Shown piece by piece: positions 1-64,000 of a stretch of DNA of 64,000 bases. The position numbers and the translations under genes were made by a program. The notes under the pieces are model-generated. The model was given only the letters and a program-made list of their open reading frames with translations, had not been told where the DNA came from and did no database searches. Each line of letters begins with the position of its first letter. The first letter of the stretch is position 1. The stretch is from a virus. Location of the stretch: IMG/VR virus record IMGVR_UViG_3300049460_000157, positions 10,741-74,740 of that record. One strand, given 5' to 3'.

Positions 1-108
1 GAGCTTCCTGAACTCACGGTTCTCCGCGAGCTTCAGTGCCATCGCCTTCTCTGCGACGAGCTTTTTGGAATCGGTCAGTTGCTGTTCAAGCTGGAGGACT
101 TCCGACAT
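1..108 (-). CDS. N4 gp58-like protein, 5' part only (truncated by window edge)
   Basis: ATG at 108, open to the edge (MSEVLQLEQQLTDSKKLVAEKAMALKLAENREFRKL); directly downstream of the portal as in N4 synteny. Confidence 0.6.
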   Translation of the reverse strand, partial: MSEVLQLEQQLTDSKKLVAEKAMALKLAENREFRKL

Positions 109-153
109 GAAGATTGGTCCTTTAAAGGTTCAAGTTAGGTTGAGGGTAAAAAG

Positions 154-2424
154 TTAAGCAGGTTGAAACTGCGGTGCTACAGGATTAGCTGCAGGGTTTT
201 GCCCTGCAAAGTTATCTTGCGGAATGTTACCAGGCGAACCGACGCCCGTCATATTTTTTGAGAGCTGGTTGTACCCCACCGCAGCGGGGATGTCCGGCCT
301 CGACTCGGCACCGTTGGCCAGCTTGCGCTTGGCGAGCAGCGCCTTGGTGACCTCGAGATCCTGGTTACCCTGTGCCTGGGCTTCCTGCTTCTGCATGTCG
401 CGGGCGTGCTTGGTACCCGTTTCCTGTTCCACGTAGTCGAGGTTGGTCTTGTCGGCCACGGCGCCGGCAGCTTTCGCCTGAGCTTCGTAGAGGTCGGCCT
501 GAGCCTTGTTCTTGTCGATCTCGGACTGCTTGGCGGCGAGCTCGAGCTGCTGCATCTGCTGCTGGAACGGGTCCGGCTTCGGCTGGAAGTTCTTGATCGC
601 ATGGGCCAGTTCGGGCATGCGTTTGAGGCGGGCGATCTCGGAGAGGATAAGCATCACCATGCCCTGGTCACCCTTCGGTCCAAGCGTCTGCAGCATGAAC
701 GCCAGATCCTTGGACTTGGCGTCATCGACTTCAGCCGTCGAGATGTCCACTTCCAGATCGAAGTCGCCCATGAGTTCATCCCGGCGCACCGGCACGAACT
801 GCTCGTTGGTCACCCGGACGACTTCCGTATCCGAGAGGAAGGCGCCATTCATCGAGATGATCTTGACGCCGATATCGGTCATGCCCTTGGCGAGGCGCCG
901 AAGGATGGCCATTTCCCGCTTCGAGGCCGCATCGAGGGCGCCCCGGATTCCAGCAGCGACATCACCGTAAGACTCGCCCGAAATGCCTCCGCCAAAGCTC
1001 TTCACTCCAGTGAGCGCTTCCGCTTCCTGGTTCTGGAGGTTCAGCATCAAAAGCGCTGACTGTGGCAGTTCCGGATACTTGTGCTCGATGAGTCCCTGCT
1101 GGATCGGGACGTTGGGGTTGAACTCGTAGTCCTGGCCGTTCTCGTAGCGCCGGCGATTGAGCGGGTCGAGCATGCCCTTGGCAAAGCCCTGCTGGCCATT
1201 GGCGGAGCGGCCCAGCAGATCGATCATGCCGCGGGTAATGGCACCGAGAATCTTCTGGTTGTCCTCCAGCATCTCGGCATCCGGCTCGCCGTACAGCTCA
1301 CGCTTGACCGGCAGATACGGCACCACGATGAACGGCAGCTTCTGGTCCGGGAACGGGTTCTTCTCCATCCGGATCAGCACATCCCCGATCCAGGTGGCGA
1401 CGATGGGTACCAGCTCCCCATCGTTGTTGATGTCGTATTGCCCCCAGTATTCATAGGCCACGACCTTCTTGCGCATCGCATCCCGGAAGGCAAACGATTC
1501 GGGCGTCGTAGTCACATGGTCCGGCTGGGAAAGGGGCGCATTGCCTTCCCAGTTCACCCGGTCCAGGTTCTTGTAGCGCTTGGGATCCTTCTTCAGCTCG
1601 GCCTGGTTGGTCTCGAACGAGACGATGCAGAACAGTGCCTTGGAGAAGTCACCGTTGCAGGACGGGTCCGCAAAGAAGTTGCGCGGATCGAGGATCTCGG
1701 CAGTCGGCCGGTTCTCAATCAGCTTCTCGACTTCCACCGTCTGCTTGCCCGTCTGCACAGCAACCGTGGGCTGCTGGGACTCGTTGTAGTAGTCGACCGC
1801 GGCCTGCATTTCAGGCGGCATAGTCGTCTGGTACGTGTTTGGGTCGGTCTGCGAAAGTTCAAGCGCCTGCTGCAGCGCGGTCAGCTGGTCCTGGCTCTGG
1901 ATCGGGTAGTGCGACCAGATGGGCACCTGCTGCTTGATCTTCGTGCTCACCCGGCACCAGCCGAGGCGCACCACACAGGTACCTTCATCGACCGTCGAGC
2001 GCACGTAGTCGTCGATGAACTTGATGCGGTTCATCTTCGTGCGGAACTGCCAGTTCAGCACCAGCTCGTTCTGCTCGGCCGCCTTGGTGTCTTCCCAGGT
2101 CGTGGGCGACACCTTGAACAACTTCGACGTGGAGCCAAGGAAAGGCTCAGTGAGCGCAGAGTAGCGCCATTCCGCCTGGCGACGGATGAGCTTGGGCTGC
2201 ACCGAGGAGCGGCCCTTCACTTTCGGAGGCGCGGCCTTGCCCTTGACCTGGGACAGATCATTCCAGTGCTGGATCTTCGCAATCTGGGTCTGCTGTGACG
2301 GCCGGGCCGCTTCCAGGTCACCCTTCAGTGTCTGGACGGATGGTTCGTTCTCCCAGGTAGTGAGCTTCTGGGAAAGGTCGGCGCTGCTGGGCAGCACCTG
2401 GTCAGACGAGGTGAACTTGGTCAT
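154..2424 (-). CDS. portal protein (N4 gp59-like)
   Basis: 756 aa; N4-type motifs [50 protein letters not shown]; coiled-coil C-terminus. Confidence 0.93.
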
Positions 2425-2942
2425 TGGGCCGGATCAGTGAGAAGTTGGCGATCTGCGAGTAGCTGGTTGCCTACCTGCATGAGCTGGTTGTCACGCAACT
2501 CAAGAGCACTTCTGAGTTCGCGTACCAGAGATCGGCCCTCTTCAAGAGATCGGTCGAGTTCGGCCGTATGGCCTGCGAGACGGCTGCACTCAACGGCACC
2601 ACCTGCGGCCTGACGTTGATAAATTGCGGCGCGGTCGGCACTGAGCTGCAGGCTACGAGCGTAGTCACTGCGCAAAGCAGCAAGCTCAATCGCATGAGCG
2701 TCGCTGGCCGACTGAAGTGCGTCAGCGGCTTTCTGAGAATCCTGGGCATGCTCGTTTTCCTTTTGACGGTAATCGGCCCGGAGCTTGTCCATGGCCTGAT
2801 TACGCGCTTCTTTGTCTGCATCCCATTTGGATTGGATCTCGGCCTTGCCATGATCCAGTCCAGATGAGTAGCACTTCCAGCCTGCTCCACTTAGTACTGC
2901 CAGGGGCAATACGCCATACAGCAGGATTTTAGGTAGCAGCAT
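2421..2942 (-). CDS. inner-membrane spanin (Rz-like)
   Basis: N-terminal TM segment ([15 protein letters not shown]) then long helical coiled-coil; follows the endolysin; start taken at MLLPK. Confidence 0.8.
2471..2695 (-). CDS. outer-membrane spanin lipoprotein (Rz1-like), embedded in the i-spanin gene
   Basis: 74 aa [23 protein letters not shown]: signal peptide with lipobox LVAC and Pro-rich segment, in an alternative frame fully inside Rz. Confidence 0.8.
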   Translation of the reverse strand: MRLSLLLCAVTTLVACSSVPTAPQFINVRPQVVPLSAAVSQAIRPNSTDLLKRADLWYANSEVLLSCVTTSSCR

Positions 2943-3546
2943 TCTGGCTCTCCCCGTCATCCTTGCAGCGGCTCAGCGGTACGTTGCCGACCCGGTTGGT
3001 GACCCACCCGACCGTGTAGTCACTCAACTTATCTAGCGACATGTAGTACACGGCCTGTTGCGAATCGAGCAGCTTGATCACCAGCTCACAGGCTTGCACC
3101 TTGCCTCTGACACGTTGCAGAGCCTTGTAGGCAGTGATCGTTGCGGGGCCAACTTTACCATCAACTAATGTTGAGGGGAAGTCTCTCCCACCTCGACTCA
3201 GGCTATTCAGCGCTTTCTGGAGCCAAAGGGAAGGACGAGCCGGGCCAGCGTTCACTGCACTGTCCACCAGTTCCTGTGCAACAGCCGGTGAGAGAGCCAG
3301 GAACGGTTCATACCCCGGCTTCTGGATGTAGTCCTCGAAATAGATCGAAGTCGCCAGATCCTCACTCAGACTTTTCATGGGTCCGGTGTAGCCGTGGGAC
3401 ACTGCCACTGTCTTTGTGATGCCGTGGTTGGTCTCGCCGCCTGGGTCATGCGGATCATTGACATAGCCACCCTCGACCGCTACCACAGCCGAGATGATCG
3501 CCGCCGCAATGCCGCCGATCCCAACGTGCTTTCTAGTGATCGCCAT
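2929..3546 (-). CDS. endolysin, glycoside hydrolase family 108 N-acetylmuramidase with probable SAR anchor (N4 gp61-like)
   Basis: EGGYVNDPHDPGGETNHGIT catalytic motif, VDGKVGPAT PG-binding motif, Gly/Ala-rich hydrophobic N-terminus; start at MAITRK with GGAGG RBS. Confidence 0.92.
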   Translation of the reverse strand: MAITRKHVGIGGIAAAIISAVVAVEGGYVNDPHDPGGETNHGITKTVAVSHGYTGPMKSLSEDLATSIYFEDYIQKPGYEPFLALSPAVAQELVDSAVNAGPARPSLWLQKALNSLSRGGRDFPSTLVDGKVGPATITAYKALQRVRGKVQACELVIKLLDSQQAVYYMSLDKLSDYTVGWVTNRVGNVPLSRCKDDGESQNAAT

Positions 3547-3790
3547 TGGATTCCTCCAGTTCGTCATGCGCCCAGATGAGGATCCGGCCGAGCATCGTCG
3601 CTCCGAAGAGGAACATGCCGACTGCGGCCGCATAGGGAACATGACCTTTTGCCTGGTGGCCGAGGCTTTCCCAGATCTCTGCTAGCAGATCCAGCAGAGA
3701 TGTGACAAAACCCAGGGCACTCCACCACATTGACGCCCAGGTATGGGCACTTCGCCAGTTCGGGACCAGCGTTAACTTTTTGTCAGCCAC
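3533..3790 (-). CDS. putative holin
   Basis: About 85 aa with two hydrophobic segments and LVPNWR..AHTWASMW motif; GTG start with GGAGA RBS; upstream of the endolysin. Confidence 0.65.
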   Translation of the reverse strand: MADKKLTLVPNWRSAHTWASMWWSALGFVTSLLDLLAEIWESLGHQAKGHVPYAAAVGMFLFGATMLGRILIWAHDELEESNGDH

Positions 3791-4107
3791 CTGAAGATCT
3801 CCGTTCGCATTGAGCAGAACAGGCCCACCAGGGCGGCCAGAATGACCCAGGTCCAACGGCCAGCAATGCCTGCCCCAACGACCTTGTGCTTGATGGTGAT
3901 GAACTCCTCGATCGTCGGCGCCTGCTGCCTGAGCGACTCCTCCACCGTTTTCATCCGGCCATCCATCGAGGTGAGTAGCTGGGACTGCTCTTCTGCTTTT
4001 TCGTACTGCCCTTTACGCGCAACCTTGGCGTCCTCCAGTTCTTTCTGGATGAAACCAAACTGCGTCACGAGGACGGCCAGTTGCACTTCAATCGAATCAT
4101 TCGGCAT
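3772..4107 (-). CDS. holin/antiholin-like membrane protein (N4 gp63-like)
   Basis: Coiled-coil N-terminus and single C-terminal TM helix; first gene of the lysis cassette. Confidence 0.6.
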   Translation of the reverse strand: MPNDSIEVQLAVLVTQFGFIQKELEDAKVARKGQYEKAEEQSQLLTSMDGRMKTVEESLRQQAPTIEEFITIKHKVVGAGIAGRWTWVILAALVGLFCSMRTEIFRWLTKS

Positions 4108-4133
4108 GTGAGTCGGCCCTATTTGCTGGCTGT

Positions 4134-4180
4134 AAACGAAAAAGGGGCAACAGAAGACGGGTGTCTATCTGTTGCCCCTT
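4134..4180 (-). terminator. Rho-independent terminator upstream of the lysis cassette
   Basis: AAGGGGCAACAGA (4142-4154) / TCTGTTGCCCCTT (4168-4180) inverted repeat followed by a U-run on the minus strand. Confidence 0.7.
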
Positions 4181-4278
4181 GGTGAGCCTCAAACAGGTCT
4201 CACTGGGTCACGGAAGTTACCAGGATGATACGTGAATGCAGGCTACTCCTCCAGATTTAGTCTGGGGAATTGTTGCTT

Positions 4279-6033
4279 CTATGTCCCTCCCAGTGCAGCG
4301 ATCTGCACCTTCATCGCAGCAATGTCGGCCAGCGCTTCCTGGAGTGCTGCACCAAGCAGAGGAACCAGCTTGGAGTAGTCGACCGACTGTGGAGCAATGG
4401 CCTGATCTACCGACACGATATCGCCCGGCTGCACGTTCTCCGGGTCATACCCTTCCCGGTAGACCGGGTAGAAGTCGCCCATCGCATCCTTCTCGCCCGT
4501 CACTGCAAACGGCAGCACCGCCTGCAGCTCATGGGCGATCACGTAATGCTCACGGGTACCCGGCTGCGAGACGTACTCCCCATCGTAAAACGGGATGCTA
4601 GCGAGTGTCGTCCCTGCATTGGCGATCGGCACGTAGTTCTGCTTGAGCCGGTAGTCGGAGGTCGTGTTGTACGAAGTCGATGTCCCGTTGCTCGTGCTGA
4701 TCGTCCCGATCGCACCGGTACCGAAGAAGAACGCAGCGAAGGGCGTGGCGGCCACATCGACACGGGCAAGAAGGCATCCACCGCTTGCCTGGTACGCAGC
4801 GTAAGCGCTCAGCGCCCACGTATTGCCCACCACACTGGTACGGCCCGAGATCACACCCGAGGACCATGCCGCCGTCTCGTTAACGTGGAAACCGCCCGAG
4901 GTGTCGAACCGCCCACGCTCGGCGCCATTGGCCGAGAAGGTCAGCGCATTCGCCGCGGCGCTGAGTGCGAGCACACCGGTACCGGCCACCGCATTGGTCG
5001 TCACGCCACCCGTTGCCGTGACCGCTCCGGACGCCGTCAGTGCGGCACACCCGACTGCGCCGGCGAACGATGCACTGGGAGCACTGAACACACCGGCCGC
5101 CGAGATACTCGCCTGACCGGTCGTGCCGAAGGTGGAGACTCCCGTGAAGGCGTTGTTCCCTGCGATCGTCTTCCCACCTGTCAGCGGCAGGTACCCGGCC
5201 GGGTCGAAGTTGCCTGAGTCCCATGGCGTGTTGCCATTGAACGCCGGCCGCACCGTAAAGGTCTGCTGCAGTGCCCAGGTATTGGCCGCGTTCATCAGTG
5301 GAACAGCTGCACCACTGGTTCCCGTGTTCTGGGTCGCTGCGCTGCCCAGACCCAGGTTCGTGCGTGCCTGGGGTGCAGCTGTGGCGCCCGTCCCACCCTG
5401 GGCAATCCCGACCGGCAGGTTCAGCGATGCCACGTACTGCTGGGCGAGGATCGCGTAGTAGCGGGCCGAGTAGTTGGTGGCGTCCACCGGATTGACAAGC
5501 TGCGCCGCCCACTGGCTGGCGAGTACAGCCGAAGCCGCAGCATTGTCTGCCTGGGTACCGGCCTGTGCATTGGCCTGGTCAGCGCCCGACTTCGCCGTAT
5601 CGGCGCCGGTCTTCGAGAGCGCCGCCGCAGCTGCACTATCCGCTGCTGCCTGCTGGGAAGTCGCCGCTGCCAGGGCCGACGCGTCTGCTGCACCCTCGGA
5701 ACCGGAAGCCGAAGCGGCAGCGGCCTCTGCAAGATCATGGGCTGCATTGGCCGTCACGTTGGCCTGTGCCGCATAGGATTCAGCGCTGTCGGCCGTTTCC
5801 ACGGCCTGGTTGATCTTGCCCAGTGCCTGGGTTGAAGTCGAGTTGGCGGCCGCCGCATTCGAGACGGCCGAGGCCAGCTGTGAGAGCTGGGTCGAGTTCA
5901 GGTAGCCGGTGTCTCCCTTGTCGCCCTTGTCACCTTTATCCCCTTTGTAGAAAGGCATAAAGGTGACATCGAGCGTCTGTCCGGTCACACCAACAAGCTG
6001 GATATTCAGTTCAATTGCCGGAGTCAGGCTCAT
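4279..6033 (-). CDS. tail fibre with C-terminal intramolecular chaperone (peptidase S74-like)
   Basis: GDK collagen-like triplets, Ala-rich coiled stalk, GGTGATAAPQARTNLGLG and TPWDSGNFDP fibre motifs, TTSDYRLKQN autocleavage motif. Confidence 0.85.
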   Translation of the reverse strand: MSLTPAIELNIQLVGVTGQTLDVTFMPFYKGDKGDKGDKGDTGYLNSTQLSQLASAVSNAAAANSTSTQALGKINQAVETADSAESYAAQANVTANAAHDLAEAAAASASGSEGAADASALAAATSQQAAADSAAAAALSKTGADTAKSGADQANAQAGTQADNAAASAVLASQWAAQLVNPVDATNYSARYYAILAQQYVASLNLPVGIAQGGTGATAAPQARTNLGLGSAATQNTGTSGAAVPLMNAANTWALQQTFTVRPAFNGNTPWDSGNFDPAGYLPLTGGKTIAGNNAFTGVSTFGTTGQASISAAGVFSAPSASFAGAVGCAALTASGAVTATGGVTTNAVAGTGVLALSAAANALTFSANGAERGRFDTSGGFHVNETAAWSSGVISGRTSVVGNTWALSAYAAYQASGGCLLARVDVAATPFAAFFFGTGAIGTISTSNGTSTSYNTTSDYRLKQNYVPIANAGTTLASIPFYDGEYVSQPGTREHYVIAHELQAVLPFAVTGEKDAMGDFYPVYREGYDPENVQPGDIVSVDQAIAPQSVDYSKLVPLLGAALQEALADIAAMKVQIAALGGT

Positions 6034-6341
6034 TGGGTCACCTGTGCAAGGACATTGATTTCCTCAGTGCGCGAGAGGATGACGTTGCCGGCCCCGTCGA
6101 CCAGCCGCAGGTCGAGGATGTGCGGCATCAGTTTCCACCGGGCGGTCTGTTGCGCAGTGGCGGAGATCCGCACGACCGCGGTCGGAGCATCGACGATCTG
6201 GGTCGTCAAGGCCTGAACCAGGGAAAAACCAGTCCGGCTACGCAGATCGGCACGCAGGCTGTATCCGCCGAGCGGGTAAGGCACAGTCCCGTTCATCAGC
6301 TGGCCGCTGAAGTCAAAGGTCTGGCCGCGTTTGAAATCCAT
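6030..6341 (-). CDS. tail-fibre adaptor / baseplate-upper-protein N-terminal-like Ig domain
   Basis: 103 aa FKRGQTF...LRADLR...ISATAQQTARW...DLRL pattern; overlaps the fibre start (ATGA). Confidence 0.55.
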   Translation of the reverse strand: MDFKRGQTFDFSGQLMNGTVPYPLGGYSLRADLRSRTGFSLVQALTTQIVDAPTAVVRISATAQQTARWKLMPHILDLRLVDGAGNVILSRTEEINVLAQVTQ

Positions 6342-6354
6342 ATTGGCCTCTTGG

Positions 6355-6378
6355 AAAAAAGCCCCCTGTCACGGGGGC
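6355..6378 (-). terminator. Rho-independent terminator
   Basis: Minus strand GCCCCC-GTGACA-GGGGGC followed by TTTTTT. Confidence 0.75.
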
Positions 6379-6384
6379 CGATGA

Positions 6385-6540
6385 TTACGAAGGCGTACCG
6401 GCAGGTTCCTGTGCCACCGGGACTTCGGGATCCAGCACAGTGCGGCTGGAGTGGTTGTTCAGATGCGGATTGACTGCCTCGAACTCGACGAACGTGGATA
6501 CCTTCCAGTCCGAGGTCACAACCGGTTTGATGTCTGCCAT
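6385..6540 (-). CDS. small hypothetical protein (51 aa, not in ORF track)
   Basis: MADIKPVVTSDWKVSTFVEFEAVNPHLNNHSSRTVLDPEVPVAQEPAGTPS; AGGA RBS; fills the gap and ends just before the terminator. Confidence 0.55.
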   Translation of the reverse strand: MADIKPVVTSDWKVSTFVEFEAVNPHLNNHSSRTVLDPEVPVAQEPAGTPS

Positions 6541-6595
6541 ATGGGTTTCCTGGTTCAGACCGGACCACCCGAAGGCGGCCCGGCTTGCTGTGTGG

Positions 6596-8425
6596 TTACG
6601 TCCCCCAGCCGTTGAATGGATGTCCCTGGTCAGTGAAGCCGATCAGTGACGGGTGGGTTGGAATCGCCTCGTTGTCGTACGTGCCGTACAACATGAAGGT
6701 GTTCTTGCGGATCTTGTCCGAGGCGGACTCATTCACGAACGTGCTCAGCACCGAGCACGCAGTGAACAGGATGCCGCTCGGAAAGCCGGGGTTGCCGACT
6801 GCGTTGAAGTACAGCGCAAAACAGCCCGGCTTGCCCACACCATTCACGTTGTCACCCACGAAGTGGCAGCGGTTGAAGTTGATGGAGTCCACAAACTTCA
6901 GCATGCCGGCGTACGCATTCGATGCACTGGACGTGTCGAAGCGGCAGTCATTGAACGAGGTGATCCACGTATCGTTCGACACTGCGTACACACCATCCAT
7001 CAGCAGACCGATGTTGCCATCCACGTTGGACGTGAAGTTGCACTCATTGAACACGTTGTGCGTGTTGTAGTTGCCGGTCGGAGCCGCCCCACCCTGGATG
7101 TTCAGGCCGATGGTCTTGTAGAAGCTGGCCGTCACGTTCTTCACCGTGCAGAAGCCGAACGAGTTCATCGAGAGCGCGGTGCTGGCGAGCGGACTATTCA
7201 CACCGTGACAGTAGATCTGGAACCCTTCCAGACGTACGGAAGCAATCGGACCGAGTACATTGACCATCGAGTTGATGTACGGCGCGCCCTGCCCACCATC
7301 GAGTGCCACCAGCATCGTGGGTACCGGTGCATAGAAGCTGCCCCCGCCACCCATGCCGATCAGCTGGATGCCGTTCTTGGTGGACGGTGTGCCGGCGTTG
7401 TCCCCGTTGCCGATAACGACCCCGCTCGCACCACCGATGCCGTAGCGCTTGCCCATCATGCGAACCTTGCCACCACCAGCCGGCAGGGCAGCGATCGCCG
7501 CATTGATCGCCGGCAGGTCGTTGGTCACGCCATCGCCCTTGGCACCGAACTGTTCAACGAACCAGTCCGGCCAGCCAACCAGCTCCCAGCAGCCGACGCC
7601 GCCCGCCGCGGTGACGATCGACCCGTTGTTCGCCAGACCCTGGGCGCGTGTCGCGTTGTAGTAGTAGTGGCCGCCACCGCCGTCGTTCACACCGTAGTAG
7701 CCCGTGACAAACACGTTCTGGAAGAACGTCGGGCTCAGTGTCTTGAGCGAGGCAATCGAGTTCACCACCCGGCTCAGACCGGTCTTGATGAGGGTACCGA
7801 GGTTGGTACCGTCAGCGAGACCGACCATGCCAGCACCGCCGACACCGGAGAAACTCGCCACCAGTGCAGCATTCAGCGCCTCGGTAGCGGCCGCAATCGA
7901 GTCGTAGACGGACTCATTCAGGCCAGCCAGTGCCGCATTGACCCGGCTGTTCAGGTCACCGATCGCAGCGTTGGGCGCCGAGTTGACTGCTGCCAGGTCG
8001 ATCCAGCCGGTATCCAGCTTGCCATCGACACCCGACTGCGGAACCTTGCTGGCAGTCGGTGTCTCGGTGATAAGCGTCAGGATATCGGGGATCGCCCAGA
8101 GCGTTGCCCAGTCAGTGTCACCGACATAGCGCCACTGCAGGTTGTTGTCGACCACCTGGAACTCCGGCGTCTTGCCGTCGAGCACACTGATGGCGAACAG
8201 GTTCTTCCATTCAGCCTCGCCAACATAGCGCCACTGAACATAGCCGCCGGCTTCCTGGAGCTCGACATTGTTCGGCTGGAGACTGGCCAGGTTCTCCGCC
8301 AGATAAACGATCTGGTCAAGGTTCTGGGCGACGGCCGCCACATTCCGGTAGGCCGTACCCAGCATCTTGTCGACGATGGGGGCGCCACCCCCACCACACA
8401 AATCCAGCGCATTGCGCATGCTCAT
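6596..8425 (-). CDS. tailspike / polysaccharide depolymerase (right-handed beta-helix) with N4-type N-terminal anchor
   Basis: VDKMLGTAY..V..VA.NL anchor, DGGGGHYYY head motif, VEQFGAKGDGVTNDLPAINAAI pectate-lyase-superfamily start, Asn/Cys-ladder repeats. Confidence 0.85.
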   Translation of the reverse strand: MSMRNALDLCGGGGAPIVDKMLGTAYRNVAAVAQNLDQIVYLAENLASLQPNNVELQEAGGYVQWRYVGEAEWKNLFAISVLDGKTPEFQVVDNNLQWRYVGDTDWATLWAIPDILTLITETPTASKVPQSGVDGKLDTGWIDLAAVNSAPNAAIGDLNSRVNAALAGLNESVYDSIAAATEALNAALVASFSGVGGAGMVGLADGTNLGTLIKTGLSRVVNSIASLKTLSPTFFQNVFVTGYYGVNDGGGGHYYYNATRAQGLANNGSIVTAAGGVGCWELVGWPDWFVEQFGAKGDGVTNDLPAINAAIAALPAGGGKVRMMGKRYGIGGASGVVIGNGDNAGTPSTKNGIQLIGMGGGGSFYAPVPTMLVALDGGQGAPYINSMVNVLGPIASVRLEGFQIYCHGVNSPLASTALSMNSFGFCTVKNVTASFYKTIGLNIQGGAAPTGNYNTHNVFNECNFTSNVDGNIGLLMDGVYAVSNDTWITSFNDCRFDTSSASNAYAGMLKFVDSINFNRCHFVGDNVNGVGKPGCFALYFNAVGNPGFPSGILFTACSVLSTFVNESASDKIRKNTFMLYGTYDNEAIPTHPSLIGFTDQGHPFNGWGT

Positions 8426-8426
8426 A

Positions 8427-9128
8427 TCAGATCCATCCATTTTTTTCGAAACGTTTGCCTGTGGTTGAGATACTGGTACTCACCAGATCCTGTTGAATAA
8501 CTTCGGCACAGATGTTCTCGAAGGCAGTCTCGTGCGTACCTGCAATGCCCATTGACTCTTGCGTGTTCATCTGTCCAAAGGTTCTGGCTGCGATCCATGC
8601 CCGGAGGGCAGGAACGAGTACATCCGGCAGCTCGATCTCCTGGGTGAGGTCATCGAGGATGAGCTGGGGATGCTTTGCCTGATACATGACGCTCAGGGCA
8701 ACGCCCGTCTTCGGACGGGGCACCTGCAGCACATTGCCCTGCGTGAAAACGGAGTGCGGGTTGTCGTCGTCATTCAGCGGCAACAGCACGCCGTAGCTGT
8801 TGAAGACATTGAGGATGCGGATCGCGTCTTCCTCGAATGGCTCGAGCGGCAGATCCCGGATGTAGAGGACCGTCTGCGTCGAGGTATCCGCCTGCGACTG
8901 GGCGAACTTCTTCAGCAGGTGGTAACTGGTGATCCAGTCCACCAGATCGATGAGGACATCGTTCTGCTTCAGGATGAAACGGGTGTAGAGCTTGAGCAGC
9001 CCGTCATTGGCAAAACGGATCACCCGCTCCTTGCCGGCGTCCGTAATGGTGCCGTCTCCGTCATTGGCGAGGGCGAGGCTCGACAACTCTCCGAAGGAGA
9101 GGTCAGTAAACAGCTGTTCGATATTCAT
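8427..9128 (-). CDS. virion structural / head-tail adaptor protein (N4 gp67-like)
   Basis: LSFGELS, GLLKLYTRF, YQAKHP and RFEKNGWI motifs; position right after the terminase. Confidence 0.8.
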   Translation of the reverse strand: MNIEQLFTDLSFGELSSLALANDGDGTITDAGKERVIRFANDGLLKLYTRFILKQNDVLIDLVDWITSYHLLKKFAQSQADTSTQTVLYIRDLPLEPFEEDAIRILNVFNSYGVLLPLNDDDNPHSVFTQGNVLQVPRPKTGVALSVMYQAKHPQLILDDLTQEIELPDVLVPALRAWIAARTFGQMNTQESMGIAGTHETAFENICAEVIQQDLVSTSISTTGKRFEKNGWI

Positions 9129-9135
9129 CTCAACC

Positions 9136-10725
9136 TCACACGATGTAGGAAGACAGTCCGCTTGGGTCTGACTCCCGATGCTCTTCCTCGTAGATCTGAA
9201 CTTCAGACGGCGTAGCAGGGGCGCTGTCGCTGGGGCGCCAGGGCTTGAGGAATCCGAGCATCGAGATGGTGTCGATGAAGTCGTCCTTGCCTTTGATGCC
9301 CGACGATGTGACCAGCTTGATCTGGCCCATTGCGATGCCCATGATGACGCTGTGCTTCATCTCATCCGGGAAGTAGAACTTACCGGCCTTGAACCAAGGA
9401 ACTACAAGATTGAAGCGGGAGAGCTTGTCGGTGATTGGGCGTATACCAGGGGTTCCACTCTTCTCCGACGACGCGAAGTTGAACCAGACATTCCGGTTCA
9501 TCATCTCGGTCTGGAGCCAGGAAATGAAGCCACCCTGCTGTCCCGTGATCTCGATGCCTACCTGCTGGGGTTTATATAGTTGTACCAGGCGAAACAGGTC
9601 GTTGACTGTCTTGTCCATCTTCTGACGTTCACAGATACCGTCAACCCAGAACCAGTCGCCATTGGAATTGTAAGCCCAAACACTGATGACAGAGTAGTCA
9701 GCTGTCTGTTTTTCGGACGTTGCGAAGTCTGTGGTGATATAGAAATTAAAACTGTTGCGGTTCTCCAAAAGATTGGTCCGCTTGTACCACCGGATCTCGT
9801 CGTCCTGGACCAGTCGTTCTTCCTCCGAACTGATACGCAGCATCAGTTCCTGCATGAATCCGGAGACTTTCCCGGTCAGCACCGCCATGTCGTACTGCTC
9901 TTTGACGTACTTGTAGCTGAAGCGATCCTCCCAGGCGCCGACGAAATCCGCCTCCTCGCACGGGAAACGCTCGCAGACCGGCCACACGTTCACGTCCCAG
10001 GCGCCCGATTCGACTGCCTCGATCAGGATGTCTTCCTTGTTGAACGGCGTGCCGTTGAAGACGACCTTGCGGCGTGTCGGATCCAGTGCGTGATTCACAC
10101 CCTTGTAGACCGTGTCCTTGATGGCGACCATCGCCGCCTTGGACTTCGAGTCGTCATCACTCACCAGGTCATCGAGCACCGCCACGACCGGCCGCTTGCC
10201 GAAGATCTTCGTCCCACGCAGGCCCGTCTTCGCACCGAACATCTTGATGCCGATGCGGTGCCCTTCCCGGTTCTGGAACTCTATGTAGTTGTCCGTGAAG
10301 GAGGCGTGCGGAATCCACTCCTGCAGGAACTCAGAGTTGTTGTACCGGAACTCAATGTTCTTTCGGGCAGACTTAACGCCGTTGTCCATTGAGTCAGATA
10401 CATAGATCATCCCCTCAACCTTACCGAAGCCTGGGATGTATCCGAACATACCGAGGAACAGTGAAAAATACTCCATGAACAAAGTAGTTTTCGCTGCACC
10501 CCGGAAGCAGAGGTTCGCAATATAGTCAGACTTCGATTCAACCACCTTGTCGAGCATCTTCAGATGCACTGGTGGGGTCTTGTGGGATTCGCCCTGCTCT
10601 CCATTCGCCAACTTGATAAAGTTCATGAAGGTCAGGGCAAACACACTTGGCGTGTAACTCGGTGCATTCAGGTCTTTGTAACTGACCTGATCGAGCCACG
10701 CATCCAGCTCCTGTTTGATGAGCAT
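9136..10725 (-). CDS. terL: terminase large subunit (N4 gp68-like)
   Basis: Walker A-like CFRGAAKTT, Walker B VLDDL, coupling GTP motif, RNase H-like nuclease (TDFA...DYS, DDFIDTISML). Confidence 0.95.
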   Translation of the reverse strand: MLIKQELDAWLDQVSYKDLNAPSYTPSVFALTFMNFIKLANGEQGESHKTPPVHLKMLDKVVESKSDYIANLCFRGAAKTTLFMEYFSLFLGMFGYIPGFGKVEGMIYVSDSMDNGVKSARKNIEFRYNNSEFLQEWIPHASFTDNYIEFQNREGHRIGIKMFGAKTGLRGTKIFGKRPVVAVLDDLVSDDDSKSKAAMVAIKDTVYKGVNHALDPTRRKVVFNGTPFNKEDILIEAVESGAWDVNVWPVCERFPCEEADFVGAWEDRFSYKYVKEQYDMAVLTGKVSGFMQELMLRISSEEERLVQDDEIRWYKRTNLLENRNSFNFYITTDFATSEKQTADYSVISVWAYNSNGDWFWVDGICERQKMDKTVNDLFRLVQLYKPQQVGIEITGQQGGFISWLQTEMMNRNVWFNFASSEKSGTPGIRPITDKLSRFNLVVPWFKAGKFYFPDEMKHSVIMGIAMGQIKLVTSSGIKGKDDFIDTISMLGFLKPWRPSDSAPATPSEVQIYEEEHRESDPSGLSSYIV

Positions 10726-11402
10726 CAGATTTCTTTGGCCTCCACATCAATGATCCGTTGACCGGCGATCTCTTTCGCCGTCACACCGGAGAGAATCAGG
10801 TTGCGTTGCTGTTCGGCCAGTTTCCCGAGCATGTCCTTCATCTCGGTCATGCCACTGGACTCCTTCATGTCGATGTTGATCAGCGGGCCGGCTTCCTTCG
10901 GCTTGGCCAGGTGCGTGAGGATCGAGTTGGCTGCGTCCGTGCGCACCTTCTCCGACACCGCCTCGACCATCAGCTTGGCCTGCACGTTCAGGGCTTTCTG
11001 GTACAGATCCTGGTTGAGCACCCAGCTCGGCACGAGCGACTGTTCCAGGATCAGGTTGACGAGCTTGCCCTTGGCGTACGCGGACACGTACGCGGAGATG
11101 TCCTTCTCGCTGGTTCCCTTGGCCATCAGGTTGGCCATGCGGCTCGGGAACGTCTTGAAGTAGGCGTCCTTGTTCGAGTCGCCCATCAGCTTGTAGCTGA
11201 CGAAGGCCACCGCGTGGACGTAGTCCTCGGTCTTGAACTTGCCGTCCTTCAGCACCGCGGTGTAGCTGATGAAGTTGTTGCGCACCTGCTCGGCAATCAG
11301 CGGATCGGCGGCGATGTTGTTCACCAGATCCACCAGCTGCGGCGTGATCGCACTCTTCAGGTTCGCGGGTACCGCCCGCTCGACGATTTCTTTGGTTAGC
11401 AC
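10725..11402 (-). CDS. N4 gp69-like protein (putative terminase small subunit)
   Basis: RNNFISYTAVL, AVAFVSYKLMG, AANSILTHL motifs; adjacent to terL. Confidence 0.8.
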   Translation of the reverse strand: MLTKEIVERAVPANLKSAITPQLVDLVNNIAADPLIAEQVRNNFISYTAVLKDGKFKTEDYVHAVAFVSYKLMGDSNKDAYFKTFPSRMANLMAKGTSEKDISAYVSAYAKGKLVNLILEQSLVPSWVLNQDLYQKALNVQAKLMVEAVSEKVRTDAANSILTHLAKPKEAGPLINIDMKESSGMTEMKDMLGKLAEQQRNLILSGVTAKEIAGQRIIDVEAKEI

Positions 11403-11467
11403 TTCTTCTTCCCCGTTAACTGGCGAGGGGCACCGGAGTGCCCCACGTTTTCAGCCTGTCGTTACTG

Positions 11468-12283
11468 TCAGGCGGCTGCCTTGAACTTCGCCGCTTCCTT
11501 CTCTTCCGCCCGCTTGAGCCGGCGCTGCAGGTACCAGAGGTAATCCTCCATGCCACCCGACTGCTTGAGCAGCTCGCGCCGCTCGATGTCCGGCAGTGCC
11601 TCGTAGTCCGGCGTCAGCAGGAAGGTCTTCAGCTTGGTGAGGCGCTCGCCCAGTTCTTCGGCCTCGACCTTCATGCGCTCGATGAAAGTCGTCTTGCGGG
11701 GTTCGGCGCCGACCGTGTAGGCCTTCTCGAATACATCCCTGGGTGACCAGGAGATGTAGCCGGCAAAGCCTTCGACGTTCGGCTTGCCGCCGTCCGTGTA
11801 CTCGACGAGGTAGCCCGGCGTTTCCGGATCCTCGTTCTCGGGGATCGTCCAGCCGCGCACGGCGTTGTAGGTGCCCAGGTTCATCGGCACGCCGCGGACC
11901 ACCTTGGTGCCGACATACGTCAGCGGACGGGAGCCAAGGAGGGAAACGATCGCTCCGGTTGCCGGCCCTGCCCGGTCGATCAGCTCCAGCTTGCGGGCCA
12001 GCTCGAAACCGAGCAGCGGCCAGATCTGACCGACCGCATCCTTCTTCGCCAGCTCGCGCCCGATGTCCGGGTTGAAGTTTTCCTTGCTCACGCAGCTCGA
12101 CTTGCCGACCGAGCTGAAGCGGCCACCGGCCATCGACAGCTGGGCAATCGTGGTCGTGCCATCCTGGAGCAGCGTGTAGCTCTCGTCCTGGATCGCGGCC
12201 ATGACCTGTTCAAGGGTCACGCGGGGAGCAACGGCAGCGGCCGCCAGTTGTGCTTCGGTGATAGGTGCATGCGGTGCATTCAT
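11468..12283 (-). CDS. three-domain fusion: N4 Gp49/Sf6 gp66-family domain + SWSP-motif domain + crAss001_48-like helical domain (candidate anti-defence protein)
   Basis: APRVT...G.SSCVSKENFNPDIGRELA...IWPLLGF; YVGTK...GYLVEY.DG...YISWSPRDVFEKAY; ERMKVEAEEL.ERL.KL..FL...M..YL..L.RR. Confidence 0.7.
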   Translation of the reverse strand: MNAPHAPITEAQLAAAAVAPRVTLEQVMAAIQDESYTLLQDGTTTIAQLSMAGGRFSSVGKSSCVSKENFNPDIGRELAKKDAVGQIWPLLGFELARKLELIDRAGPATGAIVSLLGSRPLTYVGTKVVRGVPMNLGTYNAVRGWTIPENEDPETPGYLVEYTDGGKPNVEGFAGYISWSPRDVFEKAYTVGAEPRKTTFIERMKVEAEELGERLTKLKTFLLTPDYEALPDIERRELLKQSGGMEDYLWYLQRRLKRAEEKEAAKFKAAA

Positions 12284-12480
12284 CTTGCTGGTCCCTTTTC
12301 TGTTCGGTAGTCCACAAATAGACTGAATATAGTTTAGAGTCTATTTAGATAATAGTCTATACTTCCTCAAACAAATCTCTATTCCATATGGGAATGGGAG
12401 GGCGTCAGCTATGGCTGCTTCGCAACAGGAAGGGGAAAAACAGAAAAACCGAGAAAAATCTTTCCACCAAGTTACCTTGG

Positions 12481-12489
12481 TGTTAACCT
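12481..12489 (+). promoter_or_regulatory. extended -10 promoter candidate for the ncRNA
   Basis: TG-T-TAACCT about 7 nt upstream of the first hairpin of a structured, terminator-bounded region. Confidence 0.45.
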
Positions 12490-12495
12490 GGCTTT

Positions 12496-12714
12496 GCGTT
12501 TCCTTCCGAAAGCGGAAACGTGGTTGATGGGCTGGTGATGTGGCCTTCGTCTTGACCCCAGTGGAGAGTGGGGCTAATAACTTCCACAGTTGAGGCTGTC
12601 AGACTCCTTCACACCTTCGGGTGTGCGCTTCACGACAAGTGACTCAACCCGGTGTCTGTATCGGTCAAGCAGAGGAAAGCCGAGAACACCCCCGCATGTG
12701 TTCTCGGCTTTTTT
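12496..12714 (+). ncRNA. putative ~220-nt structured non-coding RNA
   Basis: Nested stems (GCGTTTCC/GGAAACGT, CTTGACC/GGTCAAG, GTTGAG/CTCAAC, CACAC-cUUCGg-GTGTG) ending in a strong terminator; no credible ORF. Confidence 0.6.
12676..12714 (+). terminator. Rho-independent terminator
   Basis: AAAGCCGAGAACAC / GTGTTCTCGGCTTT perfect 14-bp stem plus T-run. Confidence 0.85.
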
Positions 12715-12829
12715 GTGTCTACGACCTCTAAGTTATATCTAAGCGGCCGCTCACCTTCCACTGAAGACCTGTTCTGTCTGGCTCAGGACAGACAGTTAGT
12801 TGCATCACTGGAGCCAAGGGAAAGAAGGA

Positions 12830-13072
12830 TCAGCCGGCATCAGCATTAACCCGGCTCACCAGCACCTGGATCTGGGCTGCGTCTCCCTCAGTCTGATAGC
12901 CCATGGTCAGCATTTCCCAGTACATCTGCACGCCCAGGGCCATGCCCTTGAGCAACCGGATCGTGTACTCGTCCGTCTCCTTATCCGCCTGGTCCGCATA
13001 GCGCCTGAGCTGCTTCTCAGTCGCCGCGGTGATCTCTTCGTAAGTCCACATCCTGACGCTCTGGATACTCAT
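12830..13072 (-). CDS. hypothetical protein
   Basis: 80 aa, GGAGG RBS, phage-like codon usage. Confidence 0.65.
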   Translation of the reverse strand: MSIQSVRMWTYEEITAATEKQLRRYADQADKETDEYTIRLLKGMALGVQMYWEMLTMGYQTEGDAAQIQVLVSRVNADAG

Positions 13073-13079
13073 ACGACCT

Positions 13080-13262
13080 CCTAGTTATGTCGCGTATAGG
13101 GTAAAATTTCGCCCAAATTTTTTGGGGAAAGGGTTCGGCAGAAAGTGATAGGTACGTCTCACTGCAGGGTTGGGCCTCTGGCCCTACACCTTACACATAC
13201 ACTACCCCCCCGGTCATTCCGGGATGGTGGGATCTAGGTGCCACCCCTTGTTATCACGCATA
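13080..13262. other. probable genome end / terminal-repeat region
   Basis: Non-coding strand-switch zone between the terminase block and the first vRNAP promoter, with homopolymer runs (TTTTTTGGGG, ACTACCCCCCCGGT); N4-like genomes end here. Confidence 0.55.
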
Positions 13263-13266
13263 CACG

Positions 13267-13287
13267 GGCGCTCCGCGCCTTGTGGAT
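13267..13287 (+). promoter_or_regulatory. virion-RNAP early hairpin promoter 1
   Basis: GGCGC-TCC-GCGCC-TTGTGGA; the template strand forms a 5-bp stem with C-GGA-G triloop as in N4 early promoters. Confidence 0.85.
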
Positions 13288-13323
13288 ATCCGTCCATAAC
13301 CTGTACTTACTTGGAGTTTGACC

Positions 13324-13629
13324 ATGGCAAACCTTCGTCTCACGCTCGGCGCTGTATTCGGTGCAGTTACTGGTGCTGCTGATGCAGTCACCAACACCCT
13401 CAACGCTGCCAACACTGGTGTGGCAATGCTGAGTCGTTCTGTCTCTGATGCTAGTGAGCGTCAGGTTGTACGTGCTGGCTTCGACAGCAAGGTCTTCAAG
13501 GCTACTGTCAAGCAGGAAAAGGCTAAGGAACTGACTGTGTCTCGTCTGGAGATCAAGCAGTTCATTGCTCAGTCTGCTGATCATGCAACTTTGTACGAAG
13601 CTGCGTTCAACGAACTCGAAGCTGCCTAA
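13324..13629 (+). CDS. first early gene (N4-like gp1-type protein)
   Basis: 101 aa helical protein with GGAG RBS directly after vRNAP promoter 1; T-ending codon bias. Confidence 0.7.
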   Translation: MANLRLTLGAVFGAVTGAADAVTNTLNAANTGVAMLSRSVSDASERQVVRAGFDSKVFKATVKQEKAKELTVSRLEIKQFIAQSADHATLYEAAFNELEAA

Positions 13630-13692
13630 ACGTAGGCTAAACGCTGGCCACCTCGGTGGTCAGCAAACCTACTTCGTAGATAGCTATGCGCA

Positions 13693-13724
13693 CAGTTAAC
13701 TGATAGTTGACTGTTAGTTAACTG
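13693..13724. repeat. three tandem palindromic AGTTAACT boxes (11-bp period), operator-like
   Basis: CAGTTAACTG, TAGTTGACTG, TAGTTAACTG; a further copy CAGTTAACTA at 14628. Confidence 0.6.
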
Positions 13725-13730
13725 CTACCC

Positions 13731-13783
13731 AAGGACTGATAGCTCAGGTCACTCATCCATGAGTTGAGCTTTCGGTCTTTTTT
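13731..13783 (+). terminator. long hairpin with U-tract
   Basis: AAGGACTGA/TCGGTCTTT, AGCTCA/TGAGCT and ACTCAT/ATGAGT nested stems followed by a T-run. Confidence 0.65.
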
Positions 13784-13818
13784 ATTCACCACTATTAGAT
13801 ATAAGTTTGAGGTACACC

Positions 13819-14022
13819 ATGAGCAACATCGTCAACGTGATCTGCATCCTGCTGTTCATCTTCATTGGTATCGGGTTCATCGGTTGGGGCTGTGCCCAGA
13901 TGATGTACATCGTGCCCTACTTCAATCGCTGGAGCGACCTGTTCGGGTTGCTCTTTGGCACAGCCTTCATTGGGCTGGCCTACCTGGCTTACCTGGATTC
14001 ATCCCTTCAACGCCATTTCTAG
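13819..14022 (+). CDS. small two-TM membrane protein
   Basis: 67 aa, two hydrophobic helices, GAGG RBS. Confidence 0.65.
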   Translation: MSNIVNVICILLFIFIGIGFIGWGCAQMMYIVPYFNRWSDLFGLLFGTAFIGLAYLAYLDSSLQRHF

Positions 14023-14032
14023 GAGGCCATTC

Positions 14033-14365
14033 ATGGCTGCTACTGCTCAGGAAATATTCCAGTTCCCGACACCGCCAACACTCATTGGCCAGCTTCGGGT
14101 GGACTGTGAGAAGTTGCTCGAACGTACCCGTGAAGCCCTGCTGGAAGCACGGGATGAAACGGATGTGCGCTGGATCCGTGATGCTGCGATCCGCTCGCTC
14201 AAGGACATCTTCAAGGATGTTCCGACATTCAATGATCCATATGTCCTGCTCAAGCTAGACACGCTCGAGCTCGTCGACAGCGAATGCGCCATAGGTCACT
14301 GCAATGCCCTGATCCGCACACGCAAGTGGCGCAAGGCATTGATTACACGCTACTTCGGAGTCTGA
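14033..14365 (+). CDS. hypothetical early protein
   Basis: Start MAATAQEIF with AGGAGG RBS. Confidence 0.65.
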   Translation: MAATAQEIFQFPTPPTLIGQLRVDCEKLLERTREALLEARDETDVRWIRDAAIRSLKDIFKDVPTFNDPYVLLKLDTLELVDSECAIGHCNALIRTRKWRKALITRYFGV

Positions 14366-14367
14366 GC

Positions 14368-14553
14368 ATGCAGGTCTACACCTCGGCATTCGTGCAAGGG
14401 ATGCTCGACGCACGCACGGAGTTCGATCTGCGTGTGCGTGATCCGGAAAACAAAACAGTGGTCTGTCCGTTCGATCCGTCCACCGAGTCACAGCAATGGG
14501 ACTACTGGTGGGAGGGCTACAACGCTCACCGTGATCCCAAGATCGTCACCTGA
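14368..14553 (+). CDS. hypothetical early protein
   Basis: 61 aa with AFVQG..DA...CPF...W..WWEGY motif; GGAG RBS. Confidence 0.6.
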   Translation: MQVYTSAFVQGMLDARTEFDLRVRDPENKTVVCPFDPSTESQQWDYWWEGYNAHRDPKIVT

Positions 14554-14570
14554 TTTCAACACGTAGTTGT

Positions 14571-14589
14571 GCCGCTCCGCGGCTTTTGG
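14571..14589 (+). promoter_or_regulatory. virion-RNAP early hairpin promoter 2
   Basis: GCCGC-TCC-GCGGC-TTTTGG, matching the N4 stem/GGA-loop/TTTTGG layout. Confidence 0.88.
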
Positions 14590-14661
14590 TTGGGGTCTCA
14601 GATCGAGACCCAATTTCTACTCTCTCTCAGTTAACTAGACATATCTTTGGAGTAATACATC

Positions 14662-15075
14662 ATGGGCGTCAATTTCGAAGCAAAAGATTTCGCAACCACG
14701 TTCGGCGCAAACAAGAACAAGTCGTCGGCCGCGGCCAATCAGGACCGTCCGAAGTCGGAGTTCTGGCTGAACATCGGCTACGTGGCCGAGGGTGCAGGCA
14801 AGGACGGTGACGACGCATTCGTGTCGCTGCCGGTCGGCATCCCGCTGGACACGCAGGAAAAGCTCAAGACCAACTCCAGCAATGCGGAGTTCGCCCAGCT
14901 TCAGGCTGCACGCAACGACCTGCTGGATCAGCTGCTGGAGTTCGCCAAGACGCTGAAGCCCGGCCAGGACGAGGTCTTCAACATCCAGGTGCAGATCCGT
15001 CGCATCAAGGAAGACACGCCGGTCAGCGTCGGTGAGGACAACAAGTTCGCACGCAAGCTGGCGTTTGCAGCGTAA
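14662..15075 (+). CDS. ssDNA-binding RNAP II transcription cofactor (N4 gp2 / Drc-like)
   Basis: KSEFWLNIGY...FVSLPVGIPLD...ARNDLLDQL...LKPG...QIRRI motifs; directly after an early promoter. Confidence 0.85.
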   Translation: MGVNFEAKDFATTFGANKNKSSAAANQDRPKSEFWLNIGYVAEGAGKDGDDAFVSLPVGIPLDTQEKLKTNSSNAEFAQLQAARNDLLDQLLEFAKTLKPGQDEVFNIQVQIRRIKEDTPVSVGEDNKFARKLAFAA

Positions 15076-15090
15076 ACACAACGTCAGGTC

Positions 15091-15128
15091 AGGAGGAGTG
15101 TGGCTATAATGCCACGCTCTTCCTATTT
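15091..15128 (+). terminator. hairpin/terminator after gp2
   Basis: AGGAGGAGTGTGGC / GCCACGCTCTTCCT 14-bp stem followed by ATTT. Confidence 0.6.
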
Positions 15129-15206
15129 AACTCTAATTGGATAGTCAGCTATCTAAAACCTAAGTTGGATAGGCAGGAGCATTTCGACGAAGACAACCTA
15201 AAGGAT

Positions 15207-15536
15207 ATGACTGTGAAGAAGCTGCTGATTTCGATGCTCGTTTTGCTGCCCCTGACTGCTCACGCAGATCTGGTCGCTTACACCACCAATGAGAGCAACG
15301 GACGCATCGAACTGCTGGACTCCACAGTCCCGGCGAGTCTCTGGAACATCCCTGGATGCATCAAGGCTCACGTCGCCCATGTCTGGGGCGATGGGATCGA
15401 TGACATCTACGGATGCTGGATTGCTTCCAGTGACACGGTCACGGTCACCTATCCGGGCGTCGGTCAGCGTACCTACGCAAGGACCAGATTTACGTTCAAA
15501 ACCCACCCTACCCCAACCAGCAAGGAAACGATGTGA
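15207..15536 (+). CDS. exported protein with signal peptide
   Basis: MTVKKLLISMLVLLPLTAHA-D signal peptide; Cys pair. Confidence 0.65.
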   Translation: MTVKKLLISMLVLLPLTAHADLVAYTTNESNGRIELLDSTVPASLWNIPGCIKAHVAHVWGDGIDDIYGCWIASSDTVTVTYPGVGQRTYARTRFTFKTHPTPTSKETM

Positions 15537-16072
15537 TTAACAAGAAGCTCAGCTACGCCGGCATTGGGCCGCGCAACACACCGCTCGAGGTGTGTGAGCA
15601 GATGGTGCATGTGGCGAAACAGATGGACGAGCAGGGCTGGATTGTCAGATCCGGCCACGCACAGGGCGCCGACCAGGCATGGGCCTGTGGTCATGCGCCT
15701 GAGAACCGTGAGATCTATCTGCCGTGGCACAGCTTCAACATCGTGGGTGAGCTGCCAGCCGGATTCCAGGTGAGTCCGGTCACACCGCAGCTCGAGGCCG
15801 TGGCCCGAGTTGCCCATCGTGGCTGGGACAATCTCAGACAGGGTGGCCAGAAACTGATGATGAGAAACGTCTCGATCATCCTCGGCCACAACCTGGACGA
15901 TCCGGTCCAGTTCGTGGCGTACTGGTCACCGCAGCGCAAGGTTCAGGGCGGCACAGGTAACGCTGTGCATCTCGCATCACTCTATGGCATCCCGAGTTTC
16001 AACATCGCGTTCGAAGAAGACCAGCAGGGCATGTCCTCATTCGTCGACTCGTTGCACGAAGGATGCACATGA
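15533..16072 (+). CDS. SLOG/DprA-like nucleotide-binding protein
   Basis: YAGIGPR, RSGHAQGAD, EIYLPW, RN..IILG, GGTGNAV.LA...IP.FN motifs. Confidence 0.75.
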   Translation: MINKKLSYAGIGPRNTPLEVCEQMVHVAKQMDEQGWIVRSGHAQGADQAWACGHAPENREIYLPWHSFNIVGELPAGFQVSPVTPQLEAVARVAHRGWDNLRQGGQKLMMRNVSIILGHNLDDPVQFVAYWSPQRKVQGGTGNAVHLASLYGIPSFNIAFEEDQQGMSSFVDSLHEGCT

Positions 16073-16103
16073 CGTAATCAATAAAAAAGCAGGAGAGCGG
16101 CCG

Positions 16104-16415
16104 ATGTCCAATCCGAGCCCCAAGGAAGTGCTGGAAGTATTGCGAATGTCCGAAGAACAGATGATGAAGGTTGACATCATCACCCTGTACCAGGCGTTTT
16201 ACGCGTTGCCTACCCACTATCCGCTGGCCATGTGCAATGCACAGACCGGTAAAGGGTTCGAGAAGCTGAACGAAGTTGAGCGCTCCATCGCAACACGTAT
16301 CGTGAAAGCCGTGCAACACCGCTGTCCCATGCCGAAGGTTGAACGCTGGAAGAAGTTCGAAGCGCCTGCGGCGAATGACTCAGCACCGCCAAAGCTGCGC
16401 ATCACGCATCACTAG
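16104..16415 (+). CDS. hypothetical protein
   Basis: Start MSNPSPKE with AGGAGA RBS. Confidence 0.6.
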   Translation: MSNPSPKEVLEVLRMSEEQMMKVDIITLYQAFYALPTHYPLAMCNAQTGKGFEKLNEVERSIATRIVKAVQHRCPMPKVERWKKFEAPAANDSAPPKLRITHH

Positions 16416-16464
16416 AACAATCAGATCTTGCCCTTAGTGTCACGTCATCAATAAGGACTACTAC

Positions 16465-16656
16465 GTGAAGAACTACCAGCAGACACCGAAGCAACGCCGG
16501 ATCCAGAAGAAGAAACTGGAGCTGAGCAAGCGTGCGGCCGCACATTGCAAGCCGCACTTCACTCCGCGGGAAAGCTGGACTTCGCGCAAGAAGGTGGGCG
16601 GTGTGCCGATGGCCATCCTCGACCACAAACAGCACGTTTATCACGGCTGGTGGTGA
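16465..16656 (+). CDS. small basic hypothetical protein
   Basis: GTG start with AAGGA RBS, 63 aa. Confidence 0.5.
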   Translation: MKNYQQTPKQRRIQKKKLELSKRAAAHCKPHFTPRESWTSRKKVGGVPMAILDHKQHVYHGWW

Positions 16657-16859
16657 GCCATGAGCCGATCACCATTCTGCGAATGCGATGGCTCGTTCGG
16701 TCACGAGTGTGGCGTCTGCATCACTGAGCGTCAGGACGCTGAAGCCGAGCGTCGATGGAATTAGCACAATCCCATCCACTGCATCTGCCCGGAAAGCGCT
16801 GCCTATCACACCCATGCCTGTAACCAGCAGGACTGGTCAAAGAACCAGGGACATTAGCC

Positions 16860-17146
16860 ATGGACAAGAAAGTCGCATTCGTCACCGATGTCCGCATCGT
16901 CGCATCCGATGACATCTGGCCCACAGAGTTCAGCCTGTGGGGCTTCTTCATGCTGCAAGGACTCATCGTTGTGGACTGCCCACAGGCCGCGGCGATGGCA
17001 AGAAGTTCCTGCCTGGTGAAGAGGTGCGCAGCACCAAGCTGATTCGCATGGACCCGGACAAAAACGAGTTCGAGACCATGAACACCATCTACAAGGTCGT
17101 CCCCAATGCACATGTCGATGTGTACCGGATGACCGATCCAACCTGA
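16860..17146 (+). pseudogene. frameshifted hypothetical gene
   Basis: MDKKVAFVTD...LIVVDCP continues in another frame as TGRGDGKKF.PGEEVRSTKL...ETMNTIY; one extra C at about 16980 would join them. Confidence 0.5.
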
Positions 17147-17160
17147 ACCAGGGAGCAAAG

Positions 17161-17544
17161 ATGCAATCGACGCTGCTCAGCCGCAGGGAGATCAACGATC
17201 TCTACCTCGGCAAATGTGAAATACCGGCCCAGTCCGAACTGCTCACCCAGTTCTACCGTGTGTACGCCGGCTGGCTGGTTGCAGGCGCACCGGAAGGAGT
17301 CATCTTCACCCGCTCGTCGGGACTGTGCCAGAACCTGAAGATGTACCTGCTGCAGACCGGCAAGAGCGATCGCCAGACCGTCACTGAGCTGGGGATGGAG
17401 ATGCGCAGGCAGTTCATCAACGCACGGCGCAACGATGCCTATCCGTTCGATGGCCACTCGGACAGCTACCAGCGTTCTGCTGGCGAGCGCAACTGCCACG
17501 CAAACGAAAACCGTATCAAGTGGGTGAATGAACATGCCGAATGA
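17161..17544 (+). CDS. hypothetical protein
   Basis: 127 aa, GGAG RBS, GLC.NL...YPF...RIKWV motif. Confidence 0.65.
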   Translation: MQSTLLSRREINDLYLGKCEIPAQSELLTQFYRVYAGWLVAGAPEGVIFTRSSGLCQNLKMYLLQTGKSDRQTVTELGMEMRRQFINARRNDAYPFDGHSDSYQRSAGERNCHANENRIKWVNEHAE

Positions 17545-17866
17545 ACTGATGGTCGTCAACAAACACCACGGACAGTGGCCGAATCGACGCTATGTCTACA
17601 TCGGTCGACCGTCACCGTTAGGCAACCCACATGCAATGGGTGGTGAGAGAACACGGGAAGAGGTCATCTATCTCTTCAAGGAAGACCTGCAGAAGAAGCT
17701 CGAAGCAGGTGATGAGGCTGTCATCAATGAACTGGAGCGCATTGGAGCAATGGTCATGGACAACTCAGGTGAGCCTGTGTGTCTGGTGTGCTTCTGTGCA
17801 CCGAAAGCCTGTCACGGTGATGTGATCAAGAAGGTCATCGAAGAAGCCATCAAGGAGATCGCGTGA
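17534..17866 (+). CDS. DUF4326-family protein
   Basis: VVNK...YVYIGRPSPLGNP...LVCFCAPKACHGDVI signature. Confidence 0.85.
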   Translation: MPNELMVVNKHHGQWPNRRYVYIGRPSPLGNPHAMGGERTREEVIYLFKEDLQKKLEAGDEAVINELERIGAMVMDNSGEPVCLVCFCAPKACHGDVIKKVIEEAIKEIA

Positions 17867-18252
17867 ACAACAAACCCATTTTCGTCTTCGGATCCAACGA
17901 GGCAGGCATCCACGGTGCCGGCGCAGCCAAGACCGCATACCAGAAACACGGTGCACGCTGGAACATGGGCTACGGCCACTATGGCGACTCGTTCGCCATT
18001 CCCACCAAGGACTGCCACATCAAGACGTTGCCGCTCGAGCGGGTGCGCGATTACGTGACAGGCTTCCTTGCCTATGCACGCGGCAACCTCGATCGCCAGT
18101 TCCAGGTAACACGAATCGGTTGTGGCCTGGCCGGCTACCACGATGTCGACATTGCCCAGCTCTTCAAGCATGCACCGGAGAACTGCCACTTCGACGATCT
18201 CTGGAAGCCGTACCTACCGGATCAGATGAACTTCTGGGGAACATTCGCATGA
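17863..18252 (+). CDS. conserved phage protein with IFVFGSN..G.HG.GAA motif (macro-domain-like)
   Basis: IFVFGSNEAGIHGAGAA, SFAIPTK, FQVTRIGCGLAG motifs. Confidence 0.75.
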   Translation: MNNKPIFVFGSNEAGIHGAGAAKTAYQKHGARWNMGYGHYGDSFAIPTKDCHIKTLPLERVRDYVTGFLAYARGNLDRQFQVTRIGCGLAGYHDVDIAQLFKHAPENCHFDDLWKPYLPDQMNFWGTFA

Positions 18253-18437
18253 GCAACGCAGCCATCAAAGAGGACTTCATCCTCGAATCGGCCTATGGCC
18301 ACAAGATCATGAGCTTCCCGACTGCGGAGAAAGCTCGTGAGTGGGCCGAACAGCGCCGTGAGACAGCCAAGGGTGTCATCCCGGCTGTGCGTCTGGTCAA
18401 GAAAACCGTCATCGAAGAGGAAATGGGCCATGTCTGA
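18249..18437 (+). CDS. hypothetical protein
   Basis: 62 aa from MSNAAIKE; overlaps its neighbours. Confidence 0.55.
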   Translation: MSNAAIKEDFILESAYGHKIMSFPTAEKAREWAEQRRETAKGVIPAVRLVKKTVIEEEMGHV

Positions 18438-19260
18438 TTCCGGCATTCAAGCAAAGCGTGCTGCACACCAGATCGAACTCGAGCGGCTCTTCAGCAAGAA
18501 CCAGCTCATGCAGCGGATCCGGGCCGAATTCAGCGAGTGTGCTGCGTTCGACTTCAAGGTTTATCTGAAGGAGCAGGACATCCCCGAAGACTTCGGCATC
18601 GAGCTGCTCGCCCAGATGGCGCTGCACAAGCGTGCTGACCTGCCGACCATGGTTGGCTGTCTGCGCCACCTGTGCGCCACCTCACAGGAATGTGCTGACC
18701 TGCTGCTCAAGTGTGCGATGGCGGATCTGATGGACTGGTCCCCTACCCTGCGCATCTTCGTGGTCAAATTCACGATCAGTGCTGATGTGCAGACTGACAT
18801 CGACCGGTTCCAGTATCCGCTGCCGATGGTCGTCGAGCCCAAGGAAGTGAAGTCCAACAAGCAGTCAGGCTACTTCCTGAACAACAACAGCATCATCCTG
18901 AAGAACAACCACCATGACGATGATGTGTGTCTCGACCACATCAACCGCATGAACCGTGTGAAGTTCAAAGTCAACTTCGACACGGCCAGCATGATCAAGA
19001 ACCAGTGGAGGAACCTTGACAAGCCCAAGGATGGAGAAACAACAGCGGACTTCGAACGGCGAGTACGCGCTTTCAACAAATACGACAAGACTGCTCATGA
19101 TGTCATCGGCGTACTTATTCAGCACGGAAACGAGTTCCACAGTACCCACAGGTACTGCAAACGTGGCCGGACCTATTGCCAGGGATATCACGTCAACTAC
19201 CAGGGAACAGCCTGGAACAAAGCCGTGATCGAGTTCGCGGCCGGCGAGGTGACGAGGTGA
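18430..19260 (+). CDS. RNA polymerase II subunit 1 (N4 gp15-like)
   Basis: QIELERLFSKNQ, QMALHKRA, FQYPLPMVVEP, DVCLDHIN, KRGRTYCQGYHVNYQG motifs. Confidence 0.92.
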   Translation: MSDSGIQAKRAAHQIELERLFSKNQLMQRIRAEFSECAAFDFKVYLKEQDIPEDFGIELLAQMALHKRADLPTMVGCLRHLCATSQECADLLLKCAMADLMDWSPTLRIFVVKFTISADVQTDIDRFQYPLPMVVEPKEVKSNKQSGYFLNNNSIILKNNHHDDDVCLDHINRMNRVKFKVNFDTASMIKNQWRNLDKPKDGETTADFERRVRAFNKYDKTAHDVIGVLIQHGNEFHSTHRYCKRGRTYCQGYHVNYQGTAWNKAVIEFAAGEVTR

Positions 19261-19421
19261 ACGAGCCCAAACAACATACCTGGGTGCAGGGCAAGGATCT
19301 CGGTTTCAAGGAAACAAGTCATTTGCACAATGCGCTAGTCTGCAAAGAATGTGGCGTGCTACGCCGTCCTGATGGTGGCAACGGCCAGTGTCGTGGCCCC
19401 ATCAAGGTAGGCCTGCGATGA
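19257..19421 (+). CDS. small Cys/His protein
   Basis: GTG start overlapping the RNAP1 stop; HTW...CKECG...C motif. Confidence 0.5.
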   Translation: MNEPKQHTWVQGKDLGFKETSHLHNALVCKECGVLRRPDGGNGQCRGPIKVGLR

Positions 19422-19594
19422 CTGTCGACCAGGTAACCAGGAAACTGAAGGAGATCAGCCTTCGGGGCCACGGCCGCAAGCAGCTGATCCTCACCGACTG
19501 GAACTCGACCAGTGAGATCACCAGCATCCAGATGATTCAGGATGGCAAGTTGAGGGTCATCGTCGAGTTTGAATATGGAGATCTCAATGAATGA
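19418..19594 (+). CDS. small hypothetical protein
   Basis: MTVDQVTRKL, ATGA overlap with the upstream gene. Confidence 0.5.
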   Translation: MTVDQVTRKLKEISLRGHGRKQLILTDWNSTSEITSIQMIQDGKLRVIVEFEYGDLNE

Positions 19595-19784
19595 ACGAGC
19601 AAAGCGTCTAGGTGAAGCCATCCGGCGATTCGAGCAGGCTGTGCGTGCCGACGAGATGCGAGGTGCGCAACGTCCGGAGGACCAGGAAGATATCAAGCGT
19701 GAGTACCGGGAAGCACTAAGCCATCTGGCGAATGTGATTACCGAGCCAACTTACCAAGGAACCAAGGAAGGAAGTAACCAATGA
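19587..19784 (+). CDS. small hypothetical protein
   Basis: MNERAKRL with GGAGA RBS; 3' end carries a periodic tract. Confidence 0.55.
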   Translation: MNERAKRLGEAIRRFEQAVRADEMRGAQRPEDQEDIKREYREALSHLANVITEPTYQGTKEGSNQ

Positions 19785-19969
19785 GCGAAGCCCGTGAAGT
19801 CGCCGTGACCCTGCTACCCTGGTACAGAGCAATCCTCGGCTCAACGAAGTCGGCCAGCACAGTAAGCAAGGCCATGCGATACATCCGTGAGCGCATGCGC
19901 AATGAGACCGAGACGGTCATGGATAACGTTGCGTGGGAACTCCATCAACTCGCAAAAGGTGACGCATGA
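19781..19969 (+). CDS. small hypothetical protein
   Basis: 62 aa, ATGA overlap. Confidence 0.5.
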   Translation: MSEAREVAVTLLPWYRAILGSTKSASTVSKAMRYIRERMRNETETVMDNVAWELHQLAKGDA

Positions 19970-20069
19970 GCGGCCCGACACAGCCCTGCCCTATCCTCTG
20001 CACCTGCCGGCCCACCCGTGGTCTGGCCTGCCACATTCATTGGGGCACTCGCCCCTATGATCCGCTGAA

Positions 20070-20186
20070 CGAAACGGCAAGGAAGACTCCTTCCAATCAA
20101 CCAAGCAGTCCACCTTCCAAGTAACCAAGAAACGAGGGAGCCATCCCTCCTTCTATCCTTGGTTCCCTCCTTCACTCGCTCCTCTC
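20070..20186. repeat. centromere (parS)/operator-like tract with 4-bp periodicity upstream of parA
   Basis: aaCCaaGCagTCcaCCttCCaaGTaaCCaaGAaaCGagGGagCCatCCctCCttCTatCCttGGttCC: weak-weak/strong-strong dinucleotide alternation over about 110 bp. Confidence 0.65.
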
Positions 20187-20253
20187 TTTGAGACTTGCAT
20201 CCCTCCGGGATTGGTTTACCGTATACGGTTGAACCAACCACTCCGGAGTTCAC

Positions 20254-20898
20254 ATGAAAACAATCGTCTTCTCCTGCCTGAAGGGCGGGAGTGGCAAGAC
20301 CACGCATTCCGCACATCTGGCCGTCGCTCTTGAGGCGATGGGCAAGGGTCCGGTCGTCACCATGGACCTGGATCCGCAAGGCTCCTTCAGTGACTGGTGG
20401 AACGATCGCAAAGCCGACACACCGGTCTTCGCCATGGTCGAGGACATCAAGGCATTCCCGAAGAAACATGCAGCGCTGGTCGAGGCGGGGTTCGAGTATT
20501 GCGTGGTCGACACGCCGCCGCAGAATGCGGCCATCAACGAGGCTGCTGTCGAGGCCGCCGACCTGGTGATCATCCCGGTCAAGCACTCCCCTCACGACAT
20601 CCGGGCAGCGGTTACCACGGTTCAGCTCTGTGAGCGACTGAAGAAGAAGTTCTTCTTTCTGCTCAATGAGACCAACGGCAAGGGTGTGACGCTGGACGCC
20701 ACACGTAACCTCGCCGCCATGGGACCGGTGATCCCGCATGCGGTGCCCAAGCTCAATGGCTACTGGCAGTCGATGATCGACGGCCGCACGTTCAGGGAGA
20801 TGAACAAGGGCACCGGCGCCATCGTCGTGGAGCAGGTCGCCCAGTTTATCGTGGGCCAGTTCGAGAAGCCCGTAAAGAAGGAGAAAGCCTATGTCTAG
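20254..20898 (+). CDS. parA: ParA partition ATPase (short type Ib / ParF-like)
   Basis: Deviant Walker A KGGSGKTT, DLDPQGS, Walker B VVDTPP, ADLVIIPV; 214 aa with no N-terminal HTH. Confidence 0.93.
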   Translation: MKTIVFSCLKGGSGKTTHSAHLAVALEAMGKGPVVTMDLDPQGSFSDWWNDRKADTPVFAMVEDIKAFPKKHAALVEAGFEYCVVDTPPQNAAINEAAVEAADLVIIPVKHSPHDIRAAVTTVQLCERLKKKFFFLLNETNGKGVTLDATRNLAAMGPVIPHAVPKLNGYWQSMIDGRTFREMNKGTGAIVVEQVAQFIVGQFEKPVKKEKAYV

Positions 20899-21067
20899 GA
20901 CGCAAAGCGCAGAAATGGCACTCAATCCACAGCGCTGGACATCTGCCAGCACTAGCCCGGCAGAAAATGGCGGCTTTGTTGCCTACGGTGACTACCTCAC
21001 CCTGCGTCGCATGTACGAGGATGTGAAGGCTGAGCTCGATGTCTTGAAGGAGAAGGACCATGTCTAG
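20891..21067 (+). CDS. 58-aa ORF inserted between parA and its partner (not in ORF track)
   Basis: MSRTQSAEMALNPQRW...GGFVAYGDYLTL...KEKDHV; AAGGAG RBS; overlaps the parA stop and the partner start. Confidence 0.6.
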   Translation: MSRTQSAEMALNPQRWTSASTSPAENGGFVAYGDYLTLRRMYEDVKAELDVLKEKDHV

Positions 21068-21392
21068 GCCATCACTGGATGCGGTCATCACACGCAAGGG
21101 AGCAGCAGCGCCAGCCAGCCTTGAGGCCAAGGAACCAAGTAAGGAAGCAACCGGGGAGGTATCCAAGGAGACTTCTAACCAAGGAGCCAAGGAAGAAAGG
21201 AAGCGTGCCTGGCATCAGCCGGGGCAGGAAGAGTGGAAGAAGACCAACTACGAGATGCCGTTGCGGGTGCAGACCAAGCTCAAGGAAATGAAGAACTGGG
21301 GATACATCCCGAATGTGTACAAGTTCGTGGCCGAAGCCGTCGAGAAGGAGATCGACAAGGTCATCGCCAAGGCCGAGAAGGAGGGCTTCTGA
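21060..21392 (+). CDS. putative centromere-binding partner (ParG/ParB-like, ribbon-helix-helix)
   Basis: 110 aa, low-complexity N-tail plus C-terminal KKTNYEMP.RVQTKLKEM...FVAEAVEKEI strand-helix-helix pattern; downstream of parA. Confidence 0.7.
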   Translation: MSRPSLDAVITRKGAAAPASLEAKEPSKEATGEVSKETSNQGAKEERKRAWHQPGQEEWKKTNYEMPLRVQTKLKEMKNWGYIPNVYKFVAEAVEKEIDKVIAKAEKEGF

Positions 21393-21982
21393 TGACTGCC
21401 GTGAGTGAGGAAGAGGAACAGCAGTTTGAGCTGTTTCAGGCCGAGACGACCTGGTTCCATATCTTCAGATCCATGATGGACAGTGGCGACGCAGCCAGGA
21501 TGGGCGGCAACGCCTTCATGATCTACTGCATCATCAAGGGCCACACGAACTTCAGGACGGGCAGGGCATTCCCCTCGATCGATACCATCATCGAGAAGTC
21601 CGGCCTGTCCAAGTCTCAGGTGCTGCGCGAGCTGTCCACCCTGGAGGACATGGGCTACATCACCCGAGCCAGGGAAGGGCGCAAGAACGTCTACACGCTC
21701 AGGGAGAAGATCGGCATCAGCGATGACAAGGGCCGGCCCATAGCGGACGCTACGTGGGATTACGTGCCCGATGGCGTGAGGACCGCGGTAGCGGAGCTCA
21801 AGCACGTCATGATGACCGGCGACTTCAAAGGCGCCAAGATCATCAACATCGAGAACATGACGGTGCACTTCAACCAGGCCAACGACAGCTCGGTGCAGAT
21901 CAACATCCAGCACCTGGTCGACAATATGGATAAGCTCACACCGGAGTTGAAGGAGATTCTTCTGAGGAATCTCACGAAATAG
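21392..21982 (+). CDS. plasmid-type replication initiator (winged HTH)
   Basis: 196 aa from MTAVSEEE (TGATG coupling); AFPSIDTIIEKSGLSKSQVLRELSTLEDMGYI...NVYTL wHTH; immediately followed by iterons and DnaA boxes. Confidence 0.75.
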   Translation: MTAVSEEEEQQFELFQAETTWFHIFRSMMDSGDAARMGGNAFMIYCIIKGHTNFRTGRAFPSIDTIIEKSGLSKSQVLRELSTLEDMGYITRAREGRKNVYTLREKIGISDDKGRPIADATWDYVPDGVRTAVAELKHVMMTGDFKGAKIINIENMTVHFNQANDSSVQINIQHLVDNMDKLTPELKEILLRNLTK

Positions 21983-22180
21983 GTGTCATCCATGGCACCA
22001 ATTCAATAGGTGTCACCGGTGACACGTATCAACCGTGCGTTGTGTCCCCCATTTATAGGTGTCATCCGTGACACCCTTTACCGGGGAATAGGTGCCACCC
22101 ATGACACCCTAACGAGAAGAGATTTTAAGTTAACAATACATAAAGTTATCCACAGATTAAGTGGACTACCATGTGGATAA
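21978..22180. other. plasmid-like replication origin: 4 iterons, AT-rich segment, 2 DnaA boxes
   Basis: wATAGGTGYCAnnnnTGRCACs at 21978, 22005, 22054 and 22087; AT-rich 22120-22146; TTATCCACA 22146-22154 and TGTGGATAA 22172-22180. Confidence 0.85.
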
Positions 22181-22192
22181 CCAGGAGCGATC

Positions 22193-22441
22193 ATGAGCGA
22201 TCCGCAGGAACCGAAGAACCTTGTGCTTGAGCGACTCAACCAGGTCATGGCTGAAGTCCAGGCCATGCGTGCCGAGAACAAACAGATGCATGAGAACCTG
22301 CACGACGACATGCGGCAGATCAAGGCCCGCATGACCGCGCTCGAAAAACAGATGGCGATCACCAATGAATCGGTGGTGGCCCAGTGGGACACGTTCGACA
22401 AGCACGAGAATCGACTACGCAGTCTCGAGACACAAAGCTGA
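22193..22441 (+). CDS. small coiled-coil protein
   Basis: 82 aa heptad pattern, AGGAG RBS, between ori and terminator. Confidence 0.65.
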   Translation: MSDPQEPKNLVLERLNQVMAEVQAMRAENKQMHENLHDDMRQIKARMTALEKQMAITNESVVAQWDTFDKHENRLRSLETQS

Positions 22442-22465
22442 TCCGTCAGCCACCGCAGTACACCG

Positions 22466-22491
22466 AAAGCCGCCTTCCAGGTGGCTTTTTT
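22466..22491 (+). terminator. Rho-independent terminator closing the par/rep cassette
   Basis: AAAGCCGCCT-TCC-AGGTGGCTTT plus T-run. Confidence 0.8.
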
Positions 22492-22522
22492 CATTTCAGA
22501 ACTGAATTTCAAGGAGCCCATC

Positions 22523-23716
22523 ATGCAGAAATTCACCGGTATGCAGTACCTCCAGATCGACATCGCTTCCAACTACGGGCTGGACAAGAAGACCTGGGAC
22601 GAGCGTCTTGCCTGGTTCAAGGCCCATGAGGACTGCCTCATGGAGATGCTGGCGACCGCCGAGACGCCGGCGCTGTACTACGCAGGTGTCAAGGCCTACG
22701 AGGCAGCACTGGCAGGGCAGGCGAGTGGCTATCCGGTCTCGCTCGATGCCACGGCATCTGGCCTGCAGATCCTCGCAGCACTCACCGGCGACCGGTCGGC
22801 CGCGGAGCTGTGCAACGTGGTCAGCACCGGCTACCGTGCAGACGCCTACACCGGCGTCTACGACCGGATGCTGGTCAAGATCGGGGAGGAGGGCAAGATC
22901 AAGCGTACGGACGTGAAGCAGGCCGTGATGACGGCGCTGTACGGCTCCAAGGCTGTGCCGAAGGAGGTATTCGGTGAAGGCGTCCTTCTGGCTATGTTTT
23001 ACGACACCATGCAGGAGGTCGCACCGGCCGCCTGGGAGCTCAACGAGGCGTTCCTCGACATGTGGAACCCGGAGGCGCTCTGCAACAGCTGGGTGCTGCC
23101 GGATAACTTCCACGTCCACGTCAAGGTCATGAGCCAGGTGAAAGAGACAGTGCACTTCCTGAACGAGCCGTTCGACACGTTCCGCACGGTCAACGCACCG
23201 GTCGATGAAGGCCGGTCACTGGGTGCCAACACCATCCACTCACTGGACGGCATGATCGTGCGCGAGATGAACCGCCGCTGCAACTACGACCGCAACGTGG
23301 TCGACCGCGTCTACGCAGCGCTCGACGGCGAGGGCAACGCTGGCCTGGACGAAGACGATGCCATGGTGATGACGCTGTGGGCGCACTACAAGGAGTCGGG
23401 CTACCTGTCAGCCCGCATCCTCGATCACCTGTTTCACGACAACATCGATTTGGTTGACATCGCAACGATCCGTGAACTGCTGAATAGTCTCCCGCAGACA
23501 CCTTTCCAGATCATGACCATCCATGACTGTTTCCGCTGTCTGCCGAACTATGGCAATGATCTGCGTGAACAGTACAACCTTCAGTTGCAACTCATTGCGA
23601 AGTCTGACCTGCTTCAGTTCCTGATCCGTCAGCTGCTGCAGCGTCAGGTCAACATCAGCAAGCTCGATCCCGACCTGTGGAAGGACATTGATCAGGCCGA
23701 GTACGCACTTAGTTAA
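22523..23716 (+). CDS. RNA polymerase II subunit 2 (N4 gp16-like)
   Basis: T7-type motifs LDATASGLQ (A), R.DVKQAVMTALYGS (B), ANTIHSLDG, IHDCF (C). Confidence 0.95.
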   Translation: MQKFTGMQYLQIDIASNYGLDKKTWDERLAWFKAHEDCLMEMLATAETPALYYAGVKAYEAALAGQASGYPVSLDATASGLQILAALTGDRSAAELCNVVSTGYRADAYTGVYDRMLVKIGEEGKIKRTDVKQAVMTALYGSKAVPKEVFGEGVLLAMFYDTMQEVAPAAWELNEAFLDMWNPEALCNSWVLPDNFHVHVKVMSQVKETVHFLNEPFDTFRTVNAPVDEGRSLGANTIHSLDGMIVREMNRRCNYDRNVVDRVYAALDGEGNAGLDEDDAMVMTLWAHYKESGYLSARILDHLFHDNIDLVDIATIRELLNSLPQTPFQIMTIHDCFRCLPNYGNDLREQYNLQLQLIAKSDLLQFLIRQLLQRQVNISKLDPDLWKDIDQAEYALS

Positions 23717-23733
23717 ATATTGAGCGTAAACTT

Positions 23734-23769
23734 TTGGCTGCTCCCAGGTGGGAGTGGCCAATTGTTTTC
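23734..23769 (+). terminator. terminator after RNAP2
   Basis: TTGGCTGCTCCC / GGGAGTGGCCAA stem plus TTGTTTT. Confidence 0.6.
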
Positions 23770-23788
23770 ATTCAAGAGGGATAGATAG

Positions 23789-24232
23789 ATGGCACTGTTC
23801 AACATTTTCTGGCACCACGGCACCGACAAGGTAATCGTCCAACCAGCCGAAGCCGCGCCCCCGGCTGATTCGGACCATATCGGGGAGTACCAGCACCCGG
23901 ATGGAAAAGATGTACGTGAGGCGCATCTTGGCCGGACACTCTTTCACATCGTCTGTGATCTGCTGAACAGACGTGGCCCTGTGAATATGCAGAGTGTGAA
24001 ACTGACAGTTAACGACGAAATCGTTGACGAATCATCTACAGCCGCAACAGTAAACACAGCCGAACTGAAAGACTCAGTGAAAGCTGAAAGTGCTGTTACG
24101 GGTGTTGAGCATGCTCAGAGTTCCACTCAAGTTATGTCGAATATTGACGGCGCGGAGACTGCCGAAATTACCGATACGGCTGCTGTAACCAGTGTTACGT
24201 CTGAAGAAACGGGGGTAGCAGTGTCCACCTAA
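23789..24232 (+). CDS. capsid decoration protein-like (N4 gp17 N-domain) with Ser/Thr/Ala/Glu-rich tail
   Basis: IG.YQHP...FH.V.DLL..RG.VNMQ.V motif, position right after RNAP2; no recognisable Ig repeats. Confidence 0.5.
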   Translation: MALFNIFWHHGTDKVIVQPAEAAPPADSDHIGEYQHPDGKDVREAHLGRTLFHIVCDLLNRRGPVNMQSVKLTVNDEIVDESSTAATVNTAELKDSVKAESAVTGVEHAQSSTQVMSNIDGAETAEITDTAAVTSVTSEETGVAVST

Positions 24233-24262
24233 GTTACATCTAAAAATACTTGAAACAAATAC

Positions 24263-24291
24263 TTACCATTTAGTCAGGATTTCGCTAGAAT
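24263..24291 (+). promoter_or_regulatory. sigma70-like promoter
   Basis: TTACCA-17 nt-TAGAAT in AT-rich intergenic DNA. Confidence 0.5.
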
Positions 24292-24442
24292 TTCCGAACT
24301 GTGTGACGAATGTGTAAGAAATACCGATTGTCAATCGGTGTTTTGCTTGGTTCTGGGCTACCCGCCCAGCCAATGCTTCCGGCCCACCAAGCAGTGGGCC
24401 TTTTCTATTTTGGGACCGAGACGGTCTCAAGGAGCCAACGAA

Positions 24443-24763
24443 GTGCGCGTCAATCCTTTCACCGAAGCCCGTCCCTACCTCTGGAACGGAGAACAAATCG
24501 GTGGGTTGAAGGTAAAGGAGCGGTACCTGTGTCACGCACTCATGCGGGCACACGAAGAAGGCCACATCGACGAGCAGACCTATGGCGAGGCCAAGGTCAT
24601 GATCTACACCCGGCTGGGCGATGACTACCCCTCGGTTGAATCCTTCCTGTCCTGTTCGGCACACCTGCCGTTAGCACTCCTGACACATGAGAATGTCCAG
24701 GCGTATCGTTTTCTTTGGCTCGTGGAGCTTGAAAACAACTGGAACCAAGGACAGAGAACATGA
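24443..24763 (+). CDS. hypothetical protein
   Basis: GTG start with AAGGAG RBS; YLCHAL...I.TRLG...Q.YR..WL motif. Confidence 0.6.
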   Translation: MRVNPFTEARPYLWNGEQIGGLKVKERYLCHALMRAHEEGHIDEQTYGEAKVMIYTRLGDDYPSVESFLSCSAHLPLALLTHENVQAYRFLWLVELENNWNQGQRT

Positions 24764-25140
24764 AGGCATTCCTGATCGACCCGGTGGCCAAGACCATCAC
24801 GGAAGTGGAACACAAGACAGATGGCAAGGACGGCGGCCTGCGTGACATCTATACGCTACTCGGCTGCGACCTGATCGACATCGTCCGTATGCGCGATGGT
24901 GACGGCGCCTACGTCGATGACGAAGGCCTGCTCAAGAGCCCGAGCCCGGATAGCTTCTGGGCCATGCCTGAGCTCTATGGCGAAGTCGCTGCCTGGACAG
25001 GTAAAGGTCTGGTCCTTGGCTCCGATGCCAAGGGCGTCTCCACCGAACCGAAGATCACGCTCGACGAGCTGAAGCGCATCGTCGTCTTCCTGTCACCGGA
25101 TCAACTGCTGACCTACATCAGCGCAGGAGAAGATGAATGA
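24760..25140 (+). CDS. DUF3846-like protein
   Basis: MKAFLIDP..K.I.EV...LGC.LID...YVDDEGLLK...GKGLVLG pattern. Confidence 0.65.
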   Translation: MKAFLIDPVAKTITEVEHKTDGKDGGLRDIYTLLGCDLIDIVRMRDGDGAYVDDEGLLKSPSPDSFWAMPELYGEVAAWTGKGLVLGSDAKGVSTEPKITLDELKRIVVFLSPDQLLTYISAGEDE

Positions 25141-25886
25141 TTTTCCCGCAACAGGAACGCATCGTCCGGCAGCTCACGCACGTCATGCGCACGTTCGTCG
25201 AAAGCGAAGCTGCCATCCGGCCGCACTTTCATCTGACCGGGCCGAGCGGCTCGGGTAAGACCTTCCTGGTCAACGAAGCGGCCAGGGAGTTCAAGATTCC
25301 CTTCATGGAGGTCAACGCCGCAGGCCTGACCGCTGAAGGACTCTCCGGCAACTCGCTGTCCAAGGCATTGCGTAAGCTGCGCGAGCACTGGAACGAGCCG
25401 AACATCATCTTCGTCGACGAGTTCGATAAGTTGTTCCAGCGCAACGGTGAGACCACCGAAGGCTTCCGCTCGATGGTGCAGGACGAGTTCCTGACCGCGC
25501 TGGAATCGAAGTACATGTCGATCTTCACGGACTACGGCAAGTACGAGCCGATCCGTATCGACAACTCGCTGTTCATCTTCGCCGGCGCCTACAGCAACCA
25601 GAAGATCGACACGCCTCAGGCACTGAAGGACACGGGCATGCGCACCGAGTTCATCGGCCGGGTACCGCTCGTGTTCAGCACCGAGGCTGTGCCGCTCGAT
25701 GAGCTGAGCAAGTACATCACCAAGGTGAGCCTCTTCCAGGAATACAAGAAGCTCTACCCGAACACCCAGGAGAAGGTCGCAGCGAAGAACATCGTGGCCA
25801 TGCTCGAAGCCCAGCAGAAGGAAACGCCGATCGGCATCCGGTTGCTGAACAGCACCATTCACCAGTATTTCATGCGGGATATCTGA
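25137..25886 (+). CDS. AAA+ ATPase (ClpX/HslU-like ATPase module)
   Basis: GPSGSGKT Walker A, IFVDEFDK Walker B, VQDEFL, LFIFAGAY, EFIGRV. Confidence 0.85.
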   Translation: MIFPQQERIVRQLTHVMRTFVESEAAIRPHFHLTGPSGSGKTFLVNEAAREFKIPFMEVNAAGLTAEGLSGNSLSKALRKLREHWNEPNIIFVDEFDKLFQRNGETTEGFRSMVQDEFLTALESKYMSIFTDYGKYEPIRIDNSLFIFAGAYSNQKIDTPQALKDTGMRTEFIGRVPLVFSTEAVPLDELSKYITKVSLFQEYKKLYPNTQEKVAAKNIVAMLEAQQKETPIGIRLLNSTIHQYFMRDI

Positions 25887-26140
25887 TGAAAGGGCCACAA
25901 AACCTGCTCGAGATCGAGATGCTGATCCGGTCGGTCTACCTGGCTGATGGCGCCAAGGTCGGCGCATCGACTGAACATCTCGCGGCGGCAGATCGTCTGG
26001 TAACGGCCGGCTGCGCTCGCTGGGCAATGACCGGACATATCGCAGCCACTGAAGCTGGCCGGTTCTATGTAGCCCATCTGCTGACTGTCCCGTATCCGGT
26101 GACGAAGCAGGTTTACACCATTCCAGAGGTGCAGTCATGA
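25886..26140 (+). CDS. hypothetical protein
   Basis: 84 aa, TGATG coupling. Confidence 0.6.
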   Translation: MKGPQNLLEIEMLIRSVYLADGAKVGASTEHLAAADRLVTAGCARWAMTGHIAATEAGRFYVAHLLTVPYPVTKQVYTIPEVQS

Positions 26141-26520
26141 GCAGCACAGTGCGCCAGTACGGCTTCGTCGCCGTGCTCAAGAACGCCATCAACGAGGACG
26201 AACGTGAAGCCGGCAACGAGAACCAGTGGGAGAACAAGACTGGTATCCGTGTCAGCTACTCCGGTGAGCTGGTGTACGTCGACTTCAACTACGAACGGAG
26301 CCTCCGGGAGCGAGAGAACTTCTATGGTCTTTTCATTGGCTCGGCCAAGCCACTGCCGGGCGAGAGCATGGAAGACTTCAAGGCGCTGATGCACCGATGG
26401 ATGTACGACATCGAGGTCGACACGATCCGGCCGTACAGCTGCATCTATTACAACGGTGGTGACAGTCCGCTGGACATGCTCACCAAGGAAGAATTTCTGA
26501 GCCAGGAGAAAGAGACCTGA
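26137..26520 (+). CDS. hypothetical protein
   Basis: 127 aa, GAGG RBS, YYNGGDSP motif. Confidence 0.65.
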   Translation: MSSTVRQYGFVAVLKNAINEDEREAGNENQWENKTGIRVSYSGELVYVDFNYERSLRERENFYGLFIGSAKPLPGESMEDFKALMHRWMYDIEVDTIRPYSCIYYNGGDSPLDMLTKEEFLSQEKET

Positions 26521-26521
26521 C

Positions 26522-26920
26522 ATGGACACGTCCAGAAGGCTTTCCATTCTGGACAGGGTGATGGAGCGGGTCTTCTTCGAGGACCGCGGCTTCATGATCG
26601 ATGGCAAACCATCACCCTGTCACATCTGGCAGGGACCAACGAGCGGCGACGGCAAAGGAGGCGGTTACGGCAGGATGAGTCTGAACGGGCAGACGGTGGC
26701 GGTCCATCTGGTGGTCTACACCCACCACTTCGGCTACATCCCCAGCACGAAACAGATCGATCACCTGTGCAACGTCAGGCTGTGCTGCAACTTTGCTCAC
26801 CTCGATCTCGTGAGTCACCTGAAGAACCAGAAAAGAAGGGCAGAGCGGCAGCGCATCGCCGTTAGTAGTACGAAAGGCAATGTGGGCTATCCCACAGAGA
26901 GGTATGCGCTGGCTGCGTAA
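26522..26920 (+). CDS. HNH endonuclease (N4 gp22-like)
   Basis: CHIWQG...GYGRM...H...IDHLCNVRLCCN..HL..V....N. Confidence 0.88.
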   Translation: MDTSRRLSILDRVMERVFFEDRGFMIDGKPSPCHIWQGPTSGDGKGGGYGRMSLNGQTVAVHLVVYTHHFGYIPSTKQIDHLCNVRLCCNFAHLDLVSHLKNQKRRAERQRIAVSSTKGNVGYPTERYALAA

Positions 26921-26953
26921 ACTCTCCCTCAAGATGAATTTGAGGAAGAGACC

Positions 26954-27613
26954 ATGAACCCGCACCACTACGACATCGCTTACGAAAAGCTGGTTGATTA
27001 CCTGATGCACTTCTGTGTGTCACGCATCTACGGCGACGACAACGCAGCCCAGGAGCAGCCGCGCACCTTTGGCGGCCACGCCGGATTCGTTTCACTGGAA
27101 CTCAGTGGCGAGCCGGCGCTGCATGAGGGTGATCTCGTGCTGCTGTCGGGTCACCGGCAGCCGAAGTGGCGCATGGGATGGCTGAAGGCCGTGCGCAACC
27201 TGCCGATGGGCTGTGAGTACATGGTGCAGAGCGTGACGGACGATGCCGAAGTGGCGAGCTTCACGAACGTGAGCGTCTCGTACTTCCACCGGCCGACACT
27301 GAAGCTGCACCCGGAGTGGCGCTGGACCAATGAACAGCACGAGTTTGCTGAGCACTGGACCCAGCTCATCATGGCCGAACGCCAGACGCAACTCGTTGTG
27401 CCCATGCAGCCTGTTTTTCTCGGGGATTCAGCTGACTCAGTGACGCTGAAAGCCCGTGCGCGGTTTGGTCTCGATGACTACAAACCCTCCATAACACTTG
27501 CGGACTTCCGCTCCCTGGGCAGCCATGAGCTGCTCGGCGCTTACGACCAGCTGTGCCAGATGTTCGATACACGTCAGGCACTGCGCGGAGCGACGGAGGT
27601 CCAGAACGAATGA
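26954..27613 (+). CDS. hypothetical protein
   Basis: 219 aa, GAGG RBS. Confidence 0.65.
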   Translation: MNPHHYDIAYEKLVDYLMHFCVSRIYGDDNAAQEQPRTFGGHAGFVSLELSGEPALHEGDLVLLSGHRQPKWRMGWLKAVRNLPMGCEYMVQSVTDDAEVASFTNVSVSYFHRPTLKLHPEWRWTNEQHEFAEHWTQLIMAERQTQLVVPMQPVFLGDSADSVTLKARARFGLDDYKPSITLADFRSLGSHELLGAYDQLCQMFDTRQALRGATEVQNE

Positions 27614-27620
27614 AACCATA

Positions 27621-28664
27621 ATGTCCGACGCCAATAACCTGTACCGTTGCACACCCCGTCAACTCCGCGGTCACATCTCCGACTGCCTCTACGCTGGTCT
27701 TGTCCCGTTCGTGCAATCCTCGCCGGGCGTGGGCAAGTCCAGCATCATGAAGCTGGTAGCGAAAGACCTGAACCTCTCGGTCATCGATCACCGGCTCTCG
27801 ACCTCTTCTCCTGTGGATCTGTCGGGCCTGCCCCGCTTCGAAGAAGATGGGCTTGCCCGCTTTTCCCCGTTCGCTGACCTGTTCCCACTGCAGCAGACCC
27901 CGGTGCCGGAAGGCAAAGAGGGCTGGATGCTGTTTCTCGACGAGTTCAACTCGTCCTCCAAGAGCGTGCAGGCCGCGGCCTACAAGCTGGTCCTGGACCG
28001 CATGGTGGGACAGCACGAGCTGCACCCGAACTGTGTCGTCTCGGCGGCCGGCAACCTGGCCACCGACCGGGCGATCGTCAACAACCTGTCGACGGCCATG
28101 CAGTCCCGCGTGGTGCACCTCGAGCTCGAGGTGAACTTCGAGGAGTGGCTGTATGACGTGGCGCTCAAGGAGAGCTACGACAGCCGCATCATTGCGTACC
28201 TGTCGCAGTATCCGAGCAAGCTGATGGACTTCCGCCCGGACCACAACGAGAAGACGTTCTGCTGCCCGCGTACGTGGGAGTTCATGAACCGTCTGATCAA
28301 GGGCAACGAGGTCACCGAGGCGAAGGCTTCACTCTACGCCGGCACGCTCACCTCGGGCGTGGCGGTGGACTTCATCACGTTCACCAAGGTCTTCCACAAC
28401 ATGGTGAAGATCGATCAGGTGATCCGTGATCCGCACGGCATGCCGGTACCGAACGACAACAACGCGAAGTGGGCGACGATCTCACACCTGATGGAAGGGG
28501 TGAACGATCTGAACTTCGATCCGCTGTGCACCTACGCCAGCCGCTTCGACCTGTCGTTCAAGATCCTGTTCTTCCGCTCAGTGATGGTCCGTCAGCCGAC
28601 GCTGCGCCAGCACCCGGCATTCGCACAGGCCATGTCGCAACTGAGTCGCTATCTGAACGGATAA
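27621..28664 (+). CDS. MoxR-like AAA ATPase (N4 gp24-like)
   Basis: SSPGVGKS, DLSGLP, LFLDEFN, AAGN, CPRTWEF motifs. Confidence 0.9.
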   Translation: MSDANNLYRCTPRQLRGHISDCLYAGLVPFVQSSPGVGKSSIMKLVAKDLNLSVIDHRLSTSSPVDLSGLPRFEEDGLARFSPFADLFPLQQTPVPEGKEGWMLFLDEFNSSSKSVQAAAYKLVLDRMVGQHELHPNCVVSAAGNLATDRAIVNNLSTAMQSRVVHLELEVNFEEWLYDVALKESYDSRIIAYLSQYPSKLMDFRPDHNEKTFCCPRTWEFMNRLIKGNEVTEAKASLYAGTLTSGVAVDFITFTKVFHNMVKIDQVIRDPHGMPVPNDNNAKWATISHLMEGVNDLNFDPLCTYASRFDLSFKILFFRSVMVRQPTLRQHPAFAQAMSQLSRYLNG

Positions 28665-28759
28665 GCCATGCACGCAATCACTTACTGCACCATGTTCTGG
28701 AGCCTCTGGTTCCGGGCATGGGGCATCCAGATTCCCAAGTCTTCGAGCCAGGAAGAGAA

Positions 28760-28984
28760 ATGACCACCGTTTTCATCAACACCAAGGGTCCGATCGACCA
28801 CACGTACATCAGCCACTTCAAGGGGCAGGGTGCTGTGGTCTACGCCCGTTCGCTGTACGAAGCCAAGCAGCGTGCCGTCGAGTATTTCAAGCCCAAGAAG
28901 AAGGACATGGGCGTGCTGGCTGTCAACCTGCACGAGCTGGGCGAGGGCCGCACGGTCGTCTACGAAGAAGCCGAGGCGGCGTAA
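28760..28984 (+). CDS. hypothetical protein
   Basis: Start MTTVFINTK with AGGA RBS; VYARSLYEAKQRA...KPKK motif. Confidence 0.6.
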   Translation: MTTVFINTKGPIDHTYISHFKGQGAVVYARSLYEAKQRAVEYFKPKKKDMGVLAVNLHELGEGRTVVYEEAEAA

Positions 28985-29199
28985 TGCTGACCAGCATCCA
29001 GCAGATGAAGTGCGGCGGGTGCGGTGGGGAGCTGTTCAAGATCTACACCAGCGACAAGGAAGCAAACATCGGGGTCGAATGCCAGACTCCGAGCTGCCGC
29101 AGTATCTCGTGGATCTATCCCCGCCCGGCAAAGCTGGACATTGAGTGGGGCAACCGTCTCGACGGGGAAGAAAGCGATGGTCGTCTGACCGTCATGTAG
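28984..29199 (+). CDS. zinc-ribbon protein
   Basis: CGGCG...CQTPSC; TAATG coupling. Confidence 0.6.
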   Translation: MLTSIQQMKCGGCGGELFKIYTSDKEANIGVECQTPSCRSISWIYPRPAKLDIEWGNRLDGEESDGRLTVM

Positions 29200-29204
29200 G
29201 TAAA

Positions 29205-29400
29205 GCAGCAAGCTGTGCCATGCCCGAATCCCTGGAAGGTCAAGACATGGTGCAGGTCGTCCGGTGGTGTCTGGTGGCCCGTAAGGGTAGCGGCCCGTTA
29301 GGCTCTTTCGGTGATCCCGAAAACCTGTAGGTGATCCGTGCACGAGTGAACTCTTACTCAGTGAGCGATAACCCGGCAATGGGGTGGAAAGCCCCTCCCA
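29205..29400 (+). ncRNA. putative structured intergenic RNA
   Basis: At least six adjacent hairpins incl. CTGTGCCATG/CATGGTGCAG, GCCC-GTAA-GGGT, TTTCGG/CCGAAA, GGGGT-GGAAA-GCCCC. Confidence 0.45.
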
Positions 29401-29423
29401 ACAATTCTGATCCAAGGAAAGAA

Positions 29424-29570
29424 ATGAATGCCGGCGAGACCATCAAGTATCTCGAGACATTGGGCCTGTCAGCTGCACTCTGGTGGTTCATCGAAAACAT
29501 GGACGATGCAGGACCAGACCGCACTCAGGTATTTTTCTATCTACGTGAACGTGTCCGAAGGAGTAGGTAA
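29424..29570 (+). CDS. small hypothetical protein
   Basis: 48 aa with ALWWFIEN...FF.LRERVR motif, AAGGA RBS. Confidence 0.6.
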   Translation: MNAGETIKYLETLGLSAALWWFIENMDDAGPDRTQVFFYLRERVRRSR

Positions 29571-30712
29571 TGTTCGAACCCGCTGATGAGAGCACGCTCG
29601 ACATCGCCCATCTGAACCGGGAACTGGACCGCTGCAAGTCGGCGGTGTTCCTGGGCAAGACAGCTGCCTTCCTTGGCTCTGTCATGTGCAGTCTGAACTT
29701 CACCTGGACCAACAGCATCCCGACCGCGGCGACCAACGGCGTCGTCTTCTGGTGGAATCCGCAGTGGTTCCTCTCCCTGGTTCCCGAAGCTCGCAAGATG
29801 GTCGTGATGCACGAGCTCTGGCATGTGGCACGCCTGCACATGCTGCGGCTGGGCGATCGCTGTCCGGACGTGTGGAACAAGGCCTGCGACTACGTGATCA
29901 ACGGTGAGCTCCAACGGGAGGGCTACTCCTTCGAGGGCACCCACGGGCTGCTCGATCCCCAGTATGACGGCATGGCCGAGGAGGACGTGTACGACGCCCT
30001 GAATACGAATGGCGGTGGTGGCTTCACCGGCGCCTTCGGTCCCGGTACCGGGCAGGACATCATCCCGATGACGGCCGAAGAGAAGCACACGGTCATCAAC
30101 ACGGTGGTCACCGCCGTGCACCAGGCGAAGATGGCCGGCGCCGGCAACCTGCCGGGCGGTATCGAGGACATCATCGACCAGTTCCTGGCACCAGTGATCC
30201 CGTGGCAGACGGTGCTGCACCGCTTCTTCACGCAGCTCACGGAAGAGGACTATACGTGGCAGCGGCCCGACCGCCGCTTCGCGGACATGTACCTGCCGAG
30301 CGAGACCGTGGACGAGGGCGGTCTGGAGAACCTGCGCTACTACCTGGACGTGTCCGGCTCGATCTCGAAAGCGGACATGGTGCGTTTCAACTCCGAACTC
30401 AAGTTTGTGAAAGAAACGTTCAACCCGGAAAAACTGGCCATGATCCAGTTCGACACCCGGATTCAGCGAATCGACGTGTGGGAAGCGGAAGATCCGTTCG
30501 ACAAGATCGAGATCAAGGGCAGGGGAGGCACCAGTCTCGAGTGTGTACGTAGAGATATCTTGGAAGAGAAGCCAACCGCTGCTATCATCTTTTCCGACCT
30601 GCTCTGCAGACCCATGGAACCGCTGGACTTTCCTGTCCCGATCGTCTGGGTCGTGGTCAACAACGGCAAGGCCACTGTGCCTTTTGGCGAGAAAGTTCAC
30701 ATAACGGGGTAG
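29570..30712 (+). CDS. metallopeptidase-vWA domain protein (N4 gp25-like)
   Basis: HELWH (HExxH), WNKACDYVIN, DVSGSIS MIDAS motif, GRGGT; partner of the MoxR ATPase. Confidence 0.9.
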   Translation: MFEPADESTLDIAHLNRELDRCKSAVFLGKTAAFLGSVMCSLNFTWTNSIPTAATNGVVFWWNPQWFLSLVPEARKMVVMHELWHVARLHMLRLGDRCPDVWNKACDYVINGELQREGYSFEGTHGLLDPQYDGMAEEDVYDALNTNGGGGFTGAFGPGTGQDIIPMTAEEKHTVINTVVTAVHQAKMAGAGNLPGGIEDIIDQFLAPVIPWQTVLHRFFTQLTEEDYTWQRPDRRFADMYLPSETVDEGGLENLRYYLDVSGSISKADMVRFNSELKFVKETFNPEKLAMIQFDTRIQRIDVWEAEDPFDKIEIKGRGGTSLECVRRDILEEKPTAAIIFSDLLCRPMEPLDFPVPIVWVVVNNGKATVPFGEKVHITG

Positions 30713-30717
30713 CACTG

Positions 30718-31242
30718 ATGGTGATCAATGGCAACGGGCTGCTCGCAGCAGCTCCGATTGTTGGCATGTTCCCTGGCAAGTTCAAGGCGCACGGCGTGAG
30801 CCACGGCCTGAGCGAAGCCGGGTATGACATCCGTATCAAGCAGGAGATCCAGTTCTGTTCACTGGATCATGTCCGTCACCATGTCATCTCGGTCGAACGC
30901 AACGAGATTGGTCAGGTACAGCGCTACCACAAGAAGCCGGGACGCTTCATCCTGGCCAGTGCTCTGGAAGAGTTCGACGTGCCGTCCGACATGATCGGGA
31001 TCGTGCACGACAAGTCGACCTGGGCACGGCAAGGCCTGTCGGTATTCAACACCGTCATCGAGAGCGGGTGGAAGGGTTACCTGACACTCGAGCTCGTCTA
31101 CCACGGCAACGACAACCTGGTCATTCCGGCCGGCGCCGGCATTGCGCAGGTGATCTTTCACAGGATCAGCGAGCATGCCACCTATGTCGGCAAGTACCAG
31201 GACCAGGCCAATGAGCCAGTCGCCGCAATCGCATCTGTGTGA
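30718..31242 (+). CDS. dcd: dCTP deaminase
   Basis: GYDIRI, DKSTWARQGL, VIESGWKGYLTLEL, GIAQVIF, YVGKYQDQ. Confidence 0.9.
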   Translation: MVINGNGLLAAAPIVGMFPGKFKAHGVSHGLSEAGYDIRIKQEIQFCSLDHVRHHVISVERNEIGQVQRYHKKPGRFILASALEEFDVPSDMIGIVHDKSTWARQGLSVFNTVIESGWKGYLTLELVYHGNDNLVIPAGAGIAQVIFHRISEHATYVGKYQDQANEPVAAIASV

Positions 31243-31450
31243 GTGCTGCGCCAAGCCCAATGGCTGGATGTTCATGGAAAGTCGATACGCACACGCCTGT
31301 GGTGAGTGCGTAGACGACGGTCTGGCCGAAGAGTGCGAGTTCACGGGCGAGTACCGCCGCGTCGAGCGTTGCGTGGGATGTACGAAGCACGGCCCGGTCA
31401 ATCACACGGGCGGCTATTACTGCGGCGGCGGTCCTCGCTGCTGCCCTTAA
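31211..31450 (+). CDS. Cys-rich small protein
   Basis: 79 aa with multiple CxxC pairs. Confidence 0.55.
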   Translation: MSQSPQSHLCECCAKPNGWMFMESRYAHACGECVDDGLAEECEFTGEYRRVERCVGCTKHGPVNHTGGYYCGGGPRCCP

Positions 31451-31488
31451 TTCGTGGTTTGTTTGGTTCCGCACATACAGTAAAACTG

Positions 31489-31517
31489 TTGACAGGTAAG
31501 GGATGTGCGGTAATAAT
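31489..31517 (+). promoter_or_regulatory. sigma70-type promoter
   Basis: Perfect TTGACA at 31489, then TAATAAT at 31511-31517 (17-nt spacer to AATAAT). Confidence 0.75.
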
Positions 31518-31523
31518 CTAGAC

Positions 31524-31742
31524 ATAACTTGTAGGTCAAAAGTTGATGGATAGCTGGCAGCGCTTTAGCTGACGCCGCTGGAGACAAGGCTGGGCCTCAA
31601 CGCCGAAGGCAGAGGTGAATGCGCTGCGGCGCACATCAGTCCACTGTTAACGCGGAACAAATCGGATTCGACCGAGTTGTTAGAGCGCTGCCAGATATCC
31701 ATATCCCCTGAAGGGCGAAGATCGAAAGGTCTTCGCCCTTTT
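31524..31742 (+). ncRNA. structured ncRNA with retron msr-msd-like architecture (no RT gene nearby)
   Basis: 22-bp terminal inverted repeat 31546-31567 / 31681-31702 whose 5' arm runs into TTAGC, internal stem-loops, own promoter and terminator. Confidence 0.6.
31711..31742 (+). terminator. Rho-independent terminator
   Basis: AAGGGCGAAGATC-GAAA-GGTCTTCGCCCTT-TT. Confidence 0.85.
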
Positions 31743-31771
31743 CCATTAGTAAACGGAGAGAGATTTAAGAC

Positions 31772-32443
31772 ATGGCACCAACAATGAGTAGTGCTGAGCG
31801 CGATGTGCTTAATGAGCGTCGGCGGCAGATCAAAGAAGAAGGCTTCACCCATCGTGGTGATGACCAGTACGACCCCGGCACGCTGGCGTCAGCTGCCACC
31901 TGCTATGGCATGTATGCCGCCGATATGCTGCACCCCCTGAGCCAGGGGGATGGATATGCAGCACTCGAAGGTGCGCCTCCGCTGAACTGGCCATGGCGTG
32001 CTGAGTGGTGGAAGCCGAAGACTTCACGCGATGCGATGGTCAAGGCCGCTGCCCTGCTGATAGCTGAGATCGAGAAGTTCGACCGCAGCAACCCCGGCAC
32101 CGCCAGGAACGACGACGGTGTAGCAACCTACGTTGAAGTGTCCAAGTCGACGAACGGAAAGGACGTGATCCCGGAGATGACCGATCCGCTCGGTGCGTAC
32201 TGGGAGCAACCCGACCGTCAGATGATCTTCATCCGTGACGGCAAGGCGCTGCTCGATCCGCAGGACTTCAAGAAGCTGTCGAGCTACGACACATCGCTTC
32301 CGTCCGGTGTGTACCCCGGAAAGATGTGGAAGCGCACGAACGCCGGCGTCTCGTACCTCTGCTGGTTCGGTGAGGACAAGGGCGGCCACTGCTCGATCAA
32401 CCACCTGCCGATCGAAGTTGCACAGCAATCAATGGCAGCCTGA
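31772..32443 (+). CDS. two-domain conserved phage protein
   Basis: N-domain ERRRQI.EEG...DD.Y...LA.AA.CY...WPW...WWKP...VKAAALLIAEIE; C-domain IP.MTDPLG.YW.QP...PSGVYPGKMWKR. Confidence 0.7.
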   Translation: MAPTMSSAERDVLNERRRQIKEEGFTHRGDDQYDPGTLASAATCYGMYAADMLHPLSQGDGYAALEGAPPLNWPWRAEWWKPKTSRDAMVKAAALLIAEIEKFDRSNPGTARNDDGVATYVEVSKSTNGKDVIPEMTDPLGAYWEQPDRQMIFIRDGKALLDPQDFKKLSSYDTSLPSGVYPGKMWKRTNAGVSYLCWFGEDKGGHCSINHLPIEVAQQSMAA

Positions 32444-32458
32444 ACCAAGGAGAACACG

Positions 32459-32707
32459 ATGCGCAAGGTCAGTCTTCATCTGGAAAAGGAGTTCGTCGAA
32501 AAGCTGCAGCACGAGCTGGGCCGGGAGTTCCTGAACGCCATCGCCTACCTGTCGCTGTGGTCCATGACCTACGACGATGTGGAGATCTACCGCGACGGCA
32601 AGGGCAACGACCTGATCGCCTACTACCGTCGCACGGAAGGCGGAGCCCAGTACACCATCGGCGCCATCTGGCGCGAGGGTGAGGGCAAGTACAGCTTCCA
32701 CTCATAG
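32459..32707 (+). CDS. hypothetical protein
   Basis: 82 aa, AAGGAG RBS. Confidence 0.65.
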   Translation: MRKVSLHLEKEFVEKLQHELGREFLNAIAYLSLWSMTYDDVEIYRDGKGNDLIAYYRRTEGGAQYTIGAIWREGEGKYSFHS

Positions 32708-32732
32708 GAGCCAGGCATGAAAGGACCGTGCG

Positions 32733-33065
32733 ATGTGTGATGAGTCGAAGCGGGGTAGTGGTCGCACTCACCGGATGCTGCTAGATGCCATCGCAGTGAA
32801 GTTGCATAGCCCGCACCAGGAGGTCTGGATCGTGGGCGAAAGCCAGAATCACTGCCGTGAAATGCACATGCACCTGGCACTGATGACACAAATGCATGAG
32901 CGGGAACACATTACGTTTACTACGCTGGATTCCCATTTGATGCGTGACTTCGACCTGAAGACCATGCAGCCCCGGCTTGGCAACATTCGGGTGCTTTTCG
33001 ACCATTACACCATCAGGCGGCATTTAAATGTGCTGCTGACCGAGCTAACGAGATACGACCCATGA
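32733..33065 (+). CDS. hypothetical protein (degenerate P-loop-like RGSGRT)
   Basis: 110 aa; RGSGRTHRML...FDHY. Confidence 0.55.
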   Translation: MCDESKRGSGRTHRMLLDAIAVKLHSPHQEVWIVGESQNHCREMHMHLALMTQMHEREHITFTTLDSHLMRDFDLKTMQPRLGNIRVLFDHYTIRRHLNVLLTELTRYDP

Positions 33066-33307
33066 AACAGATGATTGCGCCCAACGGCCGGTACATCGTC
33101 GGCACCAAGGAACTGGTACCTGCCTGTGCCAACACCAACGGCTTCAGCGATCTGGGTGATCCCATCTACGCCGGTGGCAGCGAAATGTACTGGGACGATT
33201 CGAAGACCCAGTATCACGAAGGCCGTGATGGCAACGGCAACATGATCGTCATCGACGAGTGCGGAGATGAGCACGTTGCCTCTGACTGCAAGCTGGTGGA
33301 CGAATGA
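33062..33307 (+). CDS. hypothetical protein
   Basis: 81 aa, ATGA overlaps. Confidence 0.6.
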   Translation: MKQMIAPNGRYIVGTKELVPACANTNGFSDLGDPIYAGGSEMYWDDSKTQYHEGRDGNGNMIVIDECGDEHVASDCKLVDE

Positions 33308-33780
33308 AGCTCAGCGAATTCGTCTCCATCTACAAGCCCGAGATCATGCTGGAGAACTACCAGCGCAGGACACTCGAAATGCTCGACCAGCTCGACTTTG
33401 CGGAAATCGAGAAACGCATGCTCGCTTCGCAGATCCGCGAACCTGGCAAGTCCTTTCTCGAACAGCTTGTGTTGGGCGTGGACTTCGCCACGCCTGGCTA
33501 CGGTGACCTAACCTCGGTGTGCATCGGCCGCAAGATCTGGATGGAAAAAGGTGAGGTCCAGATGATGATCATCGACGACATCTACACCGAGCCGGCCGCG
33601 TTGCAGACACCGTTCCGTAATCCCGGTCTGATCGACGAGCTGCTAGCCATGGAAGCTCGTCTTCCTCCTCTGGCTCAGGATGAACCGGAGCCAAGGGCAA
33701 AGAACGGCGCCCTGGCCAGCAAGAAAACCGAGCAGGCGAAAGCCAAGCTCGCCTTCTACCAGGGAAAACGGAGATTCTGA
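33304..33780 (+). CDS. hypothetical protein
   Basis: 158 aa, ATGA overlap. Confidence 0.6.
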   Translation: MKLSEFVSIYKPEIMLENYQRRTLEMLDQLDFAEIEKRMLASQIREPGKSFLEQLVLGVDFATPGYGDLTSVCIGRKIWMEKGEVQMMIIDDIYTEPAALQTPFRNPGLIDELLAMEARLPPLAQDEPEPRAKNGALASKKTEQAKAKLAFYQGKRRF

Positions 33781-34037
33781 TGGACATACGTGAATTCATG
33801 GAGTGGTTCGAGCAGAACTACCCCAAAGAGACTGTGATCATGGATCCGGTCTGGCATGGCCTGAAGATCTGGAAAGCCGCGCAACCTGCCCAGGCCATCG
33901 TCGTCGGCTGGGCCAACCGTCATGATCTGGCCGATGTGATCTCGGACAAGCAGAAGCAACTGATGATCACTGTGTCCGGCCTGGAAAACCGACTCCTCGC
34001 GGAGAAATATTCGATCCCATTGATCCAGAGAAACTGA
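33780..34037 (+). CDS. hypothetical protein
   Basis: 85 aa, TGATG coupling. Confidence 0.6.
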   Translation: MDIREFMEWFEQNYPKETVIMDPVWHGLKIWKAAQPAQAIVVGWANRHDLADVISDKQKQLMITVSGLENRLLAEKYSIPLIQRN

Positions 34038-34246
34038 TGAACAGCAAATCGATCAAGTACCGGGACACGACAGCGGCCCCGGGTTCGCAGCTCTACCAGG
34101 CGCTCGAAGACGGCGATCAGGCCAAGGCCAAGGCTATCTACGAGCAGTGTGAGCAGGATCTGGCCAGGCTCGAAGGCCGCTGCGAGACCTGCAACAAACC
34201 CTGGGAGCAACACGACTTCGGCGTGCCTGCCCCGACCTGCCCGTAG
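34037..34246 (+). CDS. hypothetical protein
   Basis: 69 aa, APGSQLYQAL and C..C...H...C motifs. Confidence 0.6.
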   Translation: MNSKSIKYRDTTAAPGSQLYQALEDGDQAKAKAIYEQCEQDLARLEGRCETCNKPWEQHDFGVPAPTCP

Positions 34247-34255
34247 GAGATTCTG

Positions 34256-34795
34256 ATGACCGCACAAATAACTGAAGAAGAAGTGATCCAGACCTGCGAG
34301 GTTCACGGGTTTCCTTTGGACCCCGACCAATTGGAAGTCGTCACTGCCGTGGTCAATCAGATCCTGCTCTCTGCAAGCAAGCCTGCCGCGAAAAGTTGCC
34401 AGACGGGATGGGACGACATTTGCCACATGGCGAAGCATGACGGCGTGGTTTGCCCTGACGAATCCTGTGACATCGACGATGGTATCCGTGCCGCGCCATC
34501 ACCTGCGCAGGGCGACGATTGGATAGTCAACTCATTCCACGGCTATTTGCAATATCGGGAAGGCATCAAGCCGCTGCCTGACGGCGTCAAGCTCTACGCA
34601 CGCGCCGCACTGCAAGCCGCCCCAGCGGTAGATGCGCCGGCGCTGACAGAACTGAAAAACATTGCCGAGGCGAAACGATTCAACCGGGATCACTTCGATG
34701 ATGACACTGCGTTCGCAGACTGGGTGCAAAGCCGTGCACGGCACATCCTCGCCGCACAGCCAGCAAATGGAGACTCTGATGGACGACAAACTTGA
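34256..34795 (+). CDS. hypothetical mosaic protein
   Basis: 179 aa, AGGAGA RBS, Ala/Pro linkers between short modules. Confidence 0.6.
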   Translation: MTAQITEEEVIQTCEVHGFPLDPDQLEVVTAVVNQILLSASKPAAKSCQTGWDDICHMAKHDGVVCPDESCDIDDGIRAAPSPAQGDDWIVNSFHGYLQYREGIKPLPDGVKLYARAALQAAPAVDAPALTELKNIAEAKRFNRDHFDDDTAFADWVQSRARHILAAQPANGDSDGRQT

Positions 34796-35003
34796 ACTGC
34801 TGCGAGCCGCTGTTGCGGCTCGTATTGCCTACTGGGATGCGCTCGGCGCACTCGAAAAGGAACTGTGCCCGGAAGGGGACATCAGCGATCGGGCCAGCGA
34901 CAAGCTGCACGACTTCATCTCGGATCTGGCTGCTGGGGGTGTGCCCGACCAGCTGGACCAGGAGCACCTGGATCGTGTCATCGAAATAGCCGGTTGGGAG
35001 TAA
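34779..35003 (+). CDS. hypothetical protein
   Basis: Start MDDKLELL with GGAGA RBS. Confidence 0.6.
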   Translation: MDDKLELLRAAVAARIAYWDALGALEKELCPEGDISDRASDKLHDFISDLAAGGVPDQLDQEHLDRVIEIAGWE

Positions 35004-35006
35004 GCA

Positions 35007-35480
35007 GTGCGTACGCAATTTCATCGATCGGTCAAACGGCCGGTCAAGCTGCCGGCGATCTTCCGGCACACACCAGACCAGGAACTGAGTCTCAAACTTA
35101 TCCCGCACGGCCATCTTCAGGCCGTAGTGGACGGCCGCGGTACCGAAGAAGAGTTCCTGACTGTCACCTTCCGGGTGATGGTCGGTGGCTCACTCACAGC
35201 ATTCGCTGACGAAGCAGGCGAGAAAGCACTCGAAGGCGTCTATGTCGATGCACTCAAGGCACTCGTTTCTGTGGGTGAACGCTACGAAAGACTCGGCAAG
35301 TTCGGCTGTAACGGCGATGAACTGAAGAGTCTGAAGGACGCAATCAACCTGACCGACGATCTGCAGGAAGTCACCACCCGCCGACAGCAGGCGGAGATGT
35401 ACAAACAGGTGATGGGCTTTGTCGGAGGCTTTGCTTTCACGATGAAGAACCTTCGCACACTCGTGGGGAAGATGCAGTGA
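35007..35480 (+). CDS. hypothetical protein
   Basis: 157 aa, GTG start with GGGAG RBS. Confidence 0.65.
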   Translation: MRTQFHRSVKRPVKLPAIFRHTPDQELSLKLIPHGHLQAVVDGRGTEEEFLTVTFRVMVGGSLTAFADEAGEKALEGVYVDALKALVSVGERYERLGKFGCNGDELKSLKDAINLTDDLQEVTTRRQQAEMYKQVMGFVGGFAFTMKNLRTLVGKMQ

Positions 35481-35830
35481 CTACCTGTGAGCTGGTGCTG
35501 GAGCTTCTCGAGTTCGGGGAGATGACCGTGACCGAGTTGTTTGAGTCCCTTGGCTCCTTTCCCCGGTCGACCATCGGCAGTGCCGTGGAGAGACTGCATG
35601 AGCGCAACCTCATCCACGTCCACTGCTATGAGCGCACCCGTGTCGAGCCGGCACCCGTTTACGCACTGGGCGCCGGCAGTGATGCCAGGAAGCCTCCGGC
35701 ACGGACATCGACGCAGCGTTCCCGCAAGTACCGGGAGAAACACACCGCAGTGGTGCGGGCAAGACGGGCTGCACGGGATGACAGCAAGTTCCGCCATGTC
35801 ATCCAGCTGTTGGCACACGTCACCGGTTAA
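35477..35830 (+). CDS. winged-helix DNA-binding protein
   Basis: GEMTVTEL...RSTIGSAVERL...LIHV...PVYALG wHTH pattern with basic tail. Confidence 0.6.
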   Translation: MTTCELVLELLEFGEMTVTELFESLGSFPRSTIGSAVERLHERNLIHVHCYERTRVEPAPVYALGAGSDARKPPARTSTQRSRKYREKHTAVVRARRAARDDSKFRHVIQLLAHVTG

Positions 35831-35845
35831 CGTTAGAATCAAGTT

Positions 35846-36028
35846 TGTGGGACGCTTCTGTAGATGCTGTCAACAGGAGCGGCGTGTTTAGGGGGGGTAT
35901 GAAAATGCCTCCCCTCTTTTTCCCGGCTTGATAGAGATATCTTTGTAGTCTCTCAGCAGCTGGTCGGTTATCCCCCTCGGATGGCCAGCTGTTTCGGGGC
36001 AGGCACGGCAATGCCTGCCCCATTTTTT
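35846..36028 (+). ncRNA. two tandem hairpin-plus-terminator small-RNA candidates
   Basis: Promoter TTGGCA-18-TAGAAT (35810-35839); hairpin 35853-35881 + terminator 35890-35921; hairpin 35957-35991 + terminator 35996-36028. Confidence 0.5.
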
Positions 36029-36138
36029 CCAGTCTGTTTATCCAGGGGATCTGGGCGGCAAACCCGATCCGAAATTAGGATGCCGCCTGAAATTGGAAAG
36101 GGGTCCAGATCTCCGCGATAAGCTGATTAGGAGGACTA

Positions 36139-36441
36139 ATGCTGTCCGAGAAGAAATACCGCGAGGTCGTCGGTGAAATATGCCGAAACCATTTGCGGGA
36201 CAACAACGACTTCATCCTCTCGCTGGCCATGAACGGTCTGGTGTTGCTGCCTGTGGAGAGCAATCCGACCACACCGTTCATGCACTACTGGCTAACACCC
36301 GATCCGATCTACGAGATTGGAACCAACGGGGAAGTGATCACACCCTGGGTGCAGAGCTGGATCGCTGACTTTGACTGGCAAGAAAACAAACGGCCTGAAG
36401 CCGTATTCACGTTCACCCCACTGAACCCATTAGAGAGATAG
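36139..36441 (+). CDS. hypothetical protein
   Basis: 100 aa, AGGAGG RBS. Confidence 0.6.
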   Translation: MLSEKKYREVVGEICRNHLRDNNDFILSLAMNGLVLLPVESNPTTPFMHYWLTPDPIYEIGTNGEVITPWVQSWIADFDWQENKRPEAVFTFTPLNPLER

Positions 36442-36443
36442 AC

Positions 36444-38921
36444 ATGCAAGTCGCAGACATTCAAGGCGATGCCACCGCAGCCACGCTCGGTGCGCAGAAG
36501 ACCACCGCAGTCGGTATGGTTGAAGATGCCGCATTCCTGATGATGCTGGCCACCAACCTGTACTCGAACCAGAAGCTGGCGTGCATCCGTGAAACGCTGT
36601 GCAACGCCTGGGATGCACACATCGAGGCGGGGCGCACCGATGTGCCGGTCAAGGTCACCATTACCGACGAGTATGAGCTCGTCATCGAGGACAGCGGCAA
36701 CGGTATTCCGGCCGAGGACTTCCCGATGGTCTACGGCACGATGGGCGGCTCGACCAAGAGCAAGAACGTGAAGGTGACCGGTGGCTTCGGCCTCGGTGCC
36801 AAGTCACCCTGGTCCTATGCGGATTCGTTCCGTGTGATCAATGAGAACCAGGGAACGAAGACTATCTACAACCTGGTGCGCGCCAGCGTGGAAGCGGAGG
36901 GCAAGCCCGCCATCCAGCAGGTCATGCAGGTGCCGACTGAGCGCAGCGGACTCACCGTGCGCATCCAGCTGCAGCAGAAGGATGTCGAGCAGATGGCCGA
37001 ATACATCCGGGCGGTCGTCATGCACGGCGACATGAACGTGCTGTTCAGTCGTCCAGGCGTCACGGAAACGCAGCTCGCCACGATGAACCTGTCGACCGAA
37101 GTCGGCAGCTACAGTGTGGCCGACAACTGGTACTTCCAGTACATGGGCAACCATTCGCTGTTCGTGCGCTACGGCGCCGTCATCTATCCGATGCTACAGA
37201 CGCCGGGTACGCAGAAGGCGGTGGACCTGCTCAAGCAGTTCATGGAGCTCGTCGGCTTTCGCAAGATGGTCGTGCAGGCGGCACCGGGCACACTGGCACT
37301 GACACCGAACCGTGAAGCACTCTCGTCGAGCAAGATGACGGAGGACGGCATCACGGATCTGTGCGTGGCACTCGTGGCCCGCATCGAGGACGACCTGATC
37401 AAACAGATCCCTGGTTCGATAATGACCGCGGTGGCCAAACTGTCATCAGGCGAATCGTTCTATACCGGCCTGGACCAGTATGTCAACAGCACGGAGGCTA
37501 TTGATCCATTACCGGTGCGACGGTATCTGGGTTCGCATCTCGGTGCAGCCACGCGTGCGAAGTATGAAAACCTGCTGGCAGCTGCTGAGCATCGGGGCTT
37601 CAAGACCAAGCACACCTTCACCAACAAGGCGGCGACCCGTGAGTATCACCGTCTGCGCCGGCGCCTCGTCGACAAACACTGGACGGCAAAGGAAGACCTG
37701 AAACACGCCTTCCTGAAGCACTACATCCTGCGGCCGCTTTCGCGTGTGTTCCAGAAACACCCGGATCTGCTGAAGGTCAGCGAGTTCTTCCATGCCAAGC
37801 GTTTCTACTTTGACCGGCGCGAGAAGCATGAGCATTTGCTGAGCCGGGTCAGTGCAGACGAGTTCGGCAACCTGAAGCAGCTGGTAGACAACCCGACCGT
37901 GTTTGTCACTTCGCGCCTGAAGAATCTCGACGATAGCATCCAGTGCTGCCCGAGTGTCGTCCATGGTCAGGCTTCCTGGGTCTACCGGATCGCGCCGAAG
38001 GATGTGAACAAGGACGCCATCATCAAGGCATTCGAGGACGCTGGCTTTCAGGTCGTCGATCTCACGCTCAACCATTCATGGGATAGCGTGGCCACCGAGC
38101 TGGAAATTGCCAAGCTGAACCGTGCAGCCAGTCGCCGGGCGCAGGCCGGGCAGCTCGATCTGGCGGTGGGCTCGAAGAAGAAAGCCAACCTGCTGATGTC
38201 GCTCACCAACGTCTATCACGACGACACAGGTGAGCGAAAGATGCACCAGAATCAGATCAAGCTAATGAAGTCAGTCACCGATACGACCGACACGCCGCGT
38301 TTCTACGTGACGGTGGAGGAGGTGACGAAGAACGGCAAGCTCGGCATGTTCGGCACCTACCTGGATCTCACCGATGAGGAGCGCAAGCTCGGCGTCGTTG
38401 TGCGTACGGGTGTGGAAAAGAACATGGCACTGAAGCGCGGGGCTGTGCACGTCGACAGCTATCTGGCGAAACGTCTGTGGGATCTCGTGCACACGAAGCA
38501 ATACGCGGACTACTGCACGAAGCAGCGCAAGGCGGGACTATTCGACCACCACCACGTTCAGGAGACGCAATTAGAGCTGCTCGAGTACCTGGACATCAAG
38601 CTCCCCGGCTTCGACAAGCTCACGGAAAACGCAGCGTTCGACCGTGCTGCATCCCTCGTCGAAGGCATCAGCGCCACCTACTTTTCCTCTCTGGTTCCTG
38701 ACCTGACGATGGAGCAGTTGCGGCATTACGCCGATGTGGTGCGTCGATACAAGCTCGACGAACTGCCGTGTGTGGTGAAGCTGAAGGCACTGAAGCAGGA
38801 CCGGATTGCACAGGGACTGATCCAGAGCTGCAGCAACTTCACGGAGCTGGCCAAACAACACCCGGAGCGTAAAGCCGCTCTCAAATCGCTCGTCATGGGC
38901 GCATTCAAAAACGGAAACTGA
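36444..38921 (+). CDS. rIIA: rIIA-like protein (GHKL/HATPase N-domain)
   Basis: LYSN...IRETLCNAWDAH, IEDSGNGI, STK...TGGFGLGAKSPWSY. Confidence 0.9.
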   Translation: MQVADIQGDATAATLGAQKTTAVGMVEDAAFLMMLATNLYSNQKLACIRETLCNAWDAHIEAGRTDVPVKVTITDEYELVIEDSGNGIPAEDFPMVYGTMGGSTKSKNVKVTGGFGLGAKSPWSYADSFRVINENQGTKTIYNLVRASVEAEGKPAIQQVMQVPTERSGLTVRIQLQQKDVEQMAEYIRAVVMHGDMNVLFSRPGVTETQLATMNLSTEVGSYSVADNWYFQYMGNHSLFVRYGAVIYPMLQTPGTQKAVDLLKQFMELVGFRKMVVQAAPGTLALTPNREALSSSKMTEDGITDLCVALVARIEDDLIKQIPGSIMTAVAKLSSGESFYTGLDQYVNSTEAIDPLPVRRYLGSHLGAATRAKYENLLAAAEHRGFKTKHTFTNKAATREYHRLRRRLVDKHWTAKEDLKHAFLKHYILRPLSRVFQKHPDLLKVSEFFHAKRFYFDRREKHEHLLSRVSADEFGNLKQLVDNPTVFVTSRLKNLDDSIQCCPSVVHGQASWVYRIAPKDVNKDAIIKAFEDAGFQVVDLTLNHSWDSVATELEIAKLNRAASRRAQAGQLDLAVGSKKKANLLMSLTNVYHDDTGERKMHQNQIKLMKSVTDTTDTPRFYVTVEEVTKNGKLGMFGTYLDLTDEERKLGVVVRTGVEKNMALKRGAVHVDSYLAKRLWDLVHTKQYADYCTKQRKAGLFDHHHVQETQLELLEYLDIKLPGFDKLTENAAFDRAASLVEGISATYFSSLVPDLTMEQLRHYADVVRRYKLDELPCVVKLKALKQDRIAQGLIQSCSNFTELAKQHPERKAALKSLVMGAFKNGN

Positions 38922-38922
38922 A

Positions 38923-40926
38923 ATGAAAAACCTCGTGACTATCGTGGCACTGTCGGTTGATACCCGCTATGCCACGCTGTACCTGCAGGATGGCTCGACG
39001 CTGAACATCGAGCAGGGAGACGCACGTCTCCCGCGGATTGTGGAGCAATCGAAGAAGGAACTCGAGGCCGGACTGGCAGTGACAGTCGACGTGACGCCGA
39101 TCTTCGTGCAGCGCACGGAGTTCGGTGACGCGGAGAAGGGTACCAAGGGCGTGGTGAAGTTCTTCCGCGTGGCGAAGTCCTTCCTGAAGGGACTGGTCAA
39201 TACCGAGTCGCCGGAGAAGGTGGACGAGGCAGTTGCCCACATCTCGCCGCTGCAGATCGGTGTCTTTCCGGGCCAGCCGGAATCGAAGTTCGAAGTGGTG
39301 GACTCGGGCATGGGTATTCACCATGTGCCCAAGGAAGCAACGAACCAGGGAACCAAGGAAGAAGATGGACCTGCAGATCCGACGCCGGCTGTGGCTGATC
39401 TCTCTCAGGCTGAAGCTGATGCGGCTGTCAAGGCACGTCTCGACGAAGCCGCAGAAGAAAACGCAACTACCGGTCAGGCCGCCCGGCCGCTAACCAATGA
39501 CCAGAAGCTGGACGCAGCGCGAGCTCGCATGCAGCAGCTGGTCGGCAACAGCGTGGGCACCGACCGTGCGGAGTTCCATACGCCGCTGAATGAGGAGACG
39601 GAAACGATCGTGGCCGTGCATGAAAAGTCGGGAGCAATCATTCCCGACGCACACAAGCTGGCCCGTCAGTTGCGCTCTGCACAGAAGCTCCAGGATTACG
39701 CCGGCTTCGAGAAGTTCATCGAGCGTCTGGCCGGCATCATCGACCAGCGCGGCCACTCGGTCGAAGACCTGATGAAGTTCATCGAGAAGGGCGATCTGCC
39801 GATTGCCGATGATGGTTCCATCGTCATCTACAAGCGGCTGAGCAACCAGGGCGATCACTTCGTGGACGTGCACTCACGCAACATCAAGCAGAAGGTCGGC
39901 TCGTACGTGTTCATGAAGCCAGGTCTGGTAGACCCCAACCGTCGCCAGGACTGTTCGAACGGCCTGCATGTGGCCTCGCTCAGCTACCTCAATGGCTTCA
40001 GCGGCGAGATCACGGTGATCGCCAAGGTCCGTCCGGAAGACGTGTTCGCGGTGCCTGAGTACAGCCACAACAAGATGCGGGTCTGCGGCTACCACATCCT
40101 GGCGAACCTTCCGGACAAACTGCGTCACCTGGTCAACGGTGGTGGCTCAATCAGCAGTGATCCGGACGGCGCCGTGCTGCTCAACAACGTGCTGCGAGGC
40201 AACCACATCGGCGTCACCCAGCTCGTTGAGGTCGGCGGCCACAGAGGCAGCAACGTGACCTACATGGACGCCGGCCCGAATGCACGCAGTGCAGCACCGG
40301 CGCCGATCAGCGGTGCCGCCGCGGCACTAGCGATGGCACGCGGCACAGCCGAGACGCTCGACATGCAGGAACCACTCGAACCGAAGGCTCCGGAGGCGCC
40401 TGACGTGAAGGCAGCGGACCTGGTTGCCAAGCCTGACAAAGAGCTTTCAGCGCCGGTGATAAATAACCTTATGTCAAATTCGACGGAGAAGAAGGCAGAT
40501 AGCGCCCAATCGACGACGAAGCCGACACTTGCGCAGCAGGCTGCCGATCTGTACGCCAGCATGCTCGATGCACAGACCTTCCCGGCAGAAAGAAAGGCTG
40601 CTAAGGCACTGCGCGATCTCAAGCAGAAAGCCCGCAAAGGCTGGACGGCACTGGGACTGCCGGCCGATACCGGCGACGAGATTGCCAAGTTCCTGGGCGA
40701 AGCAGCCCAGCCGGTGCCGGCCAGGGTCGATCGCAAGAAAGCGCCGAATAAGGTGTCCTGGCCCAAGGTTGAAAAATCAGCCGCGGTCAAAGATACCCTG
40801 GGGGATAGGCAGAAAACGGCCATCGATCTTCTGAAGGTTGGAGGCGTCTCAAATATTGAGATTGCCCGTAAAACGGGGCTCTCCAAGGACCAGATCTTCC
40901 GTCTGAAGAAGAAGCACTGTGCGTAA
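38923..40926 (+). CDS. rIIB: rIIB-like protein with C-terminal HTH
   Basis: LPIADDGSIVIYK, D.HS, VDPNRRQDCSNGLHV, KVRPEDV.AVP.Y...KMRVCGY. Confidence 0.9.
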   Translation: MKNLVTIVALSVDTRYATLYLQDGSTLNIEQGDARLPRIVEQSKKELEAGLAVTVDVTPIFVQRTEFGDAEKGTKGVVKFFRVAKSFLKGLVNTESPEKVDEAVAHISPLQIGVFPGQPESKFEVVDSGMGIHHVPKEATNQGTKEEDGPADPTPAVADLSQAEADAAVKARLDEAAEENATTGQAARPLTNDQKLDAARARMQQLVGNSVGTDRAEFHTPLNEETETIVAVHEKSGAIIPDAHKLARQLRSAQKLQDYAGFEKFIERLAGIIDQRGHSVEDLMKFIEKGDLPIADDGSIVIYKRLSNQGDHFVDVHSRNIKQKVGSYVFMKPGLVDPNRRQDCSNGLHVASLSYLNGFSGEITVIAKVRPEDVFAVPEYSHNKMRVCGYHILANLPDKLRHLVNGGGSISSDPDGAVLLNNVLRGNHIGVTQLVEVGGHRGSNVTYMDAGPNARSAAPAPISGAAAALAMARGTAETLDMQEPLEPKAPEAPDVKAADLVAKPDKELSAPVINNLMSNSTEKKADSAQSTTKPTLAQQAADLYASMLDAQTFPAERKAAKALRDLKQKARKGWTALGLPADTGDEIAKFLGEAAQPVPARVDRKKAPNKVSWPKVEKSAAVKDTLGDRQKTAIDLLKVGGVSNIEIARKTGLSKDQIFRLKKKHCA

Positions 40927-40962
40927 AGCAACATAGCGGCGGGGCTTACAACTTCCTATATA

Positions 40963-40994
40963 CCTCTAGTCAAGCTAGACTAGAGGTTATTTTT
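40963..40994 (+). terminator. terminator after rIIB
   Basis: CCTCTAGTC-AAGCTA-GACTAGAGG plus TTATTTTT. Confidence 0.65.
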
Positions 40995-41009
40995 AAGGGA
41001 GTTGTAACC

Positions 41010-41363
41010 ATGTCTAACGTCTACCGGGCAAACCGGAAGGCTACTGACGGCGACATTATTCGTCTGAACAGTGTCGGCCTGTCGTTGTCCACCATCGCGA
41101 AGCTGCTGGACTGCCATCCAACCACCATCACCCTTCGTCTGAAGGCATTGAACATTGCACCGGCCGACACTCGCCGTACCTTCATGGAAGATGTCTTCAT
41201 GTCCATGTCGCGTCAGCAGCAGGATTGGCTGGCAAAACAGCTGGGGCCGCACATTTCCATCAAGGATTACGTGCGCAACCTGCTGGTGAAAGAATTTCTG
41301 TCGCAGGACAGACCACCTACCGGGGATACTCATGAGCACCAAAAAGCAGTCGAAGCCAGTTAA
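41010..41363 (+). CDS. HTH DNA-binding protein (conserved N4-like)
   Basis: IIRLNSVGLSLSTIAKLLDCHPTTITLRL...ADTRR.FME. Confidence 0.8.
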   Translation: MSNVYRANRKATDGDIIRLNSVGLSLSTIAKLLDCHPTTITLRLKALNIAPADTRRTFMEDVFMSMSRQQQDWLAKQLGPHISIKDYVRNLLVKEFLSQDRPPTGDTHEHQKAVEAS

Positions 41364-41838
41364 AGCCAGTACCTTGAGCGCTACTTTTGACTGGATCAAG
41401 ACGGCACGTCCTAATCCGGACAGCAAGCAGTTCCATACGCAGACGGGAGTCCACTTCGAGGAAGTGGCGGAGATGATCGACGAGATCACGCCGACTTCTC
41501 CCAAAGCGACGGTGCTGCTTCACGAGGCGAAGGTAGCCCTCAAGGCATTGGCGACTTACCTGAAAGAGTCCGATGAAGTGATCACGGTCGAGCCGCATGC
41601 CCGCACCGACTTCCTCGATGCACTCTGCGACCAGATCGTGACGGCAACGGGTGTTGGCTACCTGTGCGGTTTCCCGATTGTGGATGCCCTCGACGAGGTC
41701 AACGCATCGCTCTATTCGAAGTTCGTCGATGGCAAACCCATCTACGACGCGAACATGAAAATCGCCAAGGGACCGGACTTCTTCAAGCCGGATCTCTCCG
41801 CATTCGTGCCGGCCCGCATCCCCGTCCTGCTCGACTGA
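41332..41838 (+). CDS. MazG-like NTP pyrophosphohydrolase
   Basis: QTGVHFEEVAEM, LDALCDQIVT, EVNAS..SKF.DG...KIAKGP.FFKPDL. Confidence 0.85.
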   Translation: MSTKKQSKPVKASTLSATFDWIKTARPNPDSKQFHTQTGVHFEEVAEMIDEITPTSPKATVLLHEAKVALKALATYLKESDEVITVEPHARTDFLDALCDQIVTATGVGYLCGFPIVDALDEVNASLYSKFVDGKPIYDANMKIAKGPDFFKPDLSAFVPARIPVLLD

Positions 41839-41909
41839 CCCCCCTCTCCAAGATAACAGGCGCCCTCCTTCCACAGGACGGCGCCTGGCTCAACACGCCC
41901 GGAGGCAAT

Positions 41910-43211
41910 GTGGAGCAACTCAAGTCCTTACCCCTGAACCAGGGACAACAGGCAGCCGCTGATGGCTTTTTCGAATTCCTCTTCAGCAAGGACAAGGAAC
42001 TGATCCTGTCCGGCCCAGGTGGCGTAGGCAAGACCTACCTGATGGGCTACCTGATCGACCAGGTGATGTCGCAGTACCTGTCCACCTGCAAGATGATGGC
42101 GCTCACGCCCGAGTACACCGAAGTCCAAATGACGGCGACCACCAACAAGGCGGCCGAAGTCCTGTCCGCAGCAACCGGCCGGCCCGCTGAGACGATCCAC
42201 TCGTTCCTGAATCTGACGATGAAGGAAAACCACCTGAGCGGCCGTGTTCACCTGACCAAGAGCAAGCAGTGGAAGGTCCACGAGAAGATGATCATCTTCA
42301 TCGACGAGTGTTCGATGATCGATAGCGACCTGCGCGGCTACATTCTGGAAGGCACGGCCAAGTGCAAGATCATCTACGTGGGCGACCACTGCCAGCTGGC
42401 ACCGGTGACGGAAACGCTCTCCCCGATCTATCGGGATGGGCTGCCCTTCTTCGAGCTCACCGAGCCGATGCGCACGAAGACCCCCGAGCTGCAGGCGGTG
42501 AATTTCCAGTTGCGCCAGACCGTCGAGACGGGTGAATTCCACCCGATCCGGATCGTGCCGGGCATCATCGATCACCTCTCCGATGAGGAGATGGAGTATG
42601 AGATCGGCCTGCAGTTTGCGCAGCAGACGCACGACAAGCGCATTCTCTCCTACAAGAATGATCGGGTGATTCAGTACAACGAACACATCCGATCGGTGCG
42701 TCAGCTTCCGGAGAACTTTGTTCAGGGCGAGTTCCTGGTCAACAACAATGCGATCCGTCAGGCCAGCCAGATGATGCGGGTCGAGGAAGAAGTCGAGATC
42801 GAGAGCCAGTCATCTGAAACCGAGATGGCCGATATCGACGACGATGTCCAGCTCGAGTTCCGCCGCACCACACTGAAGAGCCGCTCTGGCAGCTACTACA
42901 GCAACGTGATGGTACCGGTCGACCGGGATCATTTCCTGAAGCTGATCAAGTTCTACCAGAAGAGCAAGAACTGGAACCGTTACTTCTTCCTGAAGAACAA
43001 CTTCCCGGACCTGCGTCAGCGGGACGCGGCCACCGTGCACAAGGCACAGGGCTCGACCTACGACACGGTGTTCATCGACCTGGGTGACCTGTCCACCTGT
43101 CACAACCCGAACGTGGTGGCCCGTCTGCTGTACGTGGCATTCACACGTGCGCGCCAGCGGGTCGTGCTTTACGGTACCCTGGCAGACAAATATGGAGGCC
43201 TGATCCAGTAA
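41910..43211 (+). CDS. SF1 DNA helicase (Dda/RecD-like, N4 gp37-like)
   Basis: GPGGVGKT, ATTNKAA, TIHS, IDECSMI, GD..QL.PV, TVHKAQGSTY, YVAFTRA; GTG start with GGAGG RBS. Confidence 0.92.
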   Translation: MEQLKSLPLNQGQQAAADGFFEFLFSKDKELILSGPGGVGKTYLMGYLIDQVMSQYLSTCKMMALTPEYTEVQMTATTNKAAEVLSAATGRPAETIHSFLNLTMKENHLSGRVHLTKSKQWKVHEKMIIFIDECSMIDSDLRGYILEGTAKCKIIYVGDHCQLAPVTETLSPIYRDGLPFFELTEPMRTKTPELQAVNFQLRQTVETGEFHPIRIVPGIIDHLSDEEMEYEIGLQFAQQTHDKRILSYKNDRVIQYNEHIRSVRQLPENFVQGEFLVNNNAIRQASQMMRVEEEVEIESQSSETEMADIDDDVQLEFRRTTLKSRSGSYYSNVMVPVDRDHFLKLIKFYQKSKNWNRYFFLKNNFPDLRQRDAATVHKAQGSTYDTVFIDLGDLSTCHNPNVVARLLYVAFTRARQRVVLYGTLADKYGGLIQ

Positions 43212-43221
43212 GGAGAAAGCT

Positions 43222-43722
43222 ATGGCCCTGACATGTATCAATCCGTTGATCGACGAGATCAAGTCCACGCTCTTCGCACCGGAAAACCGGCGACTCGCCA
43301 CAGCCATTGACCGGCTGGTTGTCCAGAACGACGAAGAGTGTGAGCACCCATACAAGGGCTTCCTGTTCGCTGGCGAGGTCTACCGGCACAGCCTCGGCAA
43401 CACGATTTACAAGTCGTGGCCGGTGCTCGCCTATGCACTGAACGGGGACATGGAGCGATGGCTAAAAGACAAAAAGCAGGTGCAGCTCGACGAGGCGCAG
43501 ATCGGCCAGATGCTGTTCAAGCTGCTCTACCAGGCGAACGACCTGCAGGAGATCCGCGACACCCTGCCGGAGTGTCTGGTTTCCCTGGTTCCGCAGCTGC
43601 GTGCGATGCCACGCAAGTTCAATCAGGAGTTCCTGATCCGGCACAACGAGCGGGATCTGAAGCAGTTTCGCAAGATCCTGCCGAAGATCGAGATGTACGC
43701 GATGGCAAGCCTGATTTACTGA
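43222..43722 (+). CDS. N4 gp38-like protein
   Basis: 166 aa between helicase and polymerase; QEIRDTLPECL motif. Confidence 0.7.
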   Translation: MALTCINPLIDEIKSTLFAPENRRLATAIDRLVVQNDEECEHPYKGFLFAGEVYRHSLGNTIYKSWPVLAYALNGDMERWLKDKKQVQLDEAQIGQMLFKLLYQANDLQEIRDTLPECLVSLVPQLRAMPRKFNQEFLIRHNERDLKQFRKILPKIEMYAMASLIY

Positions 43723-43730
43723 GGAAGGAA

Positions 43731-46400
43731 ATGCGTTACCACTTTTACGCCCAGCAGCCCGAGTATCCGGTGTGCCTGCTCGTGGGCCAGATCCGCAAGG
43801 ACGAGATCCGCAAGGCGTATTTCACCGAGTCCGGTGTCGATGCCGAGGACGTGCTGGTGCTCGACCTGCACTACGCCGAGGGCAAGAAGAAGACGCCGGC
43901 CGCGGAGATGAAGGCCTATATCACCGAGCAGCTGCAGGAAGTGCTCGATGACCACAAGGTGCAGTACATCATGTGCACCGACAGCGGCTACTTCAAGACG
44001 CTCACCGGCGCCACGAACGTGGATGCCAGCCTCGGCTACGTGCTCGACTCGAAGTTCGGTTCGCAGAAGGTGGTCTATGCGCCCTCCTACCGGATGATCT
44101 TTCATGATCCGGCCGGTGTGAAGACGAAGATCACCCGTGCGATCGAGGCGGTCATTGCACACGCCACCCAGCAGTACCGGGATCCCGGCCACGGCATCAT
44201 CCGGTTTGCAGAGTATCCGCAGACCGATGACGAGATCGAGGCCTGGCTCGAGAAGCTGCTTGAGATGGATGTGCCGCTCACCAGCGACATCGAGGCGTTC
44301 AGCCTGAAGCACTACGACGCCGGCATCGGCACCATCTCGTTTGCCTGGAACCAGCACGAAGGGATTGCCTTCCCGGTCGACTACGTGCCGATCGAAGGCG
44401 CCACCGAGGCACCTTTCGGGATCCAGGTAAGGAATGAGCGTCGCCGGGAACTGCTGCGCTCGTTCTTCACCCGGCTCACGCAGAAGGCGATCTATCACAA
44501 CATCGCCTTCGACGTGTATGTGCTGATCTATCAGCTGTTCATGGAGCACATCTGCGACACCGAAGGGCTGCTGCACGGCCTGGAAGTGATGCTGCCCAAG
44601 GGGAACTGGGACTGCACGAAACTGATCACCTACCTGGCGACCAACTCGTGCGCCGGCAATGAGCTGGGCCTGAAGGCACAGGCTCAGGAATTCGCCGGCA
44701 ACTACGCGCAGACGGAGATCAACGACATCACCAAGATCCCGCTGCCGGTACTGCTCGAATACAACCTGATCGACTCCCTGTCGACCTGGCATGTACACAC
44801 CAAGCACTATTCCACGATGGTGGCCGACCACCAGTTAGGTGTCTACCAGACACTTTTCCAGCCGGCCACCGTGGACATTGTGCAGATGCAGCTCACCGGC
44901 ATGCCGGTGAACATGCGTCGGGTGCTGGAAGTCGAGAAGATCCTGCAGGCCGCGTTCGACAAGGCCGAGGCCGACATCATGGCGTCGGCCGCGGTGCAGC
45001 GCTACAGCTACCGGCTGGCCGAGAAGTACGCGGCCAAGATGAACAGCAAGTGGAAGGTGAAACGGATCACCGTGGCCGAGGTGGAGGACGAGGACCGGAC
45101 ATTCAATCCCCGATCGGCTCCGCAGCTCCAGGATCTGCTCTTTACGTTCCTGGGTCTGCCGGTGCTGTCTCTCACCGACTCCAAGCTGCCGTCCACCGAT
45201 GGGGACACCATCGAGGCGCTGATCAATCACACGGGCGACGCCTATGTGAAGGAGTTCCTGTCGGCGCTGCTCGAATACAAGGCAGTCGAGAAGATCCTCG
45301 GCACCTTCATCAAGGCGCTGAAAAACGCCCAGATGGGTCCGGATGGCTGGTACTACCTGTTCGGCAACTTCAATCTGGGCGGCACGCTGTCCGGCCGGCT
45401 CAGTTCGAACGACCCGAATCTGCAGAACCTGCCGGCCAATGCGTCGATGGCGGTGAGCGCTGCGCTGCTGGCACTCTTTGGCGACGCCATCCTGCCGTAT
45501 ATCGTCAAGGGCAAGCTGATGCTGGGCAAGCTCGTGAAGAGCTGCTTCGAGGCGCCACCGGGCTGGTTGTTCTGTGGTCTGGACTTCGCATCACTGGAAG
45601 ACCGGATCTCGGCGCTGACCACGAAGGATCCAAACAAGCTGAAGGTCTACACCGATGGCTATGACGGCCACTGCCTGCGCTCGTTCAGCTATTTCGGTGA
45701 GGATATGCCGGACATCGTGGATACGGTGCCCAGCATCAACTCCATCGAGACGAAGTACAAAACGTTCCGGCAGGACTCCAAGGCGCCGACCTTCGCCCTG
45801 ACCTATCAGGGCACCTGGAAGACGCTGATGACGAACTGTGGTTTCTCGGAGGAGAAAGCCAAAAAGATCGAAGCCCGCTATCACGAACTCTACAAGGTGA
45901 GTGATGACTGGGTGGCAGCCAAGCTCGATCAGGCCAGCAAGGATGGCTACGTCACCGTGGCATTCGGCCTGAGAGTCCGGACACCGCTCCTTCATCAGGT
46001 GATCCGGGGTAACTCCCGCACACCTCACCAGGCTGAAGCTGAAGGTCGATCGGCTGGCAATGCATTGGGCCAGAGTTACTGTCTGCTGAACTCCCGTGCA
46101 AGCGTGGAATTCATGGGCAAAGTCCGCAAGAGTGAGTACTCAACCGCCATTCGACCGTGCGCGCATATCCATGACGCCCAGTATTACCTCGTCAGGGAAG
46201 ACCCAAAGCCTGTTCTGTACACCAATGAACACCTGGTGAAGGCGGTTCAATGGCAGGACGACCCAGCCATCGCGCACCCTGACGTGAAGCTCGGCGGCGA
46301 ACTGTCGATCTTCTTCCCGTCCTGGGAAAACGAAATCGGCATCCCCAACGGTGCCACCGAGGCGGAGCTGTTCGACCTCGTCGAAGCCGCCATGGCCTAG
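43731..46400 (+). CDS. DNA polymerase, family A (N4 gp39-like)
   Basis: Exo DIEAF / HNIAFD, TLSGRLSSNDPNLQN, DFASLEDR, RQDSKAPTFALTYQG, IHDAQY. Confidence 0.95.
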   Translation: MRYHFYAQQPEYPVCLLVGQIRKDEIRKAYFTESGVDAEDVLVLDLHYAEGKKKTPAAEMKAYITEQLQEVLDDHKVQYIMCTDSGYFKTLTGATNVDASLGYVLDSKFGSQKVVYAPSYRMIFHDPAGVKTKITRAIEAVIAHATQQYRDPGHGIIRFAEYPQTDDEIEAWLEKLLEMDVPLTSDIEAFSLKHYDAGIGTISFAWNQHEGIAFPVDYVPIEGATEAPFGIQVRNERRRELLRSFFTRLTQKAIYHNIAFDVYVLIYQLFMEHICDTEGLLHGLEVMLPKGNWDCTKLITYLATNSCAGNELGLKAQAQEFAGNYAQTEINDITKIPLPVLLEYNLIDSLSTWHVHTKHYSTMVADHQLGVYQTLFQPATVDIVQMQLTGMPVNMRRVLEVEKILQAAFDKAEADIMASAAVQRYSYRLAEKYAAKMNSKWKVKRITVAEVEDEDRTFNPRSAPQLQDLLFTFLGLPVLSLTDSKLPSTDGDTIEALINHTGDAYVKEFLSALLEYKAVEKILGTFIKALKNAQMGPDGWYYLFGNFNLGGTLSGRLSSNDPNLQNLPANASMAVSAALLALFGDAILPYIVKGKLMLGKLVKSCFEAPPGWLFCGLDFASLEDRISALTTKDPNKLKVYTDGYDGHCLRSFSYFGEDMPDIVDTVPSINSIETKYKTFRQDSKAPTFALTYQGTWKTLMTNCGFSEEKAKKIEARYHELYKVSDDWVAAKLDQASKDGYVTVAFGLRVRTPLLHQVIRGNSRTPHQAEAEGRSAGNALGQSYCLLNSRASVEFMGKVRKSEYSTAIRPCAHIHDAQYYLVREDPKPVLYTNEHLVKAVQWQDDPAIAHPDVKLGGELSIFFPSWENEIGIPNGATEAELFDLVEAAMA

Positions 46401-46509
46401 AGTTATCTTTGGTTTTGGTGGTTTGGTGGTACCCACTTTAAATCCTGCTTGAGAAGGCCTAGACACACCGGGCTTTCACAAGTACCATCCGTTTTTAGAT
46501 ATAACTTTG

Positions 46510-46541
46510 TGGGGAAACAGACATTCTGTTTCCCCATTCTT
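46510..46541 (+). terminator. terminator-like hairpin after the DNA polymerase gene
   Basis: TGGGGAAACAGA-CAT-TCTGTTTCCCCA-TTCTT perfect 12-bp stem. Confidence 0.7.
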
Positions 46542-46561
46542 CCCTCTGCGGAGACAAGGCA

Positions 46562-46981
46562 ATGAAACAGACCCCCAATGCGGCAGGCCGCAAATTCCAT
46601 TTCATGGTGGCTGCCCAGATCGTGTTCTCGATGCCGGCTGATGACGGCGGACTCGCCATCAACACCGCGAACATCAACGGCGTCGTGACCCACGACAAGG
46701 ACACGATCCCGACCCATCTGCTCGGTCAGGCCCAGAAAGTTGCACAGATGCAGCTCTTCAAGCGCCTGGGTGACGAAGCGACGAAGGTCAACGTCATCGA
46801 CGTGGTGATCACGAACCTGATGAACCTGGGCTACATGACGGAAGCCGAGTTCAACGCGGCACCGGACGGCCAGAAGCAGCAGGAGATCCCGAAGGCGGCC
46901 GCCGCTCACCTGCGTGTTGTCGGTGGTGGTGAAGAGGTGGTCGACCCCTTCGCCGTGGTCGGCAAGGCGACGGTGCAGTAA
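46562..46981 (+). CDS. conserved N4-like protein (gp40-type)
   Basis: LGQAQ..AQ...DVVI...NLGYMTEAEF motif; synteny. Confidence 0.65.
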   Translation: MKQTPNAAGRKFHFMVAAQIVFSMPADDGGLAINTANINGVVTHDKDTIPTHLLGQAQKVAQMQLFKRLGDEATKVNVIDVVITNLMNLGYMTEAEFNAAPDGQKQQEIPKAAAAHLRVVGGGEEVVDPFAVVGKATVQ

Positions 46982-47562
46982 TGGGGACGCTCGGCCTCAA
47001 TGAGCAGATCGCCGCTGAATCTGCCAGCAAACTCACTGGCGGCCGGGTGAACTACTACCTGGCCCAGGTCGACCATCCCCAGCGTGAAGAGCAGCCGGCC
47101 TACCAGGCGGAGTGCGAGGACATCATCTCCACACTCGGCATGACCTTCGACGAAGCCTGTGAATTCAAGGCGATCTGGCGCACTGCTGCTGCCCGTCTGG
47201 GCAATGGCAAGCCGGGCCGCAGCCAGCTCGATCAGGCGATCTACGACGCGGAGAAGCGTGTTCACTACGCAACTCGCAGCCTGAAAGCCCTGCAGCATGC
47301 GCGGGATGACGCCGCAGTGGTTGATGCCGCGCAGGACATGCTGGGACAGAAACCCGAGAAGAATCTGGAAGTGAAAACGTGGTGGGACTGGCCCGGCAGT
47401 CAATCCGGCGGCGGCCCGGCACCTTCGGATCTTTACGTCGAGATCAAACGGCGTGATGGCAACACAGCCATAGGCCGGGTACGCAGTTTCAACTGGTCTC
47501 ACCTCGGTACTGTCGTTGCAGCTGCCTCCGACATCGTTGGCTGGCGACACGCTGACCAGTAA
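46981..47562 (+). CDS. conserved phage protein
   Basis: LTGG.VNYY...Y.AEC.DII..LGMTF.E...FKAIWR...YDAEK.VHY motif plus C-terminal DIVGWR module. Confidence 0.7.
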   Translation: MGTLGLNEQIAAESASKLTGGRVNYYLAQVDHPQREEQPAYQAECEDIISTLGMTFDEACEFKAIWRTAAARLGNGKPGRSQLDQAIYDAEKRVHYATRSLKALQHARDDAAVVDAAQDMLGQKPEKNLEVKTWWDWPGSQSGGGPAPSDLYVEIKRRDGNTAIGRVRSFNWSHLGTVVAAASDIVGWRHADQ

Positions 47563-47627
47563 CTGAGCGGGTTACTGATCCTTTCCCTGGTTCCAGCAAC
47601 CCCCATTCACTCCTGGCACTCCTCATC

Positions 47628-48605
47628 ATGAAAGTCACGAACAACAGCGATATCTCGCTCGCACTGGCCGTGTGGATCCTCCACGACGAGTACGACTACG
47701 TCAACGACGCAAATTACATCAGCGCAACGAAGCTGATGCGGCCGATCCGCCACCTCGTTCTGCCCGACCGGATTCCGGCTGCCCAGCGTCAGGCACCGGA
47801 CGTGGACGAGTTTATCGCCTCGGCGCTGGGCAAGTCCCTGCACGACTCGATCGAAAAGGCCTGGACGCATGGGTATGCCCGTGCGCTCAAGCTGATGGGC
47901 TATCCGGACGATGTCATTGCACACGTCCGCATCAACCCGGAGAAGCCGGAGCCAGGGACGATACCGATCTACCTCGAGCAGCGTGCGAAGCGCGAAGTCG
48001 TGGTCAATGGTGTCACGTACATCGTCGGCGGCAAGTACGACATGGTGATGGAAGGCATCGTGATGGACAACAAGTCCACCACGTCCTACACCTGGCTGTA
48101 CGGCGGCAAGGACGGTGATTACCGTCTGCAGGGTTCGATCTACAAGTGGCTGAACCCGGACAAGATCACCGAGGACTTCATCCGGATCAACTTCATCTTC
48201 ACCGACTGGTCGGCAATGGCTGCCCGGCAGAACCCGGCCTATCCGCAGAAGCGCGTCCAGCACAAGGACATCCCGCTGCTGTCGGTCGAGGAAACGGAGC
48301 AGTGGATCAAGTGGAAGCTGACCCAGGTGCAGAAGTATTCGAACGCGCCTGAGAACCAGATCCCGGAATGTACGGATGAAGAGCTCTGGCGCTCGGACCC
48401 GAAGTTCAAGTATTACGCCGACCCTACCAAGACGGCTGGCAAGTCCACCAAGAACTTTGACACGCTCGTTGAAGCGAATCAGTTCTGGCGTGTCGACAAG
48501 GCCGGCAAGGGCATCGTCATCACCGTGCCGGGCGAAGTGAAGCGTTGCGGTTACTGCGACGCTTACGACGCCTGCACCCAGAAGAACAGGTATCTCACAC
48601 CATGA
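47628..48605 (+). CDS. PD-(D/E)XK nuclease, Cas4/RecB-like (N4 gp42-like)
   Basis: ISATKL, G.SLHDSIE, EQR, GKYD...DNKST, LQGSIY, C.YC...C. Confidence 0.85.
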   Translation: MKVTNNSDISLALAVWILHDEYDYVNDANYISATKLMRPIRHLVLPDRIPAAQRQAPDVDEFIASALGKSLHDSIEKAWTHGYARALKLMGYPDDVIAHVRINPEKPEPGTIPIYLEQRAKREVVVNGVTYIVGGKYDMVMEGIVMDNKSTTSYTWLYGGKDGDYRLQGSIYKWLNPDKITEDFIRINFIFTDWSAMAARQNPAYPQKRVQHKDIPLLSVEETEQWIKWKLTQVQKYSNAPENQIPECTDEELWRSDPKFKYYADPTKTAGKSTKNFDTLVEANQFWRVDKAGKGIVITVPGEVKRCGYCDAYDACTQKNRYLTP

Positions 48606-50767
48606 TTGATCTCACCGGGGTAACCCACCATCCGGCAGTCGAAGAGATTGTCGATGTGCTCTGCAATAAAACGCAGAACACCGATCGCGGATTCTTCCGC
48701 GTCGAAGCCGCCTATTTCCTCGGAAAAATGGCGAGCAACATGCGTGCCCTCGTCGTCACGCAGGACCGCGGCGAAATCCCGGTGAACATCTACGCACTGG
48801 CACTGGCCTCTTCCGGCTACGGCAAGGGCCACTCGGTCCATGTGTTCGAACAGGAATTCATGAAGGGCTTTCGCAAGCGCTTCATGGAAGACACGTTGCC
48901 AGTGGTGGCCGAGAAGCACCTGAACGAGATGGCCAACCATCGCGCCGGCAAGAACGGCACGGATCCAGCGGAGGAATTCGAAGCTCTGCAGGGCGAGTTC
49001 AAGCGGGCCGGCGCCTTCCCGTTCACGTTCGACAGTGGCACGCCTCCGGCTGTGAAGCAGCTACGCCAGAAGCTGCTGCTGGCGAACTGTGGCTCGATCA
49101 ACCTGCAGATCGATGAGATCGGCTCGAACCTGATCAGCAACATCGACGTGCTGAACCTGTTCCTGGAGCTGTACGACCAGGGCATCGTCAAGCAGAAGCT
49201 CACGAAGAACACGGTCGAGAACACCCGTGGCGAGGAAGTGGACGGCAAGACGCCCACCAACATGCTGCTGTTCGGCACGCCTTCGAAGCTGCTCGACGGC
49301 GGCCAGACCGAGAACGAGTTCTACTCGTTCCTGGAAACGGGTTACGCACGGCGCTGCCTGTTCGGCTGGGGCCAGCAGGACCGCAGGGCTTCGCACACCA
49401 TGTCGGCCGAGGAGATCTACAAGCGCCTCACGCAGCCGACGAACAATGTCGTGGTGCAGCGCTGGGCGGCGCACTTCCACAAGCTGGCCGACCCGGCCAT
49501 GTTCGGCTGGAAGATGACCGTCGAAGAGCCGGTGGCGATCGCCCTGCTGCAGTACAAGATCCACTGCGAGCAGCTGGCCGAGGCCATGGCCGAGCACGAG
49601 GAGATCAAGAAGGCCGAGCTCGGTCACCGCTACTTCAAGGCGCTCAAGCTCGCCGGTGCGTTTGCATTCACCGACGAGAGCAACGAAGTCGAGATGGAGC
49701 ATCTGAAGCAGGCCATCCTGCTGGTCGAGGAAAGCGGCACGGCATTCCAGGCGATTCTCAACCGGGAAAAGGCCTACGTGAAGCTGGCGAAGTACATCGC
49801 CACCTGTGGCCAGGACGTGACCCATGCGGACCTGATGGAGGCGCTGCCGTTCTACAAGTCCGGCAACGCCGCACGCAACGAGATGATGACGCTGGCCACC
49901 GCCTGGGGCTACAAGAAGCACATCGTGGTCAAGAAGTTCTACGTCGACAACATCGAGTTCTTCAAAGGTGAGACTTTGCAGGAGACGAATCTCGACGAGA
50001 TCACGGTCTCGTACGGCGAGCACTGGGCCTACAACTACGTGAGTGAGAAGGTGCCGTTCAGCCAGCTCCACCAGCTCACGCAGGCGGCGCAGGACGATGG
50101 CCAGCCCATGCACTGGGTCAACCACAACCTGAAGAACGGCCACCGTGCCGAGGAGAACGTGTTCCCCGGCTTCAACCTCGTCGCCATCGACGTGGATGGA
50201 GGCGTGTCGCTCGCCACCGTGCACGAGCTGCTAAAGGAATACAAGTTCCTGACGTACACGACCAAGCGCCACACCGATGAGGAAAACCGCTTCCGGCTGC
50301 TGCTGCCGATCAACTACGTCCTGGAACTGGATTCCGATGAGTACAAGGAATTCATGAACAACATCATGGAGTGGCTGCCGTTCAAGACGGATGAGTCGGC
50401 TAACCAGCGCTCCAAGAAGTGGGAGACCTTTGCTGGCGGCAAGTTCCACTACAGCACCGAGGGCGAGATCCTCGATGCGCTGCGGTTCATCCCGAAGACA
50501 TCGAAGAACGAGCAGTACCGCACCGAGATGAAGAAGGTGGAGTCGCTCGACAACCTGGAACGCTGGTTCGTGCAGCGCATGGTCACAGGTAGCCGCAACA
50601 ACCAGATGATCAAGTATGCGCTCGCTCTGGTCGACTCGGGCATGGACCTGATGTCGGTCAGCAAGCAGGTGCATGCGTTCAACGGCAAGCTGAACAATCC
50701 CCTCTCCGAGGAGGAGATCAACAGCACGATCATGACCACGGTGGCCAAGCGCTTCCAGAAACAGTAA
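48602..50767 (+). CDS. DNA primase / Dns-like replication protein (N4 gp43-like)
   Basis: SGYGKG, DEIGSNL, GYARRC, IDVDG, YTTKRH...RFR, C-terminal PriCT-like GSRNNQM. Confidence 0.88.
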   Translation: MIDLTGVTHHPAVEEIVDVLCNKTQNTDRGFFRVEAAYFLGKMASNMRALVVTQDRGEIPVNIYALALASSGYGKGHSVHVFEQEFMKGFRKRFMEDTLPVVAEKHLNEMANHRAGKNGTDPAEEFEALQGEFKRAGAFPFTFDSGTPPAVKQLRQKLLLANCGSINLQIDEIGSNLISNIDVLNLFLELYDQGIVKQKLTKNTVENTRGEEVDGKTPTNMLLFGTPSKLLDGGQTENEFYSFLETGYARRCLFGWGQQDRRASHTMSAEEIYKRLTQPTNNVVVQRWAAHFHKLADPAMFGWKMTVEEPVAIALLQYKIHCEQLAEAMAEHEEIKKAELGHRYFKALKLAGAFAFTDESNEVEMEHLKQAILLVEESGTAFQAILNREKAYVKLAKYIATCGQDVTHADLMEALPFYKSGNAARNEMMTLATAWGYKKHIVVKKFYVDNIEFFKGETLQETNLDEITVSYGEHWAYNYVSEKVPFSQLHQLTQAAQDDGQPMHWVNHNLKNGHRAEENVFPGFNLVAIDVDGGVSLATVHELLKEYKFLTYTTKRHTDEENRFRLLLPINYVLELDSDEYKEFMNNIMEWLPFKTDESANQRSKKWETFAGGKFHYSTEGEILDALRFIPKTSKNEQYRTEMKKVESLDNLERWFVQRMVTGSRNNQMIKYALALVDSGMDLMSVSKQVHAFNGKLNNPLSEEEINSTIMTTVAKRFQKQ

Positions 50768-50821
50768 GCCTTTCCTTGGCTCAGTCACATCGAGCCAGGG
50801 GGAGAGATAAGGAGAACTCAC

Positions 50822-51592
50822 ATGAGTGAAGTATTGGAAGTCCAGGGAACCGACGTGAGTGCGGCCAATGATCAGCTGATCATGATCTGCGGTTTCTCTG
50901 GCGAGGGAAAGAGCGCAAGCCTGCGCCATATCCGCAACCAGCAGAACTGGATGTACCTGAACTGCGAAGCCGGCAAGCGCCTGCCGTTTGCCAACAAGTT
51001 CGACCGCTACACCATCACCGATCCGTACCAGGTGCATGAAGCGTTCGATGCAGCCACACAGGGCCAGCTCGACTACGTATGCGAAGGGATCGTCATCGAC
51101 TCGGGCACGTTCCTGATGGAGATGTTCGAGACCATGTACGTGCTCGGTTCAGCCGACACCATGAAAGGCTGGAGCCAGTACCAGCAGTTCTGGAAGACGC
51201 TGATGCAGCAGAAGGTAGCGGCATTTGGCAAACCGGTGCTGATCACCGCTCACCTGCTCGACGTGCTCGATGAAAAGAGCATGTCCATGAAAACCAGTGT
51301 CCCTGTGAAAGGTGCACTGAAGAACAACGGTCTGGAAGCCTACTTCTCGACAGTTGTCAGTGCCACGAAGGTTCCTCTCAAGGAGCTGGAGAAGTTCGGC
51401 AACAAGATGCTGGATATCACGGAAGACGAGAAGGAGCTTGGCTTCAAACACGTCTTCCAGACCCGCATCACGAAGCAGACCACCGGCATGCGCCTGCGCA
51501 GTCCGATGGGCATGTTCAAGCGCGAAGAGACCTACATCGACAACGATGCCCAGAAGCTGCTTGATCACCTGAACGAGTTCTACGACATCTGA
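50822..51592 (+). CDS. Sak4-like AAA protein (N4 gp44-like)
   Basis: GFSGEGKSASL, LNCEAGKRLPF, VKGALKNNGLEAYFS, RSPMGMF. Confidence 0.85.
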   Translation: MSEVLEVQGTDVSAANDQLIMICGFSGEGKSASLRHIRNQQNWMYLNCEAGKRLPFANKFDRYTITDPYQVHEAFDAATQGQLDYVCEGIVIDSGTFLMEMFETMYVLGSADTMKGWSQYQQFWKTLMQQKVAAFGKPVLITAHLLDVLDEKSMSMKTSVPVKGALKNNGLEAYFSTVVSATKVPLKELEKFGNKMLDITEDEKELGFKHVFQTRITKQTTGMRLRSPMGMFKREETYIDNDAQKLLDHLNEFYDI

Positions 51593-51656
51593 TCGGTCAA
51601 CCCCCGTCAAGAAAACATAGACCTCACGTCAACACATCACTGAAAGAGAAAACATC

Positions 51657-52421
51657 ATGAGCTTGTTTGGAAACCTGAAAAGCGAAGGCCTGGAACAATC
51701 CGAAGACCGCCTGGGTGGCAACTTCGGCCCGGTCGAATCGGACATCTACAAGGCGGTGATCAAGGCGGCCTACGCCGGCCAGGCAGCGAGCGGTGCACGC
51801 TCGGTGTCATTCATCTTCGATCTCGGCGGCCGCGAGTTCCGCCCGACGATCTACATCACCAACAAGAAGGGCGAAAACTACTTCATCAACAAGGACGACA
51901 AGACGAAGAAGGTACCGCTGCCGGGCTTCACGACCGTCGACGATATCTGCCTGGTCGCCACCGGCAAGCCGCTCGCTGAGCAGGACGCCGAGGACAAGGT
52001 CATCAAGCTGTACGACCCGGAGCTGAAGAAGGAAGCGCCGAAGTCGGTGCCGATGCTCATCGAGCTGGTCGGCAAGGAAGTGTCGCTCGCCGTGCTGAAG
52101 CTGCTGGTGAACAAGAACGTGAAGAACGACGCCACCGGCGAGTACGAGCCGACTTCGGAAACGCGTGAAGAAAACAACATCGAGAAGGTGTTCGACACCG
52201 ACTCGAAGATGACCGTCAACGAAGCCCGCCAGGGTGCCGAGACGGCTGCCTTCTGGGACGGCTGGCTCGAGCGCAACAAGGGCAAGACGCGTGACAAGCG
52301 CACGCTGAAGGACGGCGAAACGGGCAACGTTGGCGCACCGAAGGCTGCGCGTCCGGCTGGTGCTGCCCCGCAGGCGGCCAACACCGAACGCAAGTCGCTG
52401 TTCGGCAAGAAGGCCGCGTAA
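51657..52421 (+). CDS. ssb: single-stranded DNA-binding protein / late-transcription activator (N4 gp45-like)
   Basis: EDRLGG...ESDIY, LPGF, C-terminal RKSLFG; synteny. Confidence 0.85.
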   Translation: MSLFGNLKSEGLEQSEDRLGGNFGPVESDIYKAVIKAAYAGQAASGARSVSFIFDLGGREFRPTIYITNKKGENYFINKDDKTKKVPLPGFTTVDDICLVATGKPLAEQDAEDKVIKLYDPELKKEAPKSVPMLIELVGKEVSLAVLKLLVNKNVKNDATGEYEPTSETREENNIEKVFDTDSKMTVNEARQGAETAAFWDGWLERNKGKTRDKRTLKDGETGNVGAPKAARPAGAAPQAANTERKSLFGKKAA

Positions 52422-52434
52422 GGCGAGGCCGATC

Positions 52435-53013
52435 TTGCGAATCCAAGTCGCAGGCATGGACCCCAGTATGCGTAACTGGGGCTGTGCCGAAGCCTCTCTC
52501 GATCTGGACTCTGGCGTGCTGTCGGTCCCTGTTCTGTCCCTGGCTCAGCCGGAGGACATCAAGACCAAGCAGACTCGCCAGAACTCCAACGACATGTACC
52601 TCGCCAAGGTGCTCTATGAGCACGCCCTCACCGTCGCTCGACGGAGCAAGGTCATCTTTGTGGAGGTGCCAGTGGGTTCCCAGTCTGCGTCCGGTATGAA
52701 AGCGTACGGAATGTGCGTCGGTATACTGGGTGCACTACGGGCAGAAGGGCACGAGATCATCGAGGTCACCGCGACTGAAGTGAAGAAGTTTTTCACTGGA
52801 GACCCCAACGCTTCCAAAAAGCAGATGATTGCCCAGGGAGTGCAGGACTATCCCACGGCGAACTGGCCTCGATACGAAAAGAACGGCGCGACCTTCAGGA
52901 AGGGTGACATCTCCAACGATGCCGAGCACGTTGCCGATGCCATCGCCGCAATACACGCCGGAGTTAACACTCCGATGTTCCAGAATCTAATGCGACTCTT
53001 CGCAAACCTTTAG
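52435..53013 (+). CDS. RuvC-like Holliday junction resolvase
   Basis: GMDPSMRNWG, FVEVPVGSQSA, ASKKQMI, EHVADAIAA; TTG start inferred. Confidence 0.85.
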   Translation: MRIQVAGMDPSMRNWGCAEASLDLDSGVLSVPVLSLAQPEDIKTKQTRQNSNDMYLAKVLYEHALTVARRSKVIFVEVPVGSQSASGMKAYGMCVGILGALRAEGHEIIEVTATEVKKFFTGDPNASKKQMIAQGVQDYPTANWPRYEKNGATFRKGDISNDAEHVADAIAAIHAGVNTPMFQNLMRLFANL

Positions 53014-53022
53014 GAAAAGAGC

Positions 53023-53532
53023 ATGCAAATCATTATCGTTCAGGCTGAGATCGAAGCTGCGATCCGCAACTACATCAACAATCAGCTCCAGGTAAAGGAC
53101 GGTCACCGTATCGACATCGAGCTGTCGGCCACCCGTGGCGCCGATGGTTTCAAGGCGACCATCGACATCGTGGCAGCGAACGCCCCGAGCCTGCCGAAGG
53201 GTTCACCGGAAGTCGATGCTGCACCGGCCCCGGCTCCTGCACCGACGCCCTCGCCGGCGAAAGCGGAAGTTGCCGTGGTGCGCTCCGTGATCTCGAGCCC
53301 GGCACCTGCCCCGAAGCCGGAGCCGGCCGCAAAGGACCCGGAAGCCGCCCAGGCACTGTCGACCGATGGTGCAGCTGCCGAAGCTGGTGCTGCGTCGAAT
53401 GCTTCGGCTGAGACGGCCCAGGAAGGCGCTGCTGACGCTGGAGCCAAGCAGGATGGAGCTCCGGTCGTCGAAGCTGAAGCGAAGCCGGCACGCAGCCTGT
53501 TCGCTGGTCTGAAGAAGCCGGTTAACGCGTAA
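53023..53532 (+). CDS. conserved N4-like protein with Pro/Ala-rich tail
   Basis: MQIII.Q.EIE.AI..YI N-domain and RSLFAGL C-terminus. Confidence 0.75.
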   Translation: MQIIIVQAEIEAAIRNYINNQLQVKDGHRIDIELSATRGADGFKATIDIVAANAPSLPKGSPEVDAAPAPAPAPTPSPAKAEVAVVRSVISSPAPAPKPEPAAKDPEAAQALSTDGAAAEAGAASNASAETAQEGAADAGAKQDGAPVVEAEAKPARSLFAGLKKPVNA

Positions 53533-53738
53533 TGAAGGCGTCCGGGTTCCTCATCGTAGGGATCCTGATTGTGGCGATGATCCTGACCATCACGGCCATG
53601 CTCATCGCCGCAGCGCCCTACATTGCCGTCGTGGTCGTGCTGGCCGCCCTGGCGTGGCTGGCTGAGAAGGCACCGGAGCCAAAGGAGAAGAAGTCCCCTC
53701 CCCGATGGCCACCGGACCCGAATGACTTCCGGAAGTAA
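53532..53738 (+). CDS. small membrane protein
   Basis: About 40-residue hydrophobic stretch; TAATG coupling. Confidence 0.65.
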   Translation: MKASGFLIVGILIVAMILTITAMLIAAAPYIAVVVVLAALAWLAEKAPEPKEKKSPPRWPPDPNDFRK

Positions 53739-53741
53739 ACA

Positions 53742-53775
53742 GAAAAACCCCCGAGATGTTCTTCGGGGGTTTTTC
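53742..53775. terminator. bidirectional terminator between convergent middle and late blocks
   Basis: GAAAAACCCCCGA / TCGGGGGTTTTTC. Confidence 0.88.
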
Positions 53776-53791
53776 ATTTGAGAGCGGACGC

Positions 53792-56700
53792 TCAGCCCAG
53801 GACGTTAACCCAGGGATTCATCATCGGCGCATGGAACACCTGCCCCATCCCGAACGAGTGGGTCAACCCGCCATCGATCAGCTTCGTGAAGAAGTTGTCC
53901 CCGAGCGGCGTGCCCACCGAGCCGAACATGTGCGGGATCGGTACCGATGCGGCCAGCAGTGAGTGCACCGGATTGTTGCGCACCATCGACATGGCCACCT
54001 TGGCTGCCCGGATCTTGAAGTTGTAGAACCACAGCAGACCCATCGACTCCAGGTAACCCCGGAAGCGGCCCGGCAGCTTGTCGTAGTTCACGAACTCTTC
54101 GGTCACACGGGAGAGCGCATACTCGCTCGACTTGTTCTGACGTTTCGTCAGATCATCGTAGAGCAGCGCCTTGGCGATGAAGTCCCCGTACTCAACCGAC
54201 TTCTGCAAGCCCTTGAAGAGTGCCGTGTCCTTCGTCACCAGGGCGTAGCGGCCAGCCGTCTTCAACGACTTCGGCAGCTTGTCCACCTGGGCCTCCAGGT
54301 ATGACTGGACCTTGCCCGAGGTCAGGGTCACGTCATCGGAGCCCACACGGGAAGCATCCGAGATGCCGGTGAATTCCCCGGCCTCGATCAGCGGGTGAAT
54401 CGACAGACGTTTGAAATTGTCCTCGATCAGTTGCCACTGGGTGCCGAGCTTACGGGTGGCCACCGGATCATCGGTCGCTGTGCGCATCTGGGCCTCGAGC
54501 TGGATCTGCTGCAAACGGCCCTTCACGTAGAAGTTGGTCTCCACGATCTTGCGCGGTGCGCCCGCCACGATGTGCTTCAGCGGCACACCGCGGCTGGTCA
54601 GCTGCAGGACGTTGCCCAGCATGTTGGTCACCGGCACCACCACCGACTTGACGACGATCAGCGTCTTCGAGTCACCGATGAAGTTCTGCAGCGTCTTCTC
54701 GGCATTGGTGAAATACTGGTAGGCCTTGTTGCCGAACATGCCGATCATCACCCGCTTCAGGTACTCCTGAGTCTCCGGTGACCAGCGGGAATTCCCCGTG
54801 AACACGTCACCCACCGACGCATTCCGGTAGCCCATCGCATCATGCAGCATGTCACGGGAGACATAGAAGTTGTCCCCGAAGACTGCCTTGATACGCTGGC
54901 GGGTTTCCGGCGTCATCAGCTTCACCGCATCAGCGATCACCGGATCCTTCGCCAGTTCACGCGGATCGTTCAGGTTCACATATTCCTTCTGGTTCGAGGC
55001 CGACTCCTTGATGTCAGCCTGATACCGGGCATGCAGCGCATCGATCAGCGCATTGTTGAACTCCTGCGCCTTGGCTTCCTCGACCTGCCGGCCACGCCAC
55101 ACCCCGATCATCTGGGCCAGGTTCTGCCCGGAGACCGTGCGCTGGGCCTGCTCCGGATCCACCGATCGCTCGTAGGCCACCGGCACACCCTTGTCATCGA
55201 AGACAGGCATCAGCGGCTCGGTACCGGACTCGCCCCGTGCCAGATTCAGCGTGGTGCGGGCCACTTCCGCCCGGTCAGTGATACGGCCGGCAACCATCGC
55301 GGAGTTGTTGAAGCCGGTACCGATATCCACCCCGTTCATCGACTGGCGCACGTTCTGGAAAATCCCCTGGTTAAACAGCGTGCGGGAGGAGACCGGCGCG
55401 AAGTAGTAGCCCATGCGACCCTTCAGGCCGTCTGCCGAGCTGCCCTTGTAGTCAGCCACCCGGACGTACGAACGTTCCGTGAGATTCTGGTACTGGGAGT
55501 CATCAGCCACCATCAGGTGCACGCCAGACTTCTGCTGCTCCGGGACGTAACCCTTGAAGCCGTTCAGCTTCGCACGCAGCGACATGTCAGCCTTGCGCTG
55601 CTCTTCCGCACGCTGGCCCACCAGGTAGTCGGTAGCGAACTTCAGACCGGCGCTTTCATTCTGAACCAGGGAAGCCAGTGTGGTCTTCTCGGCCAGGCTG
55701 AGCTGCTCCACCGCGTAGAGCGAAGTCAGATGGTCGATCATCTGGACGAAGTCCGCACCACGGGTTCCCGTCCTGCGGGCCTTCTTCTCACTGAGCAGGC
55801 GGGAGATGGCTTCGGCATTGCGCAGCAGGTTCGTGCCGACCTGACCCGTCATCTGGAACTTCGCCAGCTGCTGCATCTTCTTCTGGTACAGCCCCCAGTT
55901 GGCCGGATCAGCCTGCTGGATCTTCGACTCGAGATCATTGATCGCACGGTCGAGCACCTGCGCATCCCCGAGCATGCCCTGGATCTCTGCGTGGCTGAAG
56001 CCGCTACGCAGTGCAGCAATGTCGGATCGGCCCAGTGCACGGTGCAGGGTTGCCCACTCGCTGTCTTCCAGCACACGACTGAACTGGTCTGCGATGATGC
56101 CCGGCACATGCTCACGATAGTTCTGGCGATCCTGCGAGACTTCCGCACGCACCGCTTTCATCATGTCGTAGACCGGCGCATTCTCACTGGTGCGGCCGAC
56201 GAAGTCATACACGAGGTCATGCAGCGGCTGCCATGCGTTGACCCGGTTCATCATGGTGACGACCGACTCCGTCACCTTGTTGCCATTCTTCTCAGTCGCC
56301 ATCTCGGCCGAGAGCTTGGCATACCAGGCCAGTTTCTTCGCCAGCGGCGAGGACTTCGGATCGTTGATCACCTGCTGCATGTTATCGATGATCCTGTCAG
56401 TCACACGTTCGACGCCCTGCACCACCGTTGCATTGAGCGAGTCAACCGCATCGCCCGCCCACGTCTGGCGCATGAAGGACTCCCGGTTGTGGGCCACTTC
56501 CAGGATGTGCTGCATCAGCGCATCGACGGAGGACAGGACATTCTTCTGGTCCCCGCCACCGGCCAGCGTGTCTGAGAGCTTGCCCATCAGGCCCATACCC
56601 AGGTTCTCGAGCAAGGCATCCAGCCGGCTGCGGGCTGTGGACTTCTCACCCCTGGGCAGATCCATCTTCTGGAGTACCGCACGGAAGTCGTCGTTCGTGA

Positions 56701-59700
56701 TCGCCAGACCCAGGAACATCGGCATCAGTGATGAACGACCTGACTTGTCCGTGGACGTGCCGAAGTCACCCATGATGGTGTTGTACTTCTGCTGGGCCTG
56801 GTACCGGTCAGCCGGATCATTGGCTTCCGGCGCCGTCTTCATGAAGTGCTCGACCGTCAGGTTCTTCGTGACGTGCTGGTACAGCTCCTGCACCTTGGTC
56901 ATCGAGACAGGATCGATATGCGCCTGCGTACCGAGTGCGGCCGCAATCAGCGAGAAGGTGGAGGCGGCCTGCATCGACATCGGGAAACCATGCGCCTGCG
57001 CATTGAGTGCCAGACCGGCCGCCTGCACCTGGGCGAAGTTCTTCTGTGCCCGGTTGGTAGACGTGGAATCCACCGGCTGCGGCTCACGGACAAACGAGTC
57101 CAGCAGGTTGGAGAACGCCTGGTTCACCGCAAGCAGGCGGGAATCCGTGCCGTACTGTGTGCTCTGGTACAGCGCCGTGCTGCGCAGTGCTTCGGCCACG
57201 GACGGCTGCGAGCGCATCAGCACCGCGGAGTTGAACAGCAGGTTGCTGAACATGTCGGTACCCGGCGTGACCGGCACCTTCTTGCGACCGTAGACCAGCT
57301 GCTTGATCCACTGGAAGACCTCACGTGACATCTGAGCCAGGGAGGAAGTCTTCTTGCCCAGGTCAGCCAGATCCTTGTTGGCCAGTGCCCATGCCATGAA
57401 CTCATTCAGCGCTGAAGCACGTCCCTCCGATGTACCAAAGTTCTGGGCATGGATCGCAGCAGATGCATCAGCGTGTGCCTGCTGGGTTGCCAGTGACTCC
57501 CGCGAGACATCGAGATCGAGGAACTGATCCATCAGCGTTTCGATGTTGTGGATCGCTTCGCTCACTGCATCGGCATTCGCACCGCCTGGGTAAGGCGCGT
57601 CGTCAGCACGACCATTGTCGAGTACCTGCGCCTGATAGAACGCATGCACCGTATCGAACGTCGAGGCATGGATGAGCTCATGCGTGAGCGTCTCGCTCGA
57701 CGGATTCAGCAGGTAGATGCGTTGCGAACCCGGCAACGTCAGACCCTTCACACCCTGAGTGAAGGAGATGCCTGTATCGCTGTGGTTGAACGCGAACTTT
57801 GCCAGCTGCTCGGCGGTACCCGAGATCACCTTGTACCCTTTGGCTCCCAGCGAACGCCGGATCTCGTCGAGGATAACGAGCTGGTGCTCGGGGATGTTCG
57901 GCGTGGCGTTAGCCCGGACCTTGCCGATCGCCGTGGGCGAGAGGACACGGACACCGGTTGCCTTGTCCACCCGGCCAAACGAGTTGACCTGCTTCGTGAT
58001 GTCTTCCGACTTCACCGCTTCGGCGTTGGCCTTCGGATCTTCCGGCTGCTCGACGGGAACGCCCGGCTGGACCGGCGCCTCGACCTTGGCCTTCGCACGC
58101 AGCCTGGCCAGCTCCTCGGCGTAGAGATTCGCCAGCTGGGCGGCCTTCTCCTCGTCGGTACCGTTGATCTGGAGCTTGCCCTCAACAACGTGTGGAGCGC
58201 CGGCCGCCGCCATCTGGTCGACCGACAGGTTCACCTGGCCCATCACGTTGTGGCGGGCCTGAACTTCCATGGCATTGTCATCCAGCACCTGGACCATTGC
58301 CGCCATGACCAGATCGAGCGATTTGGCCGAGACCGTTTTCGGATCCGTGCCCAGACCGAACACCGCTTTGGCCAGCTCACCGAAGGTCTTTTCATCGAGC
58401 TGAGCCGAGGAGAACTTCTCCTTGCCAAGGGTATCCATGAACGCACTGTAGGCATCGTGCACAGCGCGCAGTGGATTGCCCTGCCACGAGTTGAGCACTG
58501 CCTCATTGGCGGCCTGGCTCTGCTCCGTGATCGCATCGAGCGGCATGTTCATACCGTCGAAGATCTTCAGCGTGCGCTGCACACGGGGATCGTTGGCCAG
58601 GTTCTGCATCATCTTGCCGTCGCCCATCCCGATGTTCAGGAACGGGATACCCGCCACCCCGGCATTGGCGGGGCCATAGACGAACGCCGGCGAGCGGAAC
58701 TTGCCGTTGAGCGCCCGACCGAAGTCCTCGGCATCGACACCACTGTTCTGCGAACCAGCGATGAAGAAGGACTGGTCCTTCGTCTGAACCAGGGGATGGT
58801 ACGGGGCCAGCGAGTCCATCACTTTCTTCAGTTCATTGGACGACAGGAACTCATCCCGCTTGAAGTTCGGGTCAGTCTTCGCTTTCTCTTCCAGTGCAGC
58901 ATCAACACCCTGGAGGAACAGGTGCTGCATCACGATCGATTGCACCTGAGTGGCCTGACGGATCAGCTTCGTGCTCGACTCCAGATCACCCACCACATCC
59001 CGGATCGCCAGGCGCAGCGGATCGACGAACAGCGTGCGCATGTTCGTGGACATGTTCTTCAGCTCTTCCGGCGTGAAGGTGTACTTGCTGAAGCCAGCGT
59101 CATGGGTCTTGTTCGCCAGCGTAGGCGAGTCGATCCGGAAGTGTGCCTTCTTCTTTGAGCTGTAGACCGCGGAGAACTGCGTCAGCGCTTCAATGTGCTG
59201 GCCGAACTTCGCCCACTTTTCGGCGGCCAGCGGATCATTCGGGAAGAAGGCTTCTGCCGGCGTGATCGATTCTCCGGCCTTCTTTGCATCAGCCATCCGT
59301 TGGGCGGCATCGCTCATGCGCTCATAGATCGCATCCACCATGCCCCTGACCATCTTGGCCGCAATGCCATTGGCGCCCGAGCCGTAGATCGTGATGGTCA
59401 GCGGATTCTTGGCGATGCCCCGGCCGATCACCAGTTTGCCATCCTTGATGTCCAGGTCCGGCAGGAACATGTCCATCAGTTTCATCAGATGGGTCTGCTG
59501 CGTCAGCACCTCCCCGTTTTTCTGGTTCTTCAGGGACGCATTCAGATCCCGCAGGTGCGTGCGCAGGCGATCGATGGTGGCCTGATACAGATCGGCCGCA
59601 CCTTCCGGCGTCGAGCGGATCGCCGCCGAGGTATTGGCCGCCGTGCCGCCGATCTCCAGACCGCCGCGGCGCATGTTGGTCAGCCAGTCAGCCGTGAACG

Positions 59701-62700
59701 GCCCCGTGCTGAGCAGCGCCATCGCATTGACCGGGCCGTTGGTCATGCCGTCCGCTTCGAGGTACTTGCTCGTGGTGAACTTCGCACGCTCTTCTGCAGT
59801 GGCATTCTGGAAGCGGGCATACTCGGTGAGCGCATGCAGAGCCAGGGGAGAGATATCCTGCCCCGCTGCCCGGAAGGCCATCTCGATCGTGCTCGCATCG
59901 AACTGGGCGTCATCCTTGAGCCAGGCCTGGAAGTGCTCGACAGCCGGAGCAAACTCGTTCGACAGCATCGCATTGAGCTTGCTCTGGATGCCATTCTCAC
60001 CGGCATACATCAGGTTGTGCACCTTGATGCCGAGTGCCTGGGCGAGGCCGAGCTCGAACGCCTGCATGTGCTTCGCATCCGTCAGATCCAGCGTCGAACG
60101 GGTCGGCAGCATCACCTCACGGATGAACTTGGTCGACTGCGGGTTGTACTTGCCGAGCATCTGCATACGACCCACCCGGCTCATGTTGTAGCCGTAGTGG
60201 TTCGGGATGTCTTCCACTGCGACACCCGTCTCGCTGGACTGGGCTTCCAGTGCCGAGAGCAGGTTGCCGAACTCCGCATAGGCCGCACGGATGGTCATGT
60301 TCTGACCCACCAGCGATGCCTTGTGGTTGTCATTGAGCTCCCGGCCATCCAGATCACCAGCACCGAACCAGCGAAGCGCAACCGTCTCCGTCATGTCCTG
60401 GTACAGGTTGGCCATCGTCCGGTTCAGGAAGTGCGGCGTGTCGTTCTCGTTCTTCAGGGCCGAGAGCTGGTTGTCCGTGTTCTTCACGTACTCGTTGCGC
60501 ATCTGGCGACGGGCCACATCCGGACGCTGGTCGTCGAAGTAGTAGGTCGGCTCCGGGTTGTTCAGCACGGACTTCTCGATGAGGTCCGGGAACTTGCGCA
60601 TTGCGTCTTCCTTGCCGAGCTTCACCGGGATGATCCGGTTGATCGACTTGTTGTCCGGACCTTCGACCATCAGCGCAGGATCGGTGATCAGACCACCATT
60701 CTCCGAGGTGTTGACCCAGATCGTGTCGGTCGTGATGAGACCATGGTCCTGCATCGCACGCAGGACTTCAGCAGCCATCGACAGGGGAATCCCTTCGGTG
60801 TAACCGATCGGTGCATCGTAGTTGGCCCGCACACCCCAGTATTGCTGGATCTTCGCGGCCAGCGAGTCGAGTGCTTCGACCGTGCCCACGCTGCCCTTCA
60901 GACGGGTCACCAGCGTGTCATCGACGGCGCCCACCGGAATACCCGTGAGCTCAGCCGCATGCGCTGCGTCGAACACATTGCCGAGCTGGCCGGAACCAAG
61001 AAACCAGGTCATGCCGGCGAGCGCCGCACCCTGCAGCAGCTGCTCGTTGTACTGCAACTTGCCGTCAACGTTTTCCGTCAGGTTCAGCAACTTGCCATCG
61101 AGCCAGCGATGGGCGTGGGCAGCTTTGCCTTCCTGGTTCAGGAAGCGCTCACCCACCCGCTTCTCAGTGAGGAACTGGTCAAGGTTCTCCCGCATGGCCT
61201 GCGTGATCGCATCGATCTGGTGGAAGGCTGCCGAGTAGCCGTCCCACACACCCTTGCTGATCTTCGCCGGCAGTGAACGGATAGTCTGCTTCACCGAGTC
61301 AGCAATAGCCTGCACCGGCTCCTCATGTGCCGTGATATTGCTCGGGCTGACACCTTCAGACACACCCTTGGCCGGACTGAATGCGTTGGTGAACTGGTTG
61401 CCGCCTTCCTGTGGCGTGATCAGTTCCGGGTAGACCGCAGCCAGACCTGTCTTTTCCTCTACCGGCTTCACGGTCTCGGTAACTGCATCGGCCTTCACTT
61501 CAGGTTGAGCGGAAGTCTGGGCTACTTCAGCGACAGTGGGCTTATCAACAGGCGCCTTCTCTTCCTTGACAGTGTCGGCCTTGTTGACCGATTCGACTGG
61601 CTTGGCAGGTTCTTTTACTGCATCCTTCGTCTGTGTCGGAGTAACAGTCTGTTTCTGCTCTTGGTTCCCGGACTGAGCTGCGGCAGGCTGGACATCATTC
61701 TGCTTCACTGACCGGGTACCATCCTTGAATTCACGGACCACATCGTCCAGTGAACCTTCAGCCAGACGAGAATCCAGAGAGGTCTGCTTCAGATGCTCAA
61801 CCTTCAGTTCAGGAAACGCCGTGCTCAGGTGGTTGTGGAGATCCGTCAGGAACTTCGACTCACTGGCCACACGCCGGGCCAGTGCCACACTCGCCTTGCT
61901 CGTCGGATTGACGAACACCCCTTCCTTGGACTGATTGAAACTCCGGTCGGCATTGGCCGAGAGGGTGTCGTAGTGCACCGTACTGCGTACACCCGGCTGC
62001 GCCGTTTCCAGATGGGCGTTGACCGCGGCGAGCTTGTTCTGCTGGCTCTGCGCGAACTTCTGGAGGTCGAGCAGCTGGCTGCGGGCACCATCGAGATCAC
62101 CCGCACGATACGCCGCACCAATCACCTTCGCGTGACCCAGTGCGGACTTCTGGAACGGATTCTTCGCGTCTTCCGTGGCCACGTTCTTCGCCACCAGATC
62201 CTGCGGACTTAGCGGCTTGTCACCATTGGCCGTCAGCTCGTCGAAGTGGGCCTTGGCAGCATTGAGCAGGCCAGCGGCCGCCAGCAATGCCCGACGCTGC
62301 GGATCATTCAGACCAACGGTCGTTGCGTGCTTCAGGGCGATCTGCACCGAACCGGCATCCAGCTTCTGCGGCGCCACTTCAGCGATGTTCGCAATCGTCT
62401 TCGCATCAGCCTGACCTTCCGGCGTCTGGATGCGCTCTTCCGTCAGCGGCTTCAGGATCTCCTGGTTCCTGTTGATCAGGCCGACTGTGGCACGATCGGC
62501 ACGGGCCATGCCCGGCGTTGCATCGATCCCCTTGGCGAAGGTCGACACCCGGTCAGCGAACTCACGGGCCACGTGGTCGGCCGGCAGGTCATCGAGTGCA
62601 TGCGGGTTGGCATCGGCAAAGCGGCCGATGTCGGACTTCTCCTGCTCGAGCTGCGCACCGACTGCCAGCCGGTCAGCTTCCGGATGGGCCGTATCCGCCA

Positions 62701-64000
62701 CGAACGACTGCATGCGCTGGATTGCATCGAACCGGTTCGTCGCATCACCGACCACCTGCTGGACAGCCGGATGCCATTGCGACAGTTGCTCCGGTGCCAG
62801 CTCCGTGATCTTCGAGGCCTGATCCAGATAGTCGTTGGCACGGGTCTTCGCTTCATCCGACAGATCCGGCGTGTCGTTGACCGACTGTCGCAGTGCTTCC
62901 GCCTGCCCCGGTGCCTCGGCCTGCATGTCCTGGGCAGCCTGGGCCACCGTGGCATCAGCCACCGGCGAGGCCTTCTCGTTGTGCTTCATGACCGCTTCGC
63001 CACGGTTGGCGAAGTAGTCCGTGACCTTCGAGATATAGGGCTTCACGGCCCCGGCGACTGCACCAAGAGCCGAAGCTGCATTGGCGAGCACACCCGAACC
63101 GTCAACCCCTGATGCAGCGTCCTTTGCAGTGGACAGACCAGCGCGGATCTGGTCCAGTGCAGAAGACACTACAGGGCGGGCAGCGTCCACACCGGCGACG
63201 ACACCCTTGCCGACGAGACTGGCAGCGCCCAGGGCAGCCCGGCCGGTGTTACCTGCTACCACACCCGGTGCTGCGACATGGCCGGCTGCGGCCGCACCGT
63301 AGATCGCTCCCTGAGCCGCCTGCTGGCCGACCGAGTCGAACAGTTCCTGGGCCGGGTTCGCACCTGTGGTGGCTTCAGCGTAGTTCTGTGCCATCTGGCC
63401 AGTAGCGTTCTGCGTGCCCTCCTCGAGCGCTTCCTTGCCCATGTTCTGCAGGGTCGTACGCACACCGCCGATCTTGAACGGATGCGCTTCGAACGGCGCC
63501 ACGAGAGCACCCGTCAGCACACCTACCGGCGCCTGGATCAGACCCGCCTTCATGCCGGCATTGCCTGCCAGCGTGGCCCGTGCATCTTCCGGCGTCATGC
63601 CACCGGCGACCAGCTTGTTGAACTCGGGCGACTGCTGCTTCAGGGTATCGAGATCGGTACCCATCACATCGGCAGCGGTCTGCTGGTACGCACCCCCACC
63701 TTCCATCGCACCGATGGCGAGCGACGCCGGTGCGTACTTCTCGCCGGCCTGCACCGCGGCATCCAGCAGACGGGTAGCTGACATGGTGCCGGCGTTCCGG
63801 GCGACATCAGCACCCAGTGCGACACCGAGCTGCGTGCCCTTCGGAACCAGGGAAGTAATGGCCTTGCCGCCGAGACTGATTGCCTTGGCCATCGGGCCGG
63901 TTGCCAGCAGCGAGCCGACAGCGTTCGCCGTGCCTTCACCGAACTGGGTCGGGTCACTCAGCGAGTTGCCGGCCGAGTCGAGGAAGTTGTGGCCTTCACG
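53792..64000 (-). CDS. virion-encapsidated RNA polymerase (N4 gp50-like), 5' end beyond window
   Basis: More than 3400 codons, frame open to position 64000; RVGRMQM, EADGMTNGP (A), RGIAKNPLTITIYGSG (B), KIFDGM (C); no Cys seen. Confidence 0.96.
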   Translation of the reverse strand, partial: REGHNFLDSAGNSLSDPTQFGEGTANAVGSLLATGPMAKAISLGGKAITSLVPKGTQLGVALGADVARNAGTMSATRLLDAAVQAGEKYAPASLAIGAMEGGGAYQQTAADVMGTDLDTLKQQSPEFNKLVAGGMTPEDARATLAGNAGMKAGLIQAPVGVLTGALVAPFEAHPFKIGGVRTTLQNMGKEALEEGTQNATGQMAQNYAEATTGANPAQELFDSVGQQAAQGAIYGAAAAGHVAAPGVVAGNTGRAALGAASLVGKGVVAGVDAARPVVSSALDQIRAGLSTAKDAASGVDGSGVLANAASALGAVAGAVKPYISKVTDYFANRGEAVMKHNEKASPVADATVAQAAQDMQAEAPGQAEALRQSVNDTPDLSDEAKTRANDYLDQASKITELAPEQLSQWHPAVQQVVGDATNRFDAIQRMQSFVADTAHPEADRLAVGAQLEQEKSDIGRFADANPHALDDLPADHVAREFADRVSTFAKGIDATPGMARADRATVGLINRNQEILKPLTEERIQTPEGQADAKTIANIAEVAPQKLDAGSVQIALKHATTVGLNDPQRRALLAAAGLLNAAKAHFDELTANGDKPLSPQDLVAKNVATEDAKNPFQKSALGHAKVIGAAYRAGDLDGARSQLLDLQKFAQSQQNKLAAVNAHLETAQPGVRSTVHYDTLSANADRSFNQSKEGVFVNPTSKASVALARRVASESKFLTDLHNHLSTAFPELKVEHLKQTSLDSRLAEGSLDDVVREFKDGTRSVKQNDVQPAAAQSGNQEQKQTVTPTQTKDAVKEPAKPVESVNKADTVKEEKAPVDKPTVAEVAQTSAQPEVKADAVTETVKPVEEKTGLAAVYPELITPQEGGNQFTNAFSPAKGVSEGVSPSNITAHEEPVQAIADSVKQTIRSLPAKISKGVWDGYSAAFHQIDAITQAMRENLDQFLTEKRVGERFLNQEGKAAHAHRWLDGKLLNLTENVDGKLQYNEQLLQGAALAGMTWFLGSGQLGNVFDAAHAAELTGIPVGAVDDTLVTRLKGSVGTVEALDSLAAKIQQYWGVRANYDAPIGYTEGIPLSMAAEVLRAMQDHGLITTDTIWVNTSENGGLITDPALMVEGPDNKSINRIIPVKLGKEDAMRKFPDLIEKSVLNNPEPTYYFDDQRPDVARRQMRNEYVKNTDNQLSALKNENDTPHFLNRTMANLYQDMTETVALRWFGAGDLDGRELNDNHKASLVGQNMTIRAAYAEFGNLLSALEAQSSETGVAVEDIPNHYGYNMSRVGRMQMLGKYNPQSTKFIREVMLPTRSTLDLTDAKHMQAFELGLAQALGIKVHNLMYAGENGIQSKLNAMLSNEFAPAVEHFQAWLKDDAQFDASTIEMAFRAAGQDISPLALHALTEYARFQNATAEERAKFTTSKYLEADGMTNGPVNAMALLSTGPFTADWLTNMRRGGLEIGGTAANTSAAIRSTPEGAADLYQATIDRLRTHLRDLNASLKNQKNGEVLTQQTHLMKLMDMFLPDLDIKDGKLVIGRGIAKNPLTITIYGSGANGIAAKMVRGMVDAIYERMSDAAQRMADAKKAGESITPAEAFFPNDPLAAEKWAKFGQHIEALTQFSAVYSSKKKAHFRIDSPTLANKTHDAGFSKYTFTPEELKNMSTNMRTLFVDPLRLAIRDVVGDLESSTKLIRQATQVQSIVMQHLFLQGVDAALEEKAKTDPNFKRDEFLSSNELKKVMDSLAPYHPLVQTKDQSFFIAGSQNSGVDAEDFGRALNGKFRSPAFVYGPANAGVAGIPFLNIGMGDGKMMQNLANDPRVQRTLKIFDGMNMPLDAITEQSQAANEAVLNSWQGNPLRAVHDAYSAFMDTLGKEKFSSAQLDEKTFGELAKAVFGLGTDPKTVSAKSLDLVMAAMVQVLDDNAMEVQARHNVMGQVNLSVDQMAAAGAPHVVEGKLQINGTDEEKAAQLANLYAEELARLRAKAKVEAPVQPGVPVEQPEDPKANAEAVKSEDITKQVNSFGRVDKATGVRVLSPTAIGKVRANATPNIPEHQLVILDEIRRSLGAKGYKVISGTAEQLAKFAFNHSDTGISFTQGVKGLTLPGSQRIYLLNPSSETLTHELIHASTFDTVHAFYQAQVLDNGRADDAPYPGGANADAVSEAIHNIETLMDQFLDLDVSRESLATQQAHADASAAIHAQNFGTSEGRASALNEFMAWALANKDLADLGKKTSSLAQMSREVFQWIKQLVYGRKKVPVTPGTDMFSNLLFNSAVLMRSQPSVAEALRSTALYQSTQYGTDSRLLAVNQAFSNLLDSFVREPQPVDSTSTNRAQKNFAQVQAAGLALNAQAHGFPMSMQAASTFSLIAAALGTQAHIDPVSMTKVQELYQHVTKNLTVEHFMKTAPEANDPADRYQAQQKYNTIMGDFGTSTDKSGRSSLMPMFLGLAITNDDFRAVLQKMDLPRGEKSTARSRLDALLENLGMGLMGKLSDTLAGGGDQKNVLSSVDALMQHILEVAHNRESFMRQTWAGDAVDSLNATVVQGVERVTDRIIDNMQQVINDPKSSPLAKKLAWYAKLSAEMATEKNGNKVTESVVTMMNRVNAWQPLHDLVYDFVGRTSENAPVYDMMKAVRAEVSQDRQNYREHVPGIIADQFSRVLEDSEWATLHRALGRSDIAALRSGFSHAEIQGMLGDAQVLDRAINDLESKIQQADPANWGLYQKKMQQLAKFQMTGQVGTNLLRNAEAISRLLSEKKARRTGTRGADFVQMIDHLTSLYAVEQLSLAEKTTLASLVQNESAGLKFATDYLVGQRAEEQRKADMSLRAKLNGFKGYVPEQQKSGVHLMVADDSQYQNLTERSYVRVADYKGSSADGLKGRMGYYFAPVSSRTLFNQGIFQNVRQSMNGVDIGTGFNNSAMVAGRITDRAEVARTTLNLARGESGTEPLMPVFDDKGVPVAYERSVDPEQAQRTVSGQNLAQMIGVWRGRQVEEAKAQEFNNALIDALHARYQADIKESASNQKEYVNLNDPRELAKDPVIADAVKLMTPETRQRIKAVFGDNFYVSRDMLHDAMGYRNASVGDVFTGNSRWSPETQEYLKRVMIGMFGNKAYQYFTNAEKTLQNFIGDSKTLIVVKSVVVPVTNMLGNVLQLTSRGVPLKHIVAGAPRKIVETNFYVKGRLQQIQLEAQMRTATDDPVATRKLGTQWQLIEDNFKRLSIHPLIEAGEFTGISDASRVGSDDVTLTSGKVQSYLEAQVDKLPKSLKTAGRYALVTKDTALFKGLQKSVEYGDFIAKALLYDDLTKRQNKSSEYALSRVTEEFVNYDKLPGRFRGYLESMGLLWFYNFKIRAAKVAMSMVRNNPVHSLLAASVPIPHMFGSVGTPLGDNFFTKLIDGGLTHSFGMGQVFHAPMMNPWVNVLG

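What the first reader, a model, noticed from the sequence alone, without database searches (positions are those of the whole stretch)
11468..12283. Triple-domain fusion that looks like a multi-specificity anti-immunity (nucleotide sponge) protein
Seen: three recognisable small phage domains in one 271-aa ORF. Residues ~18-100 match the N4 Gp49/Sf6 gp66 family, ~120-190 the YxGTK...GYLVEY.DG...SWSP..VFE.AY domain, and ~198-258 a crAss001_48-like helical hairpin. Knowledge (from memory, to verify): the anti-CBASS sponge Acb4 belongs to the Gp49/gp66 family, and phage sponges are often fused to other anti-defence domains. Inference: one polypeptide that sequesters or degrades several immune second messengers (CBASS/Thoeris/Pycsar type), placed at the head of the terminase operon.
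Basis: partly seen in the sequence, partly recalled or inferred. Interest (0 to 1): 0.75.

Follow-up and report, generated by a model that had tools for sequence, protein, structure and literature searches.

The report
Acb4–unnamed module–Sequestin phage sponge fusion
An N4-like phage gene joins two published "sponge" domains that soak up bacterial alarm nucleotides (Acb4 against CBASS, Sequestin against Thoeris) through a third, highly conserved 70-residue domain that no database names, that travels almost only with sponge domains, and whose job is still unknown.

Summary
Window 11468-12283 (minus strand) encodes a 271-aa protein with three domains: Acb4/PF13876 (res 22-98), an unnamed beta-barrel module "MID" (res 122-191) and Sequestin/PF21825 (res 199-258).

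PF21825 has since been shown to be a 3'cADPR sponge. Acb4-Sequestin fusions are published and characterised (Pseudomonas phage Ab09 gp59, 147 aa, no middle module). The two-sponge reading is therefore known biology.

What is left open is MID.
- It has no Pfam, NCBIfam or PDB match.
- It hits 1,366 clusters at 50% identity.
- It is more conserved (65% mean identity) than its flanking sponge domains (47% and 37.5%).
- Its recognisable partners are nearly all sponge families: Sequestin, Tad2, Acb4, Acb2/Tad1.
- It also occurs alone.
- It is the N-terminal half of coliphage N4 gp49.
- It is a better-conserved relative of the N-domain of "RyR Tad". That domain is a strand-swapped dimer in a crystal and showed no anti-Thoeris-I activity.

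"Degrades" and "Pycsar" have no support.

This scan has already found and followed up the same architecture in another genome (e1-6031792).

Verdict: a new variant of a known kind, of moderate interest.

The parts
11468..12283 (-). 271-aa ORF: Acb4 - MID - Sequestin fusion protein (stop codon 11468-11470)
   Evidence: ORF list. About 60 full-length homologs on 73-79 kb N4-like contigs. AF2 model has mean pLDDT 93.1 and pTM 0.75.
11990..12220 (-). Acb4 domain (res 22-98), PF13876, cyclic-dinucleotide sponge family
   Evidence: Pfam 59.1 bits against a cutoff of 27. Foldseek to 9e4w gives prob 1.00, rmsd 0.9-1.5 A, TMt 0.63-0.76. VIA gives Z 9.7, rmsd 2.5 A over 75 residues. It is 33% identical to N4 gp48 and aligns with the Ab09 gp59 Acb4 half.
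11921..11989 (-). Linker (res 99-121): continuation of the long Acb4 C-terminal helix (H72-105), then a short helix and a loop
   Evidence: DSSP of the AF2 model. This stretch is variable in alignment A1.
11711..11920 (-). MID module (res 122-191): unnamed, acidic, aromatic-rich small beta-barrel; homolog of N4 gp49 res 9-76 and, more distantly, of the RyR Tad (CB1 gp68) N-domain
   Evidence: No Pfam, NCBIfam or PDB sequence hit. Domain-only AF2 model has pLDDT 90.4. 1,366 representatives. 59% identity to N4 gp49. hhalign to CB1 gp68 gives prob 96.4%, E 1.2e-9. It is the most conserved part of the protein.
11510..11689 (-). Sequestin domain (res 199-258), PF21825, helical hairpin, 3'cADPR/gcADPR sponge family
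   Evidence: Pfam 50.2 bits against a cutoff of 24.8. Helices 200-222 and 232-270. Invariant R203, E207, Q241 and R255 match the published R/E/Q/R ligand residues in type and spacing and align with the Ab09 gp59 Sequestin half.
12679..12708 (-). 11-bp GC-rich hairpin (GCCGAGAACAC / GTGTTCTCGGC) flanked by an A-run and a T-rich tail: terminator-like element upstream of the gene
   Evidence: Read from the sequence. Its core was picked up by the terminator scan.
12284..12400 (-). AT-rich upstream region with repeated TAGACT/AGTCTA motifs and an AAGGGA RBS-like motif: probable own promoter/operator region (type not identified)
   Evidence: Sequence. No sigma-70 consensus match.
11427..11444 (-). 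7-bp GC hairpin (GGGGCAC-TCCG-GTGCCCC) between the stop codon and the next gene (10725-11402)
   Evidence: Sequence. It has no T-tail, so any role (attenuation or RNA stability) is inferred only.

Best explanation
The gene encodes a counter-defence protein of an N4-like phage, built from modules. The N-terminal Acb4 domain should tetramerise and sequester CBASS cyclic dinucleotides (3'3'-cGAMP and, in Gram-negative-host homologs, c-di-AMP species). The C-terminal Sequestin hairpin should dimerise and sequester the type I Thoeris signal (3'cADPR / gcADPR). Together they should blunt CBASS and Thoeris, as shown for the shorter Ab09 gp59 fusion. The inserted MID module is most likely a third, autonomous binding unit rather than a passive spacer. 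It would be a small beta-barrel that dimerises by beta1 strand exchange, as its RyR Tad relative does, and uses its invariant K, R-G-W, E, D-G-G..N and aromatic residues to bind a further small-molecule signal not covered by the other two domains. What is shown here: domain identities, folds, conserved ligand residues, family size, partner census and homology to N4 gp49 and RyR Tad. What is taken from papers: ligand binding and defence inhibition by the Acb4 and Sequestin families. What is inferred: any activity of this particular protein, and everything about what MID binds.
For: Acb4 domain: Pfam above cutoff. Fold match to 9e4w. Contact residues F48, F62, N63 and I66 of SPO1 Acb4 are retained as F56, F70, N71 and I74 (alignment, residue list). 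All eight tested PF13876 homologs bound cGAMP.

Sequestin domain: Pfam above cutoff. R203/E207/Q241/R255 are invariant in 44 orthologs. They have the same residue types and spacing as SequestinB R7/E11/Q45/R59 and align with Ab09 gp59, whose Sequestin half was crystallised and whose full-length protein binds gcADPR, cGAMP and 2'3'-cAA.

MID as an autonomous functional unit:
- Within the same 44 polypeptides its mean pairwise identity is 65%, against 47% for Acb4 and 37.5% for Sequestin.
- About 55% identity persists across unrelated architectures, with about 20 invariant polar or aromatic positions.
- Stand-alone 88-105 aa forms exist, and Atlas clusters of 77-93 aa viral proteins have about 80-115 members each.
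- Of 144 representatives, 46 carry Sequestin, 37 Tad2-like, 24 Acb4 and 3 Acb2/Tad1. RyR Tad is a further partner. This is the same guilt-by-fusion logic that uncovered Sequestin.
- The order Acb4 > MID > Tad2/Sequestin recurs both fused and as adjacent split genes.
Against: No ligand or target of MID is known. The only tested relative, CB1 gp68 res 1-86, had no activity against type I Thoeris, and in the crystal it serves as a beta1-swapped dimer interface. That version lacks RGW, the E of LVEY, DGG..N and the terminal Y, and it was tested against only one system. MID is acidic (mean net charge -3.2; 93% of 265 copies are net negative), whereas published sponges have positively charged pockets. 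Ab09 gp59 works and tetramerises without MID. The gene sits at the head of the late-oriented terminase string rather than in the canonical N4 anti-defence hotspot next to vRNAP, and its expression time is unknown. Five of nine mappable SPO1 Acb4 contact residues differ (E49>S57, V56>C64, Y57>V65, T70>L78, K81>P89), so the ligand range of this Acb4 domain cannot be read from the sequence.
Confidence: 0.38

Rival explanations
1. This is a two-sponge protein in which MID is only structural. MID would be a strand-swapped dimerising connector that sets the geometry or stoichiometry between a tetrameric Acb4 (or Tad2) core and dimeric partner domains, or that stabilises the protein, with no ligand of its own.
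For: The RyR Tad N-domain is a MID homolog (hhalign prob 96.4%; BFVD match to the TG1 RyR protein, E 6e-5). In the crystal it forms a domain-swapped five-stranded sheet that contributes to dimerisation, and alone it showed no anti-defence activity. MID usually sits between or N-terminal to sponge modules. Its acidic surface is atypical for nucleotide pockets.
Against: A pure connector would not be expected to be the most conserved part of the protein, nor to keep about 20 invariant polar or aromatic residues across phages of Proteobacteria, Clostridium and Bacteroidota hosts. Stand-alone MID proteins are common, and a lone connector has nothing to connect. Acb4, Tad2 and Sequestin oligomerise by themselves, and Ab09 gp59 is a tetramer without MID.
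Confidence: 0.3
2. MID is a protein-binding Tudor/SH3-like domain. It would inhibit or dock onto a conserved host protein, such as a defence effector or sensor, a sponge-sensing guard such as Panoptes, or RNA polymerase, adding a non-sponge counter-defence activity to the sponge fusion.
For: The best structural analogues are RNAP-interacting Tudor-like domains: CarD (Z 4.7, rmsd 2.6 A over 58 residues), Mfd RID (Z 4.6 and 4.1), the UvrD/PcrA C-terminal domain and CdnL (Z 3.7-4.0). Tudor, chromo and SH3 barrels follow. An acidic, aromatic-rich surface suits binding a basic protein surface. High conservation across hosts fits a conserved protein target.
Against: All these Z scores are below the noise level the tool itself quotes (typical best Z is 7-8 for unmatched models), so the fold class is generic. 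No partner is known. Co-occurrence is specifically with small-molecule sponges.
Confidence: 0.17
3. The protein is not counter-defence at all. It would be a packaging or virion-assembly accessory of the terminase operon, and the Pfam hits would be incidental.
For: Only position: it is the first gene of the string containing the PHROG 2109 gene (whose positional equivalent in Arace01 is annotated as small terminase), TerL and the adaptor.
Against: Both Pfam matches are well above their curated cutoffs, with fold and ligand-residue support. Homologous modules in N4, Ab09 and CB1 lie in the anti-signalling hotspot, not near the terminase. The gene has its own upstream terminator and a promoter-like region.
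Confidence: 0.03

Closest known systems
Acb4-Sequestin fusion gp59 of Pseudomonas phage vB_PaeP_C2-10_Ab09 (also the phage YH6 fusion); bioRxiv 10.64898/2026.06.04.730250 and 10.1101/2025.07.12.664507
   Same: Same two Pfam domains in the same order, in an N4-like phage. About 33% identity over the aligned ends. The Sequestin R/E/Q/R residues are conserved. Ab09 gp59 binds gcADPR, cGAMP and 2'3'-cAA and inhibits type I Thoeris and, partially, type II-A CBASS.
   Different: Ab09 gp59 is 147 aa with the domains abutting (Acb4 1-83, Sequestin 84-147). The window protein has a ~120-residue insertion holding a helix extension and the 70-aa MID module. The Ab09 gene lies in the primase-vRNAP hotspot. 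This one lies at the far end of the late gene string, upstream of the terminase genes.
Coliphage N4 gp48 + gp49 (EF056009 33632-34485)
   Same: gp48 is Acb4 (PF13876, 119.5 bits). gp49 res 9-76 is MID (59% identical to the window's module), followed by a sponge domain. The order Acb4 > MID > sponge is the same.
   Different: It is split into two overlapping genes. The third module is Tad2-like (PF11195) rather than Sequestin. It is located next to vRNAP.
RyR Tad (gp68 of Pectobacterium phage vB_PatP_CB1), N-terminal domain
   Same: Homologous to MID (hhalign prob 96.4%, E 1.2e-9; BLASTP E 7e-6, 34% identity). It sits N-terminal to a gcADPR sponge domain. It is described as a fold of unknown function that is often encoded alone.
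   Different: It is a diverged, shorter version lacking the RGW, DGG..N and other invariant positions of canonical MID. Its partner is a ryanodine-receptor Repeat12-like domain. Its crystal shows a beta1-swapped dimer, and no activity was found against type I Thoeris.
SPO1 Acb4 (PDB 9E4W)
   Same: Same fold (VIA Z 9.7; Foldseek prob 1.0) and same Pfam family. The adenine-pocket residues F62/N63/I66 and the stacking residue F48 are retained.
   Different: 21-27% identity. The guanine-reading E49 and the backbone contacts Y57, T70 and K81 are substituted. SPO1 Acb4 is a single-domain 96-aa protein.
Acb4-Tad2 fusion of Pasteurella phage Pm86
   Same: A validated precedent that one polypeptide carrying two sponge domains cancels both CBASS and Thoeris.
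   Different: Different second sponge. Whether it contains MID was not examined here.

Membership tests
Acb4 (PF13876, Phage_gp49_66) | Match to the family HMM above the curated cutoff | tested here: met
   59.1 bits against a cutoff of 27, res 22-98, profile 1-81 of 82
Acb4 (PF13876, Phage_gp49_66) | Three-stranded antiparallel sheet flanked by helices, dsRBD-like, as in 9E4W | tested here: met
   Foldseek prob 1.00, rmsd 0.9-1.5 A over 64-70 columns. VIA Z 9.7, rmsd 2.5 A over 75 aligned residues.
Acb4 (PF13876, Phage_gp49_66) | Ligand-contact residues of SPO1 Acb4 (K36, F48, E49, V56, Y57, F62, N63, I66, T70, K81) | tested here: inconclusive
   From the HMMER alignment and the residue list. 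F56, F70, N71 and I74 are conserved. S57, C64, V65, L78 and P89 differ. K36 lies outside the alignment.
Acb4 (PF13876, Phage_gp49_66) | Homotetramer that sequesters 3'3'-cGAMP | not testable with these tools
   Needs SEC-MALS and binding assays. All 8 tested family members bound cGAMP.
Sequestin (PF21825, crAss001_48) | Match to the family HMM above the curated cutoff | tested here: met
   50.2 bits against a cutoff of 24.8, res 199-258, profile 2-61 of 61
Sequestin (PF21825, crAss001_48) | Conserved ligand residues R/E/Q/R (SequestinA R8, E12, Q47, R61; SequestinB R7, E11, Q45, R59) | tested here: met
   R203, E207, Q241 and R255 are invariant in 44 orthologs. Their spacing of 4/34/14 equals that of SequestinB. 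They align with the corresponding residues of Ab09 gp59. The mapping is by alignment and spacing, not by a solved complex.
Sequestin (PF21825, crAss001_48) | Antiparallel helical-hairpin dimer that binds 3'cADPR | not testable with these tools
   The monomer model shows the hairpin (H200-222, H232-270, pLDDT >90). Oligomer state and ligand were not tested.
MID / RyR Tad N-domain family (unnamed) | Sequence homology to CB1 gp68 res 1-70 and to N4 gp49 res 9-76 | tested here: met
   hhalign prob 96.4%, E 1.2e-9. BLASTP E 7e-6. N4 gp49 is 59% identical, E 9e-27. BFVD match to the TG1 RyR-domain protein, E 6e-5.
MID / RyR Tad N-domain family (unnamed) | Beta1 strand-swapped homodimer | not testable with these tools
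   Known only from the crystal description in the preprint. That structure is not in the PDB copy searched.
Tad2 (PF11195, DUF2829), considered for MID | Match to the family profile | tested here: not met
   No Pfam hit at E<=1 on the window protein. MID against a Tad2 profile in hhalign gives prob 0.1%. In MID-Tad2 proteins the PF11195 match lies outside MID.
Tad2 (PF11195, DUF2829), considered for MID | Tad2 fold | tested here: inconclusive
   Foldseek to SPO1 Tad2 gives E 1.2-2.3, prob 0.13-0.18. VIA gives Z 2.1, rmsd 4.2 A.

The most novel reading that the evidence does not exclude
MID is a previously unrecognised, autonomous family of phage counter-defence proteins: a new sponge, or an inhibitor with a new target. 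It has more than 1,300 clusters at 50% identity, is present in the type phage N4 (gp49 N-half), and has been missed because no Pfam model covers it. Its fusion partners of unknown family (about 15-20% of carriers, the 'MID-?' class) would then be a direct handle on further undiscovered sponge families, as RyR Tad already illustrates.
Probability: 0.35. Interest if true: 0.75.

Novelty: new variant of a known kind. Interest (0 to 1): 0.45.

Why it matters
The two-sponge core only re-finds published biology. The added value is the middle module. It is one of the commonest fusion partners of at least five unrelated sponge families (Sequestin, Tad2, Acb4, Acb2/Tad1, RyR Tad). It evolves more slowly than any of them. 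It also exists on its own, and it sits in coliphage N4 itself. Pfam-based fusion screens, which is how Sequestin was found, could not see it.

If MID binds a signal or a host factor, it is a large new counter-defence family. If it is only a dimerising clamp, it explains how phages assemble mixed sponge arrays. Either way it is a practical search key for new sponge domains, through the many 'MID-?' proteins.

The gene's location outside the described N4 anti-signalling hotspot also shows that the hotspot is not the only place these phages keep such cargo.

Tried and rejected
1. MID homodimer prediction (complex prediction, two copies with alignment A4) gave no verdict: median score 0.38 against a mark of 0.42, controls 0.00. 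It is not used as evidence either way.

2. MID as a diverged Tad2/DUF2829 domain. This was prompted by a motif resemblance and by weak Foldseek rows. It was rejected at sequence level (hhalign prob 0.1%). Structurally it is negligible (VIA Z 2.1).

3. PDB searches for MID found nothing usable.
- phmmer and profile searches: best E 1.4 to an unrelated dehydrogenase.
- Foldseek: best E 0.23, to a portal protein.
- VIA against 48,161 representatives: best Z 5.1, DUF1653 3be3.
These show only a generic Tudor/SH3-like barrel.

4. NCBIfam gave no hit for the protein or for its downstream neighbour.

5. ESM Atlas returned only unnamed viral clusters of 77-93 aa.

6. The sigma-70 promoter scan of 11200-13500 found none, so promoter type and expression timing remain undetermined.

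Neighbourhoods of stand-alone MID genes were examined instead through IMG/VR loci.

8. Literature. No paper in the library names crAss001_48 as such. The Panoptes/N4 Acb4 preprint and the Tad1/Tad2/Acb2 diversity preprint do not mention the module.

9. The 'anti-CRISPR protein' label on MID-Tad2 genes in phages Louie, Huey and phi1_146050 is an automatic annotation with no supporting evidence seen here. It was not adopted.

10. The canonical hotspot of this phage (ORFs at 50822-53532) was scanned for sponge domains, and none was recognised.

Full report
**1. Observation**

The window holds a 271-aa ORF on the minus strand at 11468-12283. An AAGGGA RBS-like motif lies about 10 nt before the ATG.

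- Pfam places PF13876 (Phage_gp49_66) at residues 22-98: 59.1 bits against a cutoff of 27.
- Pfam places PF21825 (crAss001_48) at residues 199-258: 50.2 bits against a cutoff of 24.8.
- Residues 122-191 have no Pfam or NCBIfam match. They hit PHROGs 872 and 9467 at about 1e-23.

**2. Genomic context**

The genome is a complete 74.7-kb viral record with terminal repeats. The window is bases 10741-74740 of that record.

It is an N4-like (Schitoviridae-type) phage.
- TerL is 74% identical at DNA level to Achromobacter and Stenotrophomonas N4-like phages.
- A virion RNA polymerase ORF of more than 3,366 aa lies at 53792-64000.

On the minus strand the 271-aa gene is followed by a 225-aa PHROG 2109 gene. 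Its positional equivalent in Pseudomonas phage Arace01 is annotated as small terminase. TerL, an SU10-type adaptor and a tailspike-like protein come next.

- Upstream lies an 11-bp GC hairpin with a T-rich tail (12708-12679), then an AT-rich stretch with TAGACT repeats.
- A 7-bp GC hairpin (11444-11427) separates the gene from the next one.
- No sigma-70 consensus was found.
- The canonical N4 anti-signalling hotspot between primase and vRNAP (here 50.8-53.7 kb) contains no recognisable sponge.

**3. The two outer domains are known sponges**

*Acb4.* Chang et al. (bioRxiv 10.1101/2024.12.30.630793) state that SPO1 Acb4 homologs constitute PF13876. All eight tested members bound 3'3'-cGAMP, and some carry extensions. 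The AF2 model of the whole protein has mean pLDDT 93.1.
- It matches 9E4W with Foldseek prob 1.00.
- VIA gives Z 9.7, rmsd 2.5 A over 75 residues, model range 22-98.
- From the HMMER alignment and the published contact list, F48, F62, N63 and I66 are retained as F56, F70, N71 and I74.
- E49, V56, Y57, T70 and K81 are substituted.

*Sequestin.* Tal et al. (bioRxiv 10.1101/2025.07.12.664507) showed that PF21825 is "Sequestin", a 3'cADPR sponge that cancels type I Thoeris. They counted 91 Acb4-PF21825 fusions and 60 Tad2-PF21825 fusions in Pfam. Their functional residues (SequestinB R7, E11, Q45, R59) correspond in type and spacing to R203, E207, Q241 and R255. These four are invariant in 44 orthologs and align with Ab09 gp59.

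*The fusion.* Ab09 gp59 is a 147-aa Acb4-Sequestin fusion. It is a tetramer. It binds gcADPR tightly and cGAMP more weakly, binds 2'3'-cAA, and inhibits type I Thoeris and, partially, type II-A CBASS (bioRxiv 10.64898/2026.06.04.730250).

**4. The middle module (MID)**

*Size and distribution of the family*
- phmmer of residues 115-195 against 1.84 billion representatives gives 1,366 hits at E<=1e-3 and 734 at E<=1e-10.
- tblastn finds it in 132 deposited phage genomes.
- A pattern scan finds at least 560 IMG/VR loci, on contigs of 30-215 kb.

*Structure.* The domain-only AF2 model (pLDDT 90.4) is a small barrel of 4-5 strands with two short helices. It has no significant PDB match.
- Foldseek: best E 0.23.
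- VIA: best Z 5.1 to DUF1653, then CarD and the Mfd RNAP-interacting domain at Z 4.1-4.7.
- Profile search against PDB sequences: best E 1.4.

*Fusion partners*
- Pfam census of 144 representatives: 46 with Sequestin, 37 with Tad2-like, 24 with Acb4, 3 with Acb2/Tad1, and single cases of four other families.
- Local HMM architectures over 265 proteins: ACB4-MID-SEQ 68, MID-TAD2 64, MID-unknown 40, MID-SEQ 24, ACB4-MID 18, MID alone 12. The first 120 of these proteins came from a full-length query, which inflates the first class.
- 80 independent IMG/VR loci: MID-TAD2 32, MID-unknown 16, MID-SEQ 14, ACB4-MID-SEQ 7, MID alone 3.
- In about 13 of those 80 loci a separate Acb4, Tad2 or Sequestin gene lies 3-130 nt away on the same strand.

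*Coliphage N4.* Here the arrangement is split. gp48 is Acb4 (119.5 bits). The overlapping gp49 is MID (res 9-76, 59% identical to the window's module) followed by Tad2-like (res 83-159).

*Constraint and composition*
- Within the same 44 orthologous polypeptides, mean pairwise identity is 65% for MID, 47% for Acb4 and 37.5% for Sequestin.
- MID is acidic (mean net charge -3.2; 93% of copies net negative).
- It is aromatic-rich (14%).

**5. Link to a solved structure**

A note from an earlier follow-up in this scan (e1-6031792) pointed to a strand-swapped crystal dimer. I traced this to RyR Tad, gp68 of Pectobacterium phage CB1, in the Migulavirinae preprint, and tested the link myself.
- hhalign of the MID profile against gp68 gives prob 96.4%, E 1.2e-9 over residues 3-69.
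- BLASTP gives E 7e-6.
- BFVD Foldseek independently returns the Yersinia phage TG1 "RyR domain" protein at E 6e-5.

The preprint calls this N-domain a fold of unknown function that is often encoded alone. It reports a beta1-swapped dimer and no anti-Thoeris-I activity for residues 1-86.

The CB1 copy is a degenerate MID. It lacks RGW, the E of LVEY, DGG..N and the final Y. Per, its N-domain was tested on one system only.

**6. What the evidence allows**

The protein very probably (about 0.85) acts as a CBASS- and Thoeris-signal sponge through its Acb4 and Sequestin domains.

For MID I rank three readings:
- An autonomous third binder of a small-molecule signal (0.38). In its favour: the highest conservation in the protein, invariant polar and aromatic residues, abundant stand-alone forms, and the fusion logic that already uncovered Sequestin.
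- A purely structural swapped-dimer connector (0.30). In its favour: the RyR Tad crystal, the negative assay, and the acidic surface.
- A protein-binding Tudor/SH3-like inhibitor or docking domain (0.17). In its favour: weak CarD/Mfd-like fold resemblance, and acidity.

A packaging role has essentially no support (0.03). Nothing supports "degradation" or an anti-Pycsar role.

**7. Novelty and score**

Acb4-Sequestin fusions, multi-sponge fusions and the existence of the RyR Tad N-domain are all published. The same triple architecture was already followed up by this scan in another genome.

What this analysis brings together:
- MID is one large, unnamed family.
- It links at least five sponge families.
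- It is present in N4 gp49.
- It is under stronger constraint than its partners.
- Here it is inserted inside an Acb4-Sequestin fusion, at a non-canonical genomic site.

I class this as a new variant of a known kind, with interest 0.45.

Noticed in passing
L085:1432-2285 (coliphage N4, EF056009 33632-34485): In GenBank numbering, N4 gp48 is the PF13876/Acb4 protein, and gp49 is MID + Tad2-like (PF11195). The Pfam family name 'N4 Gp49' therefore does not match this record's gp49. The two genes overlap at the stop and start codons.
   Followed up: yes
window 50822-53532 (+), four ORFs of 256, 254, 227 and 169 aa between primase and vRNAP: This is the position of the published N4 anti-signalling hotspot. 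No sponge domain is recognisable here, and three of the four ORFs have no Pfam hit. They could be gp44/SSB/Bes1/Bes2-type genes or unknown cargo.
   Followed up: partly
P0245 (354 aa, metagenomic): This is a MID-Tad2 protein in which an HNH_3 + AP2 homing-endonuclease-like segment (res ~182-267) sits between two Tad2-like matches. That suggests a mobile endonuclease inserted into a sponge gene.
   Followed up: no
40 of 265 collected proteins and 16 of 80 IMG/VR loci (e.g. P0154, P0259, P0179, P0243, P0258): MID is fused to C-terminal regions of 50-200 aa that match none of Acb4, Sequestin, Tad2 or RyR and are mostly singletons by BLAST. They are candidate undiscovered sponge or anti-defence domains.
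   Followed up: partly
window 12284-12400 (minus strand): An AT-rich stretch directly upstream of the gene carries several direct and inverted TAGACT/AGTCTA repeats. It may be an operator or a non-sigma-70 promoter. In N4-like genomes the physical ends probably lie in this ~1-kb intergenic gap.
   Followed up: no
L001:2513-2983 (Escherichia phage Louie) and similar genes in phages Huey and phi1_146050: MID-Tad2 genes in Sf6/P22-like and N4-like phages are annotated as 'anti-CRISPR protein'. The protein is MID + DUF2829, and no evidence for anti-CRISPR activity was seen.
   Followed up: partly
window 6596-8440 (-) and 6653-8500 (+): The 614-aa tailspike-like ORF has a weak pectate-lyase-like hit and is mirrored by a 615-aa antisense ORF. 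The same happens over TerL and the 225-aa gene. These are typical long shadow ORFs of GC-rich DNA, not genes.
   Followed up: no

Follow-up and report, generated by a model that had tools for sequence, protein, structure and literature searches.

How does a phage from a group known for lysis come to carry what looks like the replication and partition genes of a plasmid? N4-like phages (Schitoviridae) are usually regarded as strictly lytic and as dependent on an injected virion RNA polymerase. The genome considered here (IMG/VR IMGVR_UViG_3300049460_000157) is a complete 74.7-kb N4-type phage genome from a metagenomic assembly; the window is a 64-kb stretch of it. The genome belongs to the Schitoviridae. 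It has genes for both RNAP II subunits, gp15 and gp16, identified by PHROG matches, and its gp16 is 60–62% identical to those of N4-like isolates of Erwinia, Pseudomonas, and Rhizobium. A 3366-aa ORF on the minus strand (53792–63892) is assigned as the gene of the giant virion RNA polymerase (vRNAP) from its co-linearity with a large ORF of Pseudomonas phage Arace01 annotated ‘RNA polymerase’. The phage polymerase and primase reported in the initial annotation are present as DNA polymerase, Dda-like helicase, and primase genes, together with an exonuclease and rIIA/B. Between gp15 and gp16, at about 19970–22497, lies a block of about 2.5 kb that is likely a plasmid-type maintenance module, and we think it probable that this replicon and partition cassette enables the N4-like lineage to live on in its host in plasmid form. 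This reading draws on inheritance of the cassette in one slot, its conserved origin, a swap to a Rep_3 replicon, the closed replicons formed by relatives, and a replicon shared with a Polaromonas plasmid.

The window had been described as free of integrase and protelomerase genes. This holds across the whole 74.7-kb genome, in which no integrase, resolvase, protelomerase, or HTH_3 (Cro/CI-type HTH) match was found. By gene content, then, the genome is that of a phage-plasmid; it pairs a complete phage gene set with plasmid-type genes for replication and partition and lacks an integration module. The ‘direct terminal repeat’ of the contig was rejected as a physical end; the 127 bp in question fall in the vRNAP gene region and probably reflect k-mer overlap left by the assembler, so they are uninformative on genome topology. 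As the genome is a metagenomic contig, the cassette could have been joined to the phage by misassembly with a plasmid. The probability of such a chimera is practically nil. The recurrence of identical junctions in five independent assemblies, one of them a finished bacterial genome, effectively refutes it, and the GC3 of the cassette genes (0.73–0.81) is in line with the remainder of the phage.

The elements named in the initial annotation, including parA, a winged-helix (wHTH) Rep, iterons, an AT-rich segment, DnaA boxes, a coiled-coil gene, and a terminator, were all recovered near where they had been placed (Table 1). The interval between gp15 and the cassette holds three small ORFs. Four further N4-like genomes, L018, L028, L019, and G369:C7 (hereafter C7), also hold a cassette in the gp15–gp16 slot. 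The gp15 protein has 54–83% identity (48% in one) across 16 related N4-like loci.

Table 1. Features of the cassette and its flanking genes, in positions of the window.
Feature	Position	Strand	Evidence
RNAP II small subunit, N4 gp15-like (left flank)	18337–19260	+	phrog_2166 ‘N4-like RNA polymerase’, 3.5e-105
Control/centromere-like region upstream of parA	19970–20253	+	Repeat and inverted-repeat search
ParA, small ParF-like (type Ib) partition ATPase	20254–20898	+	phrog_164, 8.6e-34; Pfam AAA_31, MipZ, VirC1, CbiA
58-aa ORF between parA and partner gene	20891–21067	+	No family match
Partner protein, 110 aa, ParG-like candidate centromere-binding protein	21060–21392	+	Alignment; AF2 model
Rep, 196-aa winged-helix initiator-like protein, HTH_36 family	21392–21982	+	HTH_36, 1.6e-12
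Four palindromic iterons, GGTGWCA-N4-TGRCACC	21982–21999, 22009–22026, 22058–22075, 22091–22108		Motif search
CCTAAC.AGA block and AT-rich tract, candidate DNA-unwinding element	22109–22145		GC scan; alignment
Inverted pair of perfect DnaA boxes, TTATCCACA	22146–22154 (+), 22172–22180 (−)		Motif search
Coiled-coil ORF, 82 aa (cassette end)	22193–22441	+	Weak coiled-coil Pfam matches alone
Intrinsic terminator between cassette and gp16	22465–22497	+	11-pair stem (22465–22489) and T-run
RNAP II large subunit, N4 gp16-like (right flank)	22505–23716	+	phrog_2051, 4.3e-165; Pfam RNA_pol, 2.2e-19

ParA has 214 residues, the deviant Walker A motif KGGSGKTT, and no N-terminal DNA-binding domain, which places it in type Ib. 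Its residues 1–203 align to residues 1–205 of TP228 ParF (PDB 4dzz) in a full-length phmmer match (2.4e-15), and it also matches ParA 5u1g by phmmer. The gene is intact (212–214 aa) in 5/5 N4-like carriers. The 58-aa ORF that follows is unique to this genome, and its start, ATGTCTAGG, duplicates that of the partner gene; it is missing in L018, L028, L012 (a non-N4 locus), and C7, in which parA stop and partner gene overlap. The partner protein has a conserved N-terminal RKG.AAPA peptide, a low-complexity linker, and a C-terminal strand-helix-helix. In its AF2 model, which is of low confidence outside the core, residues 1–62 are disordered, and helices 68–80 and 86–107 have pLDDT values of 86–90. 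The partner gave no family match, and PDB and Foldseek searches returned no significant match, with weak, nonsignificant ParD-like ribbon-helix-helix (RHH) rows. A homologue follows ParA in L018, L028, L019, L012, and C7; in L006, by contrast, it adjoins Rep behind a different ParA pair and is thus uncoupled from this ParA type. The protein had been called an RHH partner. The predicted fold is compatible with this, and RHH membership is plausible, although no search match reaches significance and the L006 homologue travels with Rep.

Upstream of parA are imperfect CCAAGG/CCTTGG-type repeats (20078–20165) and a perfect palindrome, ACCGTATACGGT (20218–20229). CCAAGG-type repeats occur upstream of parA in every carrier of this ParA type, and (A)ACCAAGGAA/TTCCTTGG repeats recur 5′ of parA in L018, L028, L019, C7, and L012. 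The palindrome is exact in L018 and L028, in which the flanking CTTGCATCCCTCC block is also near-identical, and degenerate in C7. What was first described as a parS-like tract therefore exists as a set of repeats and a palindrome that recur in relatives, and we regard it as a candidate centromere. The related motif RCCAAGGA occurs 18 times in the genome, compared with 4 expected, but we rejected it as a genome-wide ‘distributed centromere’; several copies lie 5–12 nt before start codons and thus in ribosome-binding-site contexts. A scan of the cassette found no sigma-70 consensus promoter, which weighs against the plasmid reading insofar as the cassette would then have to be expressed without the phage polymerases.

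Rep matches phrog_28562 (2.7e-31) and phrog_270, ‘replication initiation protein’ (5.6e-13), and a search at E ≤ 1e-5 gave 211 homologues, among them proteins of Caballeronia and Paraburkholderia on contigs of about 77 kb. Foldseek and PDB profile searches with Rep gave generic winged-helix matches, none of them significant, and the structure model is of low confidence outside its core. The first iteron abuts the rep stop codon. The iteron motif has 8 strand-matches, where 0.2 are expected, and none elsewhere in the window. Each of the related cassettes has an equivalent array 3′ of Rep with another core sequence, and the recognition helix of Rep sorts with the core: SKSQVLRE with GTGTCA, SKAQVHRA with GTCTC, and STRQVMRE with GTGAC. 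The iteron sequence and the recognition helix vary together, while iterons, AT-rich tract, and DnaA box persist. The segment 22120–22159, with 22.5% GC, is tied for the lowest 40-mer in the window (one of the three most AT-rich), and the CCTAAC...TTAACAAT columns are conserved in the alignment of N4-like and non-N4 carriers. The two perfect DnaA boxes are the only ones in the window (0.22 expected). Furthermore, a perfect DnaA box is located within about 300 bp of the Rep/iteron origin in 14/14 related cassettes, and of the 12 N4-like loci that lack the cassette, only 1 has such a box at any point in about 13 kb. Homologues of the coiled-coil ORF are at the same position in L028 (67%) and L018 (38%), and a comparable hairpin with a T-run precedes gp16 in L019 and C7.

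Could this be an origin for the lytic cycle? Rep, the iterons, and the DnaA boxes might constitute an early theta origin like lambda O/ori that boosts template number, with ParA in a role other than partition and the phage strictly lytic. Four dyad-symmetric iterons beside an AT-rich tract are indeed the layout of lambda ori, the PHROG families matched by Rep are labelled phage replication initiators and O-like proteins, and the cassette runs in the same direction as the early and middle genes. More distant homologues of Rep occur on bacterial chromosomes with neither ParA nor a DnaA box nearby, probably as initiators of prophages, and the Rep family is therefore not confined to plasmids. On the other hand, no use in a lytic burst is known for a ParF-type ATPase accompanied by a partner and upstream repeats, and the same replicon type is found on pA29BJ2, a plasmid free of phage genes. 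We consider a solely lytic role quite unlikely, and the relatives of this genome provide further evidence against it.

In 12 of these relatives, and in the isolate Arace01, gp15 and gp16 are nearly adjacent with no cassette between them; a lytic N4-like phage can thus dispense with it. The 12 are separated in the gp16 tree by a branch of 96/98, and one gain or loss explains the distribution of the cassette. Identity of gp16 within the carrier group is as low as 64–76%, showing that the cassette has been kept over a long divergence. C7 keeps ParA and the partner in the same slot but has a non-orthologous replicon there, with a Rep_3 initiator (Rep3_N, 2.5e-35; Rep3_C, 2e-18), direct 22-bp iterons, and a DnaA box. 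That a plasmid-type replicon takes the place of this Rep origin again speaks for plasmid maintenance and against a lambda-like role.

The cassette might also be selfish, a mini-replicon inserted in an ancestral N4-like genome that persists without benefit to the phage. Cassettes about 70% identical are found in unrelated phage backbones, so the module is mobile, and the Rep of this genome is closer to the Reps of those backbones (about 70%) than to those of the N4-like L018 and L028 (59%). No transposase or integrase was found within the cassette, however, and its position is fixed and its ORFs intact across gp16 divergence down to 64%. The replacement of Rep and origin with retention of ParA argues for selection for function in a genome whose size is limited by head-full packaging or the capsid, and we judge a passenger without benefit to be very unlikely. 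No close cassette was found at the DNA level in the phage and plasmid collections searched. The element is rare, as carriers number 1/69 and 0/213 in the species genomes of two Burkholderiaceae genera, and these searches yielded no additional carriers. Cumulative GC skew was considered as evidence of theta replication and rejected. After detrending, its minimum lies at most 2–3 kb from the origin in G000 and C7, but a minimum at the equivalent position also occurs in Arace01, a lytic relative with no cassette, so the skew reflects the backbone and is not informative.

The initial annotation had proposed a search of bacterial assemblies for circular N4-like contigs with the cassette. Closed N4-like replicons were found in such assemblies. 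C7 is a closed replicon of 79,569 bp, one of nine contigs of a 7.1-Mb Burkholderiaceae genome; it is syntenic with the present genome end to end, has no bacterial flanks, and yields an intact helicase gene when its ends are joined. Homologues of both Rep and gp16 are on contigs of 77,218 bp in Caballeronia sp. LZ034LL and 76,468 bp in Paraburkholderia sp. SIMBA_049, the two genes being linked by equal contig size and source name, and a Rep homologue is on a 77,653-bp contig of Paraburkholderia SIMBA_054. The Acinetobacter baumannii plasmid pRBH2-3 (NZ_CP110465.1), a circle of 75,126 bp, contains a whole N4-like genome and, in the 16.7 kb that were compared, has 99–99.5% identity to the phage record vB_IME_Ab2712 (OK149216.1); this Acinetobacter element is the only one with both a phage and a plasmid record. 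That relatives form replicons of their own in bacterial genome assemblies is a further argument against a strictly lytic phage.

Terminally repeated N4-like genomes also assemble as circles, so closed contigs from isolates could stem from virions in chronically infected cultures. The isolate contigs of about 77–80 kb would then come from virions or lysing cells in a chronic productive infection, and the cassette would give no stable plasmid state. Pseudolysogeny of N4-like phages is mentioned by Zheng et al. (mSystems 2023, PMC10654107). Chronic infection by itself is decidedly improbable as the full explanation, since it does not account for par and rep modules on culture-derived elements, nor for their conservation and swapping, and N4-like elements with these modules occur in no fewer than four distinct Burkholderiaceae assemblies and in one from Acinetobacter. 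Zheng et al. described integrated N4-like proviruses and integrase-bearing N4-like genomes, which is evidence that some Schitoviridae are not strictly lytic. Their cases are based on integration or on integrase, transposase, or DGR genes, and the words ‘plasmid’ and ‘partition’ are absent from the paper. The present genome differs in having no integrase, and its persistence would be episomal. No paper describing N4-like phage-plasmids was found in the literature searched.

From the observed anatomy and conservation of the cassette, and from the relatives found as closed replicons, we infer the biochemical steps of plasmid maintenance, the copy number, and a latency–lysis switch. The terminally redundant genome would circularise after injection, and Rep dimers would bind the four palindromic iterons. 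Rep and host DnaA at the adjacent boxes may then open the AT-rich tract, and the host replisome would copy the circle in theta mode. The ParF-like ParA and its partner, acting on the CCAAGG-type repeats near parA, would partition the copies at cell division. The outcome would be an extrachromosomal prophage or a stabilised carrier state for which an integrase is not needed. The DNA polymerase, helicase, and primase of the phage would serve the lytic cycle and not episome replication, and the terminator would keep cassette transcription out of the gp16 gene. An episome with a second, low-copy, DnaA-dependent replication mode had been proposed at the outset; the comparative evidence supports the episome, and ‘low-copy’ and ‘DnaA-dependent’ are suggested by the anatomy.

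How would the lytic cascade started by an injected polymerase stay silent? It is conceivable, though rather unlikely in our estimation, that the Burkholderiaceae N4-like clade and, independently, one Acinetobacter N4-like phage are temperate phage-plasmids whose latency needs no CI-type repressor, with early promoters read by vRNAP only. Once vRNAP is lost, the episome would be silent except for the par/rep cassette, which would be read by the host and insulated from the RNAP II gene by the terminator, and induction would occur through host-driven re-expression of vRNAP or RNAP II. Silencing without a repressor had been suggested at the outset, and the failure to find a recognisable repressor is compatible with it; it leaves unexplained how a fresh infection, which delivers vRNAP, would be aborted. 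N4-like phages are favoured for phage therapy as textbook strictly lytic podoviruses, so a lineage that persists as a plasmid would, if confirmed, change safety assumptions of phage therapy and add a new phage family to the phage-plasmids. The elements are on record in cultured or clinical strains: Caballeronia sp. LZ034LL, the Paraburkholderia SIMBA strains, and A. baumannii RBH2.

Known phage-plasmids include P1, with RepA, oriR iterons with DnaA boxes, and ParAB-parS, and N15; the Cluster A mycobacteriophages are extrachromosomal and have parABS in place of an integrase. Like these, the present genome combines a complete tailed-phage genome with a plasmid-type origin with DnaA boxes and a partition ATPase and partner, has no integrase, and has relatives recovered as separate replicons in host genomes. 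Unlike them, its backbone is that of the Schitoviridae, with no recognisable immunity repressor. In place of a Rep_3/RepA protein and direct iterons, as in P1, it has a single winged-helix Rep and palindromic iterons, and its partition system is ParF-like (type Ib), whereas that of P1 is type Ia. A parallel for partition is TP228 ParF/ParG/parH, which shares the small ParA of about 210 aa with no N-terminal HTH, the full-length ParF match, and repeats upstream of the operon. In both, a small partner encoded downstream has a flexible N-terminal part and a strand-helix-helix C-terminus, predicted in the present case, although the partner here has no detectable sequence similarity or significant structural similarity to ParG.

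The origin has the AT-rich unwinding tract and DnaA boxes beside iterons of the classical Rep_3 replicons (pPS10, F, R6K, pSC101, and P1 oriR). However, the two-winged-helix Rep_3 initiator is absent, with a match to HTH_36 alone, and in place of tandem direct iterons there are 7-4-7 palindromes with irregular spacing. Despite the likeness in iterons and AT-rich tract, it also differs from lambda O/ori, since it is downstream of rep and not inside the initiator gene, has no adjacent helicase-loader gene, and has conserved DnaA boxes, which are absent in the lambda type.

Among whole elements, pRBH2-3 is similar in having vRNAP, the gp56 capsid protein, RNAPII, and DNA polymerase, and ParA, a small ORF, and an HTH Rep in the same order (33–40% identity). 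It belongs to a distant N4-like lineage (gp16 36% identical), and its cassette is not between gp15 and gp16 but in a divergently oriented accessory island that also carries a serine recombinase and an Ltp-like lipoprotein; the cassette was therefore acquired independently. The Polaromonas sp. plasmid pA29BJ2 (NZ_MN657148.1), on which no relevant paper was found in the part of the literature consulted, differs in being a 104-kb catabolic and defence plasmid. Its only recognisable replication module is a triad of a ParA-like ATPase, an ORF of 110 aa, and an HTH Rep of 199 aa (35% identical). Downstream of the triad, as in the phage, are palindromic iterons, an AT-rich tract, and DnaA boxes with an inverted pair among them. 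The cassette defines a replicon type, apparently uncharacterised experimentally, of single winged-helix Rep, palindromic iterons, and DnaA boxes that is common to phages and plasmids.

The complete record, G000, is an IMG/VR virus sequence of 74,740 bp, of which the window covers bases 10741–74740; it is rated complete by CheckV and has an N4-like gene content. Besides the giant polymerase ORF and the two RNAP II subunit genes, it encodes a DNA polymerase, a Dda-like helicase, a primase, an exonuclease, and rIIA/rIIB; the initial annotation had pointed out that the phage has its own polymerase and primase, and both were identified. By gp16 (60–62% identity), the isolated phages closest to it infect Pseudomonas, Erwinia, and Rhizobium and are N4-like. 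The 'direct terminal repeat' of the record is an exact 127-bp overlap between window 63874–64000 and contig positions 1–127, in the gene region of the virion RNA polymerase (vRNAP). This repeat has the look of a k-mer overlap left by circular assembly and is uninformative on the physical ends, for which the gene strand switch at about window 12.3–13.7 kb is a likelier place.

The genes for the RNAP II subunits, gp15 and gp16, are separated by a partition, replication, and origin cassette, and every element of it listed in the initial annotation was found in the window. The protein encoded downstream of ParA, which we call the partner, gave no significant structural match. In its model, the N-terminal 62 residues are disordered and are followed by a strand-helix-helix, and this fits a ParG-like candidate. 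The partner homologue in the compared locus L006 adjoins Rep, after a different ParA pair, which makes the part played by this protein ambiguous. The start of the 58-aa ORF is the same ATGTCTAGG as that of the partner gene, which suggests a duplication at the junction. Downstream of Rep are four 7-4-7 palindromes, seen nowhere else in the window, followed by an AT-rich 40-mer that is tied for the most AT-rich of the window, and then by an inverted pair of perfect DnaA boxes, the only such boxes in the window. An 82-aa coiled-coil ORF and then a strong terminator close the cassette, in which no match to a consensus host promoter was seen. The low-complexity linker of the partner (window 21125–21204) is encoded by a AACCAAGGA-type motif, as repeated upstream of parA, and an SNQG/SQG/HQG peptide is kept in the linker of five of the seven partner homologues aligned. 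There may be centromere-like sites inside the partner gene.

Features of the cassette and of the N4 backbone (window coordinates)
Feature	Coordinates	Strand	Match or remark
RNAP II small subunit gene (gp15)	18337–19260		phrog_2166, 3.5e-105
Imperfect CCAAGG-type repeats and perfect 12-bp palindrome ACCGTATACGGT			Upstream of parA
ParA, small ParF-type ATPase	20254–20898		phrog_164, 8.6e-34; full-length alignment to TP228 ParF, PDB 4dzz, 2.4e-15
58-aa ORF	20891–21067		Between parA and partner gene; absent from relatives
Partner, 110 aa	21060–21392		No family match
Rep, winged-helix	21392–21982		HTH_36, 1.6e-12; PHROG families labelled replication initiators
RNAP II large subunit gene (gp16)	22505–23716		phrog_2051, 4.3e-165
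Giant polymerase ORF, 3366 aa	53792–63892	−	N4 layout

The order of elements after Rep is common to all the related cassettes, which are those of four other N4-like genomes and of nine non-N4 phage contigs. Each has palindromic repeats of its own, a CCTAAC.AGA block, an AT-rich stretch with TTAAC, and a perfect TTATCCACA box; such a box is present in only one of the 12 cassette-less loci (about 13 kb each). Cassettes differ in the core of these repeats, and the core varies in step with the recognition helix predicted for Rep: SKSQVLRE with GTGTCA (window and locus L012), SKAQVHRA with GTCTC (L006, L009, and the N4-like carrier L028), and STRQVMRE with GTGAC (the N4-like carrier L018). Binding of the repeats by Rep, together with a constant need to recruit DnaA, would be expected to give this pattern. 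We consider it probable that the cassette allows the circularized phage genome to be replicated from an origin dependent on Rep and DnaA, with partitioning by the ParF-like system, and so to be maintained as an extrachromosomal prophage or in a stabilized carrier state. One of the main alternatives is that the cassette is purely an early origin for lytic growth, but this leaves the partition genes unexplained.

Some other features of the origin region were seen. ACGTATC directly follows the second iteron (window 22027–22057) and is kept in L006, L009, L012, L018, and L028 despite their differing iteron cores; it could serve as a binding site for a host factor or as a second point of contact for Rep. 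The DnaA box of several cassettes lies in the start region of the next ORF, after its Shine-Dalgarno sequence and before its ATG (TTATCCACAATG; L012:6710–6935, L018:5304–5477, and L019:5426–5611). The product of this ORF is a small protein of secreted or lipoprotein-like type, and the gene is possibly a moron whose translation start overlaps the origin. A tRNA-like sequence (GGGGATAGCTCAAAC ... CTCCGTCCACC) is located at L019:5840–5930, just upstream of the pre-gp16 terminator.

A gp16 scan of IMG/VR gave 16 N4-like loci, and in three of these (contigs of 77,219, 78,537, and 77,934 bp) ParA and the partner are located between gp15 and gp16. A Rep homologue is recognizable in two of the three, and the winged-helix Rep of the remaining one is more divergent. 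Twelve full-length relatives lack every cassette gene, with a gp15–gp16 gap of about 0.3–3 kb; a thirteenth, L033, has its gp16 match split in two and was omitted from the tree. Only three small ORFs separate gp15 from gp16 in the isolated Pseudomonas phage Arace01. In the gp16 tree, a branch with 96/98 support divides the 12 cassette-less relatives from five carriers, so that one gain or loss is enough. Since gp16 identity among the carriers drops to 64%, the cassette has been retained for a long time. Chronic productive infection with no plasmid state is a second main alternative to plasmid-like maintenance, but it does not explain the conservation of the partition genes.

The initial annotation proposed a search of bacterial assemblies for circular N4-like contigs with this cassette. 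N4 gp16 was found in one of the 400 Burkholderiaceae species genomes searched, on contig C7 of genome G369. This contig, of 79,569 bp, is syntenic end to end with the phage of the window and has no bacterial flank. Joining its two ends makes the helicase gene intact, and thus C7 is a closed circle in the assembly. The genome is finished and multi-replicon, with nine contigs (3.0, 1.47, 1.2, and 0.9 Mb; 177, 137, 79.6, 65.8, and 54.1 kb). In the gp15–gp16 slot of C7, ParA (63% identical) and the partner are followed by another replicon, which consists of at least five 22-bp iterons in direct orientation, then a DnaA box and the gene for a Rep_3 initiator (Rep3_N, 2.5e-35; Rep3_C, 2e-18). The N4-like carrier L019, a close relative of C7, has a winged-helix Rep in place of Rep_3. 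The exchange of a plasmid-type replicon at one site, with the partition genes kept, argues from comparative sequence that the function under selection is plasmid-like replication. The third main alternative, that the cassette is a selfish hitch-hiker, fits poorly with the fixed position and this replicon swap.

Cassettes about 70% identical occur in two non-N4 phage types (loci L010–L014 and L007–L009; IMG/VR contigs of 14–47 kb). One type, on contigs of about 45 kb, combines ParA–Rep with a T7-type lysozyme, an exonuclease, and an integrase; the other, on contigs of about 47 kb, has an RNA polymerase of the single-subunit kind and a tail protein like lambda J. Each of the two encodes either an RNA polymerase of its own or the polymerase's lysozyme regulator. 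The 104-kb Polaromonas plasmid pA29BJ2 has the same triad as the window; after it come palindromic iterons, two perfect DnaA boxes, and a third box with one mismatch. In the collection's gene table, which is incomplete, this plasmid has catabolic, toxin–antitoxin, and restriction genes, no phage genes, and no other annotated initiator. More distant Rep homologues, with no ParA or DnaA box, are found in the chromosomes of Burkholderia, Pseudomonas, and Stutzerimonas and are probably prophage initiators. The Rep family thus serves phages and plasmids alike, and it is Rep, ParA, and the DnaA box together that mark the plasmid-type module.

The closest named Rep homologues (81–85% identical) are from Caballeronia sp. 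LZ034LL and Paraburkholderia sp. SIMBA_054 and SIMBA_049, on contigs of 77,218, 77,653, and 76,468 bp, respectively. The gp16 homologues of LZ034LL and SIMBA_049 are on contigs of exactly the same sizes as their Rep contigs, the two being linked by size and source name. On these grounds, the phage of the window probably infects a bacterium of the Burkholderiaceae.

How would such a phage remain silent? No tyrosine integrase, serine recombinase, protelomerase, or HTH_3 protein was found in the whole of G000, which extends to the genome what the initial annotation had said of integrase and protelomerase in the window. Ten early-region ORFs gave no match to a regulator domain. The earlier suggestion, that dependence on the vRNAP could allow latency with no repressor, is a hypothesis whose support is purely negative, and it does not account for the halting of an infection that brings vRNAP into the cell.

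Phage-plasmids are well known. Our literature searches turned up no account of N4-like phage-plasmids. One paper (PMC10654107) reports N4-like proviruses in an integrated state and N4-like genomes that bear an integrase, and it mentions neither plasmids nor partition. One record with N4 gp16 was found in the plasmid collection, the circular 75,126-bp plasmid pRBH2-3 of A. baumannii RBH2. This is an entire N4-like genome that encodes the gp56 capsid protein, a polymerase of 3646 aa, RNAP II, DNA polymerase, and primase. Over the 16.7 kb compared, it shares 99–99.5% identity with the phage record vB_IME_Ab2712. In pRBH2-3, the genes for ParA, a small protein, and an HTH Rep succeed one another as in the window (33–40% identical), but the cassette is outside the RNAP II gene slot, and the plasmid also has a serine recombinase, possibly a multimer resolvase, together with an Ltp-family lipoprotein. 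These two genes and an amidase gene are beside ParA–Rep in an accessory island (NZ_CP110465.1, 4215–17476), and a DeoR-type regulator gene follows gp16. Ltp proteins are known for superinfection exclusion in temperate phages. Because the cassette of pRBH2-3 is at another site in a distant N4-like lineage, this type of module has joined two lineages separately. Strains able to settle the question appear to exist already as cultures.
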